A stretch of 64,000 nucleotides of DNA from Amphiscolops sp. MND2022. Its lineage: Eukaryota. The position numbers and the translations under genes were made by a program. The notes beneath the pieces were generated by a model. It did not search any database and had not been told where the DNA came from. It saw only the letters and a list, made by a program, of their open reading frames with translations. Below, in pieces: positions 1-64,000 of this stretch (positions within the stretch are counted from its first letter, which is position 1; every line of letters starts with the position of its first letter). The stretch spans positions 53,258,001-53,322,000 of the forward strand of contig OZ076412.1 of NCBI GenBank assembly GCA_964187785.1. The letters run 5' to 3'.

Positions 1-499
1 GGAAAAAAATTGACTTGTTGGAAAAGTTTCATAGTGCCGAAAAAGGATCCTTCAGATCAAGAAGCTACCTTTTCGGTAGCCGAAAACAGCGATGAAAGCG
101 GCAGAGAACCCTTTGACCAAATGAAAGTTTCGGAAAAACCAGAGCGAAAAAAAAGCTACAACAAAGTATGCTGAAGTTTGAGAATAAAACAGCTGTTCGA
201 TTCAATTGAAAAACGACACGATCTCACTACCGGAATTAATCCAAAGAGGGGACCCTTTGGCTTCAAATGATTTCGCATCGACTATAAAAAAACTTTACCA
301 CTCTTGGATACCAAGGGTCTTCGACATCAATCAAGTGCCATGTGTATCATCATGTTGGGGGGGGGGGGAGAAGACACAGATCCGTGGTCTGCAACGGAAG
401 AAGGGAGCTCCATGCCAGCCACTATCCCAGTAGACCAGTAACAAAGAAAACCAACAAACTACTCATACCAGCCACTATCCCAGTCGACTGGTAGAAAGT

Positions 500-1875
500 T
501 TAAAGCTGCAGTGATATGGTGTAACAAAAACTATATGTAATAAATTTCTTCGAACGCATCTCTGTCGCTCACAATTCCTAGAACACAGGCCGCATTGCCA
601 ATCTGAAGAGCCATTGAAATCCGCTGCATTCATAAAGCTGCCCGCTCGTTGATCGTCGTGCGAACGACAGAGCATTTTACAGAGACCCGTGATGAAAATT
701 TCACTACTCTCGCCTAAAGAACCCTGTACTTCCAATGCCACCGGTTGAAAAATGTATCCACTGTCTTTTAATTCGCGATACGTCTCAATTTTACGCGGTT
801 CAGGCTCGGTGGCGGTGGTTCCCGGATTGCATAAAGAGCCTTGATTCAGGCAACTGGGTGCAAGAGCATACACAACCGTGACATTCAAAACCAGCTGTTT
901 TCCCATTTTCCAAGGATTCATGGCAACACAGTCTGGGCATTTGCCATCAGTTCGGTACAGTACACGCGGTTCGTGCATTGAAGGCAAGTCGAGAGATCCC
1001 AACGTCTGCTTTACGAGAGAATTGAGAGTAGCATGACGTGAGAAGCGACCAGCACACTTGGTGCAAGAAAGAGACCGTGTAAACCGTCCCGTTCAACTCT
1101 TTTACCACAGTGGCACGTGCGCGTGACACATATGTTGGCTCCGAGCCGAAACCAATTGAAATTCGAAGCTGCTGGGTCTGTAAGGAACGACGTTTAGCCG
1201 TTGAGACCCAAATCTGCCTTGATGAATGTTTAAAATTTTCGAACGTTTGTCAGCCATTCAAGAAAACAAATCTTGGGCGGTTTTGACGTAGAGAAGTTGT
1301 ATTCAATTTTTCTGGGTTCCATCGAGAGGACTTTCTTGTTCAATTGTCACACTCAACCCTTTCTCAAGCGCTTTTGTAAACGAAACATCTTCGAATGTTT
1401 CCGAGAAAAACGTCGTGAGAAATTCACTCGAACCAAAAGCTGAGGTCAAAAAGGCGGGAAAGGCTAAAAATGATGCGGATGACACACCAAGACCACCCAA
1501 TTCAGCGGGCAGAGCCAGCTGAGTAATCGAAATATCATCGAAGTTCACGTTACACACTTTGGAAAGCCCGTCGCGTACGGTTTTGCCATACCGGGTGATT
1601 AAAACATGTACCAGTTCTCAGGAAGTACAACAACTTTGGCAGGCTGAAGCAATTTTTCAACGTCAAAAAAAATACTGCGCATCTAATTTTTCAACAATTC
1701 CATTTACTTTTGCCTGTCCATTATTTTTTTTCCATTAACTTGCTTGTAATTTCGGGTCAAGCAGTGAACCAAGGTTGATAATTTCTTTGGTGTTTCGATC
1801 CCGGGCAATGTTTTTGAAAGATGCCAAAATTGTTGATCATTGTTTTTATGATGCCACCAAGGAAAACTTTCGTAT
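500..1875 (-). mobile_element. 5'-truncated, decayed CRE-clade (restriction-like endonuclease) non-LTR retrotransposon, RT thumb to endonuclease
   Basis: Minus-strand frames give KNCFSLPKLLYFLRTGTCF, CNVNFDDISITQLALPAELGGLGVSSA, and the RLE motif RTDGKCPDCVAMNPWKMGKQLVLNVTV...YRELKDSGYIFQPVALEVQGSLG; several stops and frameshifts. Confidence 0.8.
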
Positions 1876-1914
1876 GATAAAAAGTCTAAATGCTAAAAAT
1901 TCTAAAAATTTTCG

Positions 1915-2510
1915 CATGATGAAATGACGTCTAAAAGAAGGAATAACGTTTGAAAAATGAATGGGAAACCGTCTGAAATCGGGAAGTGTCTAAAATCGGG
2001 AATAACGTCCACAATATCAAAAAACAATCAAATTACTTCTCAAAAACAGGAAAAATAGGATATGTCCCCAATTCTTCTAGTGCCCCGCGGGCCCTTGGAA
2101 CTGCTCATGTAGCCATCTTGCAAAGCGAGGTCGAACAGGAGCAAAGACCCAACGGGAAGGGAGATCGCGAAGCGATCGTAGTGGGAGCTGGTCTTTGCAA
2201 CGGTGAGGGCGAGCGTGCAAAGACCGGATATGCCACACATTGGGTAGGGAAAGCATAGTGTCTAAAGGAATAAAATCTAATTATTCCACATTGGAGTCCA
2301 CATCCAATCACCCCAATTGACATGGATGAAGCTGTCCTAACCAATCGTACGGTTTATGATGATATTCTTTTTGATAATATTCCCGGTTTTTTTAAATACT
2401 TTGTTATTCAAATAACTTTTCAAATCAATTTATAGAAGGTTTCACATTCGGGAAGAACGTTAAAAAACGGGAATAACGTCTAAAAAACAGGAATAACGTC
2501 TAAACCGGCG
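1915..2510. repeat. Arrays of a short GGAATAACGTCTAAA-type motif flanking a ~165-bp GC-rich core
   Basis: Several degenerate copies at 1921-2010 and 2448-2505 in the same orientation; the motif recurs near 51420. Confidence 0.55.
2077..2241 (-). mobile_element. Short non-autonomous Helitron-like core (copy 1)
   Basis: About 80% identical to the reverse complement of 46029-46197; ends in GGGGCACTAG on the minus strand. Confidence 0.4.
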
Positions 2511-3449
2511 GTCGGGGCTCTGTTCGAGGTTGCCTTCACGAGTGGAAAGAAAGCTCTGCCTTCGGGTGGGTGAAGCTAGCATTCCCGGCAGAGCCGTCAC
2601 CAGAGTAAGAGAGCTACTGTTGAGTGTCAACTACGGTTGTTCAGTAGACGATGCCTGGAACTAAGGCCTCAAGAGTCCTGACAACAGGGGGGACTTAAAA
2701 ACTACCCGCACGGTCCTTAAATGGGAATCGAAGTATGATCCCATCTCAGCTTCCCCGGAATTGGCAACTTCTGTTATAACACATCATTGTCTTGAACTCA
2801 GTGAACTTGTTGGTGAATGGAACTCTACTCGTAGAGATGCTTTCCGGGACTAGGTTGATCTGGAAGGGAGATAAACCTTTATAAACGAACCCTCCTCACT
2901 ATCAGATCTTCCTTAGTCAATTGTGGTTGTATTTGTTATTGTAAGTGTCTGATTGAAATGCAAAAGAGCTCATTGACATTTGGGTCGATGCCACCACTAC
3001 TGATTGTGGTATAGGTGCTTTTCTTGTATCGCGGACTGGTAAAAGGTACTTACCATGTTCAGGTATGCCCAATGCCGAGTGGAAGTCGTTGCTTCTGTAA
3101 CCATTGTTAATTCGATGGGTACTACAAGGTACGCTTCTGCAAACTTTCTGAGTAATGGCACACGGATTGAAGTCGCTTGAACGTTCGGCCCCATCTGTCA
3201 TTTATGGGACGGGTATATGATGCGATTTTTTGCATGATCGTTGTTCATTGATCTGAGGGACTTTGCTGTGAACTCAGTAAAGGCCCATGGCTACACTAGC
3301 TCCTAAAGAGCACTGAGACACCGTCGGAGTATATATATTTGCTGTGGGAGTCTGATAAAGCTCTCAAACACTCGTCACAGTCGAAACAATTTTTTATAAC
3401 CAAAAGTGGACTGTAATAATTGAATCCCACGATAACTAGGAAATGGGCT

Positions 3450-5720
3450 ACAGATGTATTCTATACAGGTTAGCTGGTGTTTGTATTTGAAATTTTGGTA
3501 CTTGAAAATTCCGATAATACCTCGTACCATAGATTGCTCGTTCTAAATAGGACCCAAATGTGACTCAAGTATGTCCACACAGGGATCACAACGTAAGTCA
3601 TTAGCTTCAAAATAGTGGAAGGCGTGATAAATCGATTCTGTATGAGATTCCAAAGCTCCCATGGCCTTCTCTACTTTTTTATATGTTTTTCGAATTGTCC
3701 TAGAAAATTCAATATGTTATCTATTGTGGTACAGAGTACTGCTGCGTTTGTCGCGAATTTTTTGGAGCTTCTTGAAGAACTATAATCTTGCTGAATCTCG
3801 TATTTCTTCAGAAGTACTTGAACGAAAACAACTTCATAATTCGACCCTGATATTTGGAGGGGCTCGTCGAAGGGTACTCCTTAGCCTTGCAACGACAACT
3901 TAAACGTAGTATGTAGATAGCCAAAAGTGACAGGGCAAAATTATATACTTTTCTGTAGAAATATTTTGGACATTTCATGTGTATCCTAAAAAACGGACGA
4001 AAAGTCGTGACTATAGTCGACTCTTTAGAGAAACGCGCTGACTAAAACTCAAAAATCACAGGTTCATTTGCAGCCAAAGTCTCGCCAGAAGTACTGACTG
4101 TAAGGGCCGGAACTGAATTTGACTACTATGTCAGATCATGTTTCGATCAAAAATGAAAACCTGTATCCTGAAAGTTGTATTTTGCCAGGGCAGTGGCTTC
4201 GGTTCCAGTGATGTACACTTTAAAATCGAGGAGGAAGATTTGAAAACAGTCGCAAAAGTGCTGATATAGATACTTCAATACTACGCAAATTCCATCGACA
4301 TTTGCTGTAGGTGACAGAAGTTTCGCAATGTGGACCGGAGTCTTCGGCATTTGGCTCAATGCTGCTTGGATTCCCCTGTCGTTGTCAGTTGATATTTCAA
4401 AAATTTTCACATGCTGTCCATTTTCGCTTTCAAAGCGTCAGTTTTATGCCGTTGAGACATCATGTGGCAAATTGTTCCAGTCATTTGCTGCTTTTACAGG
4501 GAACAGCGCTTACCTTGTCGATTTTTTTCATCGTTGAACACTTTCTGTTTGTCTTCTTGGTGTATCTAAGAGACTGTTTCGGATTCTTTCTCTCTGAAAA
4601 GTTTTGAATCTTCGGTAAAGAGGTAGAGCTTTGAGGCCACGACTTCAGGCATTAGGTTGATGTAGATCGTAACCAATACAGAGCACAAAATTGACCTTCG
4701 GGCATACCGCTCGTTACCTGCTGCCAAGATGAGTACGTACCCTTGAATACGACTTTCTGCTGTCTCCCCAAGAGGAACGCCTAAATTCACTTGCTCAGTA
4801 ATCCCGTTTTGTTCCAGAAAATTTACAAAACTCACTGAAGCACTCTGTCAAACATTTTCCGGAAAAACAGGTCCACGACATCAGCTTCACCGTTCTTGTC
4901 CAATGCGAGAGTCCCTTGATCAAAATGTTAAGTCTGTGGCACCCGTGTTCACTTTTTCGTCAAGAAGCTTCACTGTTTGTCATTCTATATACCAATATCA
5001 ATCAAGGAATTCATTATACGTTTTCATAAAATTCTTTCAATAATTTTACAGGAGACTGATGTCACTCATTGGGCGGTAGTTCGTTGCCTCCGACTTTTTA
5101 CCTGGTTTAGAAAGCAGTGCTACATTCGCTGTAAACCAATCCTTGGGTAGTACTGCTGTGTTTCAGGATTTGTTTATGATTTGTGACAGAAGTGGTGTTT
5201 TTCTACCCCAATTTCATTCAGTGTTCTCGATGAAAGCTTATGCACTCCAGCAGATTTGTTTATGTTAAGATATCAACTTTTCTCGAATATCTTCTTTCGG
5301 TGAAATCAATGTTGTTATCCAAAGTGTTCTCTGCGGTGTCACTTCTTTGCCGAAGTAGAGGTCCTTCCGTTACAAAAACCGATTTCGAAAACAACGACAC
5401 GTCTTCCGCTTTCCTCTGTCGTTCTCAATTCCTAAAACACAAGCCGCATTGCCGATTTGAAGAGCTATTGAGACCCAATGCTTTGAAACAACGCCAGCTC
5501 GTTGAGCGTCGTGCGAACGACAGAGCATTTTACAGAGACTGTAACTTTCCTAGAAACTGGAATGGGTACCCTTTTGAATCATCGAACAAATCTCCGAGAT
5601 TAATCTCCCAGAAATCTTTTATCCGGTTTAGGTTGTATCGGATTTCGTTATATCTGGTTTGCATTAACTCCAATGTGAAAATTGATATCGTCGGAGTGTG
5701 TATATATATAAAGTGTTTAT
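3450..5720 (-). pseudogene. Decayed LINE (CR1/L2-like) ORF2: end of APE, RT and 3' region
   Basis: SWQQVTSGMPEG / SILCSVLVTIYINLMPEVVASKLYLFTEDSKLFRE matches the degenerate RT VTSGVPQGSILGP...LFADD motifs; many disruptions. Confidence 0.75.
5395..5555 (-). mobile_element. Second CRE 3'-end fragment lying within the LINE remnant
   Basis: Aligns with ~545-690 (caattcct.aacaca.gccgcattgcc...cgtcgtgcgaacgacagagcattttacagagac). Confidence 0.65.
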
Positions 5721-7716
5721 ATAGAAAGAAATGAAGAAAAAGGTATTTATTGTGAATGTATATCGCTATTGAAAAGTTTAATTTTTCTTCGAAAAATTTT
5801 TAAAGCTACACTCTTTGAAAAAGTTTATAGTTGGATGCCAGCCAGCTTTCGGGAATGGAATATAAACGTTTCATGCCATTCAAACGTTTCATTGGTCCAA
5901 AAAACCCATTTCGTTCAAACAAGACTTCAATTGGATATCGTTCCAAGCTGTTCTAGGAAATTCTAGTTAACAATGCATTTTTACATTCCGAGACTTTGGA
6001 AAATGTTTGTTGCTCATATCGGGACCTATTTTCAATTCACATCAACTGAACATCATAATCCAGCAACAAACAGAGGCGTATCGCTTTTTCCAAATTCTTT
6101 ATTAGCACGAGGGGTAAGAAAAAGGTCATTATTGACAAAGATGTTGGTGTTTTTGAAACTCCTTTTGTTTTCAACAGTTGATGTTCAATGTCACGTCGGG
6201 AAAACCCGGCATTACGTGGTTTAGGACCAGTGGCACCAAGTTGTTTAACCTTAACAAGTTCTAGTGTCGTTTTTTCATTTTTTTACTTTTGCTTGTTCAG
6301 CTGCAAGAAAAACCTTTTAGAAGACGTCCTCTCCAGGTCTCTATTCCTCGCTCCACGATATGAGCGTGTGGCCTGCGCTCATTTTTGTTATGACAGAAGA
6401 CAAGTTCTGCAACAACTCGAAAATCACAATAAAAAACCGAAGAAAAATGTTTAGAAGTGAGCTTCGGTACCCAGGTAATGGTCCAGATGATGCAGCCACT
6501 CCCATCAACTCCTGGCCCTGTGTATTCGAGGTTATTATTGCTGTCTTCATTTTTCTCCCTCGAGTCCTGAATTGAGTGTTGAATTATTACTTGAATGGCT
6601 CATCTCAGTCGTTTTGGGTTTTCAACAATTGTTCTGTTTTTCAAGTTTTTCACAACAAACAATTAGTCCATATGATTTTCCCCACTCAGCCAACAAATAA
6701 GTTAATTGCTGCTGCGGACGCTCAAGAGGTTGGCGCTTCACTCTAGTGAACCTTTTTACTAGTAAAAAACGCTCCTGAGAAAATTTTCAAGGCCGTTAAA
6801 GACGCTATCCAACCTATGTGACTTAGCATTTAGGGATTTTTTGAGTACTCAGCAGAATCTGATGGCCCAAATAAGTAATCTTGGGCATGATTGAAGCAAG
6901 TCGCGCTTTTTCGGCTTTGTATTGATGTGTCAACAAACTCAATTGAAAACTTTTCATTGAAACGAGTCCCAAGCAGCACACAAAATAGTGTGTTGACATG
7001 GAGGGATCAAACCCTCCAACATATTGCACGCAAAGTAGTCGATCCGGGGTTCCAAAGGTGCTTCCATGAGCAAACTATCAAGTGAATTGCACGCAAGAAG
7101 TATGTCCAGCATAGGTTCAAACGTCTGAATCTCGTCTTGAAAGCATTTCATAACGACTGTCAGAGGTCTGTGTAGTTTAGAAACGTTCATCACATATCAT
7201 GAGAAATAAGGTGTACATCGTGAGTCGAAGCTCAAAAGTTTCATCAATTCCGATCAGAAACAAACAGGAAAGTACATTGAAAGAGCAGACTAATTCAAAA
7301 ATGTTCCTTTTTACAGTAACACCTCAAAACAATCATTCATTGAATGCGGTGTACATCGCGGTTCACATTTAGGCCAACTAATTTTTCTTATATTAGTGAA
7401 CGACTTTCTGAACTTCAGAAAGATAATTTCCGTATGTTTTGCTGCCTAGACCAGGTGTTCTGAACATATTCCACCACAGGTGACTGGGTAAGAATGAGTT
7501 AAGTTTCGCATTGATGAAACGCAGGAAGGAACTTTGCTAAATTGCGAGGACAACAGATTGTGTGACGTAGTTTTTGGCTGATGCTTCTGGATTTTAGGGC
7601 CATCCCACGTATTTGCATTTCAATTGCAGAGTGCACTTCGATGTTCTGTTTATGTTCATTTTGAATACTTTAGCTGGTATCGTTTACCCATAGCAGCTGA
7701 GGAAATCAATTCATCT

Positions 7717-9582
7717 TGTCGCAGGCTGCCGCCTGTGACGGTACGACAGTGACTACGTCGGCGAACGGACAAGAGTTTGTACCCGGAACACTACCCATCT
7801 ATTGATCGGGCTAAACTTTAAACTTAGGACTTTTACGTCATTTTGTTATACAATACATATTATGTTTGTTGATGTTGCTAGCTTTAATATATATACTTGC
7901 ACATGTAAAATTAATCTGTTAAAAGTTACATTTGAAGATCCAAATAATATAGTTGTGGTTTCAAAGATTGAAAGGCGCTTTGCAATTGTAAACGCAATAC
8001 GTGACAATGTAGCTGTATAGCGTAAAGGAAACGAGTTCAAATGGACGAAACTCTTATTCCGGAGACGTCACTTGAGCTCAGCATTTTAGCCAATCACATC
8101 GCTTCTCTTTGCTATATTAGTACTGCTTTGATTGTGTAGTGGCCGAGTACGGCCAATTGACTCAATATATATACTTCACTACACGCTTCAGTCAAATGGC
8201 CAATTCCGGCCACCTAGATGAAGTGAATTGTATACTCGTGTAATTAACCATATTAATCGGAAATTGCTATAAACGTATCCCTAATGATGAATGAAAGCCT
8301 CCACCCCGATCAATGAACCTAGTAGACCTAGTGCTAATTTAAAGGCCGAATAAAGCCTTTGCCCTCCCTTATTACGATGCTAGATTAATAAACCGGATTT
8401 GTCCATTTTCGGCCTTGTTAAAAGATGTGTTACTTTGATGGTGTAGTACTATTTTAAACAAGCTGATCATGTAATGTTTGATTTTGTTTCAACCTGTGTT
8501 AAATAATAAACACGTGGCAACGCGTGTCGTAATGACATTCCAAAAGGGATGCCTCTTACATTCCTTCAGTGAGTATTGGTATTTGTTGACCAGATAATGG
8601 TGATGATGTTTTCATAAAACAATGATTAGTGGTGCGGTTTGTGTACCTACCGAAGTGCTATTTATTTGATGTTGGATTCTCAGAAATTACCTGAATGTCG
8701 GGAATTTACCCGATTGGGGTTTCACTCAAATATGTGCTTTGAAGTGTTGATTACTTCACTAGTAATAATGATGATGTTTATCCCGTGACCTGTTAAGGCC
8801 GCGATCATGTAATATTCTCCTAATCAAAGAATCCGTGGAATGTGGCTGTCACCTTTTGAGAGTATATATACCCATGTTTCGAGAGGAGAAGTCATATTTT
8901 CCACATCCCTGCTTTGATAAAGATTGAATTGATATAACGATTCTCAACTAGTTTTCCGGTTTAAATAATTGAACTATTTGACCCGGTTCTGTCTTGATGC
9001 CTGTGACTAGGAAACAAAAGAAAGCGAGGAAATCGAGAGGGATAGAGATGCTCTCGGATATACAAAACTTAGACATCATGCTTGGTGAAAACCATTATAG
9101 CAGGAATGAGAGAGATGAGAGCTTTAATAGTAATCAGGCTAGGGGACCAAGAAGCGTCCCAAGAGATGAATTTGAAAACAATGGTGATTATAATTGCCTG
9201 GAAACAGGTAGTTTCGACCCCGGTACTAGTGCCAATCATGGCCAAAATTCAACAGGAGACAATTCAAGTGCCGAGATCAACAGGTTGTCAAGCGAGTTGA
9301 ATTCGAGATTGTCTAGGGAACTTGATGATATGATGAGTAGTGTTAATACCCAGATCCAGAGGGCAATCAATGATGCGATCAGTGGTCAAATTTTACCGCA
9401 AATCCAATCTGTCCTAAATGCCGGATCGGGACAATCGACACTAAATAAATGGAACGTTTCATCCGTGAGACCGGAAGTGAACTCCGAAGAAACCTATGGT
9501 GAGAAAGCCAAAAAAGGCAATAGAAGTGAGCAGCGCTTTGATTACCAAAATGGTAGCCAGCCTAACTTACGTGCCTACGACA
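7717..9582 (+). repeat. 5' LTR (1866 bp)
   Basis: Direct repeat of 22045-23911 with about 55 differences by hand count (~97%); begins TGTCGC and ends CGACA. Confidence 0.95.
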
Positions 9583-10715
9583 TGGTGACAGGAGACAACG
9601 AATCTCCTATCGAAGCTCCTGAGTTTCTCACGGGTCGAATGCCACCCAGAAACCATCTTCACAGTTCCCATGACAACTTCGACCCACTACTAGACACGAC
9701 GATCCCAGCACCCGAAAAGAATGCTCAGGCCCCTGAACTAGATCTCATCAACCAACTGGCTGATGCCCTGACAAGCATGCAGAATCGTCCTTCAGCCCAA
9801 CAGCTCACTATCCGCCCAGTCAACTCAAACACAATGACTTTCGATGGCAAAAGTGAGAAATTCGAACTGTTTGAGGATCTGTTCCACACGATGATCAAAA
9901 TCCAGCCTGAAATGTTTGAACAAATGAAAATTAATCATTTCCATTCGCTGTTAAAGAAAAACGCCTTACAAACATTCCGAAACATTAGCACAGCTAATAG
10001 ACAGACCCTTGAAGACGTATTAGTCATATTCCGACGAAAATACGTCAAACCTGAATCTCAAGCAACTGCCAAACACAGATGGCACCGTCTGGTGTTTGAT
10101 CCAAACACAACAAAACTACCAGATTTCGTTGAAGAATTGAATCAAGGTGCAGAAAAAGCGTTTAGAGACAACCCCCAAAAGATGATTGACAGCCTCCTAT
10201 ACGCAAAACTGCCACCGAAACTAAAAAGATCAGTTAATATGGCTAGATTAGAAAACAGCTCCTATGATGAAATCGTCGCTCACCTCGAGAGAGAGTTGGA
10301 GTTAAATGCTCTTGAAGAGTCCGACGACCTTCCAATGGCACCAATGACATCTTCAACCCCGAAAACCAAAACTGTTCCGTCCAAGGCACAGATGAGCGTC
10401 ATCACATGCAACTACTGCAAGAAAAAGGGCCATATGGTCAAGGATTGCGAAAAACTCAAAAAGAAAAAGGAGAAAGAAGCCCAACAAGGCAAACCGACCC
10501 AGAAAAAGACCTACCCCAAACGCAGTACTTGTGGCAAAACCAACCATCCTGAAGAGAGATGTTGGCAGGGAGCAGGTGCGCACCTTAAACCCAAACGCAC
10601 CAGACCAGAGGACGCGTCAGACAATGATCCTGACTCTAAGGTCTCCAAACCCCACTACAAGCCAACATCATCCAGTTCTCAAACTTCATCCAGCAAAGAT
10701 GACCAAAAAAACTAG
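8997..10715 (+). CDS. gag: Gag polyprotein (572 aa) beginning inside the LTR
   Basis: Intact ORF; capsid-like region (TFDGKSEKFELFEDLF...), zinc knuckle CNYCKKKGHMVKDC and a degenerate second knuckle STCGKTNHPEERC. Confidence 0.9.
   Translation: MPVTRKQKKARKSRGIEMLSDIQNLDIMLGENHYSRNERDESFNSNQARGPRSVPRDEFENNGDYNCLETGSFDPGTSANHGQNSTGDNSSAEINRLSSELNSRLSRELDDMMSSVNTQIQRAINDAISGQILPQIQSVLNAGSGQSTLNKWNVSSVRPEVNSEETYGEKAKKGNRSEQRFDYQNGSQPNLRAYDMVTGDNESPIEAPEFLTGRMPPRNHLHSSHDNFDPLLDTTIPAPEKNAQAPELDLINQLADALTSMQNRPSAQQLTIRPVNSNTMTFDGKSEKFELFEDLFHTMIKIQPEMFEQMKINHFHSLLKKNALQTFRNISTANRQTLEDVLVIFRRKYVKPESQATAKHRWHRLVFDPNTTKLPDFVEELNQGAEKAFRDNPQKMIDSLLYAKLPPKLKRSVNMARLENSSYDEIVAHLERELELNALEESDDLPMAPMTSSTPKTKTVPSKAQMSVITCNYCKKKGHMVKDCEKLKKKKEKEAQQGKPTQKKTYPKRSTCGKTNHPEERCWQGAGAHLKPKRTRPEDASDNDPDSKVSKPHYKPTSSSSQTSSSKDDQKN
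9583..9594 (+). promoter_or_regulatory. Primer-binding site TGGTGACAGGAG
   Basis: TGG immediately after the LTR-terminal CA; resembles the complement of a tRNA-Leu 3' end (TGGTGTCAGGAG, 11/12). tRNA identity is uncertain. Confidence 0.75.
10706..10712 (+). promoter_or_regulatory. Putative -1 ribosomal frameshift heptamer A AAA AAC
   Basis: In X XXY YYZ register directly before the gag TAG; the -1 frame is the frame of ORF 11048-11251 leading toward protease. Confidence 0.7.
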
Positions 10716-13700
10716 CTTCGCCACGACTCCAATATAACCAACTCGTCTCCGTCCGACAATACATCAAATCGGACCCTCCAACTAAAAACTTCCACAATTA
10801 CAAACAACAATTGATGGGCTACCCCTCTGTTGTCTGGCAGCAGCAGATGGATAAAGCTATAATCATTACTTACAACAACACCCATTTATTCCAAAAACCA
10901 ATTCCTGTCTAGGACCCGGACTATACAACTACCTTCCCTACCCGGTTCAGGCCCATTCCCCTGATCGATGATTACAATCCAATATACATCGACCCAGACT
11001 ATGGCAGAGATCCTTATTGGGACACTGAGATTTATAACCAGGACCTCTTGCAATTCCAGTATGTCCTAGATGACATTGAACACTACAACATAACAGTCCA
11101 CGAGAACCCTCTAATTACCCATAACAAGAAAACACGGGCACTAATTGAAAATTGGCAAATGAGCGATGGTACAATCCACCCAGTCTTCCCAAACCCGCTG
11201 GGAACCGAAAATCCTGAAAATATTGCCGAATCCATACAAAATTACTATTAGACGAGAAACAATCCAGAATGTACTCATAACCAAAGATGGTGAACCAGAC
11301 TGTATACCCCTGTCAACCAACATTATTCTCAAATGCAAGAAACGCATGCTTTATTTCCCAATGGACTTTGGGGAAGTGACCATTGATGGACTCATCGACA
11401 CTGGGGCACTGTCCAGTGCAATTCCTGAAATGGACCTCCGGAAAATCCGCCTTTCATTTCCACAATTTGTCATCCGGGAAGGTCCCCCTCCAAACTTCCA
11501 AATCATGGTCGCTAATGGGCAATTGGAAACTCCTAAGAGCACCATAGAGCTCAAATTCGAAGTTGGTGACATTGAGTTCCATCAAATCTTCATAGTAATG
11601 GAACATTTGACAGGACCAATCATTGGACTAATGTTCCTTCAGAGAAATCATACAGTCTTGGACATGAGACAAGGAATCCTGAATTTCCCGTTCTTTTCAA
11701 TGCAGCTTAAAACAGCTGACCACAAATATTCCAACGTACTAGAACCAATTCTCAACCCCACTAAGATAACAACTCCGCCAAATGATAGAGTCCAATATAG
11801 GACCAATTCCTTACTGTATCCTGAGAATGCGGTTACTGGGATTTTGCAACCGAGCGACCTCCTACATGAAGAAAGCGACATCACATTTTGCCCAGCCTTG
11901 GTCACTCTAAATGATGGCAGTATATCGATACCTGTGAATAATTTCACAGACCACCCTTATAAACTTAAAAAGGGACTTCATATTGCCAATTTCTTAGTCA
12001 TGACGCCAGAACAGATGAAATATGTCAAACCGGTAGACCCAGCTTCAACCTGGCACCTCTTGCAAAATGACCAAGAGCAGGCAGCCCATTATGTCAGCAG
12101 CCTCATCAAGACGAACAAAAATCCTCAGAATTCCAAAAATGACTGGTTCCCAACCCCAGAAAACCCTGGAAACCCCGAGGAACACACACCCATCCAGAAA
12201 AAAATCCTTCGAGAACTACAGGCCTTACAGGACCTGGAAACACTCGACCCCACCAAAGATGAAGAATCTCGTGCAAAATTCCTAGAAAACTTTGATTGGA
12301 AAGATTCCACCCTTACTCCTGAAGAAAAGGAGAAAATTGAGGAATTACTAGTAGAATTCCATGACATATTTGCACGACACAGATTTGACATAGGCATGAA
12401 CGAGGACTTCAAGGTGAAACTGACGCCTAAGGACGATTCCCCGGCCTATAGTCAAAGCCTTCCAGCACCTATCAATCTGAAGGAGGACATCCTAGTTGAA
12501 TTAGCCATGTTACACAAATATGGCATAATAACTACACTGCCATTTTCGAAATATGCAAGTCCAATATTCGCACAAAAGAAACCGAACGGAAAACTCAGAC
12601 TCTTGGTCGACTTGAGAAAAATCAACAACCTCATATCCGATGATTACATAAACAATAATCACCCCGTCAGTACTTAAGTCGACGCCGCCCAACACTTAGC
12701 GGGCAAAAAACTGTTCTGTAAACTAGACTGCTCACAGGCATACCACTGCTTGCCGATGGCTGACCAACAATCGATTGAAATGTTGGCCTTTAACTTCGCC
12801 AGTCGCACATTTGCATACAGACGTTTGGCACAAGGCCTTAGCCGGGCTCTGTCCACATTTTCGAGCTTTATGAGGGAATACCTTGACAAAGTCATCAAAG
12901 CGGACCAATGTGCCTAGTATGTGGACGATATCGGCATCGCAGCCAAGGATGCTGACCACCTCATAGCTAACCTGAGAGCAACATTCAAATGCATTCAGGA
13001 AGCAGGCCTTAAGTTGACAATGCACAAATGTCACTTTGGTGCAAAAGAATTTGATTTTCTCGGACGAACTATTACTCCACAAGGCGTCAAACCCCAGAAA
13101 CAGAATGTACAGAACTTTCCGGAAAAGACCAATTTCCCGAAGTCGAAAAAGGCTTTACAACGCTATTTGGGCTTCCTGAACTATAACAGGAATTATGTCC
13201 CAAGACTTTCAGAACACCTTGCTCCATTCTATAAGATGCTGAAAAGTGACGAGAAGGTCCCAGTATTGAAGGAATTAGTCCAGCAATTTGAAGAAATCAA
13301 TAAAGCACTAGACAAACGCTGCGATTTAGCCCTACAACAACCTATACCGAACAAGCAAATTGCACTAATGACTGATGCAAGTTTTGGTGCAGCCGGGAAC
13401 GCGGTCCTAATTGAAGACGACCCAAGCCAGAAATTGACGTCACTCAGAAAGTCCTATGCCACTGTAGCATATGGATCAAAAATCTTCACCCCGGCACAGA
13501 TCAAAATGTCAATTTATGCCAAAGAATTCCTTGCAATTTCTTTTGCATTCAAAGAATTTGGACACATCTTCTGGGGTGCGCCGAAACCGGTCATTATCCT
13601 TACAGATAACAAAGCTGTCACGCAATTTTTTCAAACGAAAATAATACCTCCAGCCCTGTGGAACGCGTGCGATTATGTGATTCAGTTCAATTTTGTCACA

Positions 13701-15901
13701 GCGCACATCCCAGGAGCACAAAATACAGCTGCCGACTATTTGTCCCGCCTGGAAGCGGACTCGAAGGACAAATTAGTCATCAACATCCGCGAAGATGTAC
13801 AAACGGTACCAATCGAAATAAATGTCCAATCAGAAGGGGTGTCACAGGAAGAACAAATCTTCTACACGAATGACGACGTTGAGACAGAGGAACAATACTG
13901 GGCAAGGAAAGAAGCAATCAGGAAAAATCCAGCTATTGAAGAGCCAACGGTTACAATACAAACTCTGTCAACAAATCTGGTCAAGCAACACCCTGATATA
14001 CAAGTCCGATTGAGGAAGGCGATTCAGATCATTATCGAGCAATCCAAAGATCCGGTACTACAACAATTGAAAGCAAAACTGCTTCATGAAGAGTATTCAG
14101 AAAATCTACTGCAACAGGAAGCTCGATACAGGCATTATGAAAACAATCTGGAACGAATTGTATTAAAGGACGAAATCCTGACAAGGCAATACTTTGATGA
14201 AACAGGGAACGTGGAATACCATCAAATTCTGCTCCCGCAACACTTACTCCAGGAATTGCTTCAGTCTCTTCATGGGACAGCGCACAAACACTCTGGTTTC
14301 TCAAAACTTTTGCAGGAAATTCGACAGAGGTATTACTACCCTAGCATGGCTAAACACGTCAAGAAATGGGTAGAAGGGTGTGAAGAAAGTGCAAGGGACA
14401 AACGAGTCCCCAACGCAACAATTACGCCTGAACTACTCAACTTGCCCGAATGGGACCTTGGACCTGAGGACGCCATGCAGATTGACCTATTGCCGAATCT
14501 TCCCCCAATTGGAGGATTTAAAAATGTCCTAACAGCAATTGACGTATTCTCTAGATATTTGTTCGCCTATCCTCTTACGGACGCATCGGCGATCAACGTA
14601 GCAAAAGCCCTCATTGACATTATGACTAAGCACGCATATTTACCGACAACACTTATTACTGACAAGGGTACTGCATTCACTTCCACGATCATTGCGGAAA
14701 TTACGCAAATTTCGGGGATAACACTCAAATGTGCAACAACAAAACACCCACAAACAATTGGGAATTTGCAGCGGACCCATGCCTCACTGAAAACAAATCT
14801 CAAAATGGCATGTGGAGAATACCGCCGACAATGGCACAAATACTTGCCACTAGCAGTACTAAATCACAACACTAGTTACCATACCAGCATCGGTTGTGAG
14901 CTGACGAGAGTATTTCATGGAAGAATTCCATATAATATCTTGGATCACAAGCTTGGAAACAATCCAAACGAGCAAGTCAACCCAACAACCGAATTTGCGG
15001 AAGATTTACAAAACCGGACAAAAATCCTGATTGACAAAACAAAGCATAACATTATGCAGTCATATATCAAGTACAAAGAGTATTAGGACCGCAAGGCAAA
15101 AGCCGCTCCATTAAGGGAGAATGATTACTGCTTTGTATTACAGCCGAAAGCGGATCATCAAGGATCAAAAATCCCATTCCGTGATTATAGGTGGGTCGGA
15201 CCATTTATAGTCCAAAAAGTTTTACCTAATGAAAAATATATTGTACGACGAATCAATACAAACAAGACTCAAATATTGCATCGAATTCGCCTTAAAAAGT
15301 TTGTCCCCAATCAAGCGCTTGAGGATAATTTCCGAGAACAGCGGTTACAGCCTGATGAAGAGATCGTCATTCCGCAAGACGACTTATATACCATAACGTG
15401 GGAAACAGATTTTGGCGAGCAGCTCATAACACGAGGACACGATCCTATTCCGTCTAGCTTGCCGAGTGCGGCAGAAGCGAATTCAAGTGACGCAAACGAG
15501 AATCAAGTGGATTACATAATCACGAGAGACGAATCAAATCACGCTGACTGTACGGCGCACAGCCGGAATGAACAATTAACAGATGACGTTACCAAAAGAA
15601 ATGAAGCTGATGAAGAGACTAGAAATGAAGAATCTGATTGGCCGAATCCGGCCGTTTCCCCAAAAAGTCAAGAAAAAGCTTTGCCGAAATCGGATGATGG
15701 ACTAAAAAACGATGAAAATTTTTCACAAAGAAATCCGATGAATGAAAATGATGTACAAAATTCTCCAAAAAGGGGAATGATATTATCGTGACCGAAATAT
15801 CGGAAAATGATACCAGAAAGGAAAGCCTGAGCCCTAGAGGAGGGAAGTATAATCTCAGGCCTAACCCTAACCCAAACTACTCAGAAGACTTTAGATACTA
15901 G
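10713..15901 (+). pseudogene. pol: Pol (aspartic protease, RT, RNase H, integrase), disrupted by stops and frameshifts
   Basis: LIDTGALSS (PR); YASPIFAQKKPNGKLRLLVDLRKIN and YVDD at ~12918 (RT); LMTDASFG, ILTDNK (RH); HGTAHKHSG, QIDLL, TDKGTAF (IN); WVGPFIVQKV C-terminal module; ends NPNPNYSEDFRY*. Confidence 0.95.
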
Positions 15902-17289
15902 AAAAGGCTAAATTCAGCTCACAAATGAGCCTGGAATTCTTTTTTCTTTTATCTTTTTCTCTTTACCAGTCCCAGGAAAGTATTTTTGAACAAATAATGG
16001 GACCTCAAAGGATCCCTTCCAGAAGAGAATAAATACGGGATCAAGAAACCAAAGAAACAAAATGACAAATACAACAGAAAAAAACAAAGTTTACAGTCTA
16101 GGTGTACATATATACATATGCACAATTAGTCTTTAGAGCTGCTAGTCGTAGCCTTCATCACTACGGAGGATGACCTGGACCGGGACTGGCTCCTTTCCAT
16201 ACGTCTCCGCTTGGTGTCGCTGGGCAGCCTAATAGCGGGAGCATCTCTCACGGAGGGAACGTCAGCTGCAGTAACATCCTTACAACTCGTTCCTGCCCCA
16301 GAAAGAACATAGCGATGGGAAGACTTGAAGGACTTGTAAATGGACGAACGCCCGGAGTTATCCACATATGTCCAGGGATAATATTCGGAACAGAGTCCAG
16401 ATTGCCCGAATGAAGGAGGAGAGCAGGGAGAATTTTTCAAGGCTGACATCAGTACAACAGAGAGCTAGGGAGTCAGAAACCTCAGATAGGTAACTTTGGC
16501 AAGGCAAAACTACATCCGATATTCGTGACTGAAGGCCTTGAGTGTCTACCTTCCCCATCGCCACAGCTGGATATCGGGAACTAGCAGAGGTTAAACACAG
16601 ACAGCTCAACTTGAAAAGGTAATAGAGGTGCTCATGCGTTTGCAGGAAATCAAGCCCCATAAGGAACTCTATGAGGTCACATGAGTCATCAGTAAGGCTC
16701 GGGTTGGAAGAATGGTAAGTTCGGAGATAATCCAGCAATGCCAGATACTCGTCCCTGCACGCAGCCTCGTTTGGCCCAGTGACCCAGGATCGCAACTGGA
16801 AAGTTGAATATAGGATGCCAAAGTGGCGGAGAGCCACCTCAGTAGGCCGTTTCATCATGATGTAAGGGTCAAAAGCTGCCAACCCCTTGACAATACCAGA
16901 GCTAAGACCAGTATGCTGGAGGACACCTCTGAGTAGGTGCTCGATGTACCTCTTGGCACTGGTTTTGAAGTCGGACTTGGCTGAGTCGGCTGTCTTATCA
17001 ATGACAGCCTTACTTGACTTCTTGTTGAAAAGTAATTCTGCAGCCTTCAGATTACTAGCAGCAGCCACCTTGTTGGTCATCTTGAGTCTGACTAGGAATT
17101 CGTCACCTTTCATGAATTTCCCGTCGCTAGTCCGAAAATCCAGCAAGAGAAACCAGGCACTCTCGAGAGGGACAGTGTCGTGCTCATACACCCGAAAGCA
17201 AAGCCGGCTGATGAACCTGCAAACCTCCCCGCAGAGGTAGAAGGTAGCGTCCCGTCTATGAGAAAGATTGACGGTAAAACTTGAGACGT

Positions 17290-17360
17290 CTGAAACACAA
17301 AACCAAAAGAGTCCATATCAGGACATGTGACCAATGCATACCGAAGCATAGCTTACTCAC
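17290..17360 (-). other. Intron 3 of the antisense gene (71 bp, phase 1)
   Basis: GACT|GTGAGT ... TTTTGTGTTTCAG|AC; joins ...QRLIND to YVSSFT, in frame with ORF 16358-17191. Confidence 0.8.
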
Positions 17361-17577
17361 AGTCGTTGATGAGACGCTGAAAGAATTCCAGTCTGACGGA
17401 GAAGAACTCATCGGATATCAAGGACCACTCAAAGCTCTGGACCTTGTTGTGCACACCCTGGTTCTCCTGTCGGCGGGAATGGACAGTCAGATATCGGAGG
17501 ACTGACTTCCATCGCTTGAGTATATCCCGACATAAATCCGGGAGTTTGTCTACTTCCAATTTGCTGGTAGTTATAGC

Positions 17578-17644
17578 CTAAATACAATGAGGTTATGAAA
17601 CTTGTCATACAATTGCATGTCCCTATCACTTCGTCCTACGTTAC
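17578..17644 (-). other. Intron 2 of the antisense gene (67 bp, phase 0)
   Basis: ATG|GTAACG ... TCATTGTATTTAG|GCT; joins ...AFCFTQM to AITTSKLEV in frame. Confidence 0.7.
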
Positions 17645-18157
17645 CATTTGAGTAAAGCAAAATGCACTAACTCGAGTGAGCTCAGATGATTCCAGGACCC
17701 AATCTTCAGTGACAGACCCGCCTAGGGAAACGAGGAGGCATTGTAGGACGGAGAACATGTCAATATGGCCAAACACACTGTAAGTGAACTTGTGCATCAG
17801 AAGTTGTAAATCAAGCTATTCAAATCGGAAGCAGCTCTGGATGCCTCGTGAGTAGAAATGATGCTGGTCAATTGTACGAATATAGTCCACAGAGCAGGCC
17901 GAGCAAGCAACAATGTCGGGATCGGTTGACACTACTGATATCAAACGTGACAGAGACCCCAGTTCACCGGTGAGGTCAGCAGCAGGAAGCGCACTACGAC
18001 AGATGAAAACCCTACAGAGTTTGGTCTCCCTCCAATAGCGCAGAAACATCAGACGACCTGTCCCACTGTCCTCAAGTTCGATGGAAAAATGCTGTGCTAA
18101 AGTCACTTGTTCAGCAATGTCCTCCATGACTCAGTTGAAAAAATGTTGGAATATAGC

Positions 18158-18310
18158 CTGAAATGCAGAATGGAGTCACTCACAAGATAATGCAATTTCA
18201 CCTATGTCAGCTCCCATACATTTATTTACGTGCATATATGCAATATTATACAAGTTCGTATGTTAAAGTGTAAGTAGGAATCGGAAACAGGACATTCGAA
18301 TTATACTTAC
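18158..18310 (-). other. Intron 1 of the antisense gene (153 bp, phase 0)
   Basis: ACA|GTAAGT ... TTCTGCATTTCAG|GCT; joins ...DWSEERIT to AIFQHFF. Confidence 0.75.
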
Positions 18311-21169
18311 TGTGATTCTCTCCTCACTCCAATCGAAATCGTGGAAGACTGTCTGGTAGTCAGTGAAGGACCCGACTCGTGACCATAAATTCCGGAGGAC
18401 GGTTAATTCCCCCTGCCTTTGGATGAAGTCCCCGATGAGGCAAATCTGAGTTTCAGCACGTGACTTGGGAGTTACTAAGGCTGTGGTGCTTCCTTGAGAT
18501 AGTCCCCATAGAAGGGGAACCTTTCTCCTACATCAACAAGTTCGGTGTGAATGAACTTTGGAAGTTCCAGCGCCAATTCAACTTTACTGAGGATCTTCCC
18601 GTTCTTCCCTCTAACCCTATGTTGGATTTTTCCTGTGACGGGGTCAATGCTCCTGAGATGCTCGTAGCGCCAACGCTGGTCCCTTCGGAGGTGTTTTTCG
18701 GTTCGATGGTGCCTAAGAACTTCGACCACCCCTTTCGTCTTCACAGAAAAGTTCTTTTTACACATGTGGCACCAGACCATGTGCGGATTATGAAGGGGAT
18801 CTGCGGGGCCAGATATGAAGGACCGAGTCCATCCGATCTTGGAGAAGAACTCTTCTCGCATGGGTACTCCTCGTCTCGGAGTGGTTTTGGGCTTGCGGGT
18901 CTTCTTGCCTGACTTTTTCCTTTGAAGTTTTTGCGTCGAAGGTTGCTCTCGTAGTTCTGACAATGTCGCATCAAGACTGCTTTGTCCTGTGGATTCTTCT
19001 CCTCTTCCAACTGATTCAAGGACTGTTGATGATTGCTGTGCAGGCCTGGTGTCCTCGATCGACGATCTTTTGAAACTGTTGGCTATCAGAGCCATTTCCC
19101 TTGAACTATCGCTATCCTCCGGCATTGATACACCCACGACTTCAAGCAATGCACTAAAGTCCCCACTCGCCTCTGAATCCTGTCCGGGATCGATGAGGAA
19201 TCCTTCGCAACTAGAGCTTCCTGCTTGTTGTGGTCTAGGTGTCTGGGCTCGGCTCTTGAATTGCCCAGTTGTCGAAGGGGCCGTGGCTAGCTTTCCTTTC
19301 ACTGCACCTATGACCATTTGCTCCATGGTTGTACAGGTCATGCTGATGGCCTCATCGGTCAGGACTCGTAACAAGTGGTAGATCTGAGGCTCAGTAAAAG
19401 CTACAGTTCTGTGGCCCACTGGGAAAGTGTAAGGGTCTTCGGCCTCGAAATACTGTTTTAAAATAGCCCTGCTGCGACCAGACAACTCTCTTAGTGGTTC
19501 CTCCTGTTGTCGGGCACCCATCGTTGACGTCCCAAGTGGGTCGTTAATGTAATTCTCAAGCTCAGTATCGGTGTCTTTTCCGGACTCAAGCTCTGAACAA
19601 ACTGGAATCGTTCCGTACAGTGGAGAAAGTCATCAAGTCCAGAAGCCGCTTCCGTGGTATCGATGTCGCTAGTCTCCTCGGTTACTCGAGCTTTCCCTTT
19701 GGGTAACGGGGGAGGACCACTGGTTGTTGATGAGGAGTCTTCCTCAATTTGCAAGAAAGAGGAATCTGGGACCACTCTTGATGTTAAAGCAGTGACTTGC
19801 GGCTCAGGGAACTCAGTGGAGGTGGTTACAGCGATTTGTAAGAGTGACTCAAGCTGGGATAAACTCGGCGACTCACCTAGATTCCGACCAGCCTGCGTTG
19901 GGGTGCTGGTTTTCCTAGGATCTAAGAGAGGGGGGGTGGACAAACCCCCCGTGCAAGAAGAAGCTACGGGTCTGCTTTCGTCAGTTTCCTCTGCCGGTGG
20001 CGATGCAGCAACTTGGCTTGCCTCCACTCGCTGTACCATCTACGTCGCGTAAGCAGTAACATCCACATTACTGTCAGTGCTGAGAGGGGATTCAGTAGTG
20101 TTCTGATCCTGGAATGTCACAAACCTGACGTGAGGAAGAAGAGTCGGGATCGGATCCTGAGCAAGATTGGCAGTGAGGACAGAAGACGGGTCAAATGTTT
20201 GTTCGGACTGTGCGTGGATGTTCACCGTGGTGTTGGTTGGAGTTTGATTTTCGTCTACATTCTGATTCTCTAAACAGAAAGAGATGAAATTTGGCGGTGA
20301 GCTTCCTTGAAAGAAATCCATTTTGCCGCATTAGAAAACTTCCGGAAGCGTCTTGAAAACTTGAATGAAGTGTGTTTGCACGCGTTCATTGACGGAAATA
20401 GGAAGCGTTTTATGAACAAATTTACCCCTGATCAAGTTAAATTAAGTTCAAATCAGAAACAAACCAACCTTCAGCGGATGACATTCTATGACGAGTCAAC
20501 TGTTGGGAACAAATCCTTGACTGGTTGCTGATAATTGGGAAGTCGGCTGGATCCGGCAGGAAGAGAGAGGAACCCTCCGACAGAGAGAGGTCTGCAGCTG
20601 AGTCAAAGGCGAGGAAAGACAGGTATTAACAAAGCAAATCCAAGTAAAAGATACAATTGGAATATAAATGGAATTAAGTTGGAACTGAGACTGGGTGAAA
20701 GAAATTAAAAGATTGGAGTTCGTGGCTGAAGAACATTACCAGACTAATATTATATGATTATCTACATATTTAAAATGTACATGGAGTCTGCCAGTGAAAT
20801 GTACAGAAAGTTTTCATTATTCACAGTTTGATTAGTTAGAGGCCGATTATGGCCGTTTGCCTTATTTTGTTTTACCGTTTTGTTCCGTTGTCCCAGTTCT
20901 TCTTAGTTAGAATTTTCGCCATTTTGAATTATTTTAGGTATTATTTTCGCCATTTTAATTATTCATTTTTCATTGTATCAATGAGTAACTCTGATTGGCT
21001 GAAGCCATTTTGGGTAGATTCAGTAACGCAAGCCGTTAATCACCAGCAAACAACCTGTTAATTACCCACTTGAAGTGAAGTTATTTGTTGATAACAACTT
21101 GAAGATGCTTCTCTCACCCACTTGAGAAATGATATTAGGGGGTCTTACCAACTACAATTCAAAGAAGCG

Positions 21170-22133
21170 ATGCCGCTAAAAATTCCATTCAGGAAAGTTT
21201 ACGACGACTCGGGACGAGAGGATCTACTGCCGAGTAGAAAACCCGGAAAAAAGTCCCAACTCGGCATACGACGGAATTTCAGTAGATTCATTCTGCCTCA
21301 AATTATTCAGCAATCAGTCGTCTTACCAGCTTCGAAAATCGCTAAAAAACTCATAATGAGCAAGTTTAACCTCTCAGGAAAATTGTTTGACTTTGAAGAA
21401 AATGATTTTGATAACTCCGATAAATCAGTAATCTACATATCCAGTAGTGAAGATGAGTCCTCAGACTGGGAAACCGATTGTTCGACGGACACCGAGCAAC
21501 TGATAGCCCGGATTGAAAGAGAAGTTACTTCCAGCCCAATGCTATTCGGGGGCAGGATAATGACCATGGATGAACCCGAAGAGGCGAAAGCAGAGCCAAG
21601 TACGTCTCAAGTGGAAGAAGGAGTGACACCGAAACTAGGCCTTAAATACTTCGATAAAGAAATGTGCTATGCCCCACCAAGGAAATTTGAAAAGAAGCGC
21701 ATAGAGCTCTGTAACACAATAATGCCCGTCCTATAATCGCCAATGTCTCCCCCGGAGCACGAGAGGGGTCCAAGTGTGGACACCCCCTTCTCCAGCCGAC
21801 CTCGAGTAACTTTCATGCGTCCTACCACGGCAAAATACAGTACCCTATCAAAATGTCAGTGAGGTACGTTATACAGGATGCATGGTTTGCGGCCGTTCAG
21901 TGGACTCAATCAAGGACGAAAAGCTGAAATGGTATATGCAACGATCTACACCAAGAGATGAGCCTGAATACATCACGAGACTCAGAAAGGAGGCATATGA
22001 AAATGGACTTAATGCTGGCTGTTTTCTTTTCATCACACCCGCAGTGTCGCAGGCTGCCGCCTGTGACGGTACGACAGTGACTACGTCGGCGAACGGACAA
22101 GAGTTTGTACCCGGAACACTACCCATCTATTGA
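21170..22133 (+). pseudogene. Sense accessory ORF (ORF3), one nonsense codon plus one frameshift, extending 89 nt into the 3' LTR
   Basis: ORFs 21122-21736 and 21882-22133 link through MSKFNLSGKLFDFEEND...VIYISSSEDESSD...YTGCMVCGRSVDSIKDEKLKWY...TPAVSQAAACDGTT...TLPIY*. Confidence 0.6.
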
Positions 22134-23911
22134 TCGGGCTAAACTTTAAACTTAGGACTTCTACGTCATTTTGTTATACAATACATACTATGTTTGTTGA
22201 TGTTGCTAGCTTCAATATATATACTTGCACATGTAAAATTAGTCTGTTAAAAGTTACATTTGAAGGTCCAAATAATATAGTTGTTGTTTCAAAGATTGAA
22301 AGGCGCTTTGCAATTGTAAACGTAATACGTGACAATGTAGCTGTATAGCGTAAAGGAAACGAGTTCAAGTGGACGAAACTCTTATTCCGGAGACGTCACT
22401 TGAGCTCAGCATTTTAGCCAATCACATCGCTTCTCTTTGCTATTTTAGTACTGCTTTGATTGTGTAGTGGCCGAGTACGGCCAGTTGACTCAATATATAT
22501 ACTTCACTACACGCTTCAGTCAAATGGCCAATTGCGGCCACCTAGATGAAGTGAATTGTATGCTAGTGTAATTAACCATATTAATCGGAAATTGCTATAA
22601 ATGTATCCCCAATGATGAATGAAAGCCTCCACCCCGATCAATGAACCTAGTAGACCTACTACTAATTTAAAGGCCGAATAAGGCCTTTGCCCTCCCTTAT
22701 TACGATGCTAGATTAATAAACCGGATTTGTCTATTTTCGGCTTTGACAAAAAGGTGTGTTACTTTGATGGTGTAGTACTATTTTAAACAAGCTGATCATG
22801 TAATATTTGATTTTGTTTCAACCTGTGTTAAATAATAAACACGTGGCAACGCGTGTCGTAATGACATTTCAAAAGGGATGCCTCTTACATTCCTTCAGTG
22901 AGTATTGGTATTTGTTGACCAGATAATGGTGATGATGTTTTCATAAAACAATGCTTAGTGGTGCGGTTTGTGTACCTACCGAAGTGCTATTTATTTGATG
23001 TTGGATTCTCAGAAATTACCTGAATGTCGGGATTTTACCCGATTGGGAATTCACTCAAATATGTGCTTTGAAGTGTTAATTACTTCACTAGTAATGATGA
23101 TGATGTTTATCCCGTGACCTGTTAAGGCCGTGATCATGTAATATTCTCTTAATCAAAGAATCCGTGGAATGTGGCTGTCACCTTTTGAGAGTATATATAC
23201 CCATGTTTCGAGAGGAGAAGTCATGTTTTCCACATCCCTGCTTTGATAAAGATTGAATTGATATAACGATTCTCAACTAGTTTTCCGGTTTAAATAATTG
23301 AACTATTTGACCCGGTTCTGTCTTGATGCCTGTGACTAGGAAACAAAAGAAAGCGAGGAAATCGAGAGGGGTAGAGATGCTCTCGGATATAGAAAACTTA
23401 GACATCATGCTTGGTGAAAACCATTATAGCAGGAAGGAGAGAGATGAGAGCGTTAATAGTTATCAGGCTAGGGGACCAAGAAGAGTCCCAAAATATGAAT
23501 TTGAAAACAATGGTGAATATAATTGCCTGGAAACAGGTAGTTTCGACCCCGGTACTAGTGCCAATCATGACCAAAATTCAACAGGAGACAATTCAAGTGC
23601 CGAGATCAACCGGTTGTCAAGTGAGTTGAATTCGAGATTGTCTAGGGAACTTGATGATATGATAAGTAGTGTTAATACCCAGATCCAGAGGGCAATCAAT
23701 GATGCGATCAGTGGTCATATTTTACCGCAAATCCAATCTGTCCTAAATGCCGGATCGGGACAATCGACACTAAATAAATGGAACGTTTCGTCCGAGAGAC
23801 CGGAAGTGAACTCCGAAGAAACCTATGGTGAGAAAGCCAAAAAAAGCAATAGAAGTGAGCAGCGCTTTGATTACGAAAATGATAGCCGGCCTAACTTACG
23901 TGCTTACGACA
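22045..23911 (+). repeat. 3' LTR (1867 bp)
   Basis: Copy of 7717-9582, followed by the TSD CATCT. Confidence 0.95.
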
Positions 23912-24061
23912 CATCTACATCTTCTTTTTTCCTGGTTGCCGGTAAGGATTATGTTTTGCTCAAGCGACCTTATTTTTGTTGATTTGATACTGGTGGAGAA
24001 GTGCATAAATCACTAGAGGCTCCAATCACTGACGTGATTCATTAGACAGGTGTACAAGGTA

Positions 24062-24785
24062 TGTACCGTCCAGCAAAAGACGTCACAAAAATTCGATGAA
24101 ATGTGCGATAGCAAAATTTCTAAATCAAGATGGCCGACCTGACAGGTACTGGAAATTGAAAAGGATGATGAAAAATAATGCAAAGACACCCCCTCCAGCC
24201 CGAGAGAGAACACACCGCCACAGAAGTATCCCCGATATCGCTGTGTTGTGCCATCTCCCTCGGAAGACGTCCCAGCTGCCAGCAGAGCCCGAAGAATGGC
24301 CCAAGAGATGAAGAAACTCAGAAGTTTGCATATTTTGCATGTGCCACCTAGTAGGTCCAAGACCAAGGCTCTCTGACATTGACGCCTGATGTTTCTTTAG
24401 CCTGTTGTACCATATTTGTGGTTTTTGTAGAAGTTTGGTGATGTTATAGCCCTTATTTCAGCCAGTTTAGACGTTATTCACTAATTAAATGTACTTTGGC
24501 TAAACCCCTGTTTTTGGACCTCGGAGGTATTTAGGAACACGCAGGAGCCTTAGGAATTGTTTTTACAGGCTTGTGGGACGTGTCCGGACTTTGAGAGCGC
24601 CGGCACGTCGCCTCGGAGCTCTAATAGAGGAGACTCCTTAGACAATTGGAAAAGTCCCTTTTAGGAGACCAATTTGGGAATAAAAACAAATGCCTAGGGC
24701 TGTAGTAACACAACCGTCTCCTGTCTAAGCACCCTAGGCATTGTCCCACTTCTATGATGTACTCTGCTAGGTGGCTGACGTTACA
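24062..24785 (+). repeat. 5' LTR of element 2 (724 bp)
   Basis: Direct repeat of 28370-29094. Confidence 0.9.
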
Positions 24786-24801
24786 TCTAGAATAGTTTTT
24801 T

Positions 24802-24819
24802 TGGCGCCCCACAAGGGAC
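24802..24819 (+). promoter_or_regulatory. PBS TGGCGCCCCACAAGGGAC (tRNA-Lys-like)
   Basis: 15/18 match to the classical Lys(UUU) PBS TGGCGCCCGAACAGGGAC; 16 nt downstream of the LTR. Confidence 0.7.
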
Positions 24820-27335
24820 CTTTTTCTTTTCGTCATAATAGGAGTTTTTCCTGCTTTCCGGCCCTGTTAGGTCCGGATCTAGGAAAATTTGTTGGAGAGT
24901 CTTAAATTGTTTTTATTGCCTTAGTCAAGCCTGGTAGGCTTTCTACTAACTGAATTCCTGCGTTTCCTGTGTATTCTCGGGGTCTGAAAGGTAAAATACC
25001 CGATTTTGGACAAAGTACCGTTTCAACACCGTTTCTGCTTACCGAGATTGAACATCCGGCTCAACCGGATAGTGTTTTAAAGGGTTTTGTAGCCTCATTT
25101 CAGCTTGGTAGTAATGTATGGGAACTGCAGGGACGTGGTGTGAGCGCCTCCACTAGCTGTAACGACGGAGTGACGTATTTCACGGCAACACCCTCTTGAC
25201 CCACTGGTGGACAACTAAGAATTGGATGCGTTACAATCTCCTCTTTTCTTTTCGTGGCTTTAAAAGCCTATTCCCAGGCGTACCCTCATTAGTAAGAACT
25301 GAGAAAAATACCCACTGGGTATTCCCATGGTTTTTTAAAAAAATATAGCGAGCTAGCTATAACACCTGATATAGCTCAGTTTTCAACTTGGTTACTTTCA
25401 AAAGCCAAAATTTTTCAGAAGAGGGTACGGCCAGTGGGAATACAATAACAACGTTCCATCAGACCTGCTAGGTCAGGAACAGAAAATTTTGTTTGTCTAA
25501 AATACTGAAACATCAAAAAATTTAGCGATCTTTGTTGAAAAAACATCAATTTTGGCATAAAAGACCAAAATTGGTGAGGGCGAAGCCTTGGACGTTTGTT
25601 CCCAAGCTTTCAGATTTCCCAAAAACGTAGTTCCCGAGCTTGGTGGTACAGAACATTACTGTCAAGACAATTTTTAACATCCCCCAATAAAATTGAAACT
25701 TTAACCCCTGGTTTTCTTTGATATACATTGACCTGAGTAGAGGACCCCATAGACCTGAGAGTTATAACATCAAAATTAATAATTGAAATGACCCCAGTCC
25801 CCTAAACATAGGCATTACACCTTGACACATTACTGTTAGAACTATCCCGAACATCTGGGAACCGAGAAATAGAAAGTTCTTAGGGAAAATACGTGTTTTT
25901 CATAAGTGTTCCCAGAGTGTAAAAGGTGTAACTTGAAAATATTTTGAGGGACTTTATTTGGAACCTGCCAGGTTTCGCTTGCCTATTTTCTGTTAGTACA
26001 AAGTATAACGTTGCAATCGCAGAAAACTGCGAGTAATTTCAACCAGTGGTTGCCGAGAAATAGCCAAAAACGTGTTACTTCAGTGACAATATCGGTACAC
26101 TGGAGTAGTGTTCCTGAGACAGGTCGGAATCTCTCCTGGTAGAAGCAGCCAAAAACACATTGCACCATCGTGTAAACCGCAAAAAGTTACGTTAGTAGTG
26201 TAAGTTTTGTAGCGCTACCAATACTAGTGATTGAGAAATCTTAGCCGAAGTTTTGCTCAAAAATTGTACGAAATTGTCAAAAAAAATCGAGTTTTAGTTG
26301 AGCATAGTACTACACCTTCGGAGTACCCAGCACTAAAATTCTTGCATTTTTGTACATATGGCACTAGATCCCGACAATTTGTGCATTTTGAGCAGCTTGG
26401 TACAGTCCAACTTGGAGAAATGGACAATTTTGTGAATTTTGACCCCAAAAAGTGACACATAGGGTACATCATAGTTTTGTCAACTCGGATAGCAGAATAT
26501 TGACTTGGGCACCCCACTAAATTGTTTTTCTGTTACGTGGGCAAATTTCACGCTCGCATACATTATTTCAGGTAGCTAGGACGCCTAGAACGCGAGTTTG
26601 ACCAATTTTTGTGAATTTCACGACATATTTTCTGTGAACATTGTTAAGTGACCGTAACACCCACAGAGTCAATTTCTACGCAAACGGCAGTAAGTTTCCC
26701 ACAATTTGGTCACACTAGTATACTTTGTTACATTTTCAGGTCCCTACCAGCTCTAGAAGTGAATTTCACCCTTCCCAGGCGTGCGTATCAGCGAAAACTG
26801 CCGATTTTGTGAATTTTTGCGAAAAATCACAATTTTCGGGGCTGTAGTTGTAAGTGAGTGCTCCAACGACCCTAGTCCTACACCAGGCATCCATAGCACG
26901 TACTGTTGAAGCACTTTGAATAGAGCTAGGCCAACCCTGAGATCTCGGTTTGTCGAAAAACTGTCTACAAGACGAAGAAGCGAAAAACACAAAAACCTTG
27001 TTTTTTCTCTCAACAGCTATCAAAGTCACTTGAGTGCAATCAATTCATTGAGATTACGCATACTCAGTGCCCTACGGGCCCTACGGGTGCTGGAGCGCGC
27101 GCTTATAGGCATTTTTGGAGGTTTAGATTTTGTACGCAGTGCGTCTCAAAACAAAACAACAAAGGCTATAGTGACTACCTTAGTTGAAACAGAACGCCTT
27201 TTCTGATCGTGCTACGATCGTAAAGCAAGAAAGCACTTCAAACTCAGTGTCCCTCTTTCTACTCACCGCCAAAGTCTCTCCCTTGTCCCTAATCACATTT
27301 TTGTTTTTACTTGTGCTCTCCAGAAACAGGGCAGC

Positions 27336-28685
27336 ATGAGTGACGAAACGACTTTTCAAACAATCTAACGTCTGTAGCCAAGCAGGCTTCCCAAAAAATC
27401 AATATTCGTTGCTCGATTCATGCCTAGGGTGAACCTCGGTTCTCGGTACCACAGTTGCGTGAACCATATCAATGTGAAAACACCGGACAAGAGATTGGCC
27501 CGGGGAGTACCTGTAGTCTCCCGAGAGAAAACAACACCAAGCATGATAAAATACCTGGAGCTTCGAAGCTCTGAGAACTGCTTGGCCAGCGGCCGTGCTT
27601 TTAAAACTCCACTGATTGCTCTGGAACGCATTTTTATTGCCAAAGACTGTTTTCATTGTTTTAATGATCTGCCATACCTGATTTATTAACTTCCGTTGGT
27701 CATAGTCTATCATCGCTATCGACATAATCATCCTCTTGAGAAGCAGTTTATTTCCATCTTTTACATATACACTGGTGCCTATTTTACCTACACAACACCT
27801 TTATCTGAGCGTACACTGCAAACTCAATAGATTGAATTGGTCCTCACTTTTGGTGACATTTTTGATTTATGGGATCAATTTTTCCGCTGGTGCTATTTTT
27901 TGTGCAGTTTCTGTTGGCCAAGAACTACGACCGTTTTGCAAGACCACAGCCATTACTTTTATTTTTCGCTTTTCAAGTGCTATCGTGCATTTTGTTCAAC
28001 CTTACCTATCAGGTAGGACCCAGGTTGATGTCAATCCTGTTGTGATGTGTGCTTTTTATACAGATGCATTAAAATAAAGTGATAGAAATTTTAGGTGCGA
28101 AATTAAAAATTTGAAAACGTTTCCAATAAAATGCTGTGTGTCTAAAGTTGCTAATGCTATTCCAGTGCTAGAACCCATTATTGATGTGGAATCTGAGGAG
28201 GCCTGCTAGGCTAGCTGCAAAAACTCATCTTTTTGGGCAATGATATTTTGGGCAACGACTTTCATTTAGATTCCTGAAGCTGTTGCAACAGTATCACTGG
28301 ATGATGGCAACCGAGACGTGAACATCCACTCTCGTTTGTCGAGGACGACAAACTACGGCCCGGGGAGGATGTAACGTCCAGCAAAAGACGTCACAAAAAT
28401 TCGATGAAATGTGCGATAGCAAAATTTCTAAATCAAGATGGCCGACCTGACAGGTATTGGAAATTGAAAAGGATGATGGAAAATAATGCAAAGGAACCCC
28501 CACCCAGCCCGAGGGAGAACACACCACCACAGAAGTATCCCCGAAATCGCCGTGTTGTGCCATCTCCCTCGGAAGACGTCCCAGCTGCCAGCAGAACCCG
28601 ACGAATGGCCCAAGAGATGAAGAAACTCAGAAGTTTGCATATTTTGCATGTGCCACCTAGTAGGTCCAAGACCAAGGCTCGCTGA
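27336..28685 (+). pseudogene. Decayed accessory ORF of element 2 running into U3; product unknown
   Basis: ATG at 27336 after a pyrimidine tract and CAG; broken plus-strand frames 27420-27689 and 27736-28077; frame open 28305-28685 across the PPT/LTR junction. Confidence 0.4.
28362..28369 (+). promoter_or_regulatory. Polypurine tract GGGGAGGA of element 2
   Basis: Purine run directly abutting TGTAAC of the 3' LTR. Confidence 0.7.
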
Positions 28686-29094
28686 CACTGACGCCTGATG
28701 TTTCTTTAGCCTGTTGTACCATATTTGTGGTTTTTCTAGATGTTTGGTGATGTTATAGCCCTTATTTCAGCCAGTTTAGATGTTATTCACTAATTAAATG
28801 TACTTTGGCTAAACCCCTGTTTTTGGACCTCGGAGGTATGTAGGAACACGCAGGAGCATTAGGAATTGTTTTTACAGGCTTGTGGGACGTGTCCGGACTT
28901 TGAGAGCGCCGGCACGTCGCCTCGGAGCTCTAATAGAGGAGACTCCTTAGACAATTGGAAAAGTCCCTTTTAGGAGACCATTTTGGGAATAAAAACTAAT
29001 GCCTAGGGCTGTAGTAACAAAACGGTCTCCTGTCTACGCACCCTAGGCATTGTCCCACTTCTATGATGTACTCTGCTAGGTGGCTGACGTTACA
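28370..29094 (+). repeat. 3' LTR of element 2 (725 bp)
   Basis: Direct repeat of 24062-24785. Confidence 0.9.
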
Positions 29095-30726
29095 ATATTT
29101 TGGGCGTAGATGCCAAGCCAAGTAACAATGAAAAGCAATGAGATAACGTCAGAAAGTCCGAAAAACGAGGCGGGATGTCTGCTCGACATTGCAATCAAAA
29201 CCAGTATACATATCAGTAAATCCGTTAGTGTCTGCAATAAGTATCCCAGTAGAGGCAATAGCCTTTTTCCAATTAGCCAATTTCAATAATTGTGAAATTT
29301 GTCCGCGGGAATAGAAAAGCAATATAAAGCGTGAGTACACTTCTATGAAAGACTGACTCTCTCTGAGCGCTCCACGATTCGAAGCGCTGCGAAACCCAAA
29401 AACATAATGATCTAAACATTTTCCTTGATCTGTGTGAATTAAACACATGAGACTCGATATTGATTCTCCAAACTTGTAAAATTTGTTTGGCTTTTTGTCG
29501 GAGCTCCCCTCCTAATACCAGAGAAGCAACTAAGCTGAATCAAAAAATATCCACTCAAGTTGCACCTTTATGAGCTTCTTTTCCATACAATAAAACAAAA
29601 TTTTCTTTTTGTTGAGCTTCATTTTTCAGTTAAGCCGACGTATTTTCCACTATTTATACGGAAACATCCGAATTAGTTACGTTTGCACTGTGGACATAAG
29701 CAGGAATACTGCCTTTCATACGCTGCTGTCTAATTGATATTGTAATGACGATGGCTAAATAATGCTGCTAAGTTTACATTTTCAGCAGAACGATTTGGGA
29801 AAAGTCGTTTTGGAGGGTCTTAGCGTGTTTGGTTTTCCTAGAAGGATTAAGCTCGGTAGTCGTACGTTTTATGTTTTCACTAGCCGTCAGTACAGCACTC
29901 GAAACATTGTTAAATCAGCTGCGCCCCCAAATGTTTCTTTATCCCAAGTGTTTGATGTTACGGTGAACTTGTAATTTTGAAATCTTTTTCTATCTTTTAT
30001 ATCCCAAATTATATCATATACGCGGTCTTTAAGTTCGCGTATCCTTTCTTGATTGAATGATCTTTCGTGAATTGAGTTTTGAGAAGGTTTAAAAACATTC
30101 AATCGACAATCCGAGCAGAAGCGACTTTCTTTTACCTTGATCTCAGAACGCAAGATAGATAAGTCTGGAATAGGTTTTTTTCCGGAGGTTCAAGTGAAGA
30201 ACAAACTTTTTAGTGGGAGTTAGGCCTAAAAGTGACTTAATGTAGAGAAGTAAAATTCGTATTTTGCACATTATTCGTTCACGTATATATTAAAAGTTAG
30301 TGTACAGGTGGTTGGACCAATAGAGGTTCGTCGACAGCCCTCTGGGTTCGGAATATCTTCTGCTTCTCGTTGTTGTGCATTCAATTAAAGCTGTATATGG
30401 TTTTCATGGGACTCACTGAAACATTGTCGAAAGCCTCTGATCGTGGCATCAGAACTCATGAAGTGTTTACAGCAATAATCAATTGATTTTGAAAGGGTCC
30501 AGGGGACTCGCTCTTGTAGTACGTAAATTGTTGCTTCACAAATTTCTTGAAACTGCATTAAGCCTGTGAATAAACGTGCATTTGGGAGCCGTGAAATACT
30601 GTATTGGATTGTTAATTTCCGCCCACATAAATGGGCGAAGAAAATCATGATCTGTGACGCGTTTTTTTTACCAATTCTGCCAAAACCCCACTTTATCTCC
30701 ACTCCATTTATGCACTTTGTTCAATT

Positions 30727-30835
30727 ATGGTGGCTCAGTCAGGTTGTAGGTCCTGGGTTCGAACCAGGGCTGGTGCTTGAATTTTTTTGTTTCCCAGCAA
30801 GTAGGTCGTGGGTTCGAACCTCTCCTTCGCCATAC
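30727..30835 (+). repeat. tRNA-derived SINE-like remnants (A-box plus two B-boxes)
   Basis: TGGCTCAGTCAGG followed by GGTTCGAACC twice; not a complete cloverleaf. Confidence 0.4.
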
Positions 30836-30949
30836 TTTTTTTGCAATAAGCGTGTCGCGGAAAATATCCCGGTGCTTAGCGGGCGTCTTGTTTTATATAC
30901 CATGCAGGGGTTCGAGACACTGAAACATTCAAACTTTCAAAAAGTCCAG

Positions 30950-33360
30950 TAGGACATTATGAGTTTCCAGAACTGTGAATCGAGCATAATCCTTCTTCGA
31001 GATTTTAATGCACGTACTGGTTTGGGTATTGATTCCGTTGGATTTGACAGCGAGTATATTAAAATTGCTCATAGGTGTAACAGTGATAAGATTATAAATA
31101 CCAATATACGTCTTTTGCTCTATCTTTGCGATCTTTGCAAGACTACGGGAATGAGCATCGTTAACGGCAGAGTAGGATCAGATAAGGGCATTGTTGAATT
31201 TACGTGCAAACGCACAACGGCAAAAATCTCATCGACTACTTCCTAATTGAGAGCCCATGTCTAGAGTGCCATACAATTTCGATGAGAGACTTTCGGATGT
31301 TCAGTGTGCAATTGTGTTGAAATTGATCGGAGGGACAAAAATCGAGTTCATGTTTCCAAAATGGGGGACTAAAATCAGTAAGAAAGTGGAATGATTTAAC
31401 TAGAGAGCTTCATAGCTCAGCCGTACACTATGAGCAGGCCACTGAAATTGAGAAATTTTTCTGAGAAGGGTCTAACACATTGGTAATTGTAAACGAAGTC
31501 AACACCCGATGAGTCAAGGTAATTAAAGATACTGCAATGGAAACATGTGCCCAACGAATATTACAGAAGGAAAAAATCGAATTCCAATTCATGGTTTGAC
31601 GATGAGCGCCAAACGGAATGATCAGCATATAGGAAAAAATATCGAAGATCAATACTAGATGGCGATAACGAAGATCGCAAGGTACTATAAAAATTTTCTG
31701 ATGAAGTAGAGTTTGGCGGTTTCTGAAAAAGATCTTCTAGGACTTAGAAACAAAAAGACAAAAGATCTTAAATGCTACTGGACATTACTGAAAAGCTTCA
31801 GCAGAAACGAAAAAAGTAAACCAATGAAAAAGAGAATCTTTTTGGAACATTTCAAGGAACTTAACATTCTCTCGACCCCAGCTGTAAAGATTGTAACATA
31901 TCGTGTGAAGTGTTAAAACTGATAAATCCAAGTTGAATAAAACCATTTCGCTCGATGAAGTGAAGTGTAGTCTGAAGAAAACTCGTAAAGGTAAATCAGC
32001 TGGTCATGATGATGTTTTCCCAGAGTTCCTCAAGTTTGCTAACGAGTCTATCGCGAATCGTTCGACACCATACTTCAAGAAGGTTCAAGAAAGTGGCTTT
32101 GTTCCCAATGGCTCGGCCCTTTCATCTTGGGTCCTGACTATAACAAAGGGGATAGGGATAACCGAGTAACTATAAAGTCATCTCCCTCAGTTGTCTGTGT
32201 AAGGTATTCACGTCTCTCATTGCAGACCGAATTCAATGCGACCATGACAATAAGCAGCTTTTGGTCAGAGGCAAGCAAGATTTAAGGAACATGTAGGGTG
32301 TTTTGATCACGCTTTTAGCCTACACGCAATAATATTGATTGACTTAGCGATTAAAGAGATTATTTGCAACATTTGTTGATTATGAGGAAGCCTTGTGTTG
32401 AACACTCTTTGTTCTGGGAGAAAATCTGGAAAATATGGTATTCATCGTAGAGTTTTGTCGGTGACAAGAAAATTATACAAAAGAATAAACCTGCGCGGAT
32501 GTTAACAGATTGCTTATAGACGTTTTCGAATGTCGGGTACGAGTGAGTCCAGGCAACAATCTCTCGCCCCTTCATTTTATCCTTTTAATGAAAAACTCCG
32601 AAAACTACGTCTGCTCTAAACTGCAAGGTATATCCCTCGAGGATGCCAACCTGCAGACAATCTTTAAGCTTTATGTATTTTTGTATGCTGATGATACTCT
32701 ACTTTTTGGTGACAATGAAACCAATTCACATGACGCTCTTAATGCAACGTTAGATTAGTGCTGAAGTAATAATATTTGCATTAATTTACGCAAAATTAAC
32801 TTTATAATATTTTCTTGTAGGTAAAGCTAAAAAAACTTAATGGCCAGTCGACCGACAGAGTTGGCTTGTTTTTATACATGGAAATAGTCTTCAGGTAGAA
32901 CAATACTTTTCAATCTGAGACGAAACACAACAAAAAAGACAAGAAAGCTCGCTTCGAAATGGAAAAAAGGTTTCGTAAAAACGATCCTGAAATCGAACAG
33001 CGTCTTCTTTGGTTTTTTTCCGTATTATCACCCATTCTTTTATATTGATGCGAACTATGGGGCTAAAAGAACTTGGTGCAAGTTGAAAGTTTTCTCAAAA
33101 AGTTTCTTCGACGCATTCTGAAGGTCACTAAAAGTTCGCCCATTGCTATGGTTTGTGGAGTACTCAATAGGCAAGAAATGAAGTTTACTGTCTGGAAGCG
33201 AATGGTCAACGTTTAGAAAGAACTGATCAAACCAAATAATAAGTTATCGTGTGGTTTTCGCCTTTGATTAGACAACTGCAAAGTTGCAGAGTTGTCACAC
33301 CACGGAAGTCAGAGATAAAAAAAATTCCTAAATTGTGGGGTAGCAACGGCAGGCAAGTAT
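30950..33360 (+). pseudogene. Decayed LINE ORF2 (APE-RT; L2/Crack/Daphne-like)
   Basis: ILLRDFNARTG, IVNGRVGSDKGIVEFTC (APE); KGKSAGHDDVFPEFLK, VRVSPGNNLSPLHF, VFLYADDTLLF (RT). Confidence 0.85.
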
Positions 33361-33745
33361 GCATGTTTCGTCTTTGATTACGCGTTCAACAGTTTTTTGA
33401 AAAGAAAATGTGAAGATTTAGCTTTTCAATCATGGCAAGTAATGCTTCATGTGAACCCACAATAAGAACATTACCGATCATATAAGCATTGACTAGAACT
33501 ACAGCGATATCTGAAAACATTAGAAAGCCTGAAAGTGTCAAACTAACCAATTTTATGTATTCGTCTGCTACTCTACCAAAACTCACCCTAAATTAATGAA
33601 ATATGACCAGCTGATGAATACATCTAAAGGAGCTCTTCTGATAAACGTGTCAAAGCTTGTCCAATACATTTTAAACTGTTGCACCGGTATTGATGAATGT
33701 TTGTTACCAGCGATTTTCACGCCATCGGGCAACAAAATTAATTAA

Positions 33746-33768
33746 CTCTCTCTCTCTCTCCCTCTCTC
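33746..33768. repeat. (CT)n microsatellite
   Basis: ctctctctctctctccctctctc. Confidence 0.8.
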
Positions 33769-36700
33769 GGCATTCAAACTCAAAGTAATTTTTGATATGA
33801 AGATTGATATCACATACCCCATTGGTTGTCAGCTGACTCTGTTGGTCCAGAGTTCTTTTTTTGCCTATCGGTCCACTTTGTCTTTGTCACTGTGTCACTT
33901 TGATTTTGAGGTTTTGAATCCACACAACTTACTTGGAACAATAATTAGTGAATTTTTTTGTGTTTGATTGGCTTTGAAAACGCTCCAAACTTACACAATG
34001 TTCAAAATACATTGGTTAACAATACGATAAACATGCCGCAACGAACTGGCAGTATCTTGCTAGAGTTCAATTACTAGCAAACAAGAAAGGGTTGTTATTT
34101 TAAATACTCGTATCGCGATTTGGCCGTCACTCTGATTTGGCGTAAGGCGTAGTGAATAAAATACAGTGAATGACGACTACTCATTTCGGAGTTGAACCAA
34201 TTTTAAATTGAAAATTTTTTACTTGTCAACACTTTTCCCTGAATTTCTCAATGATTGAAATCCGCAAGTTCTCATTTCACTGTGCAATAAAATTCCAATG
34301 AACGCACTGCACTATTTGACGAGAATACGGTTCACTCGCGTTTTACGGAAGAAACACTTTACACTGAAAGATAGAATCCACCTCGGGCATTTGTGTCGTA
34401 TTGCGACAATTTCTGTGAGCTGATCGGTTTTAAACATTTTTGTGAGTTAGTCAAATCTTGTTGCCAAGTTTTTAGTCGGCGCTTACGAACTAAAAGCTGA
34501 CTATAGCAGTGGCTTTTTTCAACGAGACGCGCAGTGATATATTCAATTTTAATATTGTAGCTTATGAATGCCACTTTCCCGAGAGGTTAACCCCAATTTT
34601 CCGAGGTTCAAGATGCAGGAGGACGTGGGTTCGAGTCTCGCACTAAAACGAAAACTCTTTATGCTCGCTCTTTGTGCTCGTTGGTGGAAAAAGCTATTCA
34701 CGGGTCCTGAGGATATCTTTCTTTGGGTATTTTCCGGTACTGTATGTTTGATGAGTTTCTGCAGATTTATCAAATTTGTTTTTCTAAACCAAGAACGGGG
34801 CGCCGACTTGGGTTGTTCCCGGCTTGTTTTTGTTTACATTTGCCAACAGAGTTACGACACTTGGAATGTACTTTGATTGAAAGCAGATAGAACATCTGCT
34901 CATTGATATAGTGGCATAAGCTGTCTAAGCTATCATAAGTCACTCAATAGGTAGACATTGGGATCTCAACTTGACTTCAAGGCTCGAACACTCTGGTCGC
35001 CCAAAAATGAATTGCAATACTTCCATGTGAAATGGGTAAAGACATTTAGCTTCTCAAATCAGGTAAAATCAAGCTAGTATAATTGACATGACACATGACG
35101 AAAGTATGCAGTAGCAACCATAATCTCTCTGATCCGTTCCGAATTTTTTAAACATGATATCTAAAACAACTTTCCGCAGAGACAAACATTTGAGCCTGAA
35201 AAAGAATGTTTTGATGTGGAATGCACAATTTTTACAAGAACTAGTTATCAGCGTTTTTGAAGCAAAAGGCGCGACTATCACAGTGAGTAGTTTTTGCTAA
35301 AGCCGCACTCTGAACTATCGTCCACTGTTTCGATGCACTCTTTCCCGCTCATCAAATTTTCCATCTAGTCTTTGGAACGTAGTTTTGGGACGCAGACGTT
35401 TCATGAGTTCGAATCCTGAACTGGTATGATGCTCTTTAAAGGTTTGCAAGGTATACGAAAGTCTTTGTTGGGTTATTCCTCGAGGCCTTCTTCCTTACGT
35501 CATTTTTTGAGGCCTTCGAACAATCTGTTTATGACAGCATTCGATAGATAGTATTCGAACTGTCTTGCGTGGTACATCTCAGTGACTGATGATTCTTAAA
35601 AACTTTCTGCCACAGAGCTTTTTCGGCCAAATATGTGTATGTTAACTAAATGTTTCTCGAGACCTTCCTGTAACATGTTTTTTTTCTCATTTGTAGGTCT
35701 CCTCCTCATCAATATTCGTGCGTAATAACTACACAGGTTTCGATCCACAGATAAAAAAGTAAATTATGAATCAAAAACAAAAGTCTCTAATCTTCGTGTA
35801 GAAATTTTAGATTGCAGGGCGGAAAGAAATTCCAAAAGATCTAACTCTATCAGAAAAATAGAATTTGGTGAGTAACTTCGGCTCCTTCTATCGTGTAAGC
35901 AAAATCTCTACCGTTGCTCAAGTTCTTCGACTCCTTTGAAATGACTAAGAGAGTTGAAACAATATTCGAATTACTTTTAATAAAGAAAGTAAAATCTTGT
36001 TTTTTACCGAAATTCGCAAAGTAACAACTATCTGCGATTCAGCCAACTGTGTCGAAGTGCAAAACGCAAGTTCTCGACTTGTATAATTCCTTTCTCTAGC
36101 TCAAATTGCTAGCGACGAACCAGTTCTTTTCGCTGAGCCAAGTGTCTTGTCCAAATCCCGAGGCTCAACTTGCTTGAAGGTCTCTAATATCCAAATCGGC
36201 CTCAATTGAGTTTGTTCATCGCGCGCATTTCTGTTGTTTCGATGTCGCCCTTTAAGTTGCATGCGTTGACTTTATGTTAATCTATTCGTTTTATGGCAGA
36301 GCAAGCGCTTCTAATTATACTTCGACTAAACATTTTTTGCCGCCAACTCCAATCAAGTCAACATCTTGTCCGAAGTCCACATTCTATAATAATTCAAGTC
36401 ACACAAGATTTTTCTAATGTCCAGAGAGTGGCTCAATGACTTTCAGTTACATGGTTTACATGCTCTCTACGCGTGAGTGGTACTTTTTCACTTTTTCTAT
36501 CATTCTAAGTGCGGTGTAGAGCGAATCTGCCCTCCTGACTGAAATGCACAAATTATCACGCCAATTGATGGGTTGCAAATACTGTTCCATTCTCGTTTGT
36601 AACTGACTACATTCATCATTCCGGTTCGTTTGAGATATTACTAGCCAAGGTCGAATGACTTTCACCTGTGGGGCCCGCACGTCCGGTCTCGTGTGCCTTT

Positions 36701-38769
36701 AACAAACATTACCTTGCGCGCCCTGGGCCGAATAATGTATCTTTCATGTATCAACATCTCATGTAAATTTCATGATCCTCGGGTCAACTGGTGACGATAT
36801 ACATAACATTCGGCGTTTGTTTACAAAGCGTCCGCGCTCGTCCTACACGTGTGGCAGGGTTCCAGAAATAAACGCAAACGGCCTAATATCCTATGAGCTA
36901 TCAATCTATACATTACCTGACTTCTCCTGTACTTGGCCGAGGAGCGTCTAGCGGGTTCGACCTAGGCCACTTCCGGTGCTAGTAGCCCGAGATTGGGGGT
37001 GTCTTGGCTCGGTTCCGGTTTCATAAACGAGTAGCATAATAGTTCAGGTATACCTGTGCCAAAATTTCAGCGGCATCGGATGTTAGTTCTCCGGGAGGGG
37101 AGTTGGTGTTTTTTGCATACCTCTCGTTTTCGCACAAAAGAAAAACTTAGTAGAATTCACTTAAAGAATCAACTCTGACTTGACTAACTCGAACAATTTA
37201 GTCGCTGAAGTCAAATATACTCTATATTCAAGTGGCGAGAAGTAGCGTCTAATTAGGTAAACACCGAGTTAGCCAGATGTGCCTAACAAAACATGCTATA
37301 ATCAGCCTTTTCAGCTGTTTTACTAATCCGACGGTGTAAAAACGTGGTTAACATAGCTCTGTCTATTGTCTGGGTTTCGCGCAAAAACAAAGGGATTTTT
37401 CTCTAAAACGCCAAAATATAAAAATTCTACACTTTGAAAGTTCGATTCTTCAGCAAAACAAAAAGTAACTTCTTTCATATGACATTTGAAGTTGCGCTTT
37501 GAACGCGCAAATTGAACAAGGATTTAATGATACCATGTGTTAGTTTCCAGTGAAGTGTTGAATAGTTGTTAGCGCTCCAGAAAATGTAGTTGGACACTAA
37601 TGAGACTCGAAAACAACTTTTCACCAACTCGAAATATCCAAACACCAATTTTTCGAGAAAAAAATCGAAGTGTTTTGGAAAACAGTCTCGAAGTGTTGAA
37701 ATCCCAAAAGGAGTCTATTTAGGTTCGCAAAATGCAGAGTGTCGAAGAAAAGCCAAAGGCGGGACACTTTGGTCTCCCTCTGCACTTACAAGCATGAAAT
37801 TTTTTTTATATCATTGCACGTACCGAAGCCACATACACCTGATGCCCAGTCACGCACTCATCCATCGAGCCAAGTGATATATGAATTGCATTTGCAATTG
37901 AAATTATAGAAATGTTGAAAGAATTGTGTCAAGTCGCTGGTCTTCAAAAACAGCCACTACTATATACTGTGTTTTCTACGAAAGCGGCGACAACAATGTA
38001 AAATCTGAATTCAAGGGAATGCTTTTTGAGTGATCGAGCACGTGGGATTAGACTAGACAGTGTGTGTGAGGATGGTCCTGTAGAAAACTTGGATGTGAAG
38101 CGAAACCTCACCAATCAATATAATTTTGAGTTTTGTTTCTCTCAATACTTCCACCAAAAACCAATACAGCACAAAAAAACATTGTAAATTGCGCCCATAT
38201 TGTCTTCTTATCCCTACTTTTTGACTTTACAGTGGTCTTTCATTTCTTTTCTTTTTTCTTTCAATTATTATCAAATACGCGTTCGTTCCTTTCAAACATC
38301 AAACAAATTCTACAAGAACGTCGCCTTTTAAAAAACGTTTTCAAATTTTAAGGGTTATGTAGACATTGTGAAGTTTTTGCAGAACTAACAGAAGGACGGC
38401 CTGCGTTTGGAACCAAAACCAAAGCACCGACTTGCAACGTTCCTGTCTTGTTTAGTTTATGATCCTACGATACCTTTTGCCAACTTATGAGCCTGGATTT
38501 TTTCCTTAAGGAGCCGTGTACGAGTATACAAAAACTATCGCAAAACTACTACGTGTCTTGTTTCAAATTTCAAACAATGCATCCACATTTATTTTGAACG
38601 TCAAGAACAGTGCAGCAAAGGCTAGTGGGGCAAAGAAATATAGAATTTTTGTCGGTCTTAGTTGTTCCGTGCTTATGTTCTATCACTTTTTCGTTCAAAA
38701 GTATTTGTTCTTAGTGGCCATTCTGTAAACGTAGATGCTGTAAGGTACAGAGAGCTTAAAACTGTCTGG

Positions 38770-41700
38770 TTTGGTAAAACGTAACTTTACAGTCACGTAG
38801 AATTGAGAAAGAGTGAACAGAATCAAAAGATGCAAACAATTAACGGAATTTTGAAAGTTTAGAATATCTAGAATATTTAGAAATCTACACTGAATAGCAT
38901 GAACATTTGCCCGCCCCTTAAACGGGTTCCACTGAAACAATTAGGACAAAGCAGCAATTGTAAAAACTCAAAAAAGAGCTTTTTTTGAGTAAGAGGAAAG
39001 GTATACTAAGCTTGGTTTGCGGGAAATTGGAACACTACAGACATACACCAGAGAGCAGAGACCCACTACCCACGGTATTTTACAGCGAGAAAGGTTAAGG
39101 AATCTCTAAAGCAAGGGTTAGCTAGAATCAGAAAGACTCAAAACTGCGAAGCTATTTAAAAACGATTTATTATTTGTAATTTCGAAAACAAGTGAATGGT
39201 TACCGATTGACTTCGTTCAAATGGCTGTAGTAATTGGTTTCATCCAGAACAAGGTCGCTTTTATTTCAGTTGTTAGTTAGAGGCCGTGCCATCCAGCTGC
39301 GATCTTCGGGTCTTTGTTGCACTGGGTGTCTTCTTAGTTACTAAGTGTGTTTCATTTTCCTTTGGGTATTGATTTCGTTGGTGACTTGATTCTTGGTTGC
39401 AGTCATCCCACTCTTTTGCTGGCAAAACGAAGACAACCGGCGAATTGGCCGCACGTAGAATCCTCTTCGGGTCAGGATCTCGACGACGCAGGTGGTTTGG
39501 TCTTTTTTTGGAAAACTTTAGTAGCCATGGTCATTTGCCACATCATCGGCGGTGGGTTGTCTCCTTTGAGGAAAACGATGTCTCCTATCTGCGAGGTCTG
39601 TTGTTCTTCTGTCCACTTCTGTCGTTGTCGTAGCGTTGTTAGGTATTCTTTCGATCATCGCTTCCAGAAAAAGTTCATGGCGTATTGTTGCTGTTGAAAC
39701 TTTCGGACAAATGATAAGTTTGCAGAATCAAGTAGCTCAATTTCAGGAACAGCTAGTACTTGGCGTCCGATTGGAAAATGAGCTGGCGTGAGAGCAGGAA
39801 GCTCGTTGTGATCAAAGGTTGGAGCTGTGAGCGGACGAGAATTCATTATGGCTTTGAACTGGTTCAGCAGGGCTGTCGATTCGTTGAGGGTAAGCGTAGT
39901 TCTTCCAGTTGTCTTCATCAGATGGCGTTTCAAGGGTTTGACTGCTGCTTCCCACAGTCCACCGAAATAGGGAGAACCTGGTGTTTTTGTGAGCCATTGT
40001 ATTTTGTGATAAGCCACAAAGGGCTCCAGAGCGTCGTTGAATTTCTGTTCAGCTAGCATTCGTCGTAGTCCAAGCTCGGTGTGGCTTTCCGTGGATGTGC
40101 GCGAGTTGTCGCTGTAGATTGTTTGAGACAACCCACGACGGGCGAAAAAGCGTTGTCGGATAGAGAGGTAGATTTTTATAGGTGTTTTGGCTGGCTCCAA
40201 ACGCACAGCTTTTGTTGATAAGCAAATGAAGGTGGCGACATAGACCTTTTTGCTTTTCGATTTTGTCGTGATTGGGCCACAGTAGTCGAGTCCGGTGTGG
40301 GTGAAATCTCAGGATGGAGAGATGTGTTCTTTGGGTAGATCTCCCATTATCAACAGTTGGCGTAGGCAGCTATTGAAACGGGTGCATTGAGGGCTTCGTC
40401 GAATTGTCGATTGTACAAAATGGGTACCATTTGGTATTCAGACGGTTCGTCGTAAGGTTGACAAAGTCAGTTACCTACCTACGTGGAGGCAATGGAGATG
40501 TGTTTCGCGGATCAGTGGTGCAATGCTAGCCTACTGTCGAAGAACAATGATGACAACTTGGTGAAAGGATGAAAGGCTTCTAGTGAGCTCTTGCTGGGCA
40601 AACTTCTACCTTGACGAAGGATATCAAATTCGGTAGATGTTATCTTTGGACGGTTCGGAAGATGAAACGTCGTCGGCGTATGGGGTTGTTATCGGGTTTG
40701 TTAGGGGTGGTCGGCGAGGTATTCTTTCTACTTTCGGCTGTTTTGTTTGTTTCAAACCGGAAACAAACCGAAGGACAAATGTGAACACTTTGACAAGCTT
40801 CTTAAACCTCGAAAAAATGGTTGCAGCTATGAGAATTGTATGATCGGTGTCCTTTGAGTCTTTGAAACGTCCAAGTTTGCGGGCCAACTGGTTTGCTGGT
40901 GATCTAACTCCAGAAAGTTGGTTCATCATCTTCGTCTCCTTTTTCGTCTTCTTGTTTGTTTTCTTCAACAAGGTGGTCTTTGTTGTCGAGCGTTGATGTT
41001 TAATTGAAATGTTTTAACTTATTTTGTTGTTTACAGGCTGGCAGGCAAACAACTGTATGTAGTTCGCTGTTTGGCTTTGTAAGTTTCGTTGCTTACAATT
41101 GTTTGGCGGTAGTTCTCATCAGCTTGATGAGATCTCTTGGATTTTGTGAGGCTCTCTTTTGGCAGAACTATGTAGTTTCTGGACCATGCTGGAGATGACA
41201 TGCGCAGCCACGCGGGTCCTAGCCACCATAGTTGGTGATCTTTGAGCTTTTGAAGCGACATACCACTGCTAGCTCAGTCGGGCGGGCTGGAATCGGTAAT
41301 AACGTGGTTCCATTTTTTCTGCTGGTACTGCTCTTTGGATTTCTGCCACGCGGTTGGCGACGAAAGTTTCCCTAGTACACGGATGATTTTTTTTCAAGCC
41401 AAAATGACAGTGGATTCAGTCCAAGCAAAGACTTCAAGGTTCGGAAATCTTCCGTCTTCGAGAGCGTTCCTGTTAGAACCAATTGTGCTCCCAAACGAGC
41501 GGCACAGAGTTATAGTCTGGGAGCACAAGTGGTTTTGATAGGGCCACTCTCGTTTTGGCCACGAGGAGTTGACACATGTGGTGTCCTTGACAGACGGGTT
41601 GACGACTGTATACGGTTGCGGCGTAGGCGGTTTCTGAGGAGTCACAAAAGACGCAAAGTTGTAGAGTTTCTACTGTGAAAGGCGTGTGCTTATCCAGAGC

Positions 41701-44320
41701 GCACCTCGGAATCTGGTGGTACTTCTTCGACTGACTTGAGATGCTGACAGAGGTTCTGGTACTGTTGTGACAATTTCTGTTTGAGTGGGTCATCCCAGCA
41801 GTTTGTGGATGTCCTTATGCTTCTTTATCGAGGAGTATTTGGCGGAACATTTTGCCGGTGTCAGTTGACAAAATCATTTTGTGGAATCGGAATATGATCA
41901 AGATCTCAAAATGATCCTTTTGGACCATCCGAGCATCATATTATCGTTGAGTGACACTCCGGAAGTCGTTTTCGCCGGAGCGTCAAAAAGGGCACGAAAG
42001 GTTGATTCCTTCAGGACGCAGTGGTGAGGTAGATAGAAGCTTTTGCTGGATTCGATGGAAATAACGGAATTCGAGGTCTTCTCCATGTGTCGCAGATCCA
42101 GAAGTATCTGGCATAGAGATTTCATTTTGAAGGGTAGTTTGACAACGAATTGTCCGTCTTGATTACGAATGGTCATCTCCCAAAATTTCTTCAAGCTATC
42201 TTCTCGAATCAACTTCATTGAGCTGAAGCATGTTGTGAGCGATTGAATCAGCACTGAATGGGAACCTCCATTGACAACCCAACCTAACAAAGAGTTATGG
42301 TAAGTGATGTTGTTTTCAGTGATCCAAGATGTTGATTTCGTATAGCTCTGCTCCAAGAATGAGGTCAATTCCTGATGATGTGTTGCATGTTGGGTCGGCA
42401 AGTCTGCAGTTTGGGAGATGTTGTTGGGACTGTGGATGAATGCAGGACATTAGTGAGCTTTGACATTACAGCTCGCACTGGATTGGCTGTCTCGTTTTTG
42501 GCGTGAGGAGGAAATCAGTTGCTCCTTGATGATGTAGCTCATCCATGGACCACAGAGCAAAGATTCGCGTGTGATGTTTTCGAAGTGGTAGACATAGTCG
42601 TTTGACTAGATTATCAGCAATCAGGTTGCTTCGTGAACCTGAATCCAAAAGTGCTCGGAAATAGGTGGGTGGTTTCACCATTTGCCAAGATGGGAACCAT
42701 TGCTGTTTGGAGGATTTTGTTTACGGCCTTTGTTGAGAAATTGAGCTGGAGATTATTTGATTTTCTGGCAGCGACGGCGCTCTGGCCACGGAAGCTTCTC
42801 CAGCGGCGAGATTCGGGGTGTTATTTTCAACTGTGTTGTTTTTAGATCTGATTGGTTGAAAGGATTGCAGATGAAGAAGTGTATGATGCTTCAAGTTGTT
42901 TTGATGGCAGGTTGTTCCTGTGCAGTCTTCTTGTCGATGACCTGTTTTCAAGCTTTTGAAGCAGAGATTTTTCATTCTGACAAACTGCGCTCGATTAGGG
43001 ACATTGAGATCCTTAAACTTCGGGTAGAGATGTAGCCTTTGAGACCCATTGCATCACTCGCATTTGACTGCGGATGTTGCGACGTTGATGTTGTAGCTGC
43101 GTTGTGATGATTGTGAAGGCTGACTGTTTTGACGAGTTGTAAAGCGGGGTTGTGTTGAAGTTGAAGCTGGCGGCGTTGAGAGAGTAGCTGCTTCCAGGGC
43201 CAGTCATCTGGAATCGAGAAACTTCTTGAGGTCGTCGTAGGTCTGGTGTTCTGTTTCAGGAGTCGAAAGTTCCCAGAATTTTCGTGTTTCTGCTGGCAGT
43301 TTCTCTGTTTTGAGATATACCAGAAAAACGTCTTGTTGATTGACTGGTTGTTCCAGGCTAGGCGGTCTTCTACTGTTTCCAAAAGTTGTCGAATGTGTTT
43401 GGCTGTTTCTTGGGTGAGTGGCTTCTGGACATCAATTGCGTTCACATGTGCGCGCAATATCATGCGGTTGTTTTGGTAGTGGTTTCGTAACATCTTTAGA
43501 GCGACTGTGTAGTTAGCATCAGTAATTGTTACCGATTATAAAAGTTTTGCTGCGTCGCCCTTCAAAGACGCTTTGAGATATTGCAGTTTCAGGCTGTCGA
43601 GAAATGTCGTGTTGTTGTGAACTGCTCCTTTGAAGAGGTCGAAAAAAGATGTCCAGGTGAGGCCAGAGAATGTCGGCAACTCCAGTTTCGGTAGCTTTGC
43701 TGTTGTTGAAGATTGTGTACTTCTTGTGGATGACGGTAGAGATTATGATGTTGATGTTGATGCGGCAAGGGTGTTGCATTTGATGAAGCGATTTGTTTGG
43801 TCAGGTTGTTGAACCAATTAGTCATCATATTTTTCTGACTGTAAGAGGTCGTCTTCGAGGGTTCCTTCGTCGTCGAACTTAGCTTGAGATTCTTCGCCAC
43901 GAGACAAATCTTTGAACTCTAACATTTTCAAAGAATAGGAAATACTTCGAATGAATGGATTTCTTGACTTTCAATTCTTAACTTCTTACTGTTTTAAACT
44001 ATCACTTTGCTTTGAGCTTTGAATATTCTAGAAGGAATCAAGGAAAATATGTCTTTTTTGTTTATTTTCCGAGAATTTAAGATTTTTCAATACTTCAGCA
44101 GTTTTTTTAAAAGCTTGTTTTGAGGTAATTCGGCAAGCTTATTTTCCAAAAAAGATCGATTCGTTTTTCTTTCGAATGAGAGTTTTAACGTTGGCCACTG
44201 AAAATGGTTTGGTAAAACGTGACTTTACAGTAACAGAATCGAAAAAGAGTGAACAATCAAAAGGTGCAAGATGTTAACGGATGTTTGAAAGTTTAGAGTT
44301 TAGACTGAACGGCCTGAACA
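38770..44320 (-). mobile_element. Decayed BEL/Pao LTR retrotransposon
   Basis: Gag DUF1759-like PKLELPTFSG..WTSFFDLF; knuckle CFKSLKTGHRQEDC...KHHTLLH; protease RALLDSGS; FYLPHH RT start; RNase H CVFCDSSETAYAA; integrase PYFGGLWEAAVK...NSRPL...LTPAHF. Similar segments at 38770-38905 and 44210-44320 end in GAACA (LTR-like); PPT-like GGGGCGGG next to the left one. Confidence 0.85.
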
Positions 44321-45109
44321 CCGTCCTTCCTCGTTGCCGTGGCCTTGGTCCTTTTAGATGTTGGAATCTTATGTCAATATGCCATATGTTCTGCGTTTTT
44401 GGTGAGAGTACTCAGAGGCTTGGGTTTAACCTCTGTCGTCATATCTCTTGCTTCGACTAGATCAGGGTTCTCCTGTTGAAACTCTGTACAGTAGACCAAA
44501 GTTTGAGGTTAAGTTAACGGAGCTGCTTATAAACGGAGTTCATGAAAATTGATATAAAGACCGTTTTCTAGTTATTTTTTGGGGGTTCGCTTTATTTTAG
44601 TCAAAGTACTTCTACTGAAAAAGTAAAGACATTTTTCATGCATCCGGTCACTTGGAAAAGGGAAAATGTTTCGTAGTTATTCATTCAGTTTCATTGCGTC
44701 TTGATTTTTCACGTTCCTCAAATTCAAAGCATTGAAACATGATTGTTCTCAGTGTCTCTGAACGCAATCTTTTGCTTCCACTAATCCGGCTTATTATGAC
44801 CTTGGAACTTCGGAAAAAAAGTTTCACAAAAATAGGCAACCACGCTTGGGAAAGTTAAAGTAATGAAGCTAGATTCTCAGCTGGACTGAATAAGATGTAA
44901 AGTAGGCCACCGCACGTCTAGCGCAAGACATAAATATAAGATGCGGGATTCGGTATATTATTTTTCTTGGTACTCTTAAATAAAGTTGCTATATATTATA
45001 ATATTTAAAAAATTATATTTTCCCTGTCTCGTTTAACGCAAAGTATGAGAAATTGACGCAGGTGTTAAATGTTTCATAGTTTTCATTTCTACTACTCAAA
45101 CTAATTGGT

Positions 45110-45605
45110 AACAAGACGAGAACGCCTCAAGTCGGCGCTATATCTAAGGCTCAAAAAGCGCAAAACATTTTTTTTGGAAAAAAACTTGAAATTTTCGAAA
45201 AAAATGTCTTTCGGAAAATGTCGCACAGTGCCGAAAAATGTAAAAGGGGGACCCTTTTTGATTTATAAACACGCATTCTGTAGCAAAATAACAAAAAGCT
45301 CAAAGGGGGGACCCTTTGGGGACATTTAAAAATTTCGAAAAAAAAGTCTCACAGCGCCGAAAAAAAAATCGAAAGGGGGGGGGGTACGAAACTTTAGTCC
45401 CGTCCGGGCTTGTATGTAACGTTTAAAAAGTAAATGAATGCGCTCCCCGTTTGCCTTTAGCGGTCCAGTAGTTTAGTACTTATTTAGTAGTTGAACGTTA
45501 ATTTTAACGTTCGTCGCTTCGAGTCTGTCTTAAATAAAAAAAAAAGAAAAAAAACGAGTGACTGTAATAGTCGGGTTCTTTTCTTAAGGAAAGCGCCGAC
45601 TAAAA
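45110..45605 (+). mobile_element. Non-autonomous Helentron/HINE(DINE-1)-like repeat
   Basis: Starts AACAAG; subterminal inverted repeat AGTCGGCGCT / AGCGCCGACT; short 3' hairpin; internal AAAGGGGGACCCT motifs; family copies elsewhere in the window. Confidence 0.6.
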
Positions 45606-45838
45606 ATGCTCCTCAATAAAGATCATCAAAATGCAGGGAACGATCACCATACCAAAAACAAGACGCAATTCGCCAACTCCCTTGAACGAAGAACAAAAAA
45701 TTAGCAGGCACAGAAATGAAACCAAATGGTAGTAGAGACCAATAGATCCTATAGAGAAAGATACAAAATGATCCCAGAAAAATAGCAAAAAATGGCTTGG
45801 CTTCAAAAACTGTTTGGCTCTTGTATAAGGAATTGAAT

Positions 45839-46356
45839 CCGGGGCTTCGGGCAATAAGTTCGATTCACTAAGTTCGAATTTGTACTAGTGCAATAAGTTC
45901 GAATGGAATAGTTTCGAGACACCAAGTTCGAATTTTCATATCGGGCATTTCCGGTGTAAACTGGACATCCTTCACACAAGAACCTGAGAGCTCCACCGCC
46001 TAGGATCTAAAGGAATCTAAGAACTGAAATGTGGGGCATATTCGGTGTATGCACGCTCGCCCTCACCGTCGCAACGACCACTGGCAGCTCCCATTACGAT
46101 CGCTTCGCGATCTCCGTTCCCGCTAGGTCTTTGCTCCTGTTCGACCTCGCTTAGCAAGATGGGAACATAAGCGGCCCAAGGGGCCGCGGGGCACTAGATG
46201 AAATCGGGAAATATCAGAGGCACGTTTTATACTTCGTTCAAAATTCGAACACAGCGATTCGAACTTGTTCCTGTTTTTGAAAAATTCGAACTTAGTCCAT
46301 TCGAAATTAAAATTCTAACTTATGCGTTCGAACTTCTTACCGTGCCCCGAATCCGG
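45839..46356. mobile_element. MITE-like element with inverted arrays of AAGTTCGAA motifs enclosing the Helitron-like core
   Basis: Left arm repeats AAGTTCGAA, right arm repeats TTCGAACTT; imperfect CCGG... termini. Confidence 0.5.
46029..46197 (+). mobile_element. Short non-autonomous Helitron-like core (copy 2)
   Basis: Perfect 7-bp hairpin GCGGCCC-AAG-GGGCCGC followed by GGGGCACTAG; inverted match to 2077-2241. Confidence 0.45.
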
Positions 46357-47219
46357 AACCCCGTAAGTTTTTAAATCGAGAGGTGTGAAAATGTAAATCT
46401 TGAAATGAAACCCAGGGCATCTCCTTCACTCAGAACGGTTCCCCAGAAAGACCGTTACAGATGTCGCAAGGAGTTTGATCGTAATTATATCTATGACCTA
46501 AATAAGACCTCCAAACTAGTTAATTAGTCAATCTACGACACTGCTGCTTAAATTGAAAAGAGAACACAACTAAGTGAGGCACCTGACTAAAACCGGAGTG
46601 TCGGTTCTGCTGATGAAAGGACTTTCTCTGCTCCGTAGAACAAAAAAATAGTGAGTACCAGCGTTTTCCAAAACAAAACATCCGCCGTTGCTGCGTCTTG
46701 AAATTTTTTTCATGGTTTGCTTGCAGTAAAATTTTTTCCTTGAAGTGTTTTCTCTGAAGAACTTTTGCTTGACAAATTGAGCTATTATTGGTGGTAGTTT
46801 AATCTACACCAAGTACATCCACTGATTACGGTGTGTAGTTTTAAAAACAATAGTATGTGGGTTCGAACCCCGCTTAGGACCAGAACTTTCTAAGTTTTTA
46901 TTAGTTGTTGCTTCCGTCAGAAAACGCAGACTGTAGTAGTGGCTTTTTAAAAGAGGTGCGAACTATGGTATATTAATTATTATTTTCCGTCCATATTTCA
47001 TATGGAAAAGGAAAATATTTAAATCAAATGGGTTTTTTTACAAAGTTTTTTTACAAAGTTTACAAAGAATTAAATTATATCCTAGCTAAAGGGTTTCGCC
47101 CATAGAATTCAACTGATGTAAAATTAGTATCATGCGGTATGTTTTTGTCGAAATTTTTAGATTTTTTTGATTGACCCTAAAGACCCCAGAATGACCCAAA
47201 AAAGACCCCAAAAACAGTA

Positions 47220-49100
47220 AAAACTGCAAAATTTTCCAATTTTATGCAATTTTTGTCAAATTATCGATGAAATTGCTGGCTTTGAATGTTGAAAACAATC
47301 CAGAGAGAAAAAATTGTTATCCAAGAGGCTTTTTCAAAGAAATACAATTTTTTAATGAAAAAATGCCTCAAATTTGGACCGAAATTGACAAAATACTTGA
47401 AAATTCAGATTTTTGAAACATTTATGCAATTTTTGTACACTTTTCGAAAGACTTGGTGGCTTAGAATGTTAAAGACGTTCAAAAAGGAACAAGTTAGTTG
47501 TCGTGGAGGCTTCTTTGAAGAGATAAAAGCAATTGGTGTTGAAAAAATGCATCAAATTCAGACCGAAATTAACAAAAATACAAAAAAAAATGAATTTTGA
47601 AAATTTTATGCAGTTTTTGTGTACTTTTCGAAAAACTTGGTGGCTTAGAATGTTGAAGACGTTCAGTAAGGAACAAATTCGTTGTCGTGGTTGCTTCTTT
47701 GAAGAGATAAAAGCAATTGGTGTTTAAAAAATCATCAAATTTTGACCGAAATTGACAAAAACACAAAAAAAATCTAATTTTGAAAACTTTATGCAATCTT
47801 TGTGTAATTTTGGAAAACCTTGGTGACTTAGAATTTCAAAGACGTTCAACAAGGAACAAATTGGTTGTCAGGAAGGCTTTTTGAGGAAATAAACGAAGTT
47901 TTGTAATGAAAAAAACGCACGATTCGCGACCAAAAATGACAATAACTTCAAAATGTACCAATTTTTCACGTTTTCATGCAACATTTGTCAAAGTTCTAAA
48001 ACTTTTTGGATCAGAACGTTGAATACCTTCAACCACGAATGATTTCGTTGTCCAATAGGGTTGTTTGCGGAGATAAATGCAGCTTTGTAAAAAAAGGACC
48101 GCAAAATAGTCGAAAAATGGTTTTTACATTTTTGTTTTTTACAACGCAATTTTCGTAAACGTTTCAACCTTTTCATGGATTAGAACTCTGAAACGATTCA
48201 ACAACAACTGAAAGCGGTGTCCGGTGGGCCTTTTGATGGGACAAGTGCAAGTTTCTGGTAACGAACGTGCTTTAATTTGAGTCAGAAATTGTCGAAAACT
48301 CCAAAAATTTCCAGTTTATGTAGGTTCTTCATGTTATTTGGGACAATTTTCAGGAATTTGTTGAGTTAGATGGTTCAAAACAGTCAAAAGCGATAGAATC
48401 AGGTATGTAGTTTCCCTTCTTGATGAGAAAATTACAGTGCTTTTCATCAGAAATACTTCAAATTTGGAGTTTTTAATGCAGTTTGTGTTCAAATTTTGAA
48501 AGTTTTTGTGACTAGGAAAGTTCAAAACACTCAAAACGAAACCGCTAGCTATGCAGTATGCTATTTTGAAGAGAGTTGCTGTATTTTGCTTCAAAAGTAC
48601 TTCAAAAGTGACCCCGATGAGTTGGAAATAAAAAGTCTAAATTCAACGTTTTTTATGCAAAGTTCTGAATTTTTTGAGAAGTTTCCATCGTTGGAAGACA
48701 GAAAACCCTCAACATCGAACAAATGCGGCAGTTTTGGCAGTTGTTCGACAAATTAGTGAATTTCTATTGAAAGTTACCAAAACTTCCTAATAGTCCAGAA
48801 GTCTAACCTTTTGGAGTAAGCATGCAGAATTTTAAAAAAAGAAATCTACAATTGTGTATGCAAGAAGTTCGTCAGAAGGACTTGAAATTTGGTGAAAATC
48901 AATTTTTTGTTTTTGAAATGTTGATATACTTTTTTTGTAAACGTTTCGAGCAATTTTGTAATTCAAGAACGACTGGACCCGTTATCCAATAGGTGTTTTT
49001 AAAAAGACATCTACAGTTTCTTATAAAAGGGTTTCTCAAATGACCGCAAAGTTGTTGAAAAAGCAAATTTGTAGAAATTTTGACGTTTTTGGCGAATTCG
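47220..49100. repeat. Degenerate tandem array, period ~180-184 bp
   Basis: TTATGCA anchor at about 47242, 47422, 47606, 47789 and 47974; increasingly divergent units continue toward 49100. Confidence 0.7.
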
Positions 49101-50417
49101 CGAAAATTTAAGGAAAAATCAGTTGGTTAGGTTCTGGAATACAAACAATCTGACGAAAAACCAAATAGGTGTGTGGTGTCTTCTTGAATTGTTCCCTTCT
49201 GAAATGGCATGACATTATCCAAAAAGTGTCAAACCTTTTTTTCATCAAACCTCTATGCGTTTTCATAGTGCAATGGCTACTCTTGAGCCTCAAAAATATC
49301 TCATTGCTGGAACAGTTGGGAGGGAAAATATCCTGCTGGTCAGCGGGCGTCTTGTTTCTCCTTCGTTGTCCGGCCACTTCATTTGCCGTGTGACCTAGTG
49401 GTTAGCTTAGGTGTCTGTGCCTGATGAACTTGGGAAGCAGGAGTCTCGTTTCCGAATTCCGCGTTGGTTCAAGTCTAAAGTCTCGTCAACTTTTGCTAAA
49501 CTAGACTAAGTCAAAAGTTCCCCACTTGTGAGTTTTCTAGAAAAGAACTTTCAATTCCCCCAAAGAGTCCGCTCTCCAAGTTTTCTGATGTTTTCAACGA
49601 AGAAAAAAGCTTCTGAAGGGTCACTTCCTTAGGTTTTTCGGAACTGCGACTTTTTTGAAGAAAAATTTAAGAAATTTCCGGTGAAATCTATCTTTCAAAC
49701 TTTGGTTCATTCTGTGCCCGAAAATAATTTTTCAAGTAAAACTGTTTGTCCCGAACGTTTTCATTCCAGTGACTCTGGGACAATTTTTTTGTAAATCTTG
49801 ATTGGGAAATTGTCCACCTGGCCATCTTAGGCTTTGTCTCGAAGCAATTTAAGAACTTCAGAAAAATCATAGATCATTTGAAATTCATTTTTCGTGTCCA
49901 TAATTTTTGAAGGTCACGTGACAAAAGTTCGGAAATCAGCGATAACCTTAAAGCGAAATCATGGTTTACAACAGCATTTTCAGTCAGTACCATATAAAAT
50001 ATAACGCAAATTTTTCTGTCATTCCGTTGGTTTTTCTCCGTGACGAAATAAATTGAAAAACGTCTTAAAGGTGTAAATCAAAAAGCTGGCCCAGTGGTTA
50101 GATGATATTCTGATCTTTGGGTTTATTCTGGTCATTGTCATTTTTTGCAGAATGGCGGTGCTTTTAGAGCGCGAGATTTATGGACAAAAAATCGAAGGTT
50201 CCTAACAGGTCAAGGACTCTTTCTCCATTTTTTGAAATTGAACTCAACTTTTTCCGATGCATATTCTGATTCTGATTTGTTTTAATCATTGTATTTCTCG
50301 AGTCTGAAGCAGGGCGCAAACTGATGCCGATCTCGACCTTTATTTCAAGACAAATGTTTTTTTTTCGGTCTAGTTTGGATTTAGACAAATCAGAACTCTA
50401 AATGTGCCAGTATACAA

Positions 50418-50912
50418 AAAATAGGCCCCTCCGGGGCTCAGTACTATTTCTGCTTTAATCTTTATTTTTTTAAAACAAAAAATCATTAATAAAAGAATCA
50501 TATCTGGAATACCAATACACTCCTGTTTAATCATTACTTAGAGCACAATTAATCACTGTACAAGTTTACACCGCCTTTAATTCTTCTCGGACTAAAGAAA
50601 ATATAACTAAGCGTAGACGAAGTTTCGCATTCGCATTTGAATGCAGGCGAAGCTCTCAACGAACGAATAATTAACACTCATTCGCTTCATCTCAATGACG
50701 TCAGCATACGAATGGATAATTACCACTCGCTCGTTCTATCGCACTAGAATTGAATTGTTGTCGGCAGCTTTCCCACGCTTACACTCACTGCCGAACAAAA
50801 TATCTGAATTATTCAGTAGGACGAAATTTGACGACTGAAAAAAAAAAAGGACCAACTTTGAGGTTACAATAACATTCCTGCTAAAGCAGAAATATTAAAA
50901 ATAGTGCTATTT
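50418..50912 (+). repeat. Dispersed ~470-bp repeat (copy 1)
   Basis: Matches 59396-59855 (atatctggaat..caatacactcctgtttaatc...cattcgcatttgaatgcaggcgaagctc). Confidence 0.75.
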
Positions 50913-52326
50913 TTGGCAGTAGACAAAGTTTTTTAAAGCTTACAAATGCAGATGTGAAGAATTTTTCTATCCATTAGAGGTTCGTTGCTTCAGTTTTTTG
51001 ATGTTTCCAAATAGGAAACGCTTTTTTTTCCGAGCGAAAAACGTCACCTCTTTGGGTGTTTCCGGCAGTTTTCGAAAAAATTCCAGTCACAATTTCATTT
51101 TTTTTGTTTGCCTCGGAAATTTTTCCAGCAAGCACGACTTTCGAAATTGTTTCTCATCAGTAGGTCACCCAAAGTATAAACGGATAAGCGGAAGACTAGT
51201 CTTAAATTGTCCTTTAGGACCCAGTACACAAACATGCACGAGTTGGTTCTCAGATCATAAGAGGTATTGTAGTTGACTCCTCTCTTGCTTTTTCGTTTTC
51301 AAACAATTGAGTTTTGTGAACAAACTATTCCAAAAACCTAAATCAGTAAAGGAAAAACATCGCAGTGCTGTTGCTCATTTTGTTTTACCGAACATTCAGT
51401 CGCAATAATTGAGGGGGCAGGAATAACGTCTAAAGCAAAGTCATGCTCATTTCCAATCTTGATACATTGAATTTGACTTTATTCCCGAAACACTTCAAGA
51501 CGTTATTCCTTAGAGGTTATTCGCACCCCTAAAAAATTAAACCAAAAACGCACTTTCTTTTCAGAATACTGCATCTGAACAATTTTAGAAACAATAAAAA
51601 AGTCAAAGCTACCAGAAACAAAACCCCACAATTACAGTGGTTTTTCGTAGTTTTTATTCAATCGATTCGAAAAGACCAACGCCGCTCCAATTAAATTTCT
51701 ACCGATTGATACTCGAGACATAAAGTGGAAACAGAAAGTGGTTACAGTCGGTTTCTATCAATTCTAGATTCAAAATTGGCTGAAATGACGGAAACTTTAA
51801 ACTTTTCAATTTTTTAGACTTCATTGTGTTTCAAATATGATGTCACACCTCCATATATTGAGCATGAAACGAACGCTGACATATGCTGTGACCTACTTTT
51901 CTCAATTCAATGAACAAATCAATGTAATAAAGTATTGCTACCCATCCTAAAGTCATTTTTATCCAGTTTTCATTAATTAATGAGAAAAATTGGCGCCAAT
52001 TATCATTTGAAGGTTTGGGGAAAGAACACAGTAAATGCAGAGCTTATTTGAGGAAAAAGCTTCAATTCATTCAACAAACTCATCTCCCTTTTCCAGTCGC
52101 TTGTTTTCAACGCAACTTCGAGACAAACAAAAAATCTCTTGCGACAAAAAAATTAAAACAGAGCGACATTGTATTATCATATTCATCGCTACAACAAAAA
52201 TAGAAAGTTTGGTCTACGCATCTACATGCTACAAAATTATCAGCAATTACCCTCAGATTCAATCAACAAAGTAGATCAAATCAACTGAACAATTCCTCGT
52301 TTCAAACAGAGCTATGCTCAATTTTT

Positions 52327-53977
52327 TCAATGCTGTTTCATCATCAACGTTTTTTCGCGCATTTTTGAACGTTTGAGCAGCTCGAACTCTGTTGTAGTTA
52401 CTCTTCCGGCACAAAGTTGACAAAACCAGTCATTATCAGGAACGTCATTCAGAGGTGGATCCGCACACCTAAGATGAAACATCTTAGGGCACTTGTCACA
52501 GCATAATACAAAACCACCCAAATTGCACAGTTCGCAGAAAACACCATCGTCCAGAACAGGCAAAACAGCAAACTTATCCAAAGGTTCGGGAGCCTTTTCT
52601 GTCACTTCATTTTCTTCGGCAGCTTCTTGCAAATATCGAATTTTGGATACGGCGCCTGTAACAGATCTGGTGCCGTGTTTGTTGAGAGTAGTAGCATGGT
52701 TTGAATTATTGGATGAAAGTCTGGTTTCATGATGCCCGTTACTTTCCGCCTGATTCGCCGGCTTGCGAGGTTTCTTTTTAAATCTGGAGCAATTGGAGCA
52801 AGTCGTGAGATGACGACTTCCGAAACAAAACAGCGTCTTGTGGTAACTTTTGTTGCAGAACTTACAAAATTGTAATGCATTCGTGGAGTTTGTTACTGCT
52901 ATGTCAGTAGCATCAAGCAAACAGGCACTGCAAAATTTGTTGACATTGCCTTTAGACCAACGAACTGAGGAATTCAAAAGATGGAGATATAGAAACAACT
53001 GACCAACTCCAGCGCTAGCTTTGAGACCATTGCACCATCGTTCCACGAACGAAAGCTTTTCCACCTTGTAGCTGATACTTGGCATTATGGATCCATCGCT
53101 GGAACATGCATTCGAATCCATCTGGGGATCTTGTTCTTGAGCGATGTACCTTTCGTTGTTCTGATTTGATTGCAAAGGAATATTTAAACAGTCTTTTCTA
53201 ATCGATGATGTTATCTGACACAACATTTCTCCAAAAGATTGAATAGAAATATCTTCAGTGACAATTCCGTCATGAGCAAATCCAGCATTTATTTGTGCAA
53301 AAATTCGCTGCTTGTTGTGAAGGCTCAAAAAGCTGCTCATTAAATTACCAACACAAAGTCTTTGGAAAATAATTTTGCAGCTTTTACAAAACTCTTCTAC
53401 AAGATCAACACTCGAATTTTCACTACTCCATACACTTGGTTCGTATTGCGTGAGGATTAACAGAGAATTTGCAGACTCCAGATTTTCCAATTCTTTCGAA
53501 ATTGTCTTCTTCACCAAGGACAAACTTTCTTTAAGACTAGATTCTCTTAGGCCCCGGTTGTTCAGAGACATTATGAGGTCGTCAATTTCGCTTTCCCTGG
53601 AATAAAATGACCACAAACTTTTGCGCTCGGCTCCAGAGGCAACCAGATCAAGCGGAGGCCATTTGGGGTGCATCGGAGCCCCATTTGAACCACGCTCCAC
53701 CATTTCCTCCATGTCCCAGTTGGGAACCTCTTCGAAACAGGGAGGCGTGTAGTGACCTCTAGTAGCATTGGCTTGAGCCCATTTTCTAAACTCAACGTCT
53801 TCTTCCACAAAAATACCGGGAATCGTTTGGAATTTCCAATAGCGTCTGTGAACTCTATCGTGGCCTAATGGAGCTGCTCCCCAAAGACTTTGTTGCTTCA
53901 ATATTTCATTCACCATTCGACTTTCTTTTGCTGTTATCAATGTTTCCGATTCTGCTCGTATCATCGCTCTTTTCTCA
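52327..53977 (-). CDS. BAZ1A: BAZ1A large 3' exon (WSD, PHD1, PHD2)
   Basis: ORF 52327-53964; CELCNLGGFVLCCDKCPKMFHLRCADPPLNDVPDNDWFCQLC. Confidence 0.9.
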
Positions 53978-56900
53978 CTAAAATACTGAGGCGTTAAATT
54001 TCATTTTCAAGAACTCAAACCTGCGATCCAGTAGAAGCTCAATTTGCACAAAATGTTATAAGAAAATGGGCGGCGTGAACAAAAACTCAGTTGCAAAGCG
54101 GACGTTACGCATACATTGTGGTCTGACGAAAAAAACTAATCACTGTAATAGTCGGGAATATTTTCTTACAAAATGCGCGGGTTAAAAACCAATTAGCTAG
54201 AAAACTATACCCGGAAACATGATGAGCAACTTACAAATAATCAGCTTTTACATCAGGTGTCAACACTTCATCTTCACAATCAGAATGAAAGAGAGCTTCC
54301 ATTTCAAACAATTGATCTTCAGAGAAGCAATCCAAAACGTCTAAATCGTCATCCATGTCTTGTGGCTGATGCTTTAATACCAACTCGAGCATAGACTTCT
54401 TCCGAGATTGCACTTCTTCAACATTTAACTTGGACAAGTTCTGCAGAACCAAGAACCCTCTGCTCTCCCCGAAGGCGTCGTTTTGGTTCTTGGACTCTGC
54501 AAACGGCTTGTCATGGCGCCAACATCTAAGCATTGCAAAAATAATATAAAGTTCTTGATAAACAATTCTGAAGGTTCTTACGTATCAAAACCTCTAAACA
54601 ATTCCGACTAGCGAAGCCAAGTATCCGAAATAATCAAGGGACAAAAAAATCAAAATATTATTTCAATCAAGTTATTCAAGAATGAAATTTAGGATACTCT
54701 AAAAAGTATGTAACAACTTGGCCTGAAAACAGTATGAAAAGACAATTTTGTTCCTAACCTCGGAAGCAAACGAAGAATTTCTGAAAAAAAACACTTACTT
54801 AGCCAGAGCTATTTCTCTTTTTCTCTTGGCGTCCGCTTTTTGCAACTTTTTCAGCTCCACTTTGGCGTCGTGAATACTTTCGGCACTGTCCAAAATACCT
54901 TCCTTAAGCTCTTGTTTCAAGACTGATAATTCACTGCATAGACAGTTCAATATTTTGAGTTTCTCATCTGAAAAAAAATGAGCTGATCGAAGAAAAGCTA
55001 GCCTTGCTATGTGGCGTTTCCGTTAAATATTAAATACTAACCAACGGTGAGATTGAAAATTGATTGGTATTCCAGACGGTTGATAATCCTTTGGTTTGTT
55101 AACTTGAACTCTACAGCCGGACTGTCGTGGATACTGGTCAACATACCTTTCTGAGCCCTAAAGATAAAACACAAATGATATATCGTTAATTCTCTGAGGT
55201 ATCGTGATCAGGAAAACATGAAATTTTCATATCGACCGCCCTATCTGTTTTCGCCGTGTGTCTGTCCTAAAAACTAGTGTCTGTACTAGTCGGGAAATTT
55301 AGTCCCAAGGCAGATGGATATTTTGGTCAAAAAATTGTGAATGATGCCATGACAGTTCGCAACATTATTTTGAACAAAACATTTAAGCCCGACAAACTTA
55401 CTTGAGTCTGTTTATTTCAGAGAGTGACTTGAAGCCAGCAGAGTTTATGAAGAGTCGCAGCACCTCAGAGAGGGTGTAAGGATTGATAGGAATGCGAGTG
55501 AGAGGAAGGCCCAAATGAGACAAACAATGGAACACAGTCTCGCTCGCTTTCAGCAAAATATTTTGACTCTCGTTGCTCAGCAGTTCCCACGTGGAAATTT
55601 CCACTGAAACGGATCGACTTTCATTCAATTATTCATCACAACAAAACTGCAAAGATTTTGCTGGTTTTCGCGGGCGCTTACTTGACTCCAAACGACCTGG
55701 GTATTTTTGCAAAGTTTTCAAAAATTTGGTTGAAAATTTCAATAGTCTCCAAAATGCGCGGGGGCTTGTAGTAACAACATATCATGTGGTTTTAGTAAAG
55801 GCCTTGTTGTGTAAAAATTTGCTCTTGTTGCATGCGTTTGACCTTTTTTACGGGTCAAAGACTTCGAGAAAAAAGGAGTTTTAGAAAAATCTAACCATTT
55901 TTTTGCAAGAAAAATCTAATTTTTTCAACTTCAGAAAAAAAGTTTTTTTCAATACTTGTGCCGTTCAAACCAAACACGGTACCAACAAAATAGGAAACAA
56001 CAACGGTTCTAACGAATATGAGCTTCTGACAAAAACGTGTAAGGCAAACTACCGCAAGTCGAAATACCGAGAGGTCGAAAGACCATAAGTCTTAAAACCC
56101 CATAGTCAAATTACTACATGGTCAAATTACCAGACGGTCAAACCAGATGACTAGGAAACCAAGTAATGTACCACGTGAATGTACCATTATCATTTCTTTC
56201 TAATACCCTGAATGAAAATCATTTAAATCTAGATTATTCCAATAAATTAATAATTGCAACTATTGTCTACTTTATAAACGTAAATTAGTTAATGGTCCCT
56301 TTCTTCACAGGTTATCAACTAATTGCTGCAATACTTTCGATTCTGAAAGCACTGAAATCATTTTATACCGAACTTCACTCAATTCAATTCACTATAATCA
56401 ATTCAAACTAATTCAACGCGGTTAGTTAGTTTTACTCAATTTCAATTGCGCCTAGTACTGTTACTGTTATTTTGACCACTGAATTAGGTTTTACCGAAAA
56501 ACGTGCTTATCGCTTGTTGCGCTTGTGACTGGCCCGCTAACGCTAAAGCGACGCTTTTTGAAGAAAACTTTGTTCCACCGAATTTAAGTTTTCAAATGCT
56601 GGAATTTCTTGACATTTCGGTTTTTTTTGGAAATTTTGATATGTTACTCACTTTTCTCAACAAACTATCACTACAAGAGACGAATCTTTCAACTGTACTG
56701 GTGTCGGGTGAAACGCCTGGTACAAAAACCTTGCTACTGTAAGAGTTGGGAACTTTTTTCGACCTTGCAAATCAGATAAACGCAAATTTCAGTCGTTGCT
56801 TTCACTTTCCACGCTTATTAGGATATTACGTCGCTTTCGTCTCTTTATTGCGCTTTCGCTTACAAGCAACCTAATTCACTGATTTCGACCGCCAGATAAT

Positions 56901-59900
56901 TTGTCTATGCGGTTTCATGAACTCTGACAATTTGTCCGATGGAATTAAGACCTGTAACCAAAACGATTCAGAGGTTGGAAGAATGTAGGATGCTTAGAAG
57001 CACCGATAGATTAATTGGGGTTAAAATATACAATAGCATCTTGAAGTATAAACTGAATTGAGGAAAAATAATTTAATGACTGAAGTCAAGAAACCCCATT
57101 CAAGTACATTAACGACCTTCCTGTTTAAATCAAAAACCCCATTCCAGTCCATTAAAGACATTGCTGTTGCTGTCAAGAAATCTCACTCAAGTACACGACC
57201 TTGCTGTTGAAATCAAAAAACAGCATTCAAGTACATCAAAGGTGGATGTTCGCAGCAACAAAGATAGATTCATCAAATACATGTATAGATTAGTCAATTC
57301 GAGTGAACATTTCATCTATATGCTAACTCAAAATTTCAGTTTGCTCATTGAGATCTATCTCGTATTCGTAAGTTTGGTCCAGACAGGTGAATATGTTTGA
57401 AAGCAGGCAAGAGAAGATGAGGTAGAGGTTGCCAAATATGGAATGGTCGTGCACAGCTTCGGTCAAGTACTGCAGAGTGAGCACTGTGCCATGAGGCAGA
57501 AACTCGTTCAGCTTGAGAAGATCACCGAACCCGTGAAGGAATTCTAGCACACAAAGTAGACTACAGAAAAGACTGTCCCCTGAAAAAAAAACAAACCAAG
57601 ATGTTCAGTAACCCAATTTTCAAATCGAGAATTTGGATGTTTCCCATTAACACCAACCAAAAAAATCAGTAAACCAATCAAGTAACAGGACATTCATAGT
57701 TTAACAGTTTGTTTTCATTGTCCAGATTGGATTGATTAAATTTTGAGGGGTGGGGTGTATGTATTCGGGCTCTGTGGAAATTAACGGAAAAATTGACGGA
57801 CGTTATTCCTATTATCCACCGGATTTTCAAAAGATCCACATACTTGGTAATACAAGATCAACTCCGTAACACTTTTTAGAACTACAAAAAGAAAAAGAAG
57901 ACGCATGGTCAACACCTGGATATTTCTTCTCCCTTGTAAAAAATTTTTCGTTTACTTTCGCACTTGAACCCCCGCCGCGGCCTGATCTATTGAACCGAAA
58001 GCACTTCAAAAAACACTACGTCAAAGTTTTGAAGAAAAAATGTCTTCTGATTGATTTCTCATATTCCGGTGAAAGATCGCACTGTTTTGGTAAAGTCGGC
58101 AATGAAAAAAGACTGACTAGTCAAATGATTTTTCCCACATATGAAATACGGGCGATAATGAAACTATTAAGCTGATTTAGGTGACATTTTTCGCTTTTAG
58201 TGTTTTAGTAATGGAAAATATCTAACCCTGAAAATTGCAATCTCTGGTCAAGTCTACAGAGAGACCAGTGGGTTCCGGCATCTCTCGGTGGTCTTCCAAC
58301 TCCAAGTCGTCTCTGATTCGGTTCCATTTTTTCATCCACTCCGCTTTAAGTCTCTTTTCTTCGCGTTCCTGTTGTTTTCTAGCCTAGAACACAAGTTGAT
58401 GAAAACATCCTCTGAATGCCTAATTACAAGTCGGAAGGGCTTGCTCGACAATCCGCTTTATGCTCCAAAAGCACAACAGTACGTTAAAGCGCCAGTGAAT
58501 CGTATTTGAAAGTACAGTTTAACTTCAGTATCACACACGTGCACTATAGTGTAACCTTCAGAATAACGCACATATTTTGTGCCCCCGCGTTTGGTTTTCA
58601 TCATTTGGTCTTTTTCGCTTATAACACACTTCAGAATAACATACTTGAGCGTTTTCTCCCAACGAGGTGTGTAATACTGAAGTTAAACTGTATTCTCTAT
58701 TTCACAGTGCCAAAAAACCTAGGAGTCCTTGCGCTTAAAAAAACTTTTTAAAACGTAAAGGGGACCATTTTGGGAAAAAGTTTCCAAAAACAGTCTGTCT
58801 CACAATGCAGAGAATAACCCTCAAATTCTTTTTATTCCAATATGTTTCTCTACATCAACTTGAAAAAAGGAAAAGGCACTATGATAGCCGTGTTTCATTT
58901 CATAAAGCGACAACAAAATAAAATGAAACGCCTGATTCAAATTCCAGTAGAACCAGCTCTTTCCAAAAAGAATCTTTCTGCTACACCAAATAATTCCAAT
59001 CAAATTTGAAAAACTTAATTTCCATATGAATTGTTCGAGAGAAAAACAAATTACAAATTTCAGTAGTATAGATTTCAATTCCAGACCGATTCCTCAAAAC
59101 AATCCCTATCTTCGAACTTTTCATAAGTAACACGAACCAGGGTTATTAAAAACGTTTTTTTTTCAACACAAAAACGTTTCTTTAAAACGTTTTAAACTAT
59201 TTTAATACTTTTTAAAAAATTTCTTCAATTTCCGATAAAAAGATATTCAATATCAAAAAATATCAGTTAATTTTTACCAAGAATCATTGAGAGCATCATC
59301 CCTACTATTCACTAAGCGATAACAAAATGCAAGTTTTGACACTTTCTCTGGATTGAGGCGATTTCTGAGGTCCGAATGTATAAACCCCATTGTTGAAAAT
59401 AGGCTCCTCCGGGATATCATATCTGGAATATCAATACACTCCTGTTTAATCACTATTTAGCGCACAATTAATCACTGTACCAGTTTATAACGGCTTTCAT
59501 AACTCCTAAGCGTAGACGAAGTTTCACATTCGCATTTGAATGCAGGCGAAGCTCCCGGCGAACGAATAATTAACACTCCATTCGCTTCATTTCATGAACT
59601 CGGCGTACGAATAATTAAGAACACTCGTTGGCTTCATCTCAATAATTCGGCGTACGAAAGCATAAATACCACTCGCCTTTTCCATCGCACGAGAAACGAA
59701 TTGTTGTCGGCACCTTGAGAAATTGAATCTCACGCTTATACTCACTTCCGAACAAAATATCTGAATTTTTCAGTATCACGACAAAAATTTTACTGAAAAA
59801 AGTGGAAATCTTGAGGTTGCAATAATATTCCTGCTATCAGAGAAATAATAAAAACTTTCTTTTGAGCCCTCCGGTACTTGGAACTAACGCATCTAGTTTG

Positions 59901-61740
59901 AGTAAAAGATCCAGTAATTTTTGAGAAAATCGACCCTACAGACTTTGAGCCTTCAAAAAGTTAAGAGGCTTAATATTTGGGACCCTTTAGAGTGCAACTT
60001 TGAGGCTATCCGTTTCTCCCAAATGATTGAAATGTTTTAAATGTGAATCACACGTTTTCAAAGAAAGTAGTCGACCAAAAATAGACTAAAATTAACGAAC
60101 TTCACGAGTAGAAATTTTAAAATCTTACTTCTTCCAGTTTCTCCTCCAGCTCACTCTTCTTAACTTTGGCAACAGAATTGATGGCTGGCCCGGAAGCCGA
60201 GTTTGAATTCTCGCACGCTTTATCGTTACCATTCACCATATTCTTTTTTGATTTCTTCTTCTTGTCGCCTAAATTGAATCACTTCGTACGAAACGAATTG
60301 GTATGATATTGGAAAGCATAAATGGGACGACAGCGAGGTCAAACTTCATATCAAATAAAATTGCAATCGAGTACTTCATTCCAAGATAACCCCCGAGATA
60401 AAATTCAAAGGCGGACTGTAGCGAAGTGGTCTTTCAAAACAAAAAAAGTACCGAATCTTACAAAAACAAGTTTGACACTGAACAACTTTTTCCCGGAAAA
60501 ATAAAATACACGAAAAGGGGTTCTCTCAGTACTGCGATGTATTAATTTATGTACTTATGTATTAATTTTTTTTTAAAAAAAAGCAAAAGTCTCGATCTAA
60601 GTTTTTGGTACTAACTTTCCGATTATTCTGAAAAATCTGAAAAATTAACCCCACTTTCTAGAGTATTACGCCAAGGTGGACTTTGGAAGGTTTTCACTTG
60701 TCCAAAATACTATTTCAGAGAGTTTTGCCAGTTTGAATCATCACTTATAATTTTATAAGATTTATAATTTCCAAACAACTCACTTGCAAGATATGTCCTG
60801 TCAACTCCATTGCGTTCAAAGGCTTGAGCTTCTTTCACACCATTTTTGCACAGAAAAAGATTGATAGTGTCTAATCGACTTTTCCTCTGTTCTACAACTT
60901 CTGATGACACTGCGAAGTCGGGTAGCGGCCCTGGTCCCCAAAAATGCTCAAAGCTAAGTTTCTGCAAGGAATATCTTTCGAAGAACTCCTCCTGTAAACC
61001 ATGAATAGCAATAAACTTTCATTTATTTCAACTAATTTTTATCATCGTAAGAAAATGAAAACTTACTTTGACGATGAATCTGCGACAGCTCAACTTGCAA
61101 CAAGTTCTCAGGAATGACTGACACTTAATTTTATTGAAAATTTCGCGGTCCCTCTGAATAGCATGGCAGTTGACAACAATTTCTGCCAGTCTGCCATCAA
61201 TTTTAATCACATATCGTAATTCTTCCGGGGGTGGCAGAGGCACAGGGGCAAACTTGTCCAACCTGAAGCGAATTTCATCCTATTTTGATTACGCAAAGTC
61301 GATTTAATTTTGAAATAACGCATAGAATATAACTAACTTCTGGTATGCCTGAACAGCAGGACATATTATTGCACGTATGACTCCAGTAGATCGTAAAAGA
61401 TCGCAAGAAACGTTTACTTCTTCGCCTATAAAAAACCTTTGACGGCAGAAGCTGAAGATATTGCTAGTCAGATCCGCAATACGAGAAGTATTGGACAGAC
61501 CAGCAAGTAGCAGGAGAGGGGCATGGAAATTCCTGAATAGAAAAAGGCAAAAAGTAATACAAGAAAAAAAACATTCGGAAGAATTTTTAAAGAACTCGAT
61601 ATTACCTTGGAAGAACTTCGAGTTCTTTGTACGCACTTTGTTCAGACTTCAGTGCTTCATAATACGTGAGGCCAGCTCGGTTAGTGACGCTGCATGACCA
61701 GACCATGCTGTTGCATAAGATACTTCGCTCGAAAAACTCA
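52327..61740 (-). CDS. BAZ1A: BAZ1A/ACF1-like bromodomain-adjacent-to-zinc-finger chromatin remodelling subunit; 12 exons, 5' exon not located
   Basis: WAC (EFFERSILCNSMVWSCSVTNRAGLTYYEALKSE), DDT (VLEFLHGFGDLL), WHIM1 (SIFNLTVDEKLKILNCLC), WSD/WHIM2-3 (PLGHDRVHRRYW; LNNRGLRESSL), two PHD fingers. All 11 GT-AG introns are phase-consistent, giving about 1236 aa. Confidence 0.9.
54140..54190 (+). repeat. 3'-end fragment of the HINE-like family in a BAZ1A intron
   Basis: actgtaatagtcggg plus hairpin attttcttacaaaat, as at ~45560 and ~61850. Confidence 0.5.
54235..54525 (-). CDS. BAZ1A: BAZ1A exon
   Basis: Open frame 54231-54533; GTAAGT donor. Confidence 0.75.
54799..54967 (-). CDS. BAZ1A: BAZ1A exon (WHIM1)
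   Basis: DEKLKILNCLCSELSVLKQELKE; GTAAGT donor. Confidence 0.85.
55042..55157 (-). CDS. BAZ1A: BAZ1A exon
   Basis: HDSPAVEFKLTNQRIINRLEYQSIFNLTV. Confidence 0.8.
55402..55603 (-). CDS. BAZ1A: BAZ1A exon
   Basis: HLGLPLTRIPINPYTLSEVLRLF; GTAAGT donor. Confidence 0.85.
57328..57579 (-). CDS. BAZ1A: BAZ1A exon (DDT domain)
   Basis: GDSLFCSLLCVLEFLHGFGDLLKLNEFLP. Confidence 0.85.
58227..58383 (-). CDS. BAZ1A: BAZ1A exon
   Basis: ARKQQEREEKRLKAEWMKKWNRIRDDLELEDHREMPEP; donor position less certain. Confidence 0.75.
59396..59855 (+). repeat. Dispersed ~470-bp repeat (copy 2), intronic
   Basis: Matches 50418-50912, with an extra internal ~45-bp unit. Confidence 0.75.
60129..60268 (-). CDS. BAZ1A: BAZ1A exon (Lys/Glu-rich)
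   Basis: DKKKKSKKN...ELEEKLEE; GTAAGA donor. Confidence 0.8.
60784..60991 (-). CDS. BAZ1A: BAZ1A exon
   Basis: EEFFERYSLQKLSFEHFWGPGPLPDF; GTGAGT donor. Confidence 0.85.
61067..61262 (-). CDS. BAZ1A: BAZ1A exon
   Basis: LDKFAPVPLPPPEELRY...RDREIFNKIKCQSFLR; GTAAGT donor. Confidence 0.85.
61338..61532 (-). CDS. BAZ1A: BAZ1A exon
   Basis: NFHAPLLLLAG...FCRQRFFIGEEV; AG and GTTAGT boundaries. Confidence 0.85.
61606..61740 (-). CDS. BAZ1A: BAZ1A exon (WAC domain)
   Basis: TTCCAG|TGAGTTTTTCGAG ... CCAAG|GTAATA. Confidence 0.9.
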
Positions 61741-61817
61741 CTGGAACAGAAATAAAATTGCAATAATAGATATCGCGGTGAATTTCGTTGTCTAGCATTT
61801 ATTTGTAGAATTCCTTC

Positions 61818-62365
61818 ATTTTTAGTCGGCGCATTTTAGTAGAAAATGTGCCCGACTATTACAGTGGGTAGTTTTTTTAGACACGAAAGGTCCACTTTTT
61901 TGTTCATTTGTTCAACAACCTCAAACCTCAACAACTTCAAACCTCAACAACTCCAACCTCAGAAGCGCGTCCAAAACGAAAAGAAAAAACAAAACAGACG
62001 TCCACAACCTCGAAATCACACTAAGGATCCCCCCTTTTTTCGGAACTATGCGACTTTTTGAAACTTTTTGGATTGAAATTTTTTCCCCAAAGGGTCCCCC
62101 CTTCAATTTTTTTTGATGTTTTGCAACACAATGGATGTCAAAAAATCGCAAAGGGTCCCCCCTTTTACATTTTTTGGCACTGTGACACTGTTCAAAAATC
62201 TCATTAAAAATTTTTTTTGGGAAATTTTTTCATGTCTCCAAAGGGTCCCCCCTTCAATTTTTTAAATTTTTTTTGCAACCAGCTGGTTTCACAAAGCCCG
62301 AAGGGTCCCCTTTTTAAATTTTGAGCCTTAGATATGTCGCCGACTTTGGCCGTTCTCGGCTTGTT
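61818..62365 (-). mobile_element. HINE-like repeat, second full copy
   Basis: Reverse-complement organisation of 45110-45605; hairpin CATTTT-CTACT-AAAATG before the GCGCCGACT terminus. Confidence 0.6.
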
Positions 62366-62539
62366 TCATCAACCAAGAGGTACGAAATCTTCATGCCTTT
62401 GAAATGTCAGAACTTTTCCTTTTTCTACACACGCGTAACATTGTGAAAATTTTGGAAAATAGTCACAAATTAGTAGACGGTTGTAGGCTTTTATGATGAG
62501 TCCTATATTGCTTTTATGAGGCATGATGTTACATCGAGC

Positions 62540-62900
62540 CTTTATTATTGTACGGTTGCGAGATGTGGACCCTAACGACTGCAGAAAAAAATTAACTGAT
62601 GGCCACTTAAAAGTGCTGAAAATTAGATGTCGACAAAGCGATTAACAAAGAAGTACTCCTTCGAGCCGGAACGAGGCGATGGATAATCCAGCAAAACGTC
62701 AAGATCACCTTTTCGGGTATGTGATTAGGAAGAAAAATTTGTTTAAAAAAGTAAATTCACGCGATGAAACTAATGAACCGATCTTCTTGTGGTTTCTACT
62801 TGATAAACTCAATAAAAAAAAGAGCTCTAGAAAAACTTTTCCAAGCGTGTTTATGTCTCTTTGGGAGCAGTAGTAAAAACATTCCTTTGGAAAAACATCG
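62540..62900 (+). mobile_element. RTE-like LINE 3' fragment
   Basis: LYGCEMWTLT and NKEVLLRAG..., FGYVIR motifs typical of RTE ORF C-termini. Confidence 0.5.
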
Positions 62901-64000
62901 AAAAACAAGATGACATCTAAATCATTCCAGGGGATATCGTCTGGGAGCCGCTTTTATCATCTAATGACTAAGATCCAATTTCAAACTAAATGCCATCACC
63001 TAATATTTGGCCGATGTCTGAGATTTAAGCTCCGCCTCTAAGACAAGTTTTTAAAAATCATATCGAAAATTAACCCTGATTGACCTGGTTGAATAAAAAA
63101 AATATCTCCACAACTACGCGTACCAGAGAAACGAACTGTAGCGCGTTTGAAAGGTCTGGTCTTGAGCTTTCATTTTGCTCATGTGAGCCCCTGTCACCGC
63201 GCGTCCCCTTCTCCAGAATTTTATTTTCTTTTTCCGGTACCGCCGCTTCACGGCAATTCCGCACTTCGGGGGCTTGTAGTAACAACAGGATATAATTGGG
63301 GTTTCTTTTACAAGGACTTGTCGTGAAAGGGTAAGGGGTTGCTTTTTTCTATTGTCAAAGACTTTTGAGAAAACTGGATTTCGCCAAAAACTGAATTTTG
63401 GAAATGTATAACCATTTTCTGTGCAAAAGAAAACATTTTCCCCAGATTTGAAGACACATTCACTTTTTTCCAATGCTTGTGCCATTCAAATCAATCTGCC
63501 AATGAACGGCTGAAACAAAACATTATCATCCAGTGTAAAGTGCATTTTCTGTAAAACGAGAGCGAACCGTATTCTAGTCAAATAGTGCACCGTGTTCAAC
63601 AACAGGATATTATTGGGGTTTCTTTTACAAGGACTTGTCGTGAAAGGGTAAGGGGTTGCTTTTTTCTATTGGTCAATTTCAATAGATCCAATTTCAAACA
63701 AAATGCGATCACCTAATATTTGGCCGAAGTCTGGGGTTTAAGCTCCGCCTCTAAGACAAGTTTTTAAAAAATCATATCGAAAATTAAAACGAAAGACAAG
63801 ATGATATGGAATAACTGCTCGGCCTTAGCAAGATGTCCACTGGTGGCCGCGAGTATGTGGAGGTGTGATCCAAAACTCAAAAAGCTTCCAGAATATGGAA
63901 AAGCCTACTCATTGATAATAAATATTACTTATTGATAAATTGAGTAAATTTACTTGAGTTCGTTCTAAATTTGAACACATTCATTTCTAGGTATTCCTAG

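Follow-up and report, generated by a model that had tools for sequence, protein, structure and literature searches.

Organisation of the element

The window, i.e., the whole 64-kb stretch (64,000 nt) of DNA that was analysed, carries a 16.2-kb element of the Ty3/Gypsy type flanked by 1.87-kb long terminal repeats (LTRs; Table 1). The two LTR copies are 97.0% identical over 1867 columns in a self-BLAST alignment, their termini read TGT...ACA with an imperfect terminal inverted repeat, and the element is bordered by a 5-bp target-site duplication. A tRNA-complementary primer-binding site (PBS) directly follows the 5′ LTR, and matches the complement of the 3′ end of an insect tRNA-Leu with 9 contiguous bases and 10 of 12 overall (the tRNA is listed in supplement 1 of PMC13524379). 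No tRNA genes, and no further element copies or solo LTRs, were found within the 64-kb window, and positions 7000–25000 gave no match to Rfam. Acoel genomes are rich in LTR elements.

Table 1. Features of the element, in positions of the window
Feature	Position	Strand	Remarks
Target-site duplication, left copy (CATCT)	7712–7716		identical 5 bases at 23912–23916
5′ LTR, 1866 nt, TGT...ACA	7717–9582	+	self-BLAST, imperfect terminal inverted repeat
Passenger copy, last 29 codons and stop of 3′ ORF	7717–7805	+	U3 start; same peptide in both LTRs
TATA-like box (8863–8870) and initiator-like motif (8892–8898)	8863–8898	+	31-nt spacing; transcription start near 8894 predicted
Gag ORF, 572 aa, intact in this copy	8997–10715	+	ORF list; capsid fold
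LTR-coded Gag head, 195 codons and one base	8997–9582	+	basic tip, acidic linker, long helix, linker; own stop codon absent
Basic N-terminal tip, residues 1–15	8997–9041	+	7 K/R, no D/E
Conserved amphipathic helix, residues 87–142	9255–9422	+	modelled self-associating coiled coil
AATAAA within Gag codons 150–151	9444–9449	+	probably chance, not conserved poly(A) signal
Met196 ATG (final A of LTR and TG of PBS)	9582–9584	+	strong initiation context; rival start
Primer-binding site, translated in frame	9583–9594	+	best lead tRNA-Leu
Two-lobed capsid (CA) domain, residues 267–450	9795–10346	+	deeper-alignment fold, mean pLDDT 80
CCHC zinc knuckle, residues 470–484	10404–10448	+	E 0.008, short of the Pfam cut-off, which relative P0298 exceeds
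pol, order PR-RT-RH-IN	10703–15791	+	broken in this copy
A-AAA-AAC heptamer just before Gag stop	10706–10712	+	likely −1 frameshift site into pol
Three antisense ORFs, 319, 384 and 182 aa	16358–17317, 18475–19629, 19491–20039 (span 16358–20039)	−	no Pfam match above cut-off
3′ sense ORF, about 340 codons	21095–22133	+	ends 89 nt inside 3′ LTR
Expected polypurine tract site	22015–22044	+	9 of 30 nt are purines; coding sequence in its place
3′ LTR, 1867 nt	22045–23911	+	self-BLAST
3′ LTR copy of Gag head, 218 aa	23326–23982	+	195 codons open, then 23 codons of flanking DNA
Target-site duplication, right copy	23912–23916		matches left copy

Gag comprises capsid and nucleocapsid domains, the latter represented by the zinc knuckle. 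Ortervirus capsids take the top structural ranks among matches to the capsid fold, which include PNMA2, dArc1 (Z 10.9, rmsd 9.9, 156 aligned) and Copia capsids, as well as the C-lobe of PEG10 (Z 9.6, rmsd 2.6, 85 aligned). DUF1759, which is associated with BEL elements (Belpaoviridae, BEL/Pao), scores below the cut-off against the capsid in this copy and above it in three relatives. The pol region matches the Pfam families RT_RNaseH, RT_RNaseH_2, Integrase_H2C2 and rve, and its best solved relative is Ty3 Gag-Pol (E 2e-27), in a comparison with PDB chains only. The integrase comes after RT-RH, and not upstream of RT as in the Pseudoviridae (Ty1/Copia). We class the element as Ty3/Gypsy-type, with a non-canonical layout. 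In this copy, pol is interrupted by stops at 10910, 12675, 12915 and 15084, and by a frame change near 11160–11250. The heptamer at the end of Gag is of a −1 frameshift motif type, and the −1 frame has no stop between 10703 and 10909; the heptamer is likely to be the site of frameshifting into pol.

A probable Gag head encoded by the LTR

The first-pass annotation of this DNA had placed the start of gag about 195 codons inside the LTR, and its coordinates for the ATG, the LTR end and the in-frame PBS are all correct. The ATG at 8997 places 586 nt of gag inside the 5′ LTR, and 195 whole codons are LTR-coded. Codon 196, also an ATG, straddles the boundary, taking its A from the end of the LTR and its TG from the start of the PBS, and the junction peptide reads ...LRAYD on the LTR side and MVTGDNES beyond it. 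The LTR-coded stretch is thus fused in frame to the capsid domain, and the reading that Gag begins about 195 codons inside the LTR and continues through the PBS is the most likely one on the basis of the sequence. Lacking its own stop codon, the Gag head is meaningful only as part of Gag.

The open frame in the LTR is not due to chance. None of 5000 shuffles of the LTR-coded 585 nt kept the frame open, and a 195-codon open stretch in any forward frame appeared in one of 5000 shuffled LTRs. A codon model whose training set was the gag core and pol of this element gives the frame of the Gag head −0.05 bits per codon; the remaining forward frames score −0.41 and −0.88, and shuffles −0.51 ± 0.11. 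The AT skew switches from negative to a Gag-like positive value at about 8920. Between the LTR copies, the head codons show 17 non-synonymous and 4 synonymous changes, a neutral pattern that is expected after insertion and gives no selection signal.

When full-length Gag is folded with an alignment of close relatives, the mean pLDDT is 39 and helix 87–142 alone is confident (AlphaFold pLDDT 73–88 over residues 91–140). A three-copy model of the helix scored 0.75 against 0.01 for the best control, with contacts agreeing to at least 83% and pLDDT of at least 81; the copy number was our choice and lies outside the two-copy calibration, and the model made no use of an alignment. Of known self-pairs, 21 of 30 microbial and 17 of 29 eukaryotic ones attained the model mark, and none of the single chains did (0 of 23 and 0 of 30). 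The modelling predicts that the helix self-associates as a coiled coil. As for the basic tip, 4–8 K/R are found among the first 15 residues in eight relatives. The Gag head has no match in Pfam and the ESM Atlas, which is evidence for neither novelty nor absence.

Conservation of the frame and the junction

The relatives are predicted proteins, in which broken or out-of-frame heads are under-counted, and in the distant ones the LTR end is placed by the junction motif and not by DNA. Among the 120 matches listed in a head-scored search (53–90% identity), 85 have exactly 195 residues before the junction and 19 have 197. A search scored with the capsid core alone, and therefore blind to the head, returned among its best 120 matches 104 in which 170 or more in-frame residues precede the junction, and 117 that have some in-frame LTR residues. 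Relatives at 45–68% core identity show the same junction motif after 114–194 residues. At the level of 50%-identity representatives, 45 of the 67 that bear the core are without the junction motif, and many of these are short fragments. In 16 representatives, conservation amounts to 75% (residues 1–40), 37% (41–80), 71% (81–140) and 41% (141–193). Simulated neutral drift to 53% identity left the frame open in 8 of 2000 cases. In the linkers 41–85 and 144–193, the mean BLOSUM62 values of the differences (−0.53 and −0.74) are close to the neutral simulation (−0.61), i.e., change in these segments is neutral-like.

Fifteen representatives have a match that ends near the junction, and 12 of these become unrelated sequence just past it; in all 12, the residue right after the junction has a codon that can begin with A (background 44%). 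Internal MVT(G/E) motifs are preceded by Asp, His, Asn or Tyr in 24 of 24 cases (background 17%). Judging from these sequences, the LTR ends at the same codon in the relatives. The first-pass annotation had named lack of conservation of the upstream frame among copies as evidence against its reading; instead, the architecture holds across the family, with the frame open, coding-like and conserved in close as well as distant relatives. We regard it as highly probable that the element is a Ty3/Gypsy-type retrotransposon in which a Gag gene starting inside the LTR is a family trait.

Predicted promoter and proposed polyadenylation site

The TATA-like element proposed at about 8862 was located as TATATATA at 8863–8870. 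Together with the initiator-like motif it forms the sole such pair in 7717–8996 under a strict pattern; a pair occurs anywhere in 6.7% of shuffles, and in the last 200 nt in 0.9%. The initiator of the 3′ LTR copy differs by one base. We predict that transcription starts near 8894, and the interval 8894–8996 is without ATG. Provided that the start lies at this pair, R-U5 would be coding and about 690 nt long, so that the long protein-coding R/U5 of the first-pass annotation is retained as a prediction, but not the polyadenylation part of that proposal.

In full, the proposal has a long, mostly coding R that ends after the AATAAA at 9444, and a dedicated suppression of polyadenylation at the 5′ LTR. 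The hexamer is indeed present and unchanged in the 3′ LTR (23773–23778), and it is the sole exact one downstream of the predicted start. However, 48% of codon-order shuffles contain an AATAAA, the corresponding Asn-Lys codons are kept in just 8 of 170 relatives (where RG, 63, KG, 34, NR, 32, and ER, 22, are commonest), and the region 25–60 nt downstream contains 14% T. Two weaker variants of the hexamer, at 8916 and 8963, have a T-richer context, and three exact AATAAA are found in U3. We therefore reject the hexamer as a conserved poly(A) signal. Bypassing a poly(A) site in the 5′ LTR is moreover needed by most LTR elements, and is not special to this layout. A short R near the cap is at least as likely as an R ending near 9465, and the proposal as a whole appears unlikely.

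Alternative starts of Gag

Equally unlikely in our estimate, although compatible with the LTR start as a family trait, is the use of both starts, i.e., a long Gag from Met1 or Met18 and a short capsid-bearing Gag from Met196, the latter arising by splicing, by internal entry or from a shorter transcript. A regulatory role similar to that of Ty1 p22 would then fall to the short or head-only form; an internal Ty1 transcript and p22/p18 are described in 10.1101/176248. Met196 is nearly invariant, with D-M-V-T-G at the junction in 157 of 170 relatives, and has a strong initiation context, whereas that of Met1 is weak. However, the integrase end and the PBS dictate Met-Val-Thr-Gly, and its conservation is therefore uninformative with respect to initiation; the strong-context ATG is likewise created by any junction of CA with TGG.

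A start of Gag at Met196 alone is highly improbable. The LTR frame would in that case be an accessory ORF of its own, of the U3 type and comparable to MMTV sag and HIV nef, with expression from the 3′ LTR, and transcription would start late in the LTR. The initiation contexts agree with such a start, as do the proteins that begin at the junction Met (3 of the best 120 core matches, and 7 of the 22 50%-identity representatives having the junction motif) and the faster divergence of the LTR part (37–75% conservation compared with 88% for the capsid). On the other hand, an accessory ORF is difficult to reconcile with the missing stop, on account of which terminal copies run on into random flank, and with a frame that agrees with that of the capsid at eight different head lengths (114, 125, 126, 188, 189, 194, 195 and 197). 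In addition, the sole strict TATA/initiator pair lies upstream of 8997, and 17 ATGs separate the predicted start from Met196. That the long LTR is an artefact, produced when segmental duplication or gene conversion stretched a shorter true LTR into gag, has nothing in its favour beyond the unusual layout and is refuted by the target-site duplication and by boundaries that recur at the same codons in independent relatives (right 12 of 15, left 6 of 6), along with the TGT...ACA ends, the terminal inverted repeat and the PBS directly at 9583.

The 3′ ORF and the missing polypurine tract

The first-pass annotation missed that the other LTR end is also coding and that the polypurine tract is absent. 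The 3′ sense ORF is conserved, and its final 29 codons lie within the 3′ LTR and span the site where a polypurine tract is expected; in this copy it is in pieces, with a stop at 21734 and frame changes near 21745–21850. The left LTR boundary falls at the same codon in all six short matches among the relatives. With regard to the env gene that errantiviruses carry after the integrase, the ORF has no match in Pfam and the Atlas, and this is evidence for neither novelty nor absence. Purines make up 5 of the 10 and 9 of the 30 nt before the 3′ LTR, and the six codons that precede the LTR-start codon dictate 9 or more pyrimidines in 18 nt in all of the aligned relatives (90 of 90).

Comparison with known elements

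According to the ICTV profile of the Metaviridae (PMC7879559), the LTRs are non-coding, U5 measures 75–250 nt and about ten purines precede the 3′ LTR. The element shares with canonical members the LTRs, the PBS adjoining the 5′ LTR, the capsid and zinc knuckle of gag, and PR, RT, RH and IN of pol. It departs from them in that 586 nt of Gag and 89 nt of the 3′ ORF lie inside the LTR, about 36% of which is coding, in the lack of the tract and, if the predicted start is right, in the length of R-U5.

A small-scale precedent for a Gag head in the LTR is Ty1 of Saccharomyces cerevisiae (Pseudoviridae, Ty1/Copia), where the Gag AUG lies in the last ~40 nt of the LTR. As in our element, the PBS of Ty1 is inside the GAG ORF (PMC4974528), but its position at RNA nt 94–104 leaves at most about 31 codons before it, compared with 195, including a folded domain, in the element described here. 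Transcription of Ty1 starts within the 5′ LTR at nt +238 (10.1101/176248). Ty1 is of the Copia type, whereas the pol order here is PR-RT-RH-IN, and unlike Ty1 the element has a second ORF entering U3 and is devoid of a polypurine tract.

Retroviral ORFs that overlap U3 are HIV nef, MMTV sag and foamy virus bel. As for the 3′ ORF here, they cross the plus-strand priming region into U3, but they keep a purine tract in the overlap, which the codons of this element exclude. To our knowledge, none of these systems has Gag in the LTR. Insect errantiviruses are Ty3/Gypsy elements with a third ORF, some of them tRNA-Leu-primed (PMC13524379 supplement 1). In none of the 77 rows with LTR coordinates does the upstream LTR reach the Gag start, all ending at least 400 nt before it (PMC13524379; 89 rows in 2 of 34 parts of the table, and a different clade that serves as a baseline only). 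The plant elements Retand, Grande and RIRE2 have a long region between pol and the 3′ LTR with antisense ORFs of unknown function, a likeness of layout, and no Gag inside the LTR is described for them in the available part of PMC7264820. Literature on gag within LTRs, missing polypurine tracts, and acoel and Oikopleura elements yielded neither a long LTR-coded Gag head nor this family; most subscription papers, Repbase and GyDB lay outside its coverage, so that an earlier description is possible.

Proposed mechanism and implications

Based on these features, the genomic RNA would start near 8894, dividing the LTR into a U3 of ~1180 nt and an R-U5 of ~690 nt. Ribosomes would pass a 103-nt AUG-less leader and initiate at 8997 (or at Met18 or Met28), and the remainder of R-U5 would be translated together with the integrase end and the PBS as Gag residues 1–199. 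The junction codons would be dual-purpose, the ...AC-A of the LTR and TGG-TGA-CAG-G of the PBS being read as (D/H/N/Y)-M-V-T-G. The basic tip of the head may serve in nucleic-acid or membrane binding, or in nuclear import, and the coiled coil may aid Gag oligomerisation in place of a retroviral matrix domain. The tRNA primer would anneal only to RNA that is no longer being translated, a requirement that also holds for Ty1. With an R-U5 of this length, minus-strand strong-stop DNA would be several times longer than usual. In each round, both LTRs would receive a copy of the coding U5, and this accounts for the passenger ORF without a stop in the 3′ LTR.

A broader scheme, which we offer tentatively and hold to be rather doubtful, is a doubly coding LTR throughout a lineage of animal Ty3/Gypsy-type elements that combines a stop-less, self-associating Gag head in U5 with the tail of an accessory gene in U3 and with tract-less plus-strand priming, by a mechanism that is undescribed. 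All 3′ and solo LTRs would then be portable units of promoter, AUG and oligomerisation domain, fused to any sequence behind them; they would give rise to head-only Gag fragments, which could poison particle assembly as a form of copy-number control, and would seed chimeric host proteins across the genome.

In this family, the same bases of the LTR, ordinarily control DNA without coding function, serve both as replication signals and as protein code, and what amounts to a few codons in Ty1 is here a folded domain. By definition LTRs are non-coding, and annotation pipelines expect gag to follow the PBS and a polypurine tract to precede the 3′ LTR; the lineage breaks both expectations and would be mis-annotated. 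Questions are raised regarding the making and transfer of a 690-nt strong-stop DNA, the handover from translation to priming at the PBS, and the plus-strand primer. Solo LTRs, if they express the stop-less head, would readily supply dominant-negative Gag fragments and new chimeric genes.

The LTR-encoded head of Gag

Comparison of the window with itself gives two direct repeats that are 97.0% identical, both bounded by TGT...ACA and carrying a 5-bp duplication, CATCT, at each outer side; the element measures 16,195 nt. The first-pass annotation had Gag start at an ATG at 8997, with the LTR ending at 9582 and the PBS translated in frame, and the ORF and the repeat comparison bear out these coordinates: 195 of the Gag codons belong to the LTR, and codon 196 is an ATG made of the final A of the LTR and the TG of the PBS, which begins at 9583. 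The frame of these 195 residues (the head) is likewise open in the 3′ LTR copy, from which it extends 23 codons into flanking DNA.

The open 585-nt head frame is not due to chance. None of 5000 shuffles was open. A codon model trained on gag core and pol of this same element gives the frame −0.05 bits per codon, compared with −0.51 ± 0.11 for shuffled sequence. AT skew turns from negative to a Gag-like positive value at ~8920. Against a Gag start inside the LTR count the weak initiation context of Met1, the strongest being that of Met196, and the difference between the two LTRs, which at 17 non-synonymous to 4 synonymous codons is neutral.

Residues 1–15 of the head are basic (7 Lys/Arg), 16–85 are acidic and unstructured, 87–142 form one long helix with a hydrophobic residue every 3–4 positions, and 144–195 constitute a linker. 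Neither Pfam nor Atlas gave a named match to the head. Modelled in three copies, residues 80–148 assemble as a parallel bundle that scores 0.75, where three control runs reach 0.01 at most; contacts agree to at least 83%, and pLDDT is at least 81. The score mark was reached by 21/30 microbial and 17/29 eukaryotic self-pairs (7/16 for animals) and by 0/23 and 0/30 single chains, the choice of three copies being ours and outside the scope of this self-pair calibration. The model supports, rather than shows, self-association of the head via a coiled coil.

Identity of Gag and pol

Residues 267–450, modelled from an alignment of 59 sequences, adopt a two-lobed helical structure (mean pLDDT 80), and a zinc knuckle follows downstream. 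The leading Foldseek matches are the capsids of PNMA2, dArc1 and Copia (best E 6e-4), and ranks 1–35 in VIA-align are all retroviral and retrotransposon capsids, including dArc1 (Z 10.9, rmsd 9.9, 156 aligned) and the PEG10 C-lobe (Z 9.6, rmsd 2.6, 85 aligned). The 572-codon ORF is Gag. The pol domain order is PR-RT-RH-IN, and the closest solved relative is Ty3 Gag-Pol (E 2e-27). A heptamer, A-AAA-AAC, lies just ahead of the stop codon of Gag, and from 10703 onward the −1 frame is open; a −1 frameshift into pol is suggested. In the present copy pol is damaged by stops at 10910, 12675, 12915 and 15084 and by a switch of frame near 11160–11250.

Conservation of the head and of the LTR end

A search scored on residues 1–200 returned 234 proteins, the best 120 of which are 53–90% identical, with 195 residues before the LTR–PBS junction in 85 and 197 in 19, and the same eight starting residues in 95. 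Since such a search favours heads, the capsid core was also scored alone (residues 262–445; 3134 proteins). Among the best 120 of these, 104 have at least 170 in-frame residues ahead of the junction, 13 have 69–167, and the other 3 have none, their first residue being the junction Met. Whether the architecture holds across the family was raised earlier as a point to check; these 104 matches keep both head frame and junction, and the arrangement is a family trait, as judged from predicted proteins, in which broken heads are hidden.

In 16 representatives of the head, pairwise identity is 75% in residues 1–40, 37% in 41–80, 71% in 81–140 and 41% in 141–193; it rises to 82% at the junction and, in the capsid, to 88%. 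When the head frame was mutated at random down to 53% identity, 8 of 2000 simulated frames stayed open. The two conserved blocks differ by conservative replacements, with mean BLOSUM62 values of +0.05 and +0.23, whereas the differences in the linkers (−0.53, −0.74) are not conservative, the neutral value being −0.61. Protein-level constraint thus acts on the two blocks, while in the linkers no more than an open frame is preserved.

Searched with a profile, the set of 50%-identity representatives yielded 2369 proteins. Fifteen of the best 150 match the head and lose the match near the junction; 12 of these turn to unrelated sequence right at the junction, and 3 end earlier or later. The residue after the switch is Ile, Asn, Thr, Arg or Ser in 12/12 (background 44%), all with codons able to begin with A, thus fitting the last A of the LTR. 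These 12 proteins are 3′ or solo LTRs read into the flank, and they reveal a head free of stop codons. The core is present in 67 of the same 150, with an (M/V/I)VT(G/E) motif before it in 22, upstream of which lie at least 40 residues in 14 (at least 100 in 9), 7 in one and none in 7, the 45 representatives without the motif standing outside this count. All 24 internal MVT(G/E) motifs are preceded by Asp, His, Asn or Tyr (background 17%; the sequences are related and not independent), the residues of the N-A-C codons demanded by an LTR ending in ACA. Six relatives whose LTR end is placed by the motif alone (predicted proteins P0281, P0286, P0298, P0317, P0326 and P0367) have 45–68% core identity and 114–194 residues before the motif; their heads have a basic tip in all and little or no alignable similarity in most. 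The LTR of relatives thus ends at the same codon, and in these six it probably does so. In four distant Gags (P0281, P0292, P0310 and P0408) the junction motif recurs in tandem, with two to four degenerate copies, as if LTR end and PBS had been duplicated in frame.

The 3′ ORF and the polypurine tract

At the other end, a sense frame (21810–22133) stops 89 nt inside the 3′ LTR. Relatives number 104 among 106 candidates (57–98% identity); 97 of them span the sequence ahead of the LTR, and 93 of these read on across the boundary. As longer relatives join this frame to frame 21095–21736, the two are one ORF of ~340 codons, fragmented in the present copy. In the six weakest matches (predicted proteins P0269–P0274) similarity runs only from the LTR boundary onward, each time following Leu, Val or Met, as demanded by an LTR that opens with the last two bases of an N-TG codon. 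No match to the ORF came from Pfam or Atlas; it carries a CxxC motif and, at the boundary, a hydrophobic stretch. Directly ahead of the 3′ LTR, 9 of 30 nt are purines, and in 90/90 aligned relatives (those of the 104 passing the coverage filter) the six codons that precede it require 9 or more pyrimidines among their 18 nt. The family therefore lacks a canonical polypurine tract. The acceptor-like bases at this site may simply follow from the codons.

Features of the element and its surroundings
Feature	Position	Strand	Remarks
5′ LTR	7717-9582
Gag ORF	8997-10715	+	572 codons
Heptamer A-AAA-AAC	10706-10712
Protease–RT interval	11163-12677	+	~250 residues, longer than usual, no Pfam match
Three antisense ORFs	16358-17317, 18475-19629, 19491-20039	-	between pol and 3′ ORF
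3′ ORF	21095-22133	+	conserved; 29 codons inside 3′ LTR, across expected polypurine tract place (22015-22044)
Splice-acceptor-like bases	22020-22046	+	pyrimidine run, then CAG directly ahead of the LTR's TG
3′ LTR	22045-23911
Second direct-repeat pair	24057-24785, 28366-29094		730 nt, 96% identical, 4.3 kb apart
Reversed coding-like skews	39000-44000	-	five kb
173-aa ORF	42972-43493	-	no Pfam match
Tandem repeat	47238-47906		unit ~184 nt, three to four copies
545-aa exon	52327-53964	-	WSD and PHD domains; BAZ/WSTF-like host chromatin gene

The antisense ORFs have no Pfam match above cut-off; by eye, the 384-aa one has a C2H2/BED-like zinc-finger pattern. The second repeat pair, which starts 145 nt after the 3′ LTR, is possibly a non-autonomous LTR element. 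The region of reversed skews, which includes the 173-aa ORF, is probably another decayed element on the minus strand, with no match to the element's own proteins.

Comparison with known systems

HIV nef, MMTV sag and foamy virus bel are retroviral ORFs that reach into U3, as the 3′ ORF does here. In the ICTV profile (PMC7879559) LTRs are non-coding, U5 spans 75–250 nt, and the polypurine tract is a standard motif. In Ty1, the PBS lies inside GAG at RNA nt 94–104 (PMC4974528) and the transcript starts within the LTR at +238 (10.1101/176248), which leaves ~31 codons at most before the PBS. The earlier statement that Ty1 gag starts only a few codons inside its LTR is in line with such a short overlap. 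The element described here is of Ty3/Gypsy type and resembles Ty1 at its 5′ end, though about sixfold larger in scale; unlike Ty1, it has a second overlap and no purine tract at its other end. Among 89 rows of an insect errantivirus table (PMC13524379) the LTR reaches the Gag start in 0/77 that give coordinates, and passages of the Oikopleura Tor report (PMC4402516) and of PMC5408684, PMC7175516, PMC7264820, PMC3095310 and PMC9911081 describe no Gag-in-LTR layout. The literature searched, with most subscription papers and repeat databases outside it, holds no account of a long Gag head in the LTR. The head is real, conserved and unusual.

Promoter, poly(A) signal and proposed mechanism

The TATA-like element noted earlier at ~8862 is present as TATATATA at 8863, with an initiator-like motif 31 nt on (A at 8894). 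This is the only strict-pattern pair in 7717–8996, a looser pattern adding one at 8168/8202; such a pair occurs in 6.7% of shuffles anywhere and in 0.9% in the last 200 nt. ATG is absent from 8894–8996 and occurs 17 times from 8997 to Met196. The AATAAA inside gag codons, previously read as a poly(A) signal, fares poorly: it arises in 48% of codon shuffles, its Asn-Lys codons occur in 8/170 relatives, and the 14% T downstream counts against it, leaving a weak candidate.

In the proposed mechanism, transcription would start at 8894, giving a U3 of ~1180 nt and an R-U5 of ~690 nt. Translation would initiate at Met1, whose context is weak, and leak through to Met18 or Met28, and the modelled coiled coil would form in the head. 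Priming, putatively by tRNA-Leu (10/12 bases compared with an insect tRNA end), would occur only once translation has ended, and the strong-stop DNA would be long. If R is short, the entire head would lie within U5.

Follow-up and report, generated by a model that had tools for sequence, protein, structure and literature searches.

The window, as we call the whole stretch of 64,000 nucleotides analyzed here, contains a complete 16.2-kb Ty3/Gypsy-type element, and between its pol gene and its 3' LTR lies an antisense gene with three introns whose product appears to descend from a hAT-like transposase, an ancestry supported by predicted fold and domain order and weakly by language-model features. 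The DDE triad of this protein is lost throughout its family, and the loss is not the decay of one copy. The explanation that we favor, at a probability of roughly 0.45, is that a Ty3/Gypsy element has retained a hAT-type transposase gene whose product acts as a non-catalytic DNA-binding oligomer regulating its own element.

The boundaries of the carrier element are set by its LTRs and a 5-bp target duplication. The LTRs are 97% identical (1811/1866 aligned bases), and the features expected of Ty3/Gypsy were found: TG...CA LTR ends, a short target-site duplication, and gag followed by PR-RT-RH-IN (Table 1). The segment adjoining the 5' LTR is presumably the primer-binding site, judged by its position and the rule that such sites start with TGG. 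As for a polypurine tract, the 20 nt upstream of position 22045, the only stretch inspected, hold no purine run. The gag product matched the Pfam profiles DUF1759 (E 3.4e-5) and zf-CCHC (E 0.008), neither of which reaches its curated cut-off. The spacer between the divergent antisense gene and ORF3 is a candidate promoter region. No second copy of the antisense gene was detected in the window, as 0/487 tblastn matches fall outside 15.8–20.5 kb.

Table 1. Features of the carrier element and of its antisense gene, in window coordinates
Feature	Positions	Strand	Remarks
Target-site duplication, left copy (CATCT)	7712..7716	+	5 bp, identical to 23912-23916
5' LTR	7717..9582	+	1866 nt, TG...CA ends, includes gag start; alignment to 3' LTR
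gag with CCHC knuckle	8997..10715	+	ATG within LTR; profile matches DUF1759, zf-CCHC
Putative primer-binding site	9583..9594	+	adjoins LTR, begins TGG
pol, Ty3/Gypsy order (protease, RT, RNase H, integrase)	10913..15901	+	split over several frames here
Antisense hAT-derived gene (predicted ancestry)	16126..20321	-	about 1,100-1,300 codons, broken in window copy
Low-complexity tail with basic, NLS-like patch	16126..16260	-	
C-terminal hAT-like motif (LTSASSRYP and following)	16514..16594	-	motif register only
Intron 3	17290..17360	-	71 nt, GT-AG
Intron 2	17578..17671	-	94 nt, GT-AG, GC 0.36
hAT CxxH position	17822..17833	-	Phe instead of His
Strand 4 end, second-Asp position	17897..17905	-	
Strand 1 of RNase H-like core (FSIELEDS)	18065..18088	-	
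Intron 1	18158..18310	-	153 nt, GT-AG, GC 0.35
BED-like zinc finger	18691..18831	-	C-x2-C-x16-H-x5-H, complete
N-terminal low-complexity region	18861..20321	-	first part acidic
Spacer separating divergent antisense gene and ORF3	20322..21169	.	AT-rich (GC 0.38)
ORF3, no assigned identity	21170..22133	+	broken, end within 3' LTR
3' LTR	22045..23911	+	1867 nt, pairs with 5' LTR
Target-site duplication, right copy (CATCT)	23912..23916	+	

A preliminary description of this DNA had placed the gene at 16560..18850. The motifs do lie inside that span, but the gene extends further, from about 20321 to 16126. Its 5' end is uncertain, with ATG 20321 and ATG 20039 as the two candidate starts. The N-terminal region includes a small conserved block (~19488-19310) and a basic patch ahead of the finger, and at the other end a basic patch is found within the last 75 residues in 62/64 long relatives. 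The catalytic motifs are spread over different exons. The splice-site footprint recurs in relatives (23/27, 43/45, and 51/57 motif-matched rows), and intron 1 is missing from relative P0254. In the window copy, the reading frame is interrupted by three stops and by two or more frameshifts.

Relatives are numerous: 234 were found for the last exon and 115 for the core exon, and 369 clusters were obtained at 50% identity. We examined the best 120 of the 234 last-exon matches and the best 150 of the 369 cluster matches. Open frames of at least 370 residues occur in 64 of the best 120 last-exon relatives; full-length relatives of more than 560 residues were absent from all 2433 candidates, which is weak evidence. 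One relative, P0001, matches the window past the end of the gene; the match reaches 15964, which leaves 63 nt to the stop of pol. The preliminary description had called the gene a captured transposase, and the hAT-like ancestry implied by that term is upheld by fold and domain order, but capture itself is only partly shown, because the element context consists of the window copy and the 3' flank shared by this one relative.

The zinc finger proved as complete as had been stated from the letters, with its ligands on the minus strand at Cys 18771 and 18762 and His 18711 and 18693 and a Trp upstream at 18831. It fits the BED signature CX2CXnHX3-5(H/C) with upstream aromatics, as that pattern is given in PMC7471704, and it is complete in the window copy and in 3/4 relatives covering it. 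In the model of a relative it folds into two strands and a helix. Pfam zf-BED matched neither the window finger nor the relatives.

To place the protein by structure, we used a model of P0254, which shares about 30% identity with the protein of the window (mean pLDDT 66). The model comprises a zinc finger, helices, and an RNase H-like core. Foldseek ranked Hermes chains 1–5 (best E 7e-4, probability 0.98). In the VIA comparison, the Hermes match was the longest of 50 rows (116 residues, model 167-290 on Hermes 143-268, Z 6.1, rmsd 3.3); by Z-score, Hermes stood at rank 28/50, amid many RNase H and actin-like folds, all with Z <8. Sequence comparison returned no such likeness: Pfam hAT and BED profiles matched 0/8 window pieces and 0/87, 0/73, and 0/25 relatives, and searches of PDB sequences gave no Hermes match. 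The Atlas language model put last-exon features at 0.91 to PF05699 clusters, a match rated weak (recognition 2137 < 2300), with C-terminal features, also weakly, near the Dimer_Tnp_hAT and FAM200-GTF2IRD2 clusters; it gave no usable match for the core exon. The last exon itself was modeled weakly (pLDDT 56) and had no fold match, although a hAT fold may be present there. Prediction of a complex of core exon and last exon, run without alignments, scored 0.00, and we give it no weight. Around the gene we saw no clear flanking inverted repeat; a search for hAT TIRs with an 8-bp TSD gave 63 chance 11-nt inverted pairs (≤2 mismatches), 0/63 of them with a TSD within 2 mismatches. The old hAT ends could have decayed beyond recognition.

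We then mapped the catalytic residues by register, allowing two alternative registers two residues apart; column counts take in only rows having a residue there. Both deviant motifs of the preliminary description were recovered on the minus strand, FSIELEDS exactly at 18088-18065 and LTSASSRYP at 16594-16568. The first-Asp position, D180 in Hermes, reads Glu in both registers of the window protein, at 18073-18071 in one and at 18079-18077 in the other. Among the matches listed, the first-Asp position is Glu in 140/162 rows and the other member of this strand-1 pair, two residues upstream, is Glu in 151/162, both occurring together in 124/149. Neither candidate column has Asp in more than 2/162 rows of the matches listed, and among those compared jointly Asp occupies the position in 2/149 and 1/149 rows for the two registers. 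At the second-Asp position, D248 in Hermes, the window has Ala (17899-17897) or, in the alternative register, Cys (17905-17903). The column holds Gly in 213, Glu in 6, and Asp in 3 of 236 rows of the matches listed, and in the alternative register an acid was found in 0/149. An Asp of the STDPD stretch (Asp 138/230) was considered as second Asp and dropped because in the model this stretch precedes strand 4 instead of following it. The catalytic-Glu position (16567-16562) is Ala/Val in the window; among the matches listed, taken in the motif register, Glu was found in 0/118 rows in either candidate column, and Asp in 36/118. The CxxH motif, whose His is H268 in Hermes, was present in its strict form in 0/223 of the rows listed, with His at +3 in 1/223.

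Together, these counts bear out the claim that catalytic residues are lost, and extend it to the whole family and to the second Asp and CxxH, two positions outside the motifs first described; the part that needs amending is the first position, where a Glu is conserved, as is another two residues upstream. Relatives do not restore the triad, since 0/149 of the rows listed have both Asp in either register and 0/118 have the Glu. The surrounding protein is conserved. Columns neighboring the lost positions stay 80–95% conserved, and the last exon has a mean modal frequency of 0.67–0.70. Among the matches listed, an Arg at 16525-16523 is kept in 107/116 rows and an Asp at 16516-16514 in 114/115. 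The Arg lies 14 residues past the Glu position, the same spacing as that of the TIR-contacting R586 after E572 in the published account of Hermes. For that enzyme, substitutions of E572 are described as killing every step, while D248A retains hairpinning and joining in Mn (PMC2533014); in Kat1, DDE and CxxH mutants are described as losing cleavage or hairpinning (PMC4763223). We therefore consider it very probable that transposase-type cutting is absent. The term non-catalytic, used from the start for this protein, agrees with a triad gone across the family, but we keep it as likely and short of proof in view of the two conserved Glu on core strand 1.

We propose the following scheme. In an ancestral Ty3/Gypsy element, a hAT-type transposase would have arrived in reverse orientation; it would then have lost the ends of its transposon along with catalysis, and persisted as an accessory gene. 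Because the gene is antisense, its introns would not be spliced from the genomic RNA and would thus persist through reverse transcription; for the same reason, expression would depend on a promoter of the gene itself, located on the DNA copy. The protein may enter the nucleus via its basic patches, oligomerize on the former transposase scaffold, and use its finger, together with the end-binding surface that it has kept, to contact short motifs in the LTR or spacer of its element. The long acidic low-complexity N terminus would recruit host factors, so that element transcription is raised or protected, as by a transactivator or an anti-silencing factor. We regard it as probable that the protein works for the element as a DNA-binding accessory; that transcription control is its main job we put forward tentatively, at a little under even odds.

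A search of the LTR and spacer for a target of such binding brought out no enriched motif. The word CGCCATNTT occurs 2 times against 1.8 expected, the ZBED1-like half-site TGTCG 6 times per LTR against about 3 expected, which we judged not enriched, and k-mer scans returned mainly AT-rich words.

An unlikely alternative, and the one that survives best, is that the non-catalytic protein serves integration, either by binding the LTR ends of the cDNA or by linking integrase with selected sites in chromatin or DNA, thus acting as a tether, an end protector, or a nuclear-import aid. Retention of the entire end-binding scaffold beyond the finger (core fold, R586-like Arg, conserved last exon) is consistent with this role, as is the report that full-length Hermes grips element ends by several BED domains (PMC10368747). 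However, the long acidic N terminus seems better suited to transcription, the protein would come from a spliced message of its own and a packaging link is not evident, TGTCG as an end motif shows no enrichment within the LTR, and a single insertion site is in view.

Quite improbable, in our judgment, is a self-limiting or decoy function, in which the protein represses its own element or poisons an active hAT through mixed oligomers or occupancy of its ends. A dead oligomeric scaffold with DNA binding predicted from its intact finger would suit such a function, and antisense transcripts may regulate by themselves, as noted in PMC7264820. No direct evidence speaks for it, however, and mixed oligomers with a hAT are unlikely because the divergence is too deep for any profile to detect.

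Still less probable is a remodeled enzyme in which the strand-1 Glu pair binds metal and acts as a nickase or nuclease, with the Gly at the second-Asp position making room and the late Asp perhaps taking part. The frequency of both Glu and the near-invariance of the Asp at 16516-16514 among the matches listed argue for it, together with the Mn-dependent activities of Hermes D248A. Against it, the strand-1 Glu are found in just 36 and 29 of the 43 most distant rows, an acid is missing at the Glu position in 82/118 and the CxxH His in 222/223 of the matches listed, and the Hermes E572 mutants are inactive throughout. An equally poor prospect is a passenger with no role for the retrotransposon, either the remnant of a nested hAT insertion or an independent mobile family that happened to land in the LTR element, which the broken window copy and an LTR linkage demonstrated in one copy only would allow, but which is opposed by a loss limited to catalytic positions within conserved columns, by hundreds of diverged open frames, by the lack of a TIR/TSD pair, and by the sequence that P0001 shares beyond the gene end.

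Extra antisense genes are a common finding between pol and the 3' LTR, and their origin and function are open questions. Retention of a dead transposase as a regulator, our preferred reading, would mean that a transposase was domesticated by another transposon and not by the host, and would give an antisense accessory gene a traceable origin. It predicts a protein that is nuclear, oligomeric, and bound to the DNA of its element, without cutting it. With hundreds of diverged lineages, a comparison of finger and target across subfamilies could offer a natural test of element-specific regulation. More broadly, it seems to us somewhat better than an even bet that an animal Ty3/Gypsy radiation has domesticated a dead hAT scaffold, kept antisense with its introns and binding the element's own DNA as a switch-on factor, a shield, or an integration guide, in hundreds of co-diversified lineages. 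In listings of the open-access literature, we found no report of an LTR element with a dead hAT transposase.

Among known proteins, DAYSLEEPER is a domesticated hAT-derived regulator. The closest structural comparison is with Hermes and other hAT transposases (PDB entries 8edg and 4d1q), in which a finger is likewise followed by a helical region, an RNase H-like core, and a helical insertion; the window protein differs in lacking the DDE triad and the CxxH His and in being about twice as long, its gene has neither TIR nor 8-bp TSD and lies within an LTR element, and sequence similarity is undetected. In position and orientation the gene resembles Retand TRP28 and Grande gene23 (PMC7264820; PMC11963269), and for the Grande antisense gene these sources describe its own promoter, a nuclear location, and a proposed regulatory role. 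Those genes are from plants or fungi and their origin is not established, whereas ours has a predicted transposase fold and three introns; Transposase_28 (PF04195) matched neither the window pieces nor the relatives in Pfam. For the known antisense accessory genes, an origin from an inserted TE is given as unsupported in PMC7264820, as they have no similarity to other TEs; the present family would supply such an origin because its transposase fold is recognizable.

The plant mobile domain (PMD) is found both in a retrotransposon (Gypsy) and in a DNA transposon (MULE), with a speculated anti-silencing role (PMC5418596), but it is not a transposase, and the MULE PMDs are traced there to host genes, whereas here the core enzyme itself would have been taken. 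VANC, the anti-silencing protein of VANDAL elements, is likewise an element-encoded accessory protein that acts on its own family via short motifs (PMC6719617), as we predict here. VANC targets DNA methylation, however, and an anti-methylation role of this kind is disfavored because CpG is not depleted in host DNA beyond the element (o/e 0.93–0.94); we also found no target motif array, and homology is not claimed. The ORF3 enzymes of rotifer LTR elements (a DEDDy exonuclease and a GDSL esterase) are also animal genes captured after pol, but they are reported with intact catalytic residues (PMC5408684), whereas those of the window gene are lost and the gene is antisense. Finally, ZBED1/DREF provides precedent for hAT-derived transcription factors, in which the hAT scaffold and BED finger serve DNA binding, self-association, and gene control (PMC7471704), functions that we predict here. 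ZBED1/DREF are host genes, whereas the window gene is multi-copy and retrotransposon-borne, and its recruiter would be another mobile element; the enzyme of a cut-and-paste transposon would then have been taken over as a regulator by a copy-and-paste retrotransposon.

The antisense gene, on the minus strand between pol and the 3′ LTR of a Ty3/Gypsy-type element, was modeled with three introns, which are AT-richer than the exons (GC of 0.35–0.41 vs 0.48–0.50). Relatives read unspliced show the expected splice footprint residue in 23/27, 43/45, and 51/57 motif-matched rows. In P0254, a distant relative, intron 1 is absent and the sequence continues collinearly through its position. We infer that the introns persist owing to the antisense orientation. 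The window copy is broken, with in-frame stops at 20042–20040, 18133–18131, and 17818–17816 and frame changes near 18510 and near 16414; near 19.6 kb the reading frame changes once more, through either a frameshift or a fourth intron, as a phase-compatible but GC-rich GT-AG pair is present. A search around the gene found no TIRs accompanied by an 8-bp duplication (0/63 chance pairs). Amid low-complexity sequence, an N-terminal block (19488–19310, minus strand) is conserved with P0254 and is a candidate protein-interaction module; a conserved helix plus β-hairpin directly follows the zinc finger (18690–18560, minus strand).

Features located in the window (window positions)
Feature	Position	Strand	Remarks
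LTR pair, 1,867-nt direct repeat	7717-9582 and 22045-23911		TG...CA ends
Antisense gene	~20321 (or 20039) to 16126	-	between pol stop (15901) and ORF3
Zinc finger C-x2-C-x16-H-x5-H	18771-18691	-	plus Trp at 18831
Three GT-AG introns	18310-18158; 17671-17578; 17360-17290	-	frames joined in phase
FSIELEDS	18088-18065	-	core exon
LTSASSRYP	16594-16568	-	last exon
730-nt direct repeat	24057-24785 and 28366-29094		96% identity, 4.3 kb apart; possibly LTRs of another element
BEL/Pao-type LTR element, decayed	38807-44297	-	Peptidase_A17, DUF1759, weak rve; bounded on either side by 57-nt repeats; contains nothing related to the antisense gene
Tandem array, 184-nt unit	47241-47906		~three to four copies
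Host gene pieces with WAC, WSD, PHD domains	52327-61648	-	ACF1/BAZ1-like

The preliminary description had taken the gene for a hAT-like transposase. Sequence methods were silent on this ancestry: no Pfam hAT or BED family was found in 8 window pieces or in 87 last-exon, 73 core-exon, and 25 distant relatives, and a PDB sequence search gave no match. Structure backed it. The model of P0254 residues 267–612 (alignment of 127 rows, pLDDT 66), a protein 29–33% identical to the window protein over the regions compared, has a finger of two strands plus a helix and next a helical region, followed by three strands and a helix and finally by one more strand and helix. In Foldseek, the top match of this model was full-length Hermes (8edg), with E 7e-4 and a probability of 0.98; no other match had E ≤0.001, and ranks 1–5 were all Hermes chains. 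In VIA-align, Hermes ranked 28th of 50 (Z 6.1, rmsd 3.3), surrounded by integrases, Argonautes, and actin-like folds, and its match was the longest of the 50 (116 residues, model 167–290 on Hermes 143–268). The last exon gave a poor fold prediction, and that model matched no structure; in the Atlas this exon falls near clusters of Dimer_Tnp_hAT and FAM200-GTF2IRD2, with a score of 0.91 that the Atlas grades as weak evidence. Together, these data make hAT ancestry highly probable.

Because the structure tools gave ranges rather than residue pairs, we mapped the Hermes DDE triad (D180/D248/E572) by register, tallying both candidate registers in an alignment of 253 rows (252 relatives). By the Hermes offset, D180 corresponds to model residue 204, flanked by Glu-203 and Glu-205; the hAT motif as first quoted favors residue 205 as the first-Asp position, and integrase D64 numbering with the VIA-align integrase ranges favors residue 203. 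The two candidate columns are Glu in 151/162 and 140/162 rows. After strand 4, Gly occupies the second-Asp position in 213/236 rows (Glu in 6, Asp in 3); the other register has Cys, Ile, or Val there. Among the 149 rows with both motifs, no row combines the two Asp residues, whichever register is used, and six carry an acid of any kind at each of the two sites; the His of the CxxH motif (H268) is retained in only 1 of 223 rows. The catalytic-Glu column (16567–16565), placed by counting back 14 residues from a conserved Arg (107/116), as R586 from E572, contains no Glu in 118 rows (Asp 36, Pro 34, Ala 24, other 24). The neighboring column is Val in 113/118, and Glu falls anywhere within seven residues around the position in 10/118 rows.

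According to excerpts of PMC2533014, Hermes E572 substitutions stopped every step and D248A left some activity in Mn; according to passages of PMC4763223, Kat1 DDE and CxxH mutants lost cleavage or hairpinning. The motifs FSIELEDS and LTSASSRYP, from which loss of catalysis had been proposed, are present exactly in the window, and the loss proved family-wide, with no DDE triad restored by relatives. As none of the four catalytic features looked for was found, the product is, judged from its sequence, not an active hAT transposase, with the caveat that both strand-1 glutamates occur together in 124/149 rows (one in 36 and the other in 29 of the 43 most distant rows) and that an Asp at 16516–16514 is near-invariant (114/115). 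In contrast, the finger was kept, as the same description had held: its ligands are complete in the window copy and in three of the four relatives covering the region, the first Cys being lost in the fourth. The window finger matches the BED signature in the passage of PMC7471704 that quotes it.

The last exon has 234 relatives and the core exon 115, all ENA-sourced, with 369 clusters at 50% identity. Open frames of at least 370 residues occur in 64 of the best 120 of the 234 last-exon relatives, and 62 of these 64 have a basic patch at the C-terminal end. The catalytic columns appear to have been lost selectively amid strong conservation, unlike neutral decay. The pattern is real and family-wide, and decay does not explain it.

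The carrier is a complete 16.2-kb Ty3/Gypsy-type element, since the LTR pair (1811/1866 aligned bases identical) encloses gag and a pol ordered protease-RT-RNase H-integrase (Pfam). Both outer flanks bear an identical 5-bp sequence, and a PBS-like stretch starting TGG follows the first LTR. Its gag-pol is split over several frames, and directly before the 3′ LTR (22025–22044) the sequence is pyrimidine-rich instead of forming a polypurine tract. The gag ATG lies ~585 nt inside the LTR, and its frame continues across the LTR end and PBS (8997–9594), so that the 3′ LTR (23326–23911) duplicates the first ~195 gag codons. ORF3, a broken third ORF (21170–22133, plus strand), terminates within the 3′ LTR; it contains a CxxC pair as well as an acidic stretch and gave only sub-threshold Pfam matches. 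CpG observed/expected at 9583–20321 is 0.78 in gag-pol and 0.68 in the antisense gene, vs 0.93–0.95 in LTRs and flanks. The spacer at 20903–20956 has a 23-nt repeat in two close copies, each containing CGCCATTTT, which we take to be a YY1-like motif; the frequency of such motifs across the window is not above chance. Capture of the gene by the element is partly supported, by the window copy and by P0001, a relative sharing its 3′ flank, whose frame matches the window as far as 15964, leaving 63 nt up to the pol stop; direct linkage evidence is thin and confined to these two. A family unable to cut would need another way to multiply, which carriage by a retrotransposon would supply.

We tentatively favor (probability roughly 0.45) a DNA-binding protein that would act in the nucleus as an oligomer, promoting or protecting transcription of its own element. 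The finger and the old end-binding surface would provide recognition, the dead core assembly, and the acidic low-complexity N terminus recruitment. Target-motif searches in the LTR and spacer found none, and the flanking DNA is without CpG depletion, which lowers the odds of an anti-methylation role relative to other forms of this function. An integration tether is unlikely, and a repressor or decoy more doubtful still. A remodelled nuclease, for which the retained Glu pair and near-invariant Asp would speak, has a slim chance. That the gene is a passenger is just as improbable, given the selective loss of catalytic columns.

The protein may work like host-domesticated hAT regulators such as ZBED1/DREF (PMC7471704). 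By position, the gene resembles the plant antisense accessory ORFs in extracts of PMC7264820 and PMC11963269, but its product is not a TRP28 protein. PMD (PMC5418596), VANC (PMC6719617), and the rotifer ORF3 enzymes (PMC5408684), as partial texts present them, are analogies only. Searches of an open-access library showed no report of an LTR element with a dead hAT transposase. Domestication of hAT transposases by hosts is known; what is new here is that the recruiter of an apparently dead transposase would be a retrotransposon.

Follow-up and report, generated by a model that had tools for sequence, protein, structure and literature searches.

A large antisense gene with predicted introns as a probable long-standing component of a Ty3/gypsy-type LTR retrotransposon family

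Introduction

Several plant Ty3/gypsy retrotransposons carry antisense ORFs between pol and the 3′ LTR, namely those encoding the TRP28 proteins of Retand/Tat elements, gene23 of maize Grande, and the corresponding ORF of rice RIRE2 (PMC11963269, PMC7264820). All or most copies of an element retain these ORFs, which also recur in distant lineages; they are suspected to act as DNA-binding regulators, and their ancestry is unknown. The Grande gene23 has its own promoter and a nuclear product (PMC11963269, PMC7264820). Complex retroviruses, too, have antisense genes that are not expressed from the 5′ LTR promoter and whose products are nuclear regulators, as HBZ of HTLV-1 and APH-2 of HTLV-2 (summarised in PMC11963269). 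Among animals, the Ty3/gypsy-like elements of bdelloid rotifers (PMC6431247) and the planarian Burro (PMC5408684) owe their larger size to coding sequence captured within gag-pol or downstream of it. The word “antisense” is absent from the text of the giant-transposon review PMC6431247.

Here we describe a gene on the antisense strand of an LTR retrotransposon located in a window of 64,000 nucleotides, by which we mean the whole stretch of DNA that was analysed. An initial annotation of this window had proposed that the gene is built from a hAT DNA-transposase. In a limited literature search, which did not extend to Repbase, we found no earlier account of an LTR element of an animal, the probable host in the present case, that carries a gene with introns on its antisense strand.

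Results

The LTR retrotransposon occupies positions 7717–23911 of the window, a length of 16 kb with LTRs of 1.87 kb, and is bounded by the 5-bp target-site duplication CATCT (7712–7716 on the left, 23912–23916 on the right); the corresponding duplication of the L002 copy is AAAGT. The 5′ LTR (7717–9582, plus strand, 1866 nt, with TG..CA ends read directly) is 97% identical to the 3′ LTR (22045–23911, plus strand). The gag ORF begins within it and has its first 196 codons there, a layout repeated in five other complete elements; the gag start is present once more in the 3′ LTR (ORF 23323–23982). Immediately 3′ of the first LTR, within the gag ORF, lies the PBS-like, TGG-initiated sequence TGGTGACAGGAGACAACG (9583–9600, plus strand), which is conserved in the window and in L002 and served to delimit the LTRs in six copies. 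As for a polypurine tract, no purine run is present immediately 5′ of position 22045, where the sense strand is pyrimidine-rich. The gag gene (8994–10715, plus strand, 573 codons) is DUF1759-like and has a CCHC knuckle (Pfam DUF1759, E 3e-5; zf-CCHC, E 0.008). It is followed by pol (PR-RT-RH-IN; 11166–15791, plus strand), which is divided among three ORFs (11166–12677, 12921–15086 and 15276–15791) sharing 89–93% amino acid identity with the pol of L008. The latter contains RVT_1, RT_RNaseH, Integrase_H2C2 and rve domains, and precomputed Pfam matches in intact relatives follow the order gag-asp_proteas, RVT_1, RT_RNaseH(_2), Integrase_H2C2, rve. The carrier is a member of a Ty3/gypsy-type LTR retrotransposon clade. 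A further sense-strand frame, ORF3 (21122–22133, plus strand), would comprise about 260 codons if intact and extends some 90 nt into the 3′ LTR; it is broken in the window (21122–21736 and 21882–22133) and unbroken in L003, L006, L007 and L008. A Pfam search with ORF3 gave no match, and its dN values are 0.22–0.39 with dS saturated.

Between pol and ORF3, on the strand opposite to gag-pol and not overlapping pol, a single large gene runs from 20321 to 16126 on the minus strand. The GC content is 0.48–0.49 across this segment and 0.42–0.44 in gag-pol. The initial annotation had joined the minus-strand frames into one gene of about 1300 codons within the TSD-bounded element; the single gene stands, and what had been missed is that three of its frame changes, to judge from the sequence, are not damage and correspond to GT-AG introns (18310–18158, 17671–17578 and 17360–17290). 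The gene is accordingly read as four or five exons with short GT-AG introns and predicted junctions. Exon 1 (18311–20321, minus strand) starts with the ATG at its 20321 end and encodes a conserved N-terminal motif, disordered S/T/P/E-rich stretches, a conserved module of about 70 residues (19485–19294), a basic patch (18921–18868) and a CCHH zinc finger (18774–18691), which the initial annotation had also recognised. The first intron (18158–18310, minus strand, 153 nt, GT..AG) is missing in distant lineages, where P0438, P0442 and P0327 are continuous without an insert. Exon 2 (17672–18157, minus strand) encodes an alpha/beta region and measures 486 nt in all copies compared; it is followed by intron 2 (17578–17671, minus strand, 94 nt, GT..AG) and by exon 3 (17361–17577, minus strand, 217 nt), which is interrupted by an additional intron of 110–112 nt only in L002, L006 and L007. 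The next intron (17290–17360, minus strand, 71 nt, GT..AG) keeps its donor (GTGAGT/GTAAGT) and acceptor (TTTCAG/TTTTAG) in six copies, with a length of 70–139 nt. The last exon (16126–17289, minus strand) starts in phase 1, encodes an all-alpha domain with a basic/Ser tail, and ends with the stop codon TAA at 16128–16126. Across the six copies the GT-AG introns, which contain pyrimidine tracts, are common in position and variable in length. Once they are removed, L002, L003, L007 and L008 are open from ATG to stop over 1,289–1,298 codons without an internal stop codon; the frame of L006 contains a single one.

Scored against the intact relative L008, the window copy has six lesions, in agreement with the approximate number given earlier: the stop TAG 20042 and 1-nt deletions near 19630 and 18494 in exon 1, stops TGA 18133 and TAG 17818 in exon 2, and a 1-nt insertion near 16416 in the last exon. 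Because of these six lesions, and of the broken pol and ORF3, the window copy is a dead insertion.

The antisense gene was found in all 11 other loci examined, and in each of the ten with readable flanks (L001–L010) it lies tail-to-tail with integrase, on the opposite strand; since these loci were retrieved through matches to the antisense protein, the rate of presence is ascertainment-biased, and the window is the sole unbiased sample. Homologues came from three ENA assemblies and one JGI contig; compared pairwise with the L008 copy, their proteins are between 90% and 23% identical to it. The placement of the gene is the same in the most divergent lineages (23–31% amino acid identity), which include assembly ERZ26696514. 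Clustering at 90% identity gave 219, 180 and 61 clusters for three parts of the gene, many of them with dozens of members and many with intact exon-1 ORFs of about 675–690 residues; at 50% identity there are 385 clusters.

Purifying selection on the structured exons is strong: dN/dS is 0.039–0.065 in exon 2 and the last exon, at dS values of 1.2–2.3, and in exon 2 the sites variable among six copies number 71, 47 and 149 at codon positions 1, 2 and 3 (of 162 each). The same pattern surrounds the zinc finger (43, 22 and 117 of 127). The introns of the six copies, at 49–68% identity, are nearly randomised, with about 80–95% of sites variable in every phase, next to conserved exons; the tblastx signal is highest in the antisense frames. 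From the presence of the gene in 11 other loci, including lineages of 23–31% identity, together with this selection, we consider it likely that the antisense gene is a stable, ancient and integral accessory component of the element, as the initial annotation had suggested in opposing it to a one-off insertion.

The protein, in part as observed and in part as predicted, combines long disordered stretches, acidic and rich in Ser/Thr/Pro, with an NLS-like basic patch, one CCHH finger, an alpha/beta region without a conserved catalytic triad, and a C-terminal all-helical domain of about 400 residues. AlphaFold2 modelling of the C-terminal domain from the intact homologue P0007 (mean pLDDT 60) yields confident helices over residues 45–255 (pLDDT 80–93). 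For exon 2 the model has low confidence (mean pLDDT 44), and its element order, H-EEE-H-E-H-E-H, resembles at that confidence the RNase-H-like fold.

The motifs on which the hAT proposal had been based (FSIELEDS..LRYW, ILKRWKSVLRYL, LAAFDP and LFKLSCLCLTSASS) are all present. If the antisense gene were an exapted hAT transposase of the ZNF862/Buster-like kind, captured by the retrotransposon and catalytically dead but still recognisable in its BED/TTF finger, RNase-H-like core, insertion domain and hAT C-terminal domain, this would be consistent with a CCHH finger that has aromatic residues upstream, with the beta-beta-beta-alpha-beta-alpha order of an RNase-H-like fold in the low-confidence exon-2 model, with the large all-helical domain that comes next, as in hAT, with a weak inverted repeat with CAG..CTG-type ends around the unit, and with the weak matches given below of the finger to zf-BED and to the hAT BED finger and of the exon-2 model to Hermes. 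Most comparisons, however, do not support it. The Pfam families hAT, DUF4371, DUF659 and Dimer_Tnp_hAT had no match at E ≤ 10 in the window pieces, the intact homologues, the distant lineages or more than 150 family members, the 43 and 60 alignment members included, and the precomputed Pfam data contain no matches at all, however faint, on the antisense gene in ten loci. The finger itself was matched by Zn_ribbon_19 in 30 of 43 members and weakly by zf-BED in 4 of 43, with a best E of 0.025 that falls short of the Pfam cut-off. Profile searches of PDB sequences were without a match, as was Foldseek against the PDB with the C-terminal model at E < 1; with the exon-2 model, Hermes (8sjd_C) appeared at rank 5 with a non-significant E of 0.36 and a probability of 0.14. 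When hhalign was run against eight Pfam-verified hAT transposases, only the zinc finger aligned, its best local match landing on the BED finger (P 0.043 and 0.1, probability about 1%), and neither the exon-2 profile (P 0.42) nor the C-terminal domain (P 0.32) exceeded a probability of 0.2%, although a hAT-versus-hAT control at 25% identity reached 100% (E 2e-99). The dimerisation domain PF05699, found in 8 of 8 control hATs, was matched at E ≤ 10 by none of 60 C-terminal homologues, nor by the L009 and L010 versions. No acidic DDE triad is conserved across five lineages, in which F-E is the sole invariant of the first strand and the expected second Asp is replaced by S-C-S-G. Around the antisense unit no 8-bp target-site duplication was found, and the only inverted repeat is weak and about 30 nt long, in line with the earlier statement that hAT TIRs and an 8-bp TSD are lacking. 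A hAT origin is not supported by the tests run, and we regard it as unlikely.

Three conserved non-coding blocks flank the gene. The first, immediately upstream of the ATG (20322–20480, minus strand), has a column identity of about 66–94% in six copies, with 86–94% over 20240–20471, and lacks codon periodicity (variable sites 20/51, 15/53 and 17/51). It contains the palindrome CTTCCGGAAG at 20339–20348, 18 nt upstream of the ATG, and is a candidate internal promoter and 5′ UTR. The other two are the arms of the weak inverted repeat: CTGGCAGACTCCATGTACA (20776–20794, minus strand) forms the 5′ arm, and a palindrome-rich block just past the stop codon (16089–16125, minus strand) forms the 3′ arm. 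The repeat is palindrome-rich and inconsistent among copies. Neither of the poly(A) signals AATAAA and ATTAAA occurs within about 530 nt past the stop.

These two arms allow a bolder reading, in which a class I element took up an entire class II transposon; the blocks 20794–20776 and 16125–16089 would then be its former ends, and the BED-like finger the last trace of a transposase that now serves as a regulator or targeting factor. We hold this to be improbable. Were it true, animals would harbour a lineage of mobile elements that is a chimera of class I and class II, and the captured gene, propagated solely by way of unspliced sense RNA, would since have both acquired and shed spliceosomal introns. 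More doubtful still is a captured DNA transposon or foreign cassette of unassigned superfamily, ending at the inverted blocks (about −470 from the ATG and +4 to +35 from the stop), with the protein as ex-transposase or passenger. Few non-coding sequences of the element are as well conserved as these two blocks, which are reverse-complementary in part (27 of 31 positions in L002), and in a shuffle test their score was reached by 0 of 500 shuffles in L002 and L008 and at 0.004–0.006 in L003 and L007. The signal is, however, weak in the window and in L006 (0.05–0.10), and because the blocks are made of self-complementary words (ATGTACAT, TACATATGTA), direct and inverted alignments score nearly alike in three copies (18–20 versus 19–23). 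Moreover, the blocks have no flanking duplication, their arms show no covariation, and a role as promoter and terminator would fit them just as well. A single nested insertion peculiar to one copy, a host gene trapped by a pair of LTRs, or meaningless shadow ORFs opposite pol, for which the six breaks in the window copy and its GC difference from gag-pol might speak, is refuted by the recurrence of the gene, identically placed and oriented, in ten other elements, the lack of pol overlap, the codon periodicity, a dN/dS of about 0.05 and the open 1,290-codon frame in four copies.

Discussion

The explanation we favour, and consider likely, is that the antisense gene serves the element as an accessory gene, which would be spliced, driven by an internal promoter of its own and translated into a nuclear zinc-finger regulator. 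Transcription would start from the block with CTTCCGGAAG just 5′ of the ATG and proceed convergently with pol, and the antisense pre-mRNA would be spliced; antisense transcription and its start site, like the splice junctions and the poly(A) site, are predictions from the DNA. In the sense genomic RNA the introns stand as reverse complements and so could not be removed by splicing, and each round of retrotransposition would therefore copy the gene introns included. The protein may act in the nucleus as a nucleic-acid-binding regulator for the element, with transcription control, RNA handling or integration targeting as candidate roles, and not as an enzyme; as it has no homologue of known function, this role is proposed from its domain anatomy.

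How does this gene compare with the systems described so far? Like the bdelloid elements and Burro, the carrier is Ty3/gypsy-like, probably resides in an animal and has extra ORFs. Like hAT proteins of the Hermes, ZBED and ZNF862 types, the antisense protein has one N-terminal CCHH finger, in weak alignment with BED, and after it an alpha/beta and then a large helical region, but it differs from them in having no detectable similarity in the core or dimerisation domain, no DDE triad and no 8-bp TSD. HBZ is likewise encoded on the antisense strand of a reverse-transcribing element, its transcript is spliced, and the nuclear role predicted here would be shared. However, HBZ is a small bZIP protein expressed from the 3′ LTR, whereas the present protein is six times larger, has a CCHH finger and would be driven by a candidate internal promoter about 1.7 kb from the 3′ LTR.

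The plant antisense ORFs resemble the present gene in position, orientation and retention in distant lineages. In contrast to them, it is far larger (about 1,290 codons), has 3–4 spliceosomal introns and a host that is probably an animal, and its element bears a second, sense ORF3 downstream of it. No sequence kinship to the plant proteins was seen: Transposase_28 (PF04195) had no match, and no Pfam match above noise was obtained on the antisense protein. The idea of an element-encoded antisense regulator would match the logic of both HTLV-1 HBZ and the Retand and Grande antisense proteins of plants.

Architecture of the carrier element

The LTR retrotransposon that carries the antisense gene spans positions 7717–23911 and is flanked by a 5-bp target-site duplication, CATCT. 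Its LTRs (7717–9582 and 22045–23911) are direct repeats of 1866 nt, 97% identical, with ends of the TG..CA type, and the sense strand encodes gag (8994–10715), a broken pol (11166–15791) and a small third ORF, ORF3 (21122–22133). In the window and in the related loci L002, L003 and L006–L008 (hereafter the six copies), the 1.7–1.9-kb LTR encloses the gag start codon, at 8994 in the window, together with the first 196 codons of gag. A second gag start is therefore present in the 3′ LTR (ORF 23323–23982); its interpretation as the sign of a second element in tandem was rejected, as the position of the gag start within the LTR explains it. A TGG-initiated, PBS-like sequence is located directly 3′ of the 5′ LTR, within the gag ORF. 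No polypurine tract was found directly upstream of the 3′ LTR (22015–22044), where the sense strand is pyrimidine-rich and lies within ORF3, and L002 is alike in this respect. ORF3, which encodes a C..CG motif in its roughly 260 codons, represents a second accessory gene and extends into the 3′ LTR by about 90 nt. It is disrupted in the window and intact in four copies (L003 5233–6015, L006 5227–5997, L007 5043–5810, L008 5127–5912, all on the minus strand), with a dN of 0.22–0.39 and a saturated dS, and it returned no Pfam match. Rfam and tRNA scans of the window also gave no match.

Several other features were seen in the window. Starting 146 nt past the element, a pair of 729-nt direct repeats (24057–24785 and 28366–29094; 96.4% identical and 4.3 kb apart) is probably another LTR element. 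Several ORFs of 167–183 amino acids at 39655–43493 (−), with strong GC and AT skew and an integrase-like C-terminus, look like the remains of another retroelement. A tandem repeat at 47241–47906 comprises three to four copies of a unit of about 184 nt that are 70–85% identical. Finally, WSD (E = 4e-19) and PHD (E = 2e-8) domains occur in a 545-codon ORF at 52327–53964 (−), which probably represents one large exon of a host gene for a BAZ-like chromatin remodeller.

The antisense gene is a multi-exon gene

The coordinates and motifs reported in the initial annotation proved right: all motifs are present on the minus strand between 20321 and 16126, on ORF pieces that follow each other in changing frames. 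Its proposal that these frames form one gene also holds, as the frame is open in related copies; what has to be revised is the nature of three frame changes, which alignment of the window with these copies identifies as introns and not damage. The gene thus consists of exon 1 (18311–20321), exon 2 (17672–18157), exon 3 (17361–17577) and a last exon (16126–17289). Exon conservation extends up to donors of the GTAAGT, GTGAGT or GTTAGT type, is lost over 70–154 nt of near-random sequence of variable length, and returns immediately 3′ of a pyrimidine tract with a terminal AG. The reading phase was followed exon by exon, with nothing joined. Four loci (L002, L003, L007 and L008) are open from ATG to stop over 1,289–1,298 codons with no in-frame stop, L006 has one stop, and exon 2 measures exactly 486 nt in all six copies. 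Compared with L008, its closest intact relative, the window copy carries six lesions, in agreement with the earlier count of about six: TAG at 20042, 1-nt deletions near 19630 and 18494, TGA at 18133, TAG at 17818, and a 1-nt insertion near 16416.

An extra phase-0 intron of 110–112 nt is found only in L002 (9809–9918), L006 (9903–10014) and L007 (9713–9822), which form one subclade. Distant lineages lack intron 1; their homologous ORFs P0438, P0442 and P0327 run straight across the junction. With introns present or absent by lineage, the family could show intron gain and loss in a gene that is copied only via reverse transcription. In the distant-lineage locus L010, a tandem array with units of about 17 codons was observed between exon 2 and the next exon (about 2150–2700).

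The antisense protein begins with a conserved N-terminal motif, followed by long Ser/Thr/Pro/Glu-rich stretches and a conserved module about 70 residues long. Next come a basic patch, a CCHH zinc finger (18774–18691), a helical linker and an alpha/beta region encoded by exon 2. The C-terminal domain of about 400 residues, for which an all-helical fold is confidently predicted over about 210 residues, precedes a basic, Ser-rich tail. A joint alignment of the finger and exon-2 rows (A2), anchored on the read-through ORF P0210, was discarded because MAFFT placed the two sets on top of one another; separate analyses were made of exon 2 (A4) and the finger region (A5), and five natural ORFs that span the junction served for a further alignment (A6).

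Selection and distribution

Variable sites among the six copies fall at codon positions 1, 2 and 3 in 71, 47 and 149 of 162 codons of exon 2, and in 43, 22 and 117 of 127 codons around the finger, and in the introns about 80–95% of sites vary in every phase. The pairs L002–L006, L006–L007 and L002–L007 have a dN/dS of 0.039–0.065 for exon 2 and for the last exon, with a dS of 1.2–2.3; this ratio is well below the value of one proposed as a test, and the introns of the same pairs are 49–68% identical. These closer pairs were used for selection estimates, since the saturated dS of L002–L003 renders its dN/dS unusable. Evolution is faster in the largely disordered exon 1 than in exon 2 and the last exon.

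Word-indexed searches returned 219 clusters at 90% identity for the last exon, 180 for the finger region and 61 for exon 2. Many of these clusters contain dozens of members each, and intact exon-1 ORFs of about 675–690 residues are numerous; no names or Pfam domains are attached to any of the clusters. An exhaustive search of 1.84 billion representatives with the exon-2 profile yielded 385 clusters at 50% identity, and the 150 matches listed are all unnamed family members that provide no bridge to a known family. A scan of JGI metagenomes with the finger profile gave no match.

In all ten elements fetched for comparison (L001–L010), the antisense gene lies tail-to-tail with integrase on the opposite strand. 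Two of these, L009 and L010, derive from a second assembly (ERZ26696514) and encode antisense proteins only 23–31% identical to that of L008, with RT and IN being 55–74% identical; a third assembly supplied the homologous ORF P0327, and a JGI contig P0320. In an eleventh locus, L011, a decayed antisense gene lies beside an unrelated env-bearing element of the same assembly, a gypsy-type element at 1–4993 whose env-like ORFs match Monjiviricetes_fusion. Given this spread over divergent lineages and assemblies and its constant placement, the antisense gene is an old, stable part of the element clade; that it is a stable part of the element had been suggested in the initial annotation from a single copy. 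All comparison loci were reached through the antisense protein itself, which makes the window the only unbiased sample. Taken as a whole, the antisense gene is a multi-exon gene under selection and integral to the element.

The modules of the element differ in divergence. Among L006, L007 and L008, pol has a dS of 0.3–0.7 over most of its length, whereas the antisense gene reaches 1.2 to more than 2 in the same element pairs, a synonymous divergence several-fold above that of pol. Similarly, nucleotide identity is 80–95% for gag-pol but 53–79% for the LTRs, the antisense gene and ORF3. The replicative and the accessory or regulatory modules therefore differ in their histories, which most simply suggests modular recombination between lineages.

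The antisense gene and hAT transposases

The proposal that the antisense gene was built from a hAT transposase is not supported by the comparisons made. Hits to hAT-related Pfam families were absent at E ≤ 10 in the window pieces, intact homologues, the natural read-through ORF spanning finger and exon 2, the distant lineages, and 43 and 60 alignment members. The finger gave sub-threshold Pfam matches only, to Zn_ribbon_19 in 30 of 43 members and to zf-BED in 4 of 43 (best E = 0.025). Among PDB sequences, no match to the family profiles was obtained. Foldseek searches of PDB and BFVD with AlphaFold2 models of the C-terminal exon (pLDDT 60) and exon 2 (pLDDT 44) returned nothing significant; for exon 2, Hermes ranked fifth with a non-significant E-value of 0.36.

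A regex scan of the fetched loci revealed no resident hAT that could serve as comparator. Control hATs were instead obtained from metagenome contigs with a degenerate C-terminal motif, giving eight full-length, Pfam-confirmed ORFs, all with Dimer_Tnp_hAT and some also with zf-BED, DUF659, hAT-like_RNase-H or DBD_Tnp_Hermes. When family profiles were compared with these by hhalign, the finger alone aligned, to the BED finger (P = 0.043 and 0.1, probability about 1%), and there was nothing for exon 2 (P = 0.42) or the C-terminal domain (P = 0.32). Two half-sets of the hATs, at 25% identity, found each other with a probability of 100% (E = 2e-99). No conserved acidic triad exists in the antisense protein across five lineages. 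The finger may thus be BED-like, and the rest of the protein has no demonstrable hAT ancestry. As the controls carry a SERVFS-type C-terminal motif and are not Buster/ZNF862-like, a very remote link to hATs is still conceivable.

Conserved non-coding blocks and a possible mode of expression

The best-conserved stretch of the element's 3′ half falls within the 160 nt that precede the antisense ATG and the first 80 coding nt: column identity across the six copies is 86–94% at 20240–20471, and the exons of these copies are 55–80% identical. The block upstream of the ATG lacks codon periodicity, and for this reason a sense-strand ORF across it (20307–20531) was rejected. It contains the palindrome CTTCCGGAAG (20339–20348), located 18 nt before the ATG, which may resemble an ETS-type site. 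Its position and conservation make the block a candidate internal promoter and 5′ UTR.

Two further conserved blocks, at 20776–20794 (about 470 nt upstream of the ATG) and 16089–16125 (directly after the stop), may simply be regulatory elements. They are partly reverse-complementary, forming a weak inverted repeat of about 30 nt, and may alternatively be the relic ends of a captured cassette. However, a targeted test showed that the words involved are self-complementary, and hence confounded by palindromes, and that the signal is uneven between copies; neither an 8-bp duplication nor arm covariation was found at the blocks. Generic inverted-repeat scans for hAT-style TIRs produced inconsistent weak pairs. 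The initial observation that the gene has no 8-bp duplication around it is therefore borne out, the TIR-like signal amounting to one weak, palindrome-confounded pair.

We envisage that an antisense transcript would start at the candidate internal promoter, convergent with pol, and that only this transcript would be spliced. Since the sense genomic RNA contains the introns in reverse-complemented form, they would pass through reverse transcription unspliced. The product would be a nuclear protein with a zinc finger and no catalytic residues, and its role would be to regulate or guide the element.

Relation to known systems

Retrotransposition reporter cassettes use, by design, an antisense intron that survives the RNA intermediate, and the antisense gene is a natural case of such an intron. 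With hundreds of copies in several lineages at 23–98% protein identity, clearly delimited domains and a sharply conserved candidate promoter, the family provides an extensive and diverse natural data set. Genes of this kind are missed by annotation pipelines that mask LTR elements or call sense ORFs only.

Antisense accessory genes are established in complex retroviruses and in some plant Ty3/gypsy lineages. In a limited search of the literature that also covered a review on giant transposons, no LTR retrotransposon of an animal was seen to carry such a gene. The closest known examples are the antisense ORFs of the plant elements Retand, Grande and RIRE2, together with HBZ of HTLV (PMC11963269, PMC7264820). 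Compared to these, the antisense gene described here resides in a probably animal host, differs in size, is interrupted by introns, and encodes a protein without any known domain.

Follow-up and report, generated by a model that had tools for sequence, protein, structure and literature searches.

A Ty3/gypsy LTR retrotransposon clade in the genome of Amphiscolops sp. MND2022 probably carries, on the strand opposite to gag-pol, a spliced gene for a captured and disarmed hAT transposase, which may bind DNA as an accessory factor of the element. One copy lies in the window, the stretch of 64,000 nucleotides analyzed here. A preliminary description of this DNA had proposed three spliceosomal introns preserved inside a retroelement because they are antisense. 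We examined the host element, the splice junctions across copies and families, the fate of the introns during retrotransposition, and the encoded protein.

The antisense gene resides in a Ty3/gypsy LTR retrotransposon

The element that contains the antisense gene spans positions 7717 to 23911 of the plus strand (16,195 bp, ∼16.2 kb). Its 5' LTR (7717-9582, +, 1866 bp) and 3' LTR (22045-23911, +, 1867 bp) both begin with TG and end with CA; they are 97% alike (K2P 0.030) and are flanked by 5-bp target-site duplications (TSDs) reading CATCT (7712-7716 and 23912-23916, +). A primer-binding-site-like 12-mer that starts with TGG, TGGTGACAGGAG (9583-9594, +), is common to all families seen. The gag ORF (8982-10715, +) matched Pfam zf-CCHC and, weakly, DUF1759, and has one stop in the window copy. 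The Pfam domains of pol (11163-15791, +) follow the gypsy order PR-RT-RNase H-IN; pol is broken in the window copy and forms a single ORF of 1705 to 1751 aa in unbroken relatives. Direct LTRs, a short TSD, and gag followed by PR-RT-RNase H-IN establish that the host element is a Ty3/gypsy LTR retrotransposon. The 3' third of the LTR (8982-9582 and 23311-23911, +) is an open frame that continues into gag across the primer site.

An extra sense ORF, ORF3 (21095-21736, +), separates the antisense gene from the 3' LTR. It is present in all groups, has 270 to 360 aa in relatives, starts with an acidic Ser-rich segment, and gave zero matches in a Pfam search. The expected site of the polypurine tract (22020-22044, +) is pyrimidine rich and acceptor-like and ends in CAG, likewise in the sister group; distant groups have a G-rich tract at this site.

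Elsewhere in the window, we noted a second, unrelated decayed LTR-type element (39338-43918, −) with weak rve and DUF1759 matches, a tandem repeat (47241-47906) with a unit of ∼184 nt in 3 to 4 copies, a direct repeat (24061-24481 and 28369-28790), and a host exon (52327-54000, −) with WSD and PHD domains, which is presumably BAZ/WSTF-like.

Exons and introns of the antisense gene

The antisense gene is read from the minus strand, to which all coordinates in this section refer. A predicted short first coding exon (20469-20484, ATG at 20484) precedes a 5' intron, here called intron 0 (20270-20468, 199 nt, phase 1), which the preliminary description had missed. Exon 1 (18311-20269) encodes a long S/T/P/E-rich stretch, then a basic patch, then a BED-like finger. 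It is separated by intron 1 (18158-18310, 153 nt, phase 0; 68 to 160 nt in other families) from exon 2 (17672-18157, 162 codons), which encodes a predicted RNase H-like core. Intron 2 (17578-17671, 94 nt, phase 0) is followed by exon 3 (17361-17577, 217 nt), in which the site of a further, ancestral intron (17442-17443; 67 to 191 nt in other families) is exactly vacant in the window family. Intron 3 (17290-17360, 71 nt, phase 1) leads to exon 4 (16126-17289), predicted to be helical and like the hAT C-terminal region. The ancestral gene thus had five introns and the window family has four; the predicted protein comprises ∼1,280 aa, as the sum of exon lengths.

The three segments of 153, 67, and 71 nt first proposed as introns do start with GT and end with AG on the minus strand, and their pyrimidine tracts and the continuous protein across the junctions were found as described, with the donor of intron 2 corrected to 17671. 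For intron 2, the acceptor at 17578 was correct, but the most likely donor is not the one placed at 17644: GTTAGT at 17671 extends the intron by 27 nt. The 17671 equivalent reads GTTAGT in 30/30 close copies, the 17644 donor reads TG in 2/30, and an in-frame stop occurs inside the extra 27 nt in 4/30. Both donors are in the same phase, the one at 17644 being the weaker. We therefore set aside the 67-nt intron as the main form, since the 17671 donor is conserved and an intron-less copy joins exactly there; the 67-nt intron may be a minor alternative.

The suggestion that each intron restores the reading frame is true of the family and fails for the window copy, which has stops at 20042 (exon 1) and at 18133 and 17818 (exon 2) and frameshifts near 19625, 18495, and 16414, the last in exon 4. 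With these stops and three frameshifts, the window copy is a pseudogene in a family whose gene is functional. In a young subfamily, 12/15 copies have open splice-predicted frames in exon 2, in exon 3, and in the stretch of 3' exon 1 that was examined, and exon 4 is open to the stop codon in 14/15.

Splice junctions are conserved across families and the exons are under selection

A DNA search of the same genome gave 42 matches from the 40 candidates scored, out of 945, and we compared 30 loci. These close copies divide into an older set, near that of the window, and a younger one at ∼81%. With three exon-4 relatives as queries, we found many further families in the same genome, down to ∼30% protein identity. 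For the junction test, peptide anchors of 20 to 22 residues from an unbroken natural copy were placed on both sides of each junction and the adjoining bases were read blind in 90 loci, with 3 to 4 weak-anchor rows left out per junction. A given dinucleotide is expected by chance in ∼1/16 of cases, but the copies are kin.

Intron 1 had GT in 83/87 and AG in 84/87 scored loci, intron 3 had GT in 85/86 and AG in 84/86, and the corrected donor of intron 2 was GT in 86/86. The conservation of GT and AG among copies on which the preliminary description had staked its claim was therefore observed, at 83 to 86 of 86 to 87 scored loci per junction, and the exact borders of introns 1 and 3 were borne out. 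The pattern extended to 44 loci of more diverged families, where GT and AG were found, respectively, in 42/44 and 44/44 loci for intron 1, 43/43 and 42/43 for intron 2, 40/43 and 43/43 for the ancestral extra intron, and 36/38 and 38/38 for intron 3; intron lengths there ranged from 64 to 191 nt, mostly non-multiples of 3. The ancestral fifth intron, inside exon 3, was present in 54/54 scored loci of the other groups. The 5' intron is also shared among families, at ∼190 to 215 nt, and is in phase 1 in 41/42 loci with a donor; an in-frame ATG lies just 5' of this donor in 34/42 loci, and 5/47 views lacked the motif or the donor.

Among close copies, segment lengths shift by non-multiples of three and exon lengths are constant. 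If the AT-rich segments were left unspliced, they would either keep distinct small ORFs apart as spacers or be sites of frameshifting. We give this explanation almost no credence, because families of 30% identity share GT and AG at homologous codons, the segments change freely in length, and their exact absence leaves a continuous frame at three positions. From this comparative evidence, we consider the introns real and likely to be spliced.

Between subfamilies, dN/dS was 0.04 to 0.15 in all four exons, and it was in the splice-predicted frames alone that substitutions clustered at third positions, which shows strong purifying selection on the exons. The elevated divergence anticipated for the introns was seen for introns 1 and 2, where 0.26 to 0.42 of sites differ between groups, similar to third positions; intron 3 followed it less well, its divergence (0.18 to 0.24) lying below that of third codon positions (0.22 to 0.40).

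The introns persist through retrotransposition in the antisense orientation

The antisense gene was opposite to pol in 39/40 views of 20 kb, the remaining view being without pol, and in 26/26 shorter loci with pol in view. Its copies are dispersed LTR insertions that have kept their introns, with LTR pairs 96 to 100% alike and matching 5-bp TSDs in 18/26 views (scored by a script, one false match removed). An integrase tree and trees of exons 2 and 4 recovered the same deep groups, which shows that the gene and pol were inherited together. Dispersal by LTR insertion, opposite strand, and shared deep groups together imply that the introns went through many rounds of retrotransposition.

Introns on the sense strand are lost in retrotransposition, as described in the available part of PMC2923131, and orientation is thus the likely reason for the survival of the introns studied here. 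The sense strand showed no depletion of donor motifs beyond composition (45 seen versus 49.8 expected). In the mechanism that we propose, the genomic RNA would be the plus strand, in which the introns are invisible to the spliceosome and are copied by reverse transcription, and a separate antisense mRNA would be spliced. The earlier idea that antisense placement lets a retroelement spread an intron-containing gene thus stands in its core, with 39/40 views opposite to gag-pol; the protection it implied is leaky, introns being exactly absent at three positions. The accompanying suggestions, that splicing might license nuclear export or help the mRNA to evade small-RNA surveillance, gained no support.

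Several copies have near-identical interiors and quite different LTRs, and some combine the antisense gene of one group with a partly divergent pol (L031-L050, L087, and L099). From such mismatched LTRs and pol, recombination between families appears to be frequent. Internal tandem duplications and tandem arrays sharing LTRs were also seen (L087/L088, L131, L133, L263, and G000:C5:3368637-3397971). One element with open gag-pol has lost antisense exons 1 to 3, and another view has the antisense gene and no gag-pol within 20 kb (L143 and L145).

Single introns are exactly absent in nested lineages, probably by loss

Intron 3 was absent to the base in 6 loci that form one clade (SH 96), with intron-bearing sisters adjacent. 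Intron 2 was absent in locus L180 and present in its sister L181, the join falling exactly at the 17671 equivalent. The intron-2-less state of L180 recurs on five contigs, in one copy each. We examined three of these copies: two are full length, with TSDs and LTRs 99.9 to 100% alike, and the third is cut short. Of 29 window-family loci scored, 28 exactly lacked the ancestral extra intron, as did L187. The exon-4 tree (SH 84), unlike the exon-2 tree, grouped L187 with the window clade, which leaves one or two losses. No window-family copy without intron 1 was found in 87 scored loci, among the best-scoring candidates.

We read these absences as losses because the intron-less lineages are nested; the trees are unrooted (the integrase tree without an outgroup) and midpoint drawn, so that polarity rests on this nesting, and loss is the simple reading. 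The exact absence of single introns confirms the junctions and indicates that the antisense protection is strong but leaky, and excision exactly at GT-AG borders points to real splicing, as indirect support. The reverse-transcriptase model of intron loss expects the 3'-most introns to be lost. The lost introns are the three 3'-most of five, a bias that would be as expected from this model, judged from few events. Rarely, spliced antisense mRNA or its cDNA would act as a short template, and one intron would be lost exactly; since antisense mRNA has the polarity of minus-strand DNA, a template switch during plus-strand synthesis, or gene conversion by cDNA, would suffice.

It is conceivable, though in our view unlikely, that the gene acquired its introns once it was within the retroelement, for instance because they help to express or export the antisense mRNA, and that selection is the main force retaining them, with orientation merely permissive. 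The invariant motifs within intron 0 described below fit such a gain, as does the fact that the search for free hATs revealed none with introns at matching positions and that some free hAT ORFs of the genome are long and uninterrupted. However, all five positions are common to the deepest groups, so any gain would be older than the clade, and lineages without one or two introns have multiplied and stay open, so single 3' introns are dispensable.

The encoded protein is probably a disarmed hAT transposase

The BED-like finger encoded in exon 1 (∼18690-18830, −) has the form W...CxxC...HxxxxH; the CxxC...HxxxxH pattern was present in 14/22 loci scanned, and Pfam zf-BED was unmatched. The exon-2 model has the order of an RNase H-type fold (helix, three strands, helix, strand, helix). 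In a Foldseek search with this model, Hermes transposase occupied 7 of the top 8 rows, with a best E value of 2.2e-3 and none at E ≤ 0.001. VIA-align placed 152/162 residues of exon 2 on chain positions 153-391 of Hermes at Z 6.9 and rmsd 6.4, a score that other RNase H-like folds equaled, and aligned the exon-4 model (pLDDT 88) with Hermes residues 367-609 (rank 12, Z 5.0). Taken together, the VIA matches had Z under 8 and rmsd 5.7 to 6.4, and helical or other RNase H-like folds scored as high or higher. For exon 4, Hermes was the only one of 50 rows to cover most of the model, and ESM Atlas neighbors carry Dimer_Tnp_hAT at 0.92 to 0.93.

Sequence and profile searches were negative. Pfam gave no match for the antisense exons or for 95 exon-4 relatives, Foldseek (at E ≤ 0.001) and a PDB sequence search with exon 4 were empty, an ESM Atlas search with exon 2 found no match, and neither did a search of the genome with the DUF4371 profile. 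Free hAT elements are numerous in the genome, with 150 scored matches above the Pfam cutoff and some uninterrupted ORFs of 600 to 700 aa (L196-L225). Among 443 ORFs from 30 of the 150 Dimer_Tnp_hAT loci, no HMM match was convincing (best E value, 0.009, over a short stretch), and hhalign against a shallow 13-row alignment of free hATs gave probabilities of 0.1% and 0.8%. For the comparison of intron positions with free hATs of the genome that was first suggested, no relative close enough was found. Because the weak structure matches agree with one another and their order is colinear on Hermes, we are fairly confident of hAT descent, the negative sequence and profile tests notwithstanding. A hAT DNA transposon would have inserted into, or been captured by, the ancestor of the clade and so given rise to the gene.

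The strand-4 position at which hATs have Asp is S/T in 70/71 sequences (assigned by motif and predicted strand), and the ERxFS-type motif of free hATs is absent from exon 4. On strand 1, acidic residues are conserved (E27 in 70/71 and E29 in 62/71), and some metal binding through the conserved strand-1 Glu is possible. By comparison with the hAT catalytic residues, the DDE triad appears lost and the transposase disarmed.

DNA transposition retains introns. The gene might then be a still-active nested hAT transposase, whose cut-and-paste spread would keep introns regardless of orientation, and the hAT-like fold, the BED-like finger, and the conserved acidic strand-1 residues are what such an enzyme would have. 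Yet the gene is bounded by LTRs with 5-bp TSDs and not by TIRs with an 8-bp TSD: copies end in TG...CA LTRs whose pairs are near-identical, and no inverted repeat of at least 40 nt was found around the gene in the window. The strand-4 substitution and the missing ERxFS-type motif also tell against activity, and the gene was never intact outside the LTR architecture, save in one view without pol. An active hAT is thus largely refuted and, in our estimate, very improbable.

Conserved motifs in intron 0 and possible functions of the protein

Within intron 0 (20270-20468, −), the motifs TGATCA, CTTCC, the palindromic CTTCCGGAAG, GCGG..ATGGA, GGAAG, and CCGC are nearly invariant, and motifs including TGATCA, CTTCC, CTTCCGGAAG, and GGAAG were invariant in 29/29 diverged loci whose proteins are 30% alike. 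They lie between the antisense gene and the sense ORF3, and we take them to be ETS-like. An RNA structure was considered and rejected, since the motifs can pair but show no compensatory change; as they do not covary, we read them as DNA sites. They are likely to be protein-binding sites and are candidates for targets of the protein or for promoter elements.

Strong selection in every family, a DNA-binding finger, and probably no catalysis make a nuclear accessory factor the most likely role. The protein would act on DNA for the benefit of the element, in transcription control or counter-silencing, with the invariant motifs of the gene's own first intron as possible targets. This is the weakest step of the mechanism, and we rate its chances as slightly short of even. 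A more specific reading, offered tentatively, is that the disarmed hAT regulator binds these first-intron sites and drives or shields the element, contributing to its rise to thousands of copies, and that the spliced mRNA enters the particle as a plus-strand template.

With introns and gene equally real, the protein might instead act in the particle or the integration complex, as an integration tether or as a chaperone of RNA or cDNA. The inheritance of the gene with pol through all deep groups agrees with this, as do the zinc finger and the predicted integrase-like RNase H fold, and an exact intron loss would be easiest if the antisense mRNA reached the particle. The long acidic S/T/P-rich N terminus and the invariant, non-covarying motifs of intron 0 would, however, fit a DNA-level regulator slightly better, and we regard the particle role as possible but doubtful.

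Comparison with known systems

Antisense ORFs of plant Ty3/gypsy elements (Retand/TRP28, Grande gene23, and RIRE2) and of the fungal element Boty (brtn) occupy the same site, between pol and the 3' LTR, in the same orientation. According to PMC7264820 and the available part of PMC11963269, these ORFs are retained in most copies, a nuclear regulatory role has been proposed for them, and Grande gene23 has its own promoter. The plant ORFs lack similarity to other transposable elements, and a search for spliced transcripts has been urged (PMC7264820); the word "intron" does not occur in the main text of PMC11963269. Whereas these plant and fungal antisense ORFs have no known donor, the gene described here has a predicted hAT fold and had five introns ancestrally. 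Pfam gave no match to TRP28 (PF04195) or the plant mobile domain in the exons or in 95 relatives.

The HBZ gene and the APH-2, -3, and -4 genes of deltaretroviruses are expressed from a spliced antisense mRNA with the ATG in a short first exon and encode nuclear regulators of the virus's own transcription (accessible portions of PMC3185765 and PMC10186651). The gene described here shares with them an antisense mRNA from a retroelement, here predicted to be spliced, and a predicted ATG in a short first exon. HBZ and APH have their start in the 3' LTR, their products are small, and they overlap genes of the sense strand; the gene described here, in contrast, has a predicted first exon 1.5 kb inside the 3' LTR, its own 4.4-kb space, 4 to 5 short introns, and a product of ∼1,280 aa.

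Penelope-like elements keep introns, and an antisense template has been proposed as the explanation; the consulted part of PMC3846280 presents them as the only retrotransposons able to disperse intron-containing genes. They are not LTR elements, and the LTR clade described here is a counterexample with respect to its own cargo. In retrotransposition indicator cassettes and LTR-mediated retrocopies, splicing is limited to one strand and templates switch in the particle (PMC2923131 and PMC5131818, each in part). The intron of an indicator cassette is on the RNA strand of the element and is lost; in the element described here, introns are on the other strand and are kept, with rare exact loss.

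In the structure search, the protein resembled Hermes and ZBED-type proteins by a BED-like finger, an RNase H-like core, and a helical and C-terminal region in the same order. It differs from them in having no sequence-level match, catalytic positions that are not kept, a long disordered N terminus, and no TIRs, and, unlike ZBED-type proteins, it would have been domesticated by a retroelement and not by the host.

In the literature searched, with many subscription papers outside its coverage, we found no LTR retrotransposon with an antisense gene that is hAT derived and has several introns, and the accessible parts of PMC4408406, PMC6431247, PMC8365987, PMC9289625, and PMC9911081 describe no intron-bearing antisense gene. 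Gypsy elements with antisense ORFs are thus known, as are spliced antisense genes of HTLV, and what appears to be new is the multi-intron form.

Abundance and implications

The retrotransposon family is large and has multiplied recently. The antisense gene is very abundant in the genome, with 6,990 to 7,753 first-look candidates per protein search, figures that are not copy numbers. In a library clustered at 50%, exon 4 had 431 relatives at E ≤ 0.001. The best matches of two of these, P0009 and P0081, in the genome were only 46% and 31%, which makes it probable that the family extends to other species; no locus turned up in two metagenome scans. Given its abundance, the gene may matter for genome size and will be misannotated as host genes.

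The stable spread of a multi-intron gene, which the available part of PMC3846280 treats as peculiar to Penelope, is here extended to an LTR retrotransposon. How the plant antisense ORFs originated is left open in PMC7264820; for the accessory gene described here, a hAT is the likely donor. With nested, exact, 3'-biased losses of single introns in many datable copies, the reverse-transcriptase model of intron loss becomes countable within one genome. If spliced antisense mRNA does serve as a template in the particle, the family would be a natural, many-times replicated record of intron loss mediated by reverse transcriptase; if the protein does regulate its own element, an animal gypsy clade would have domesticated a DNA transposase for itself.
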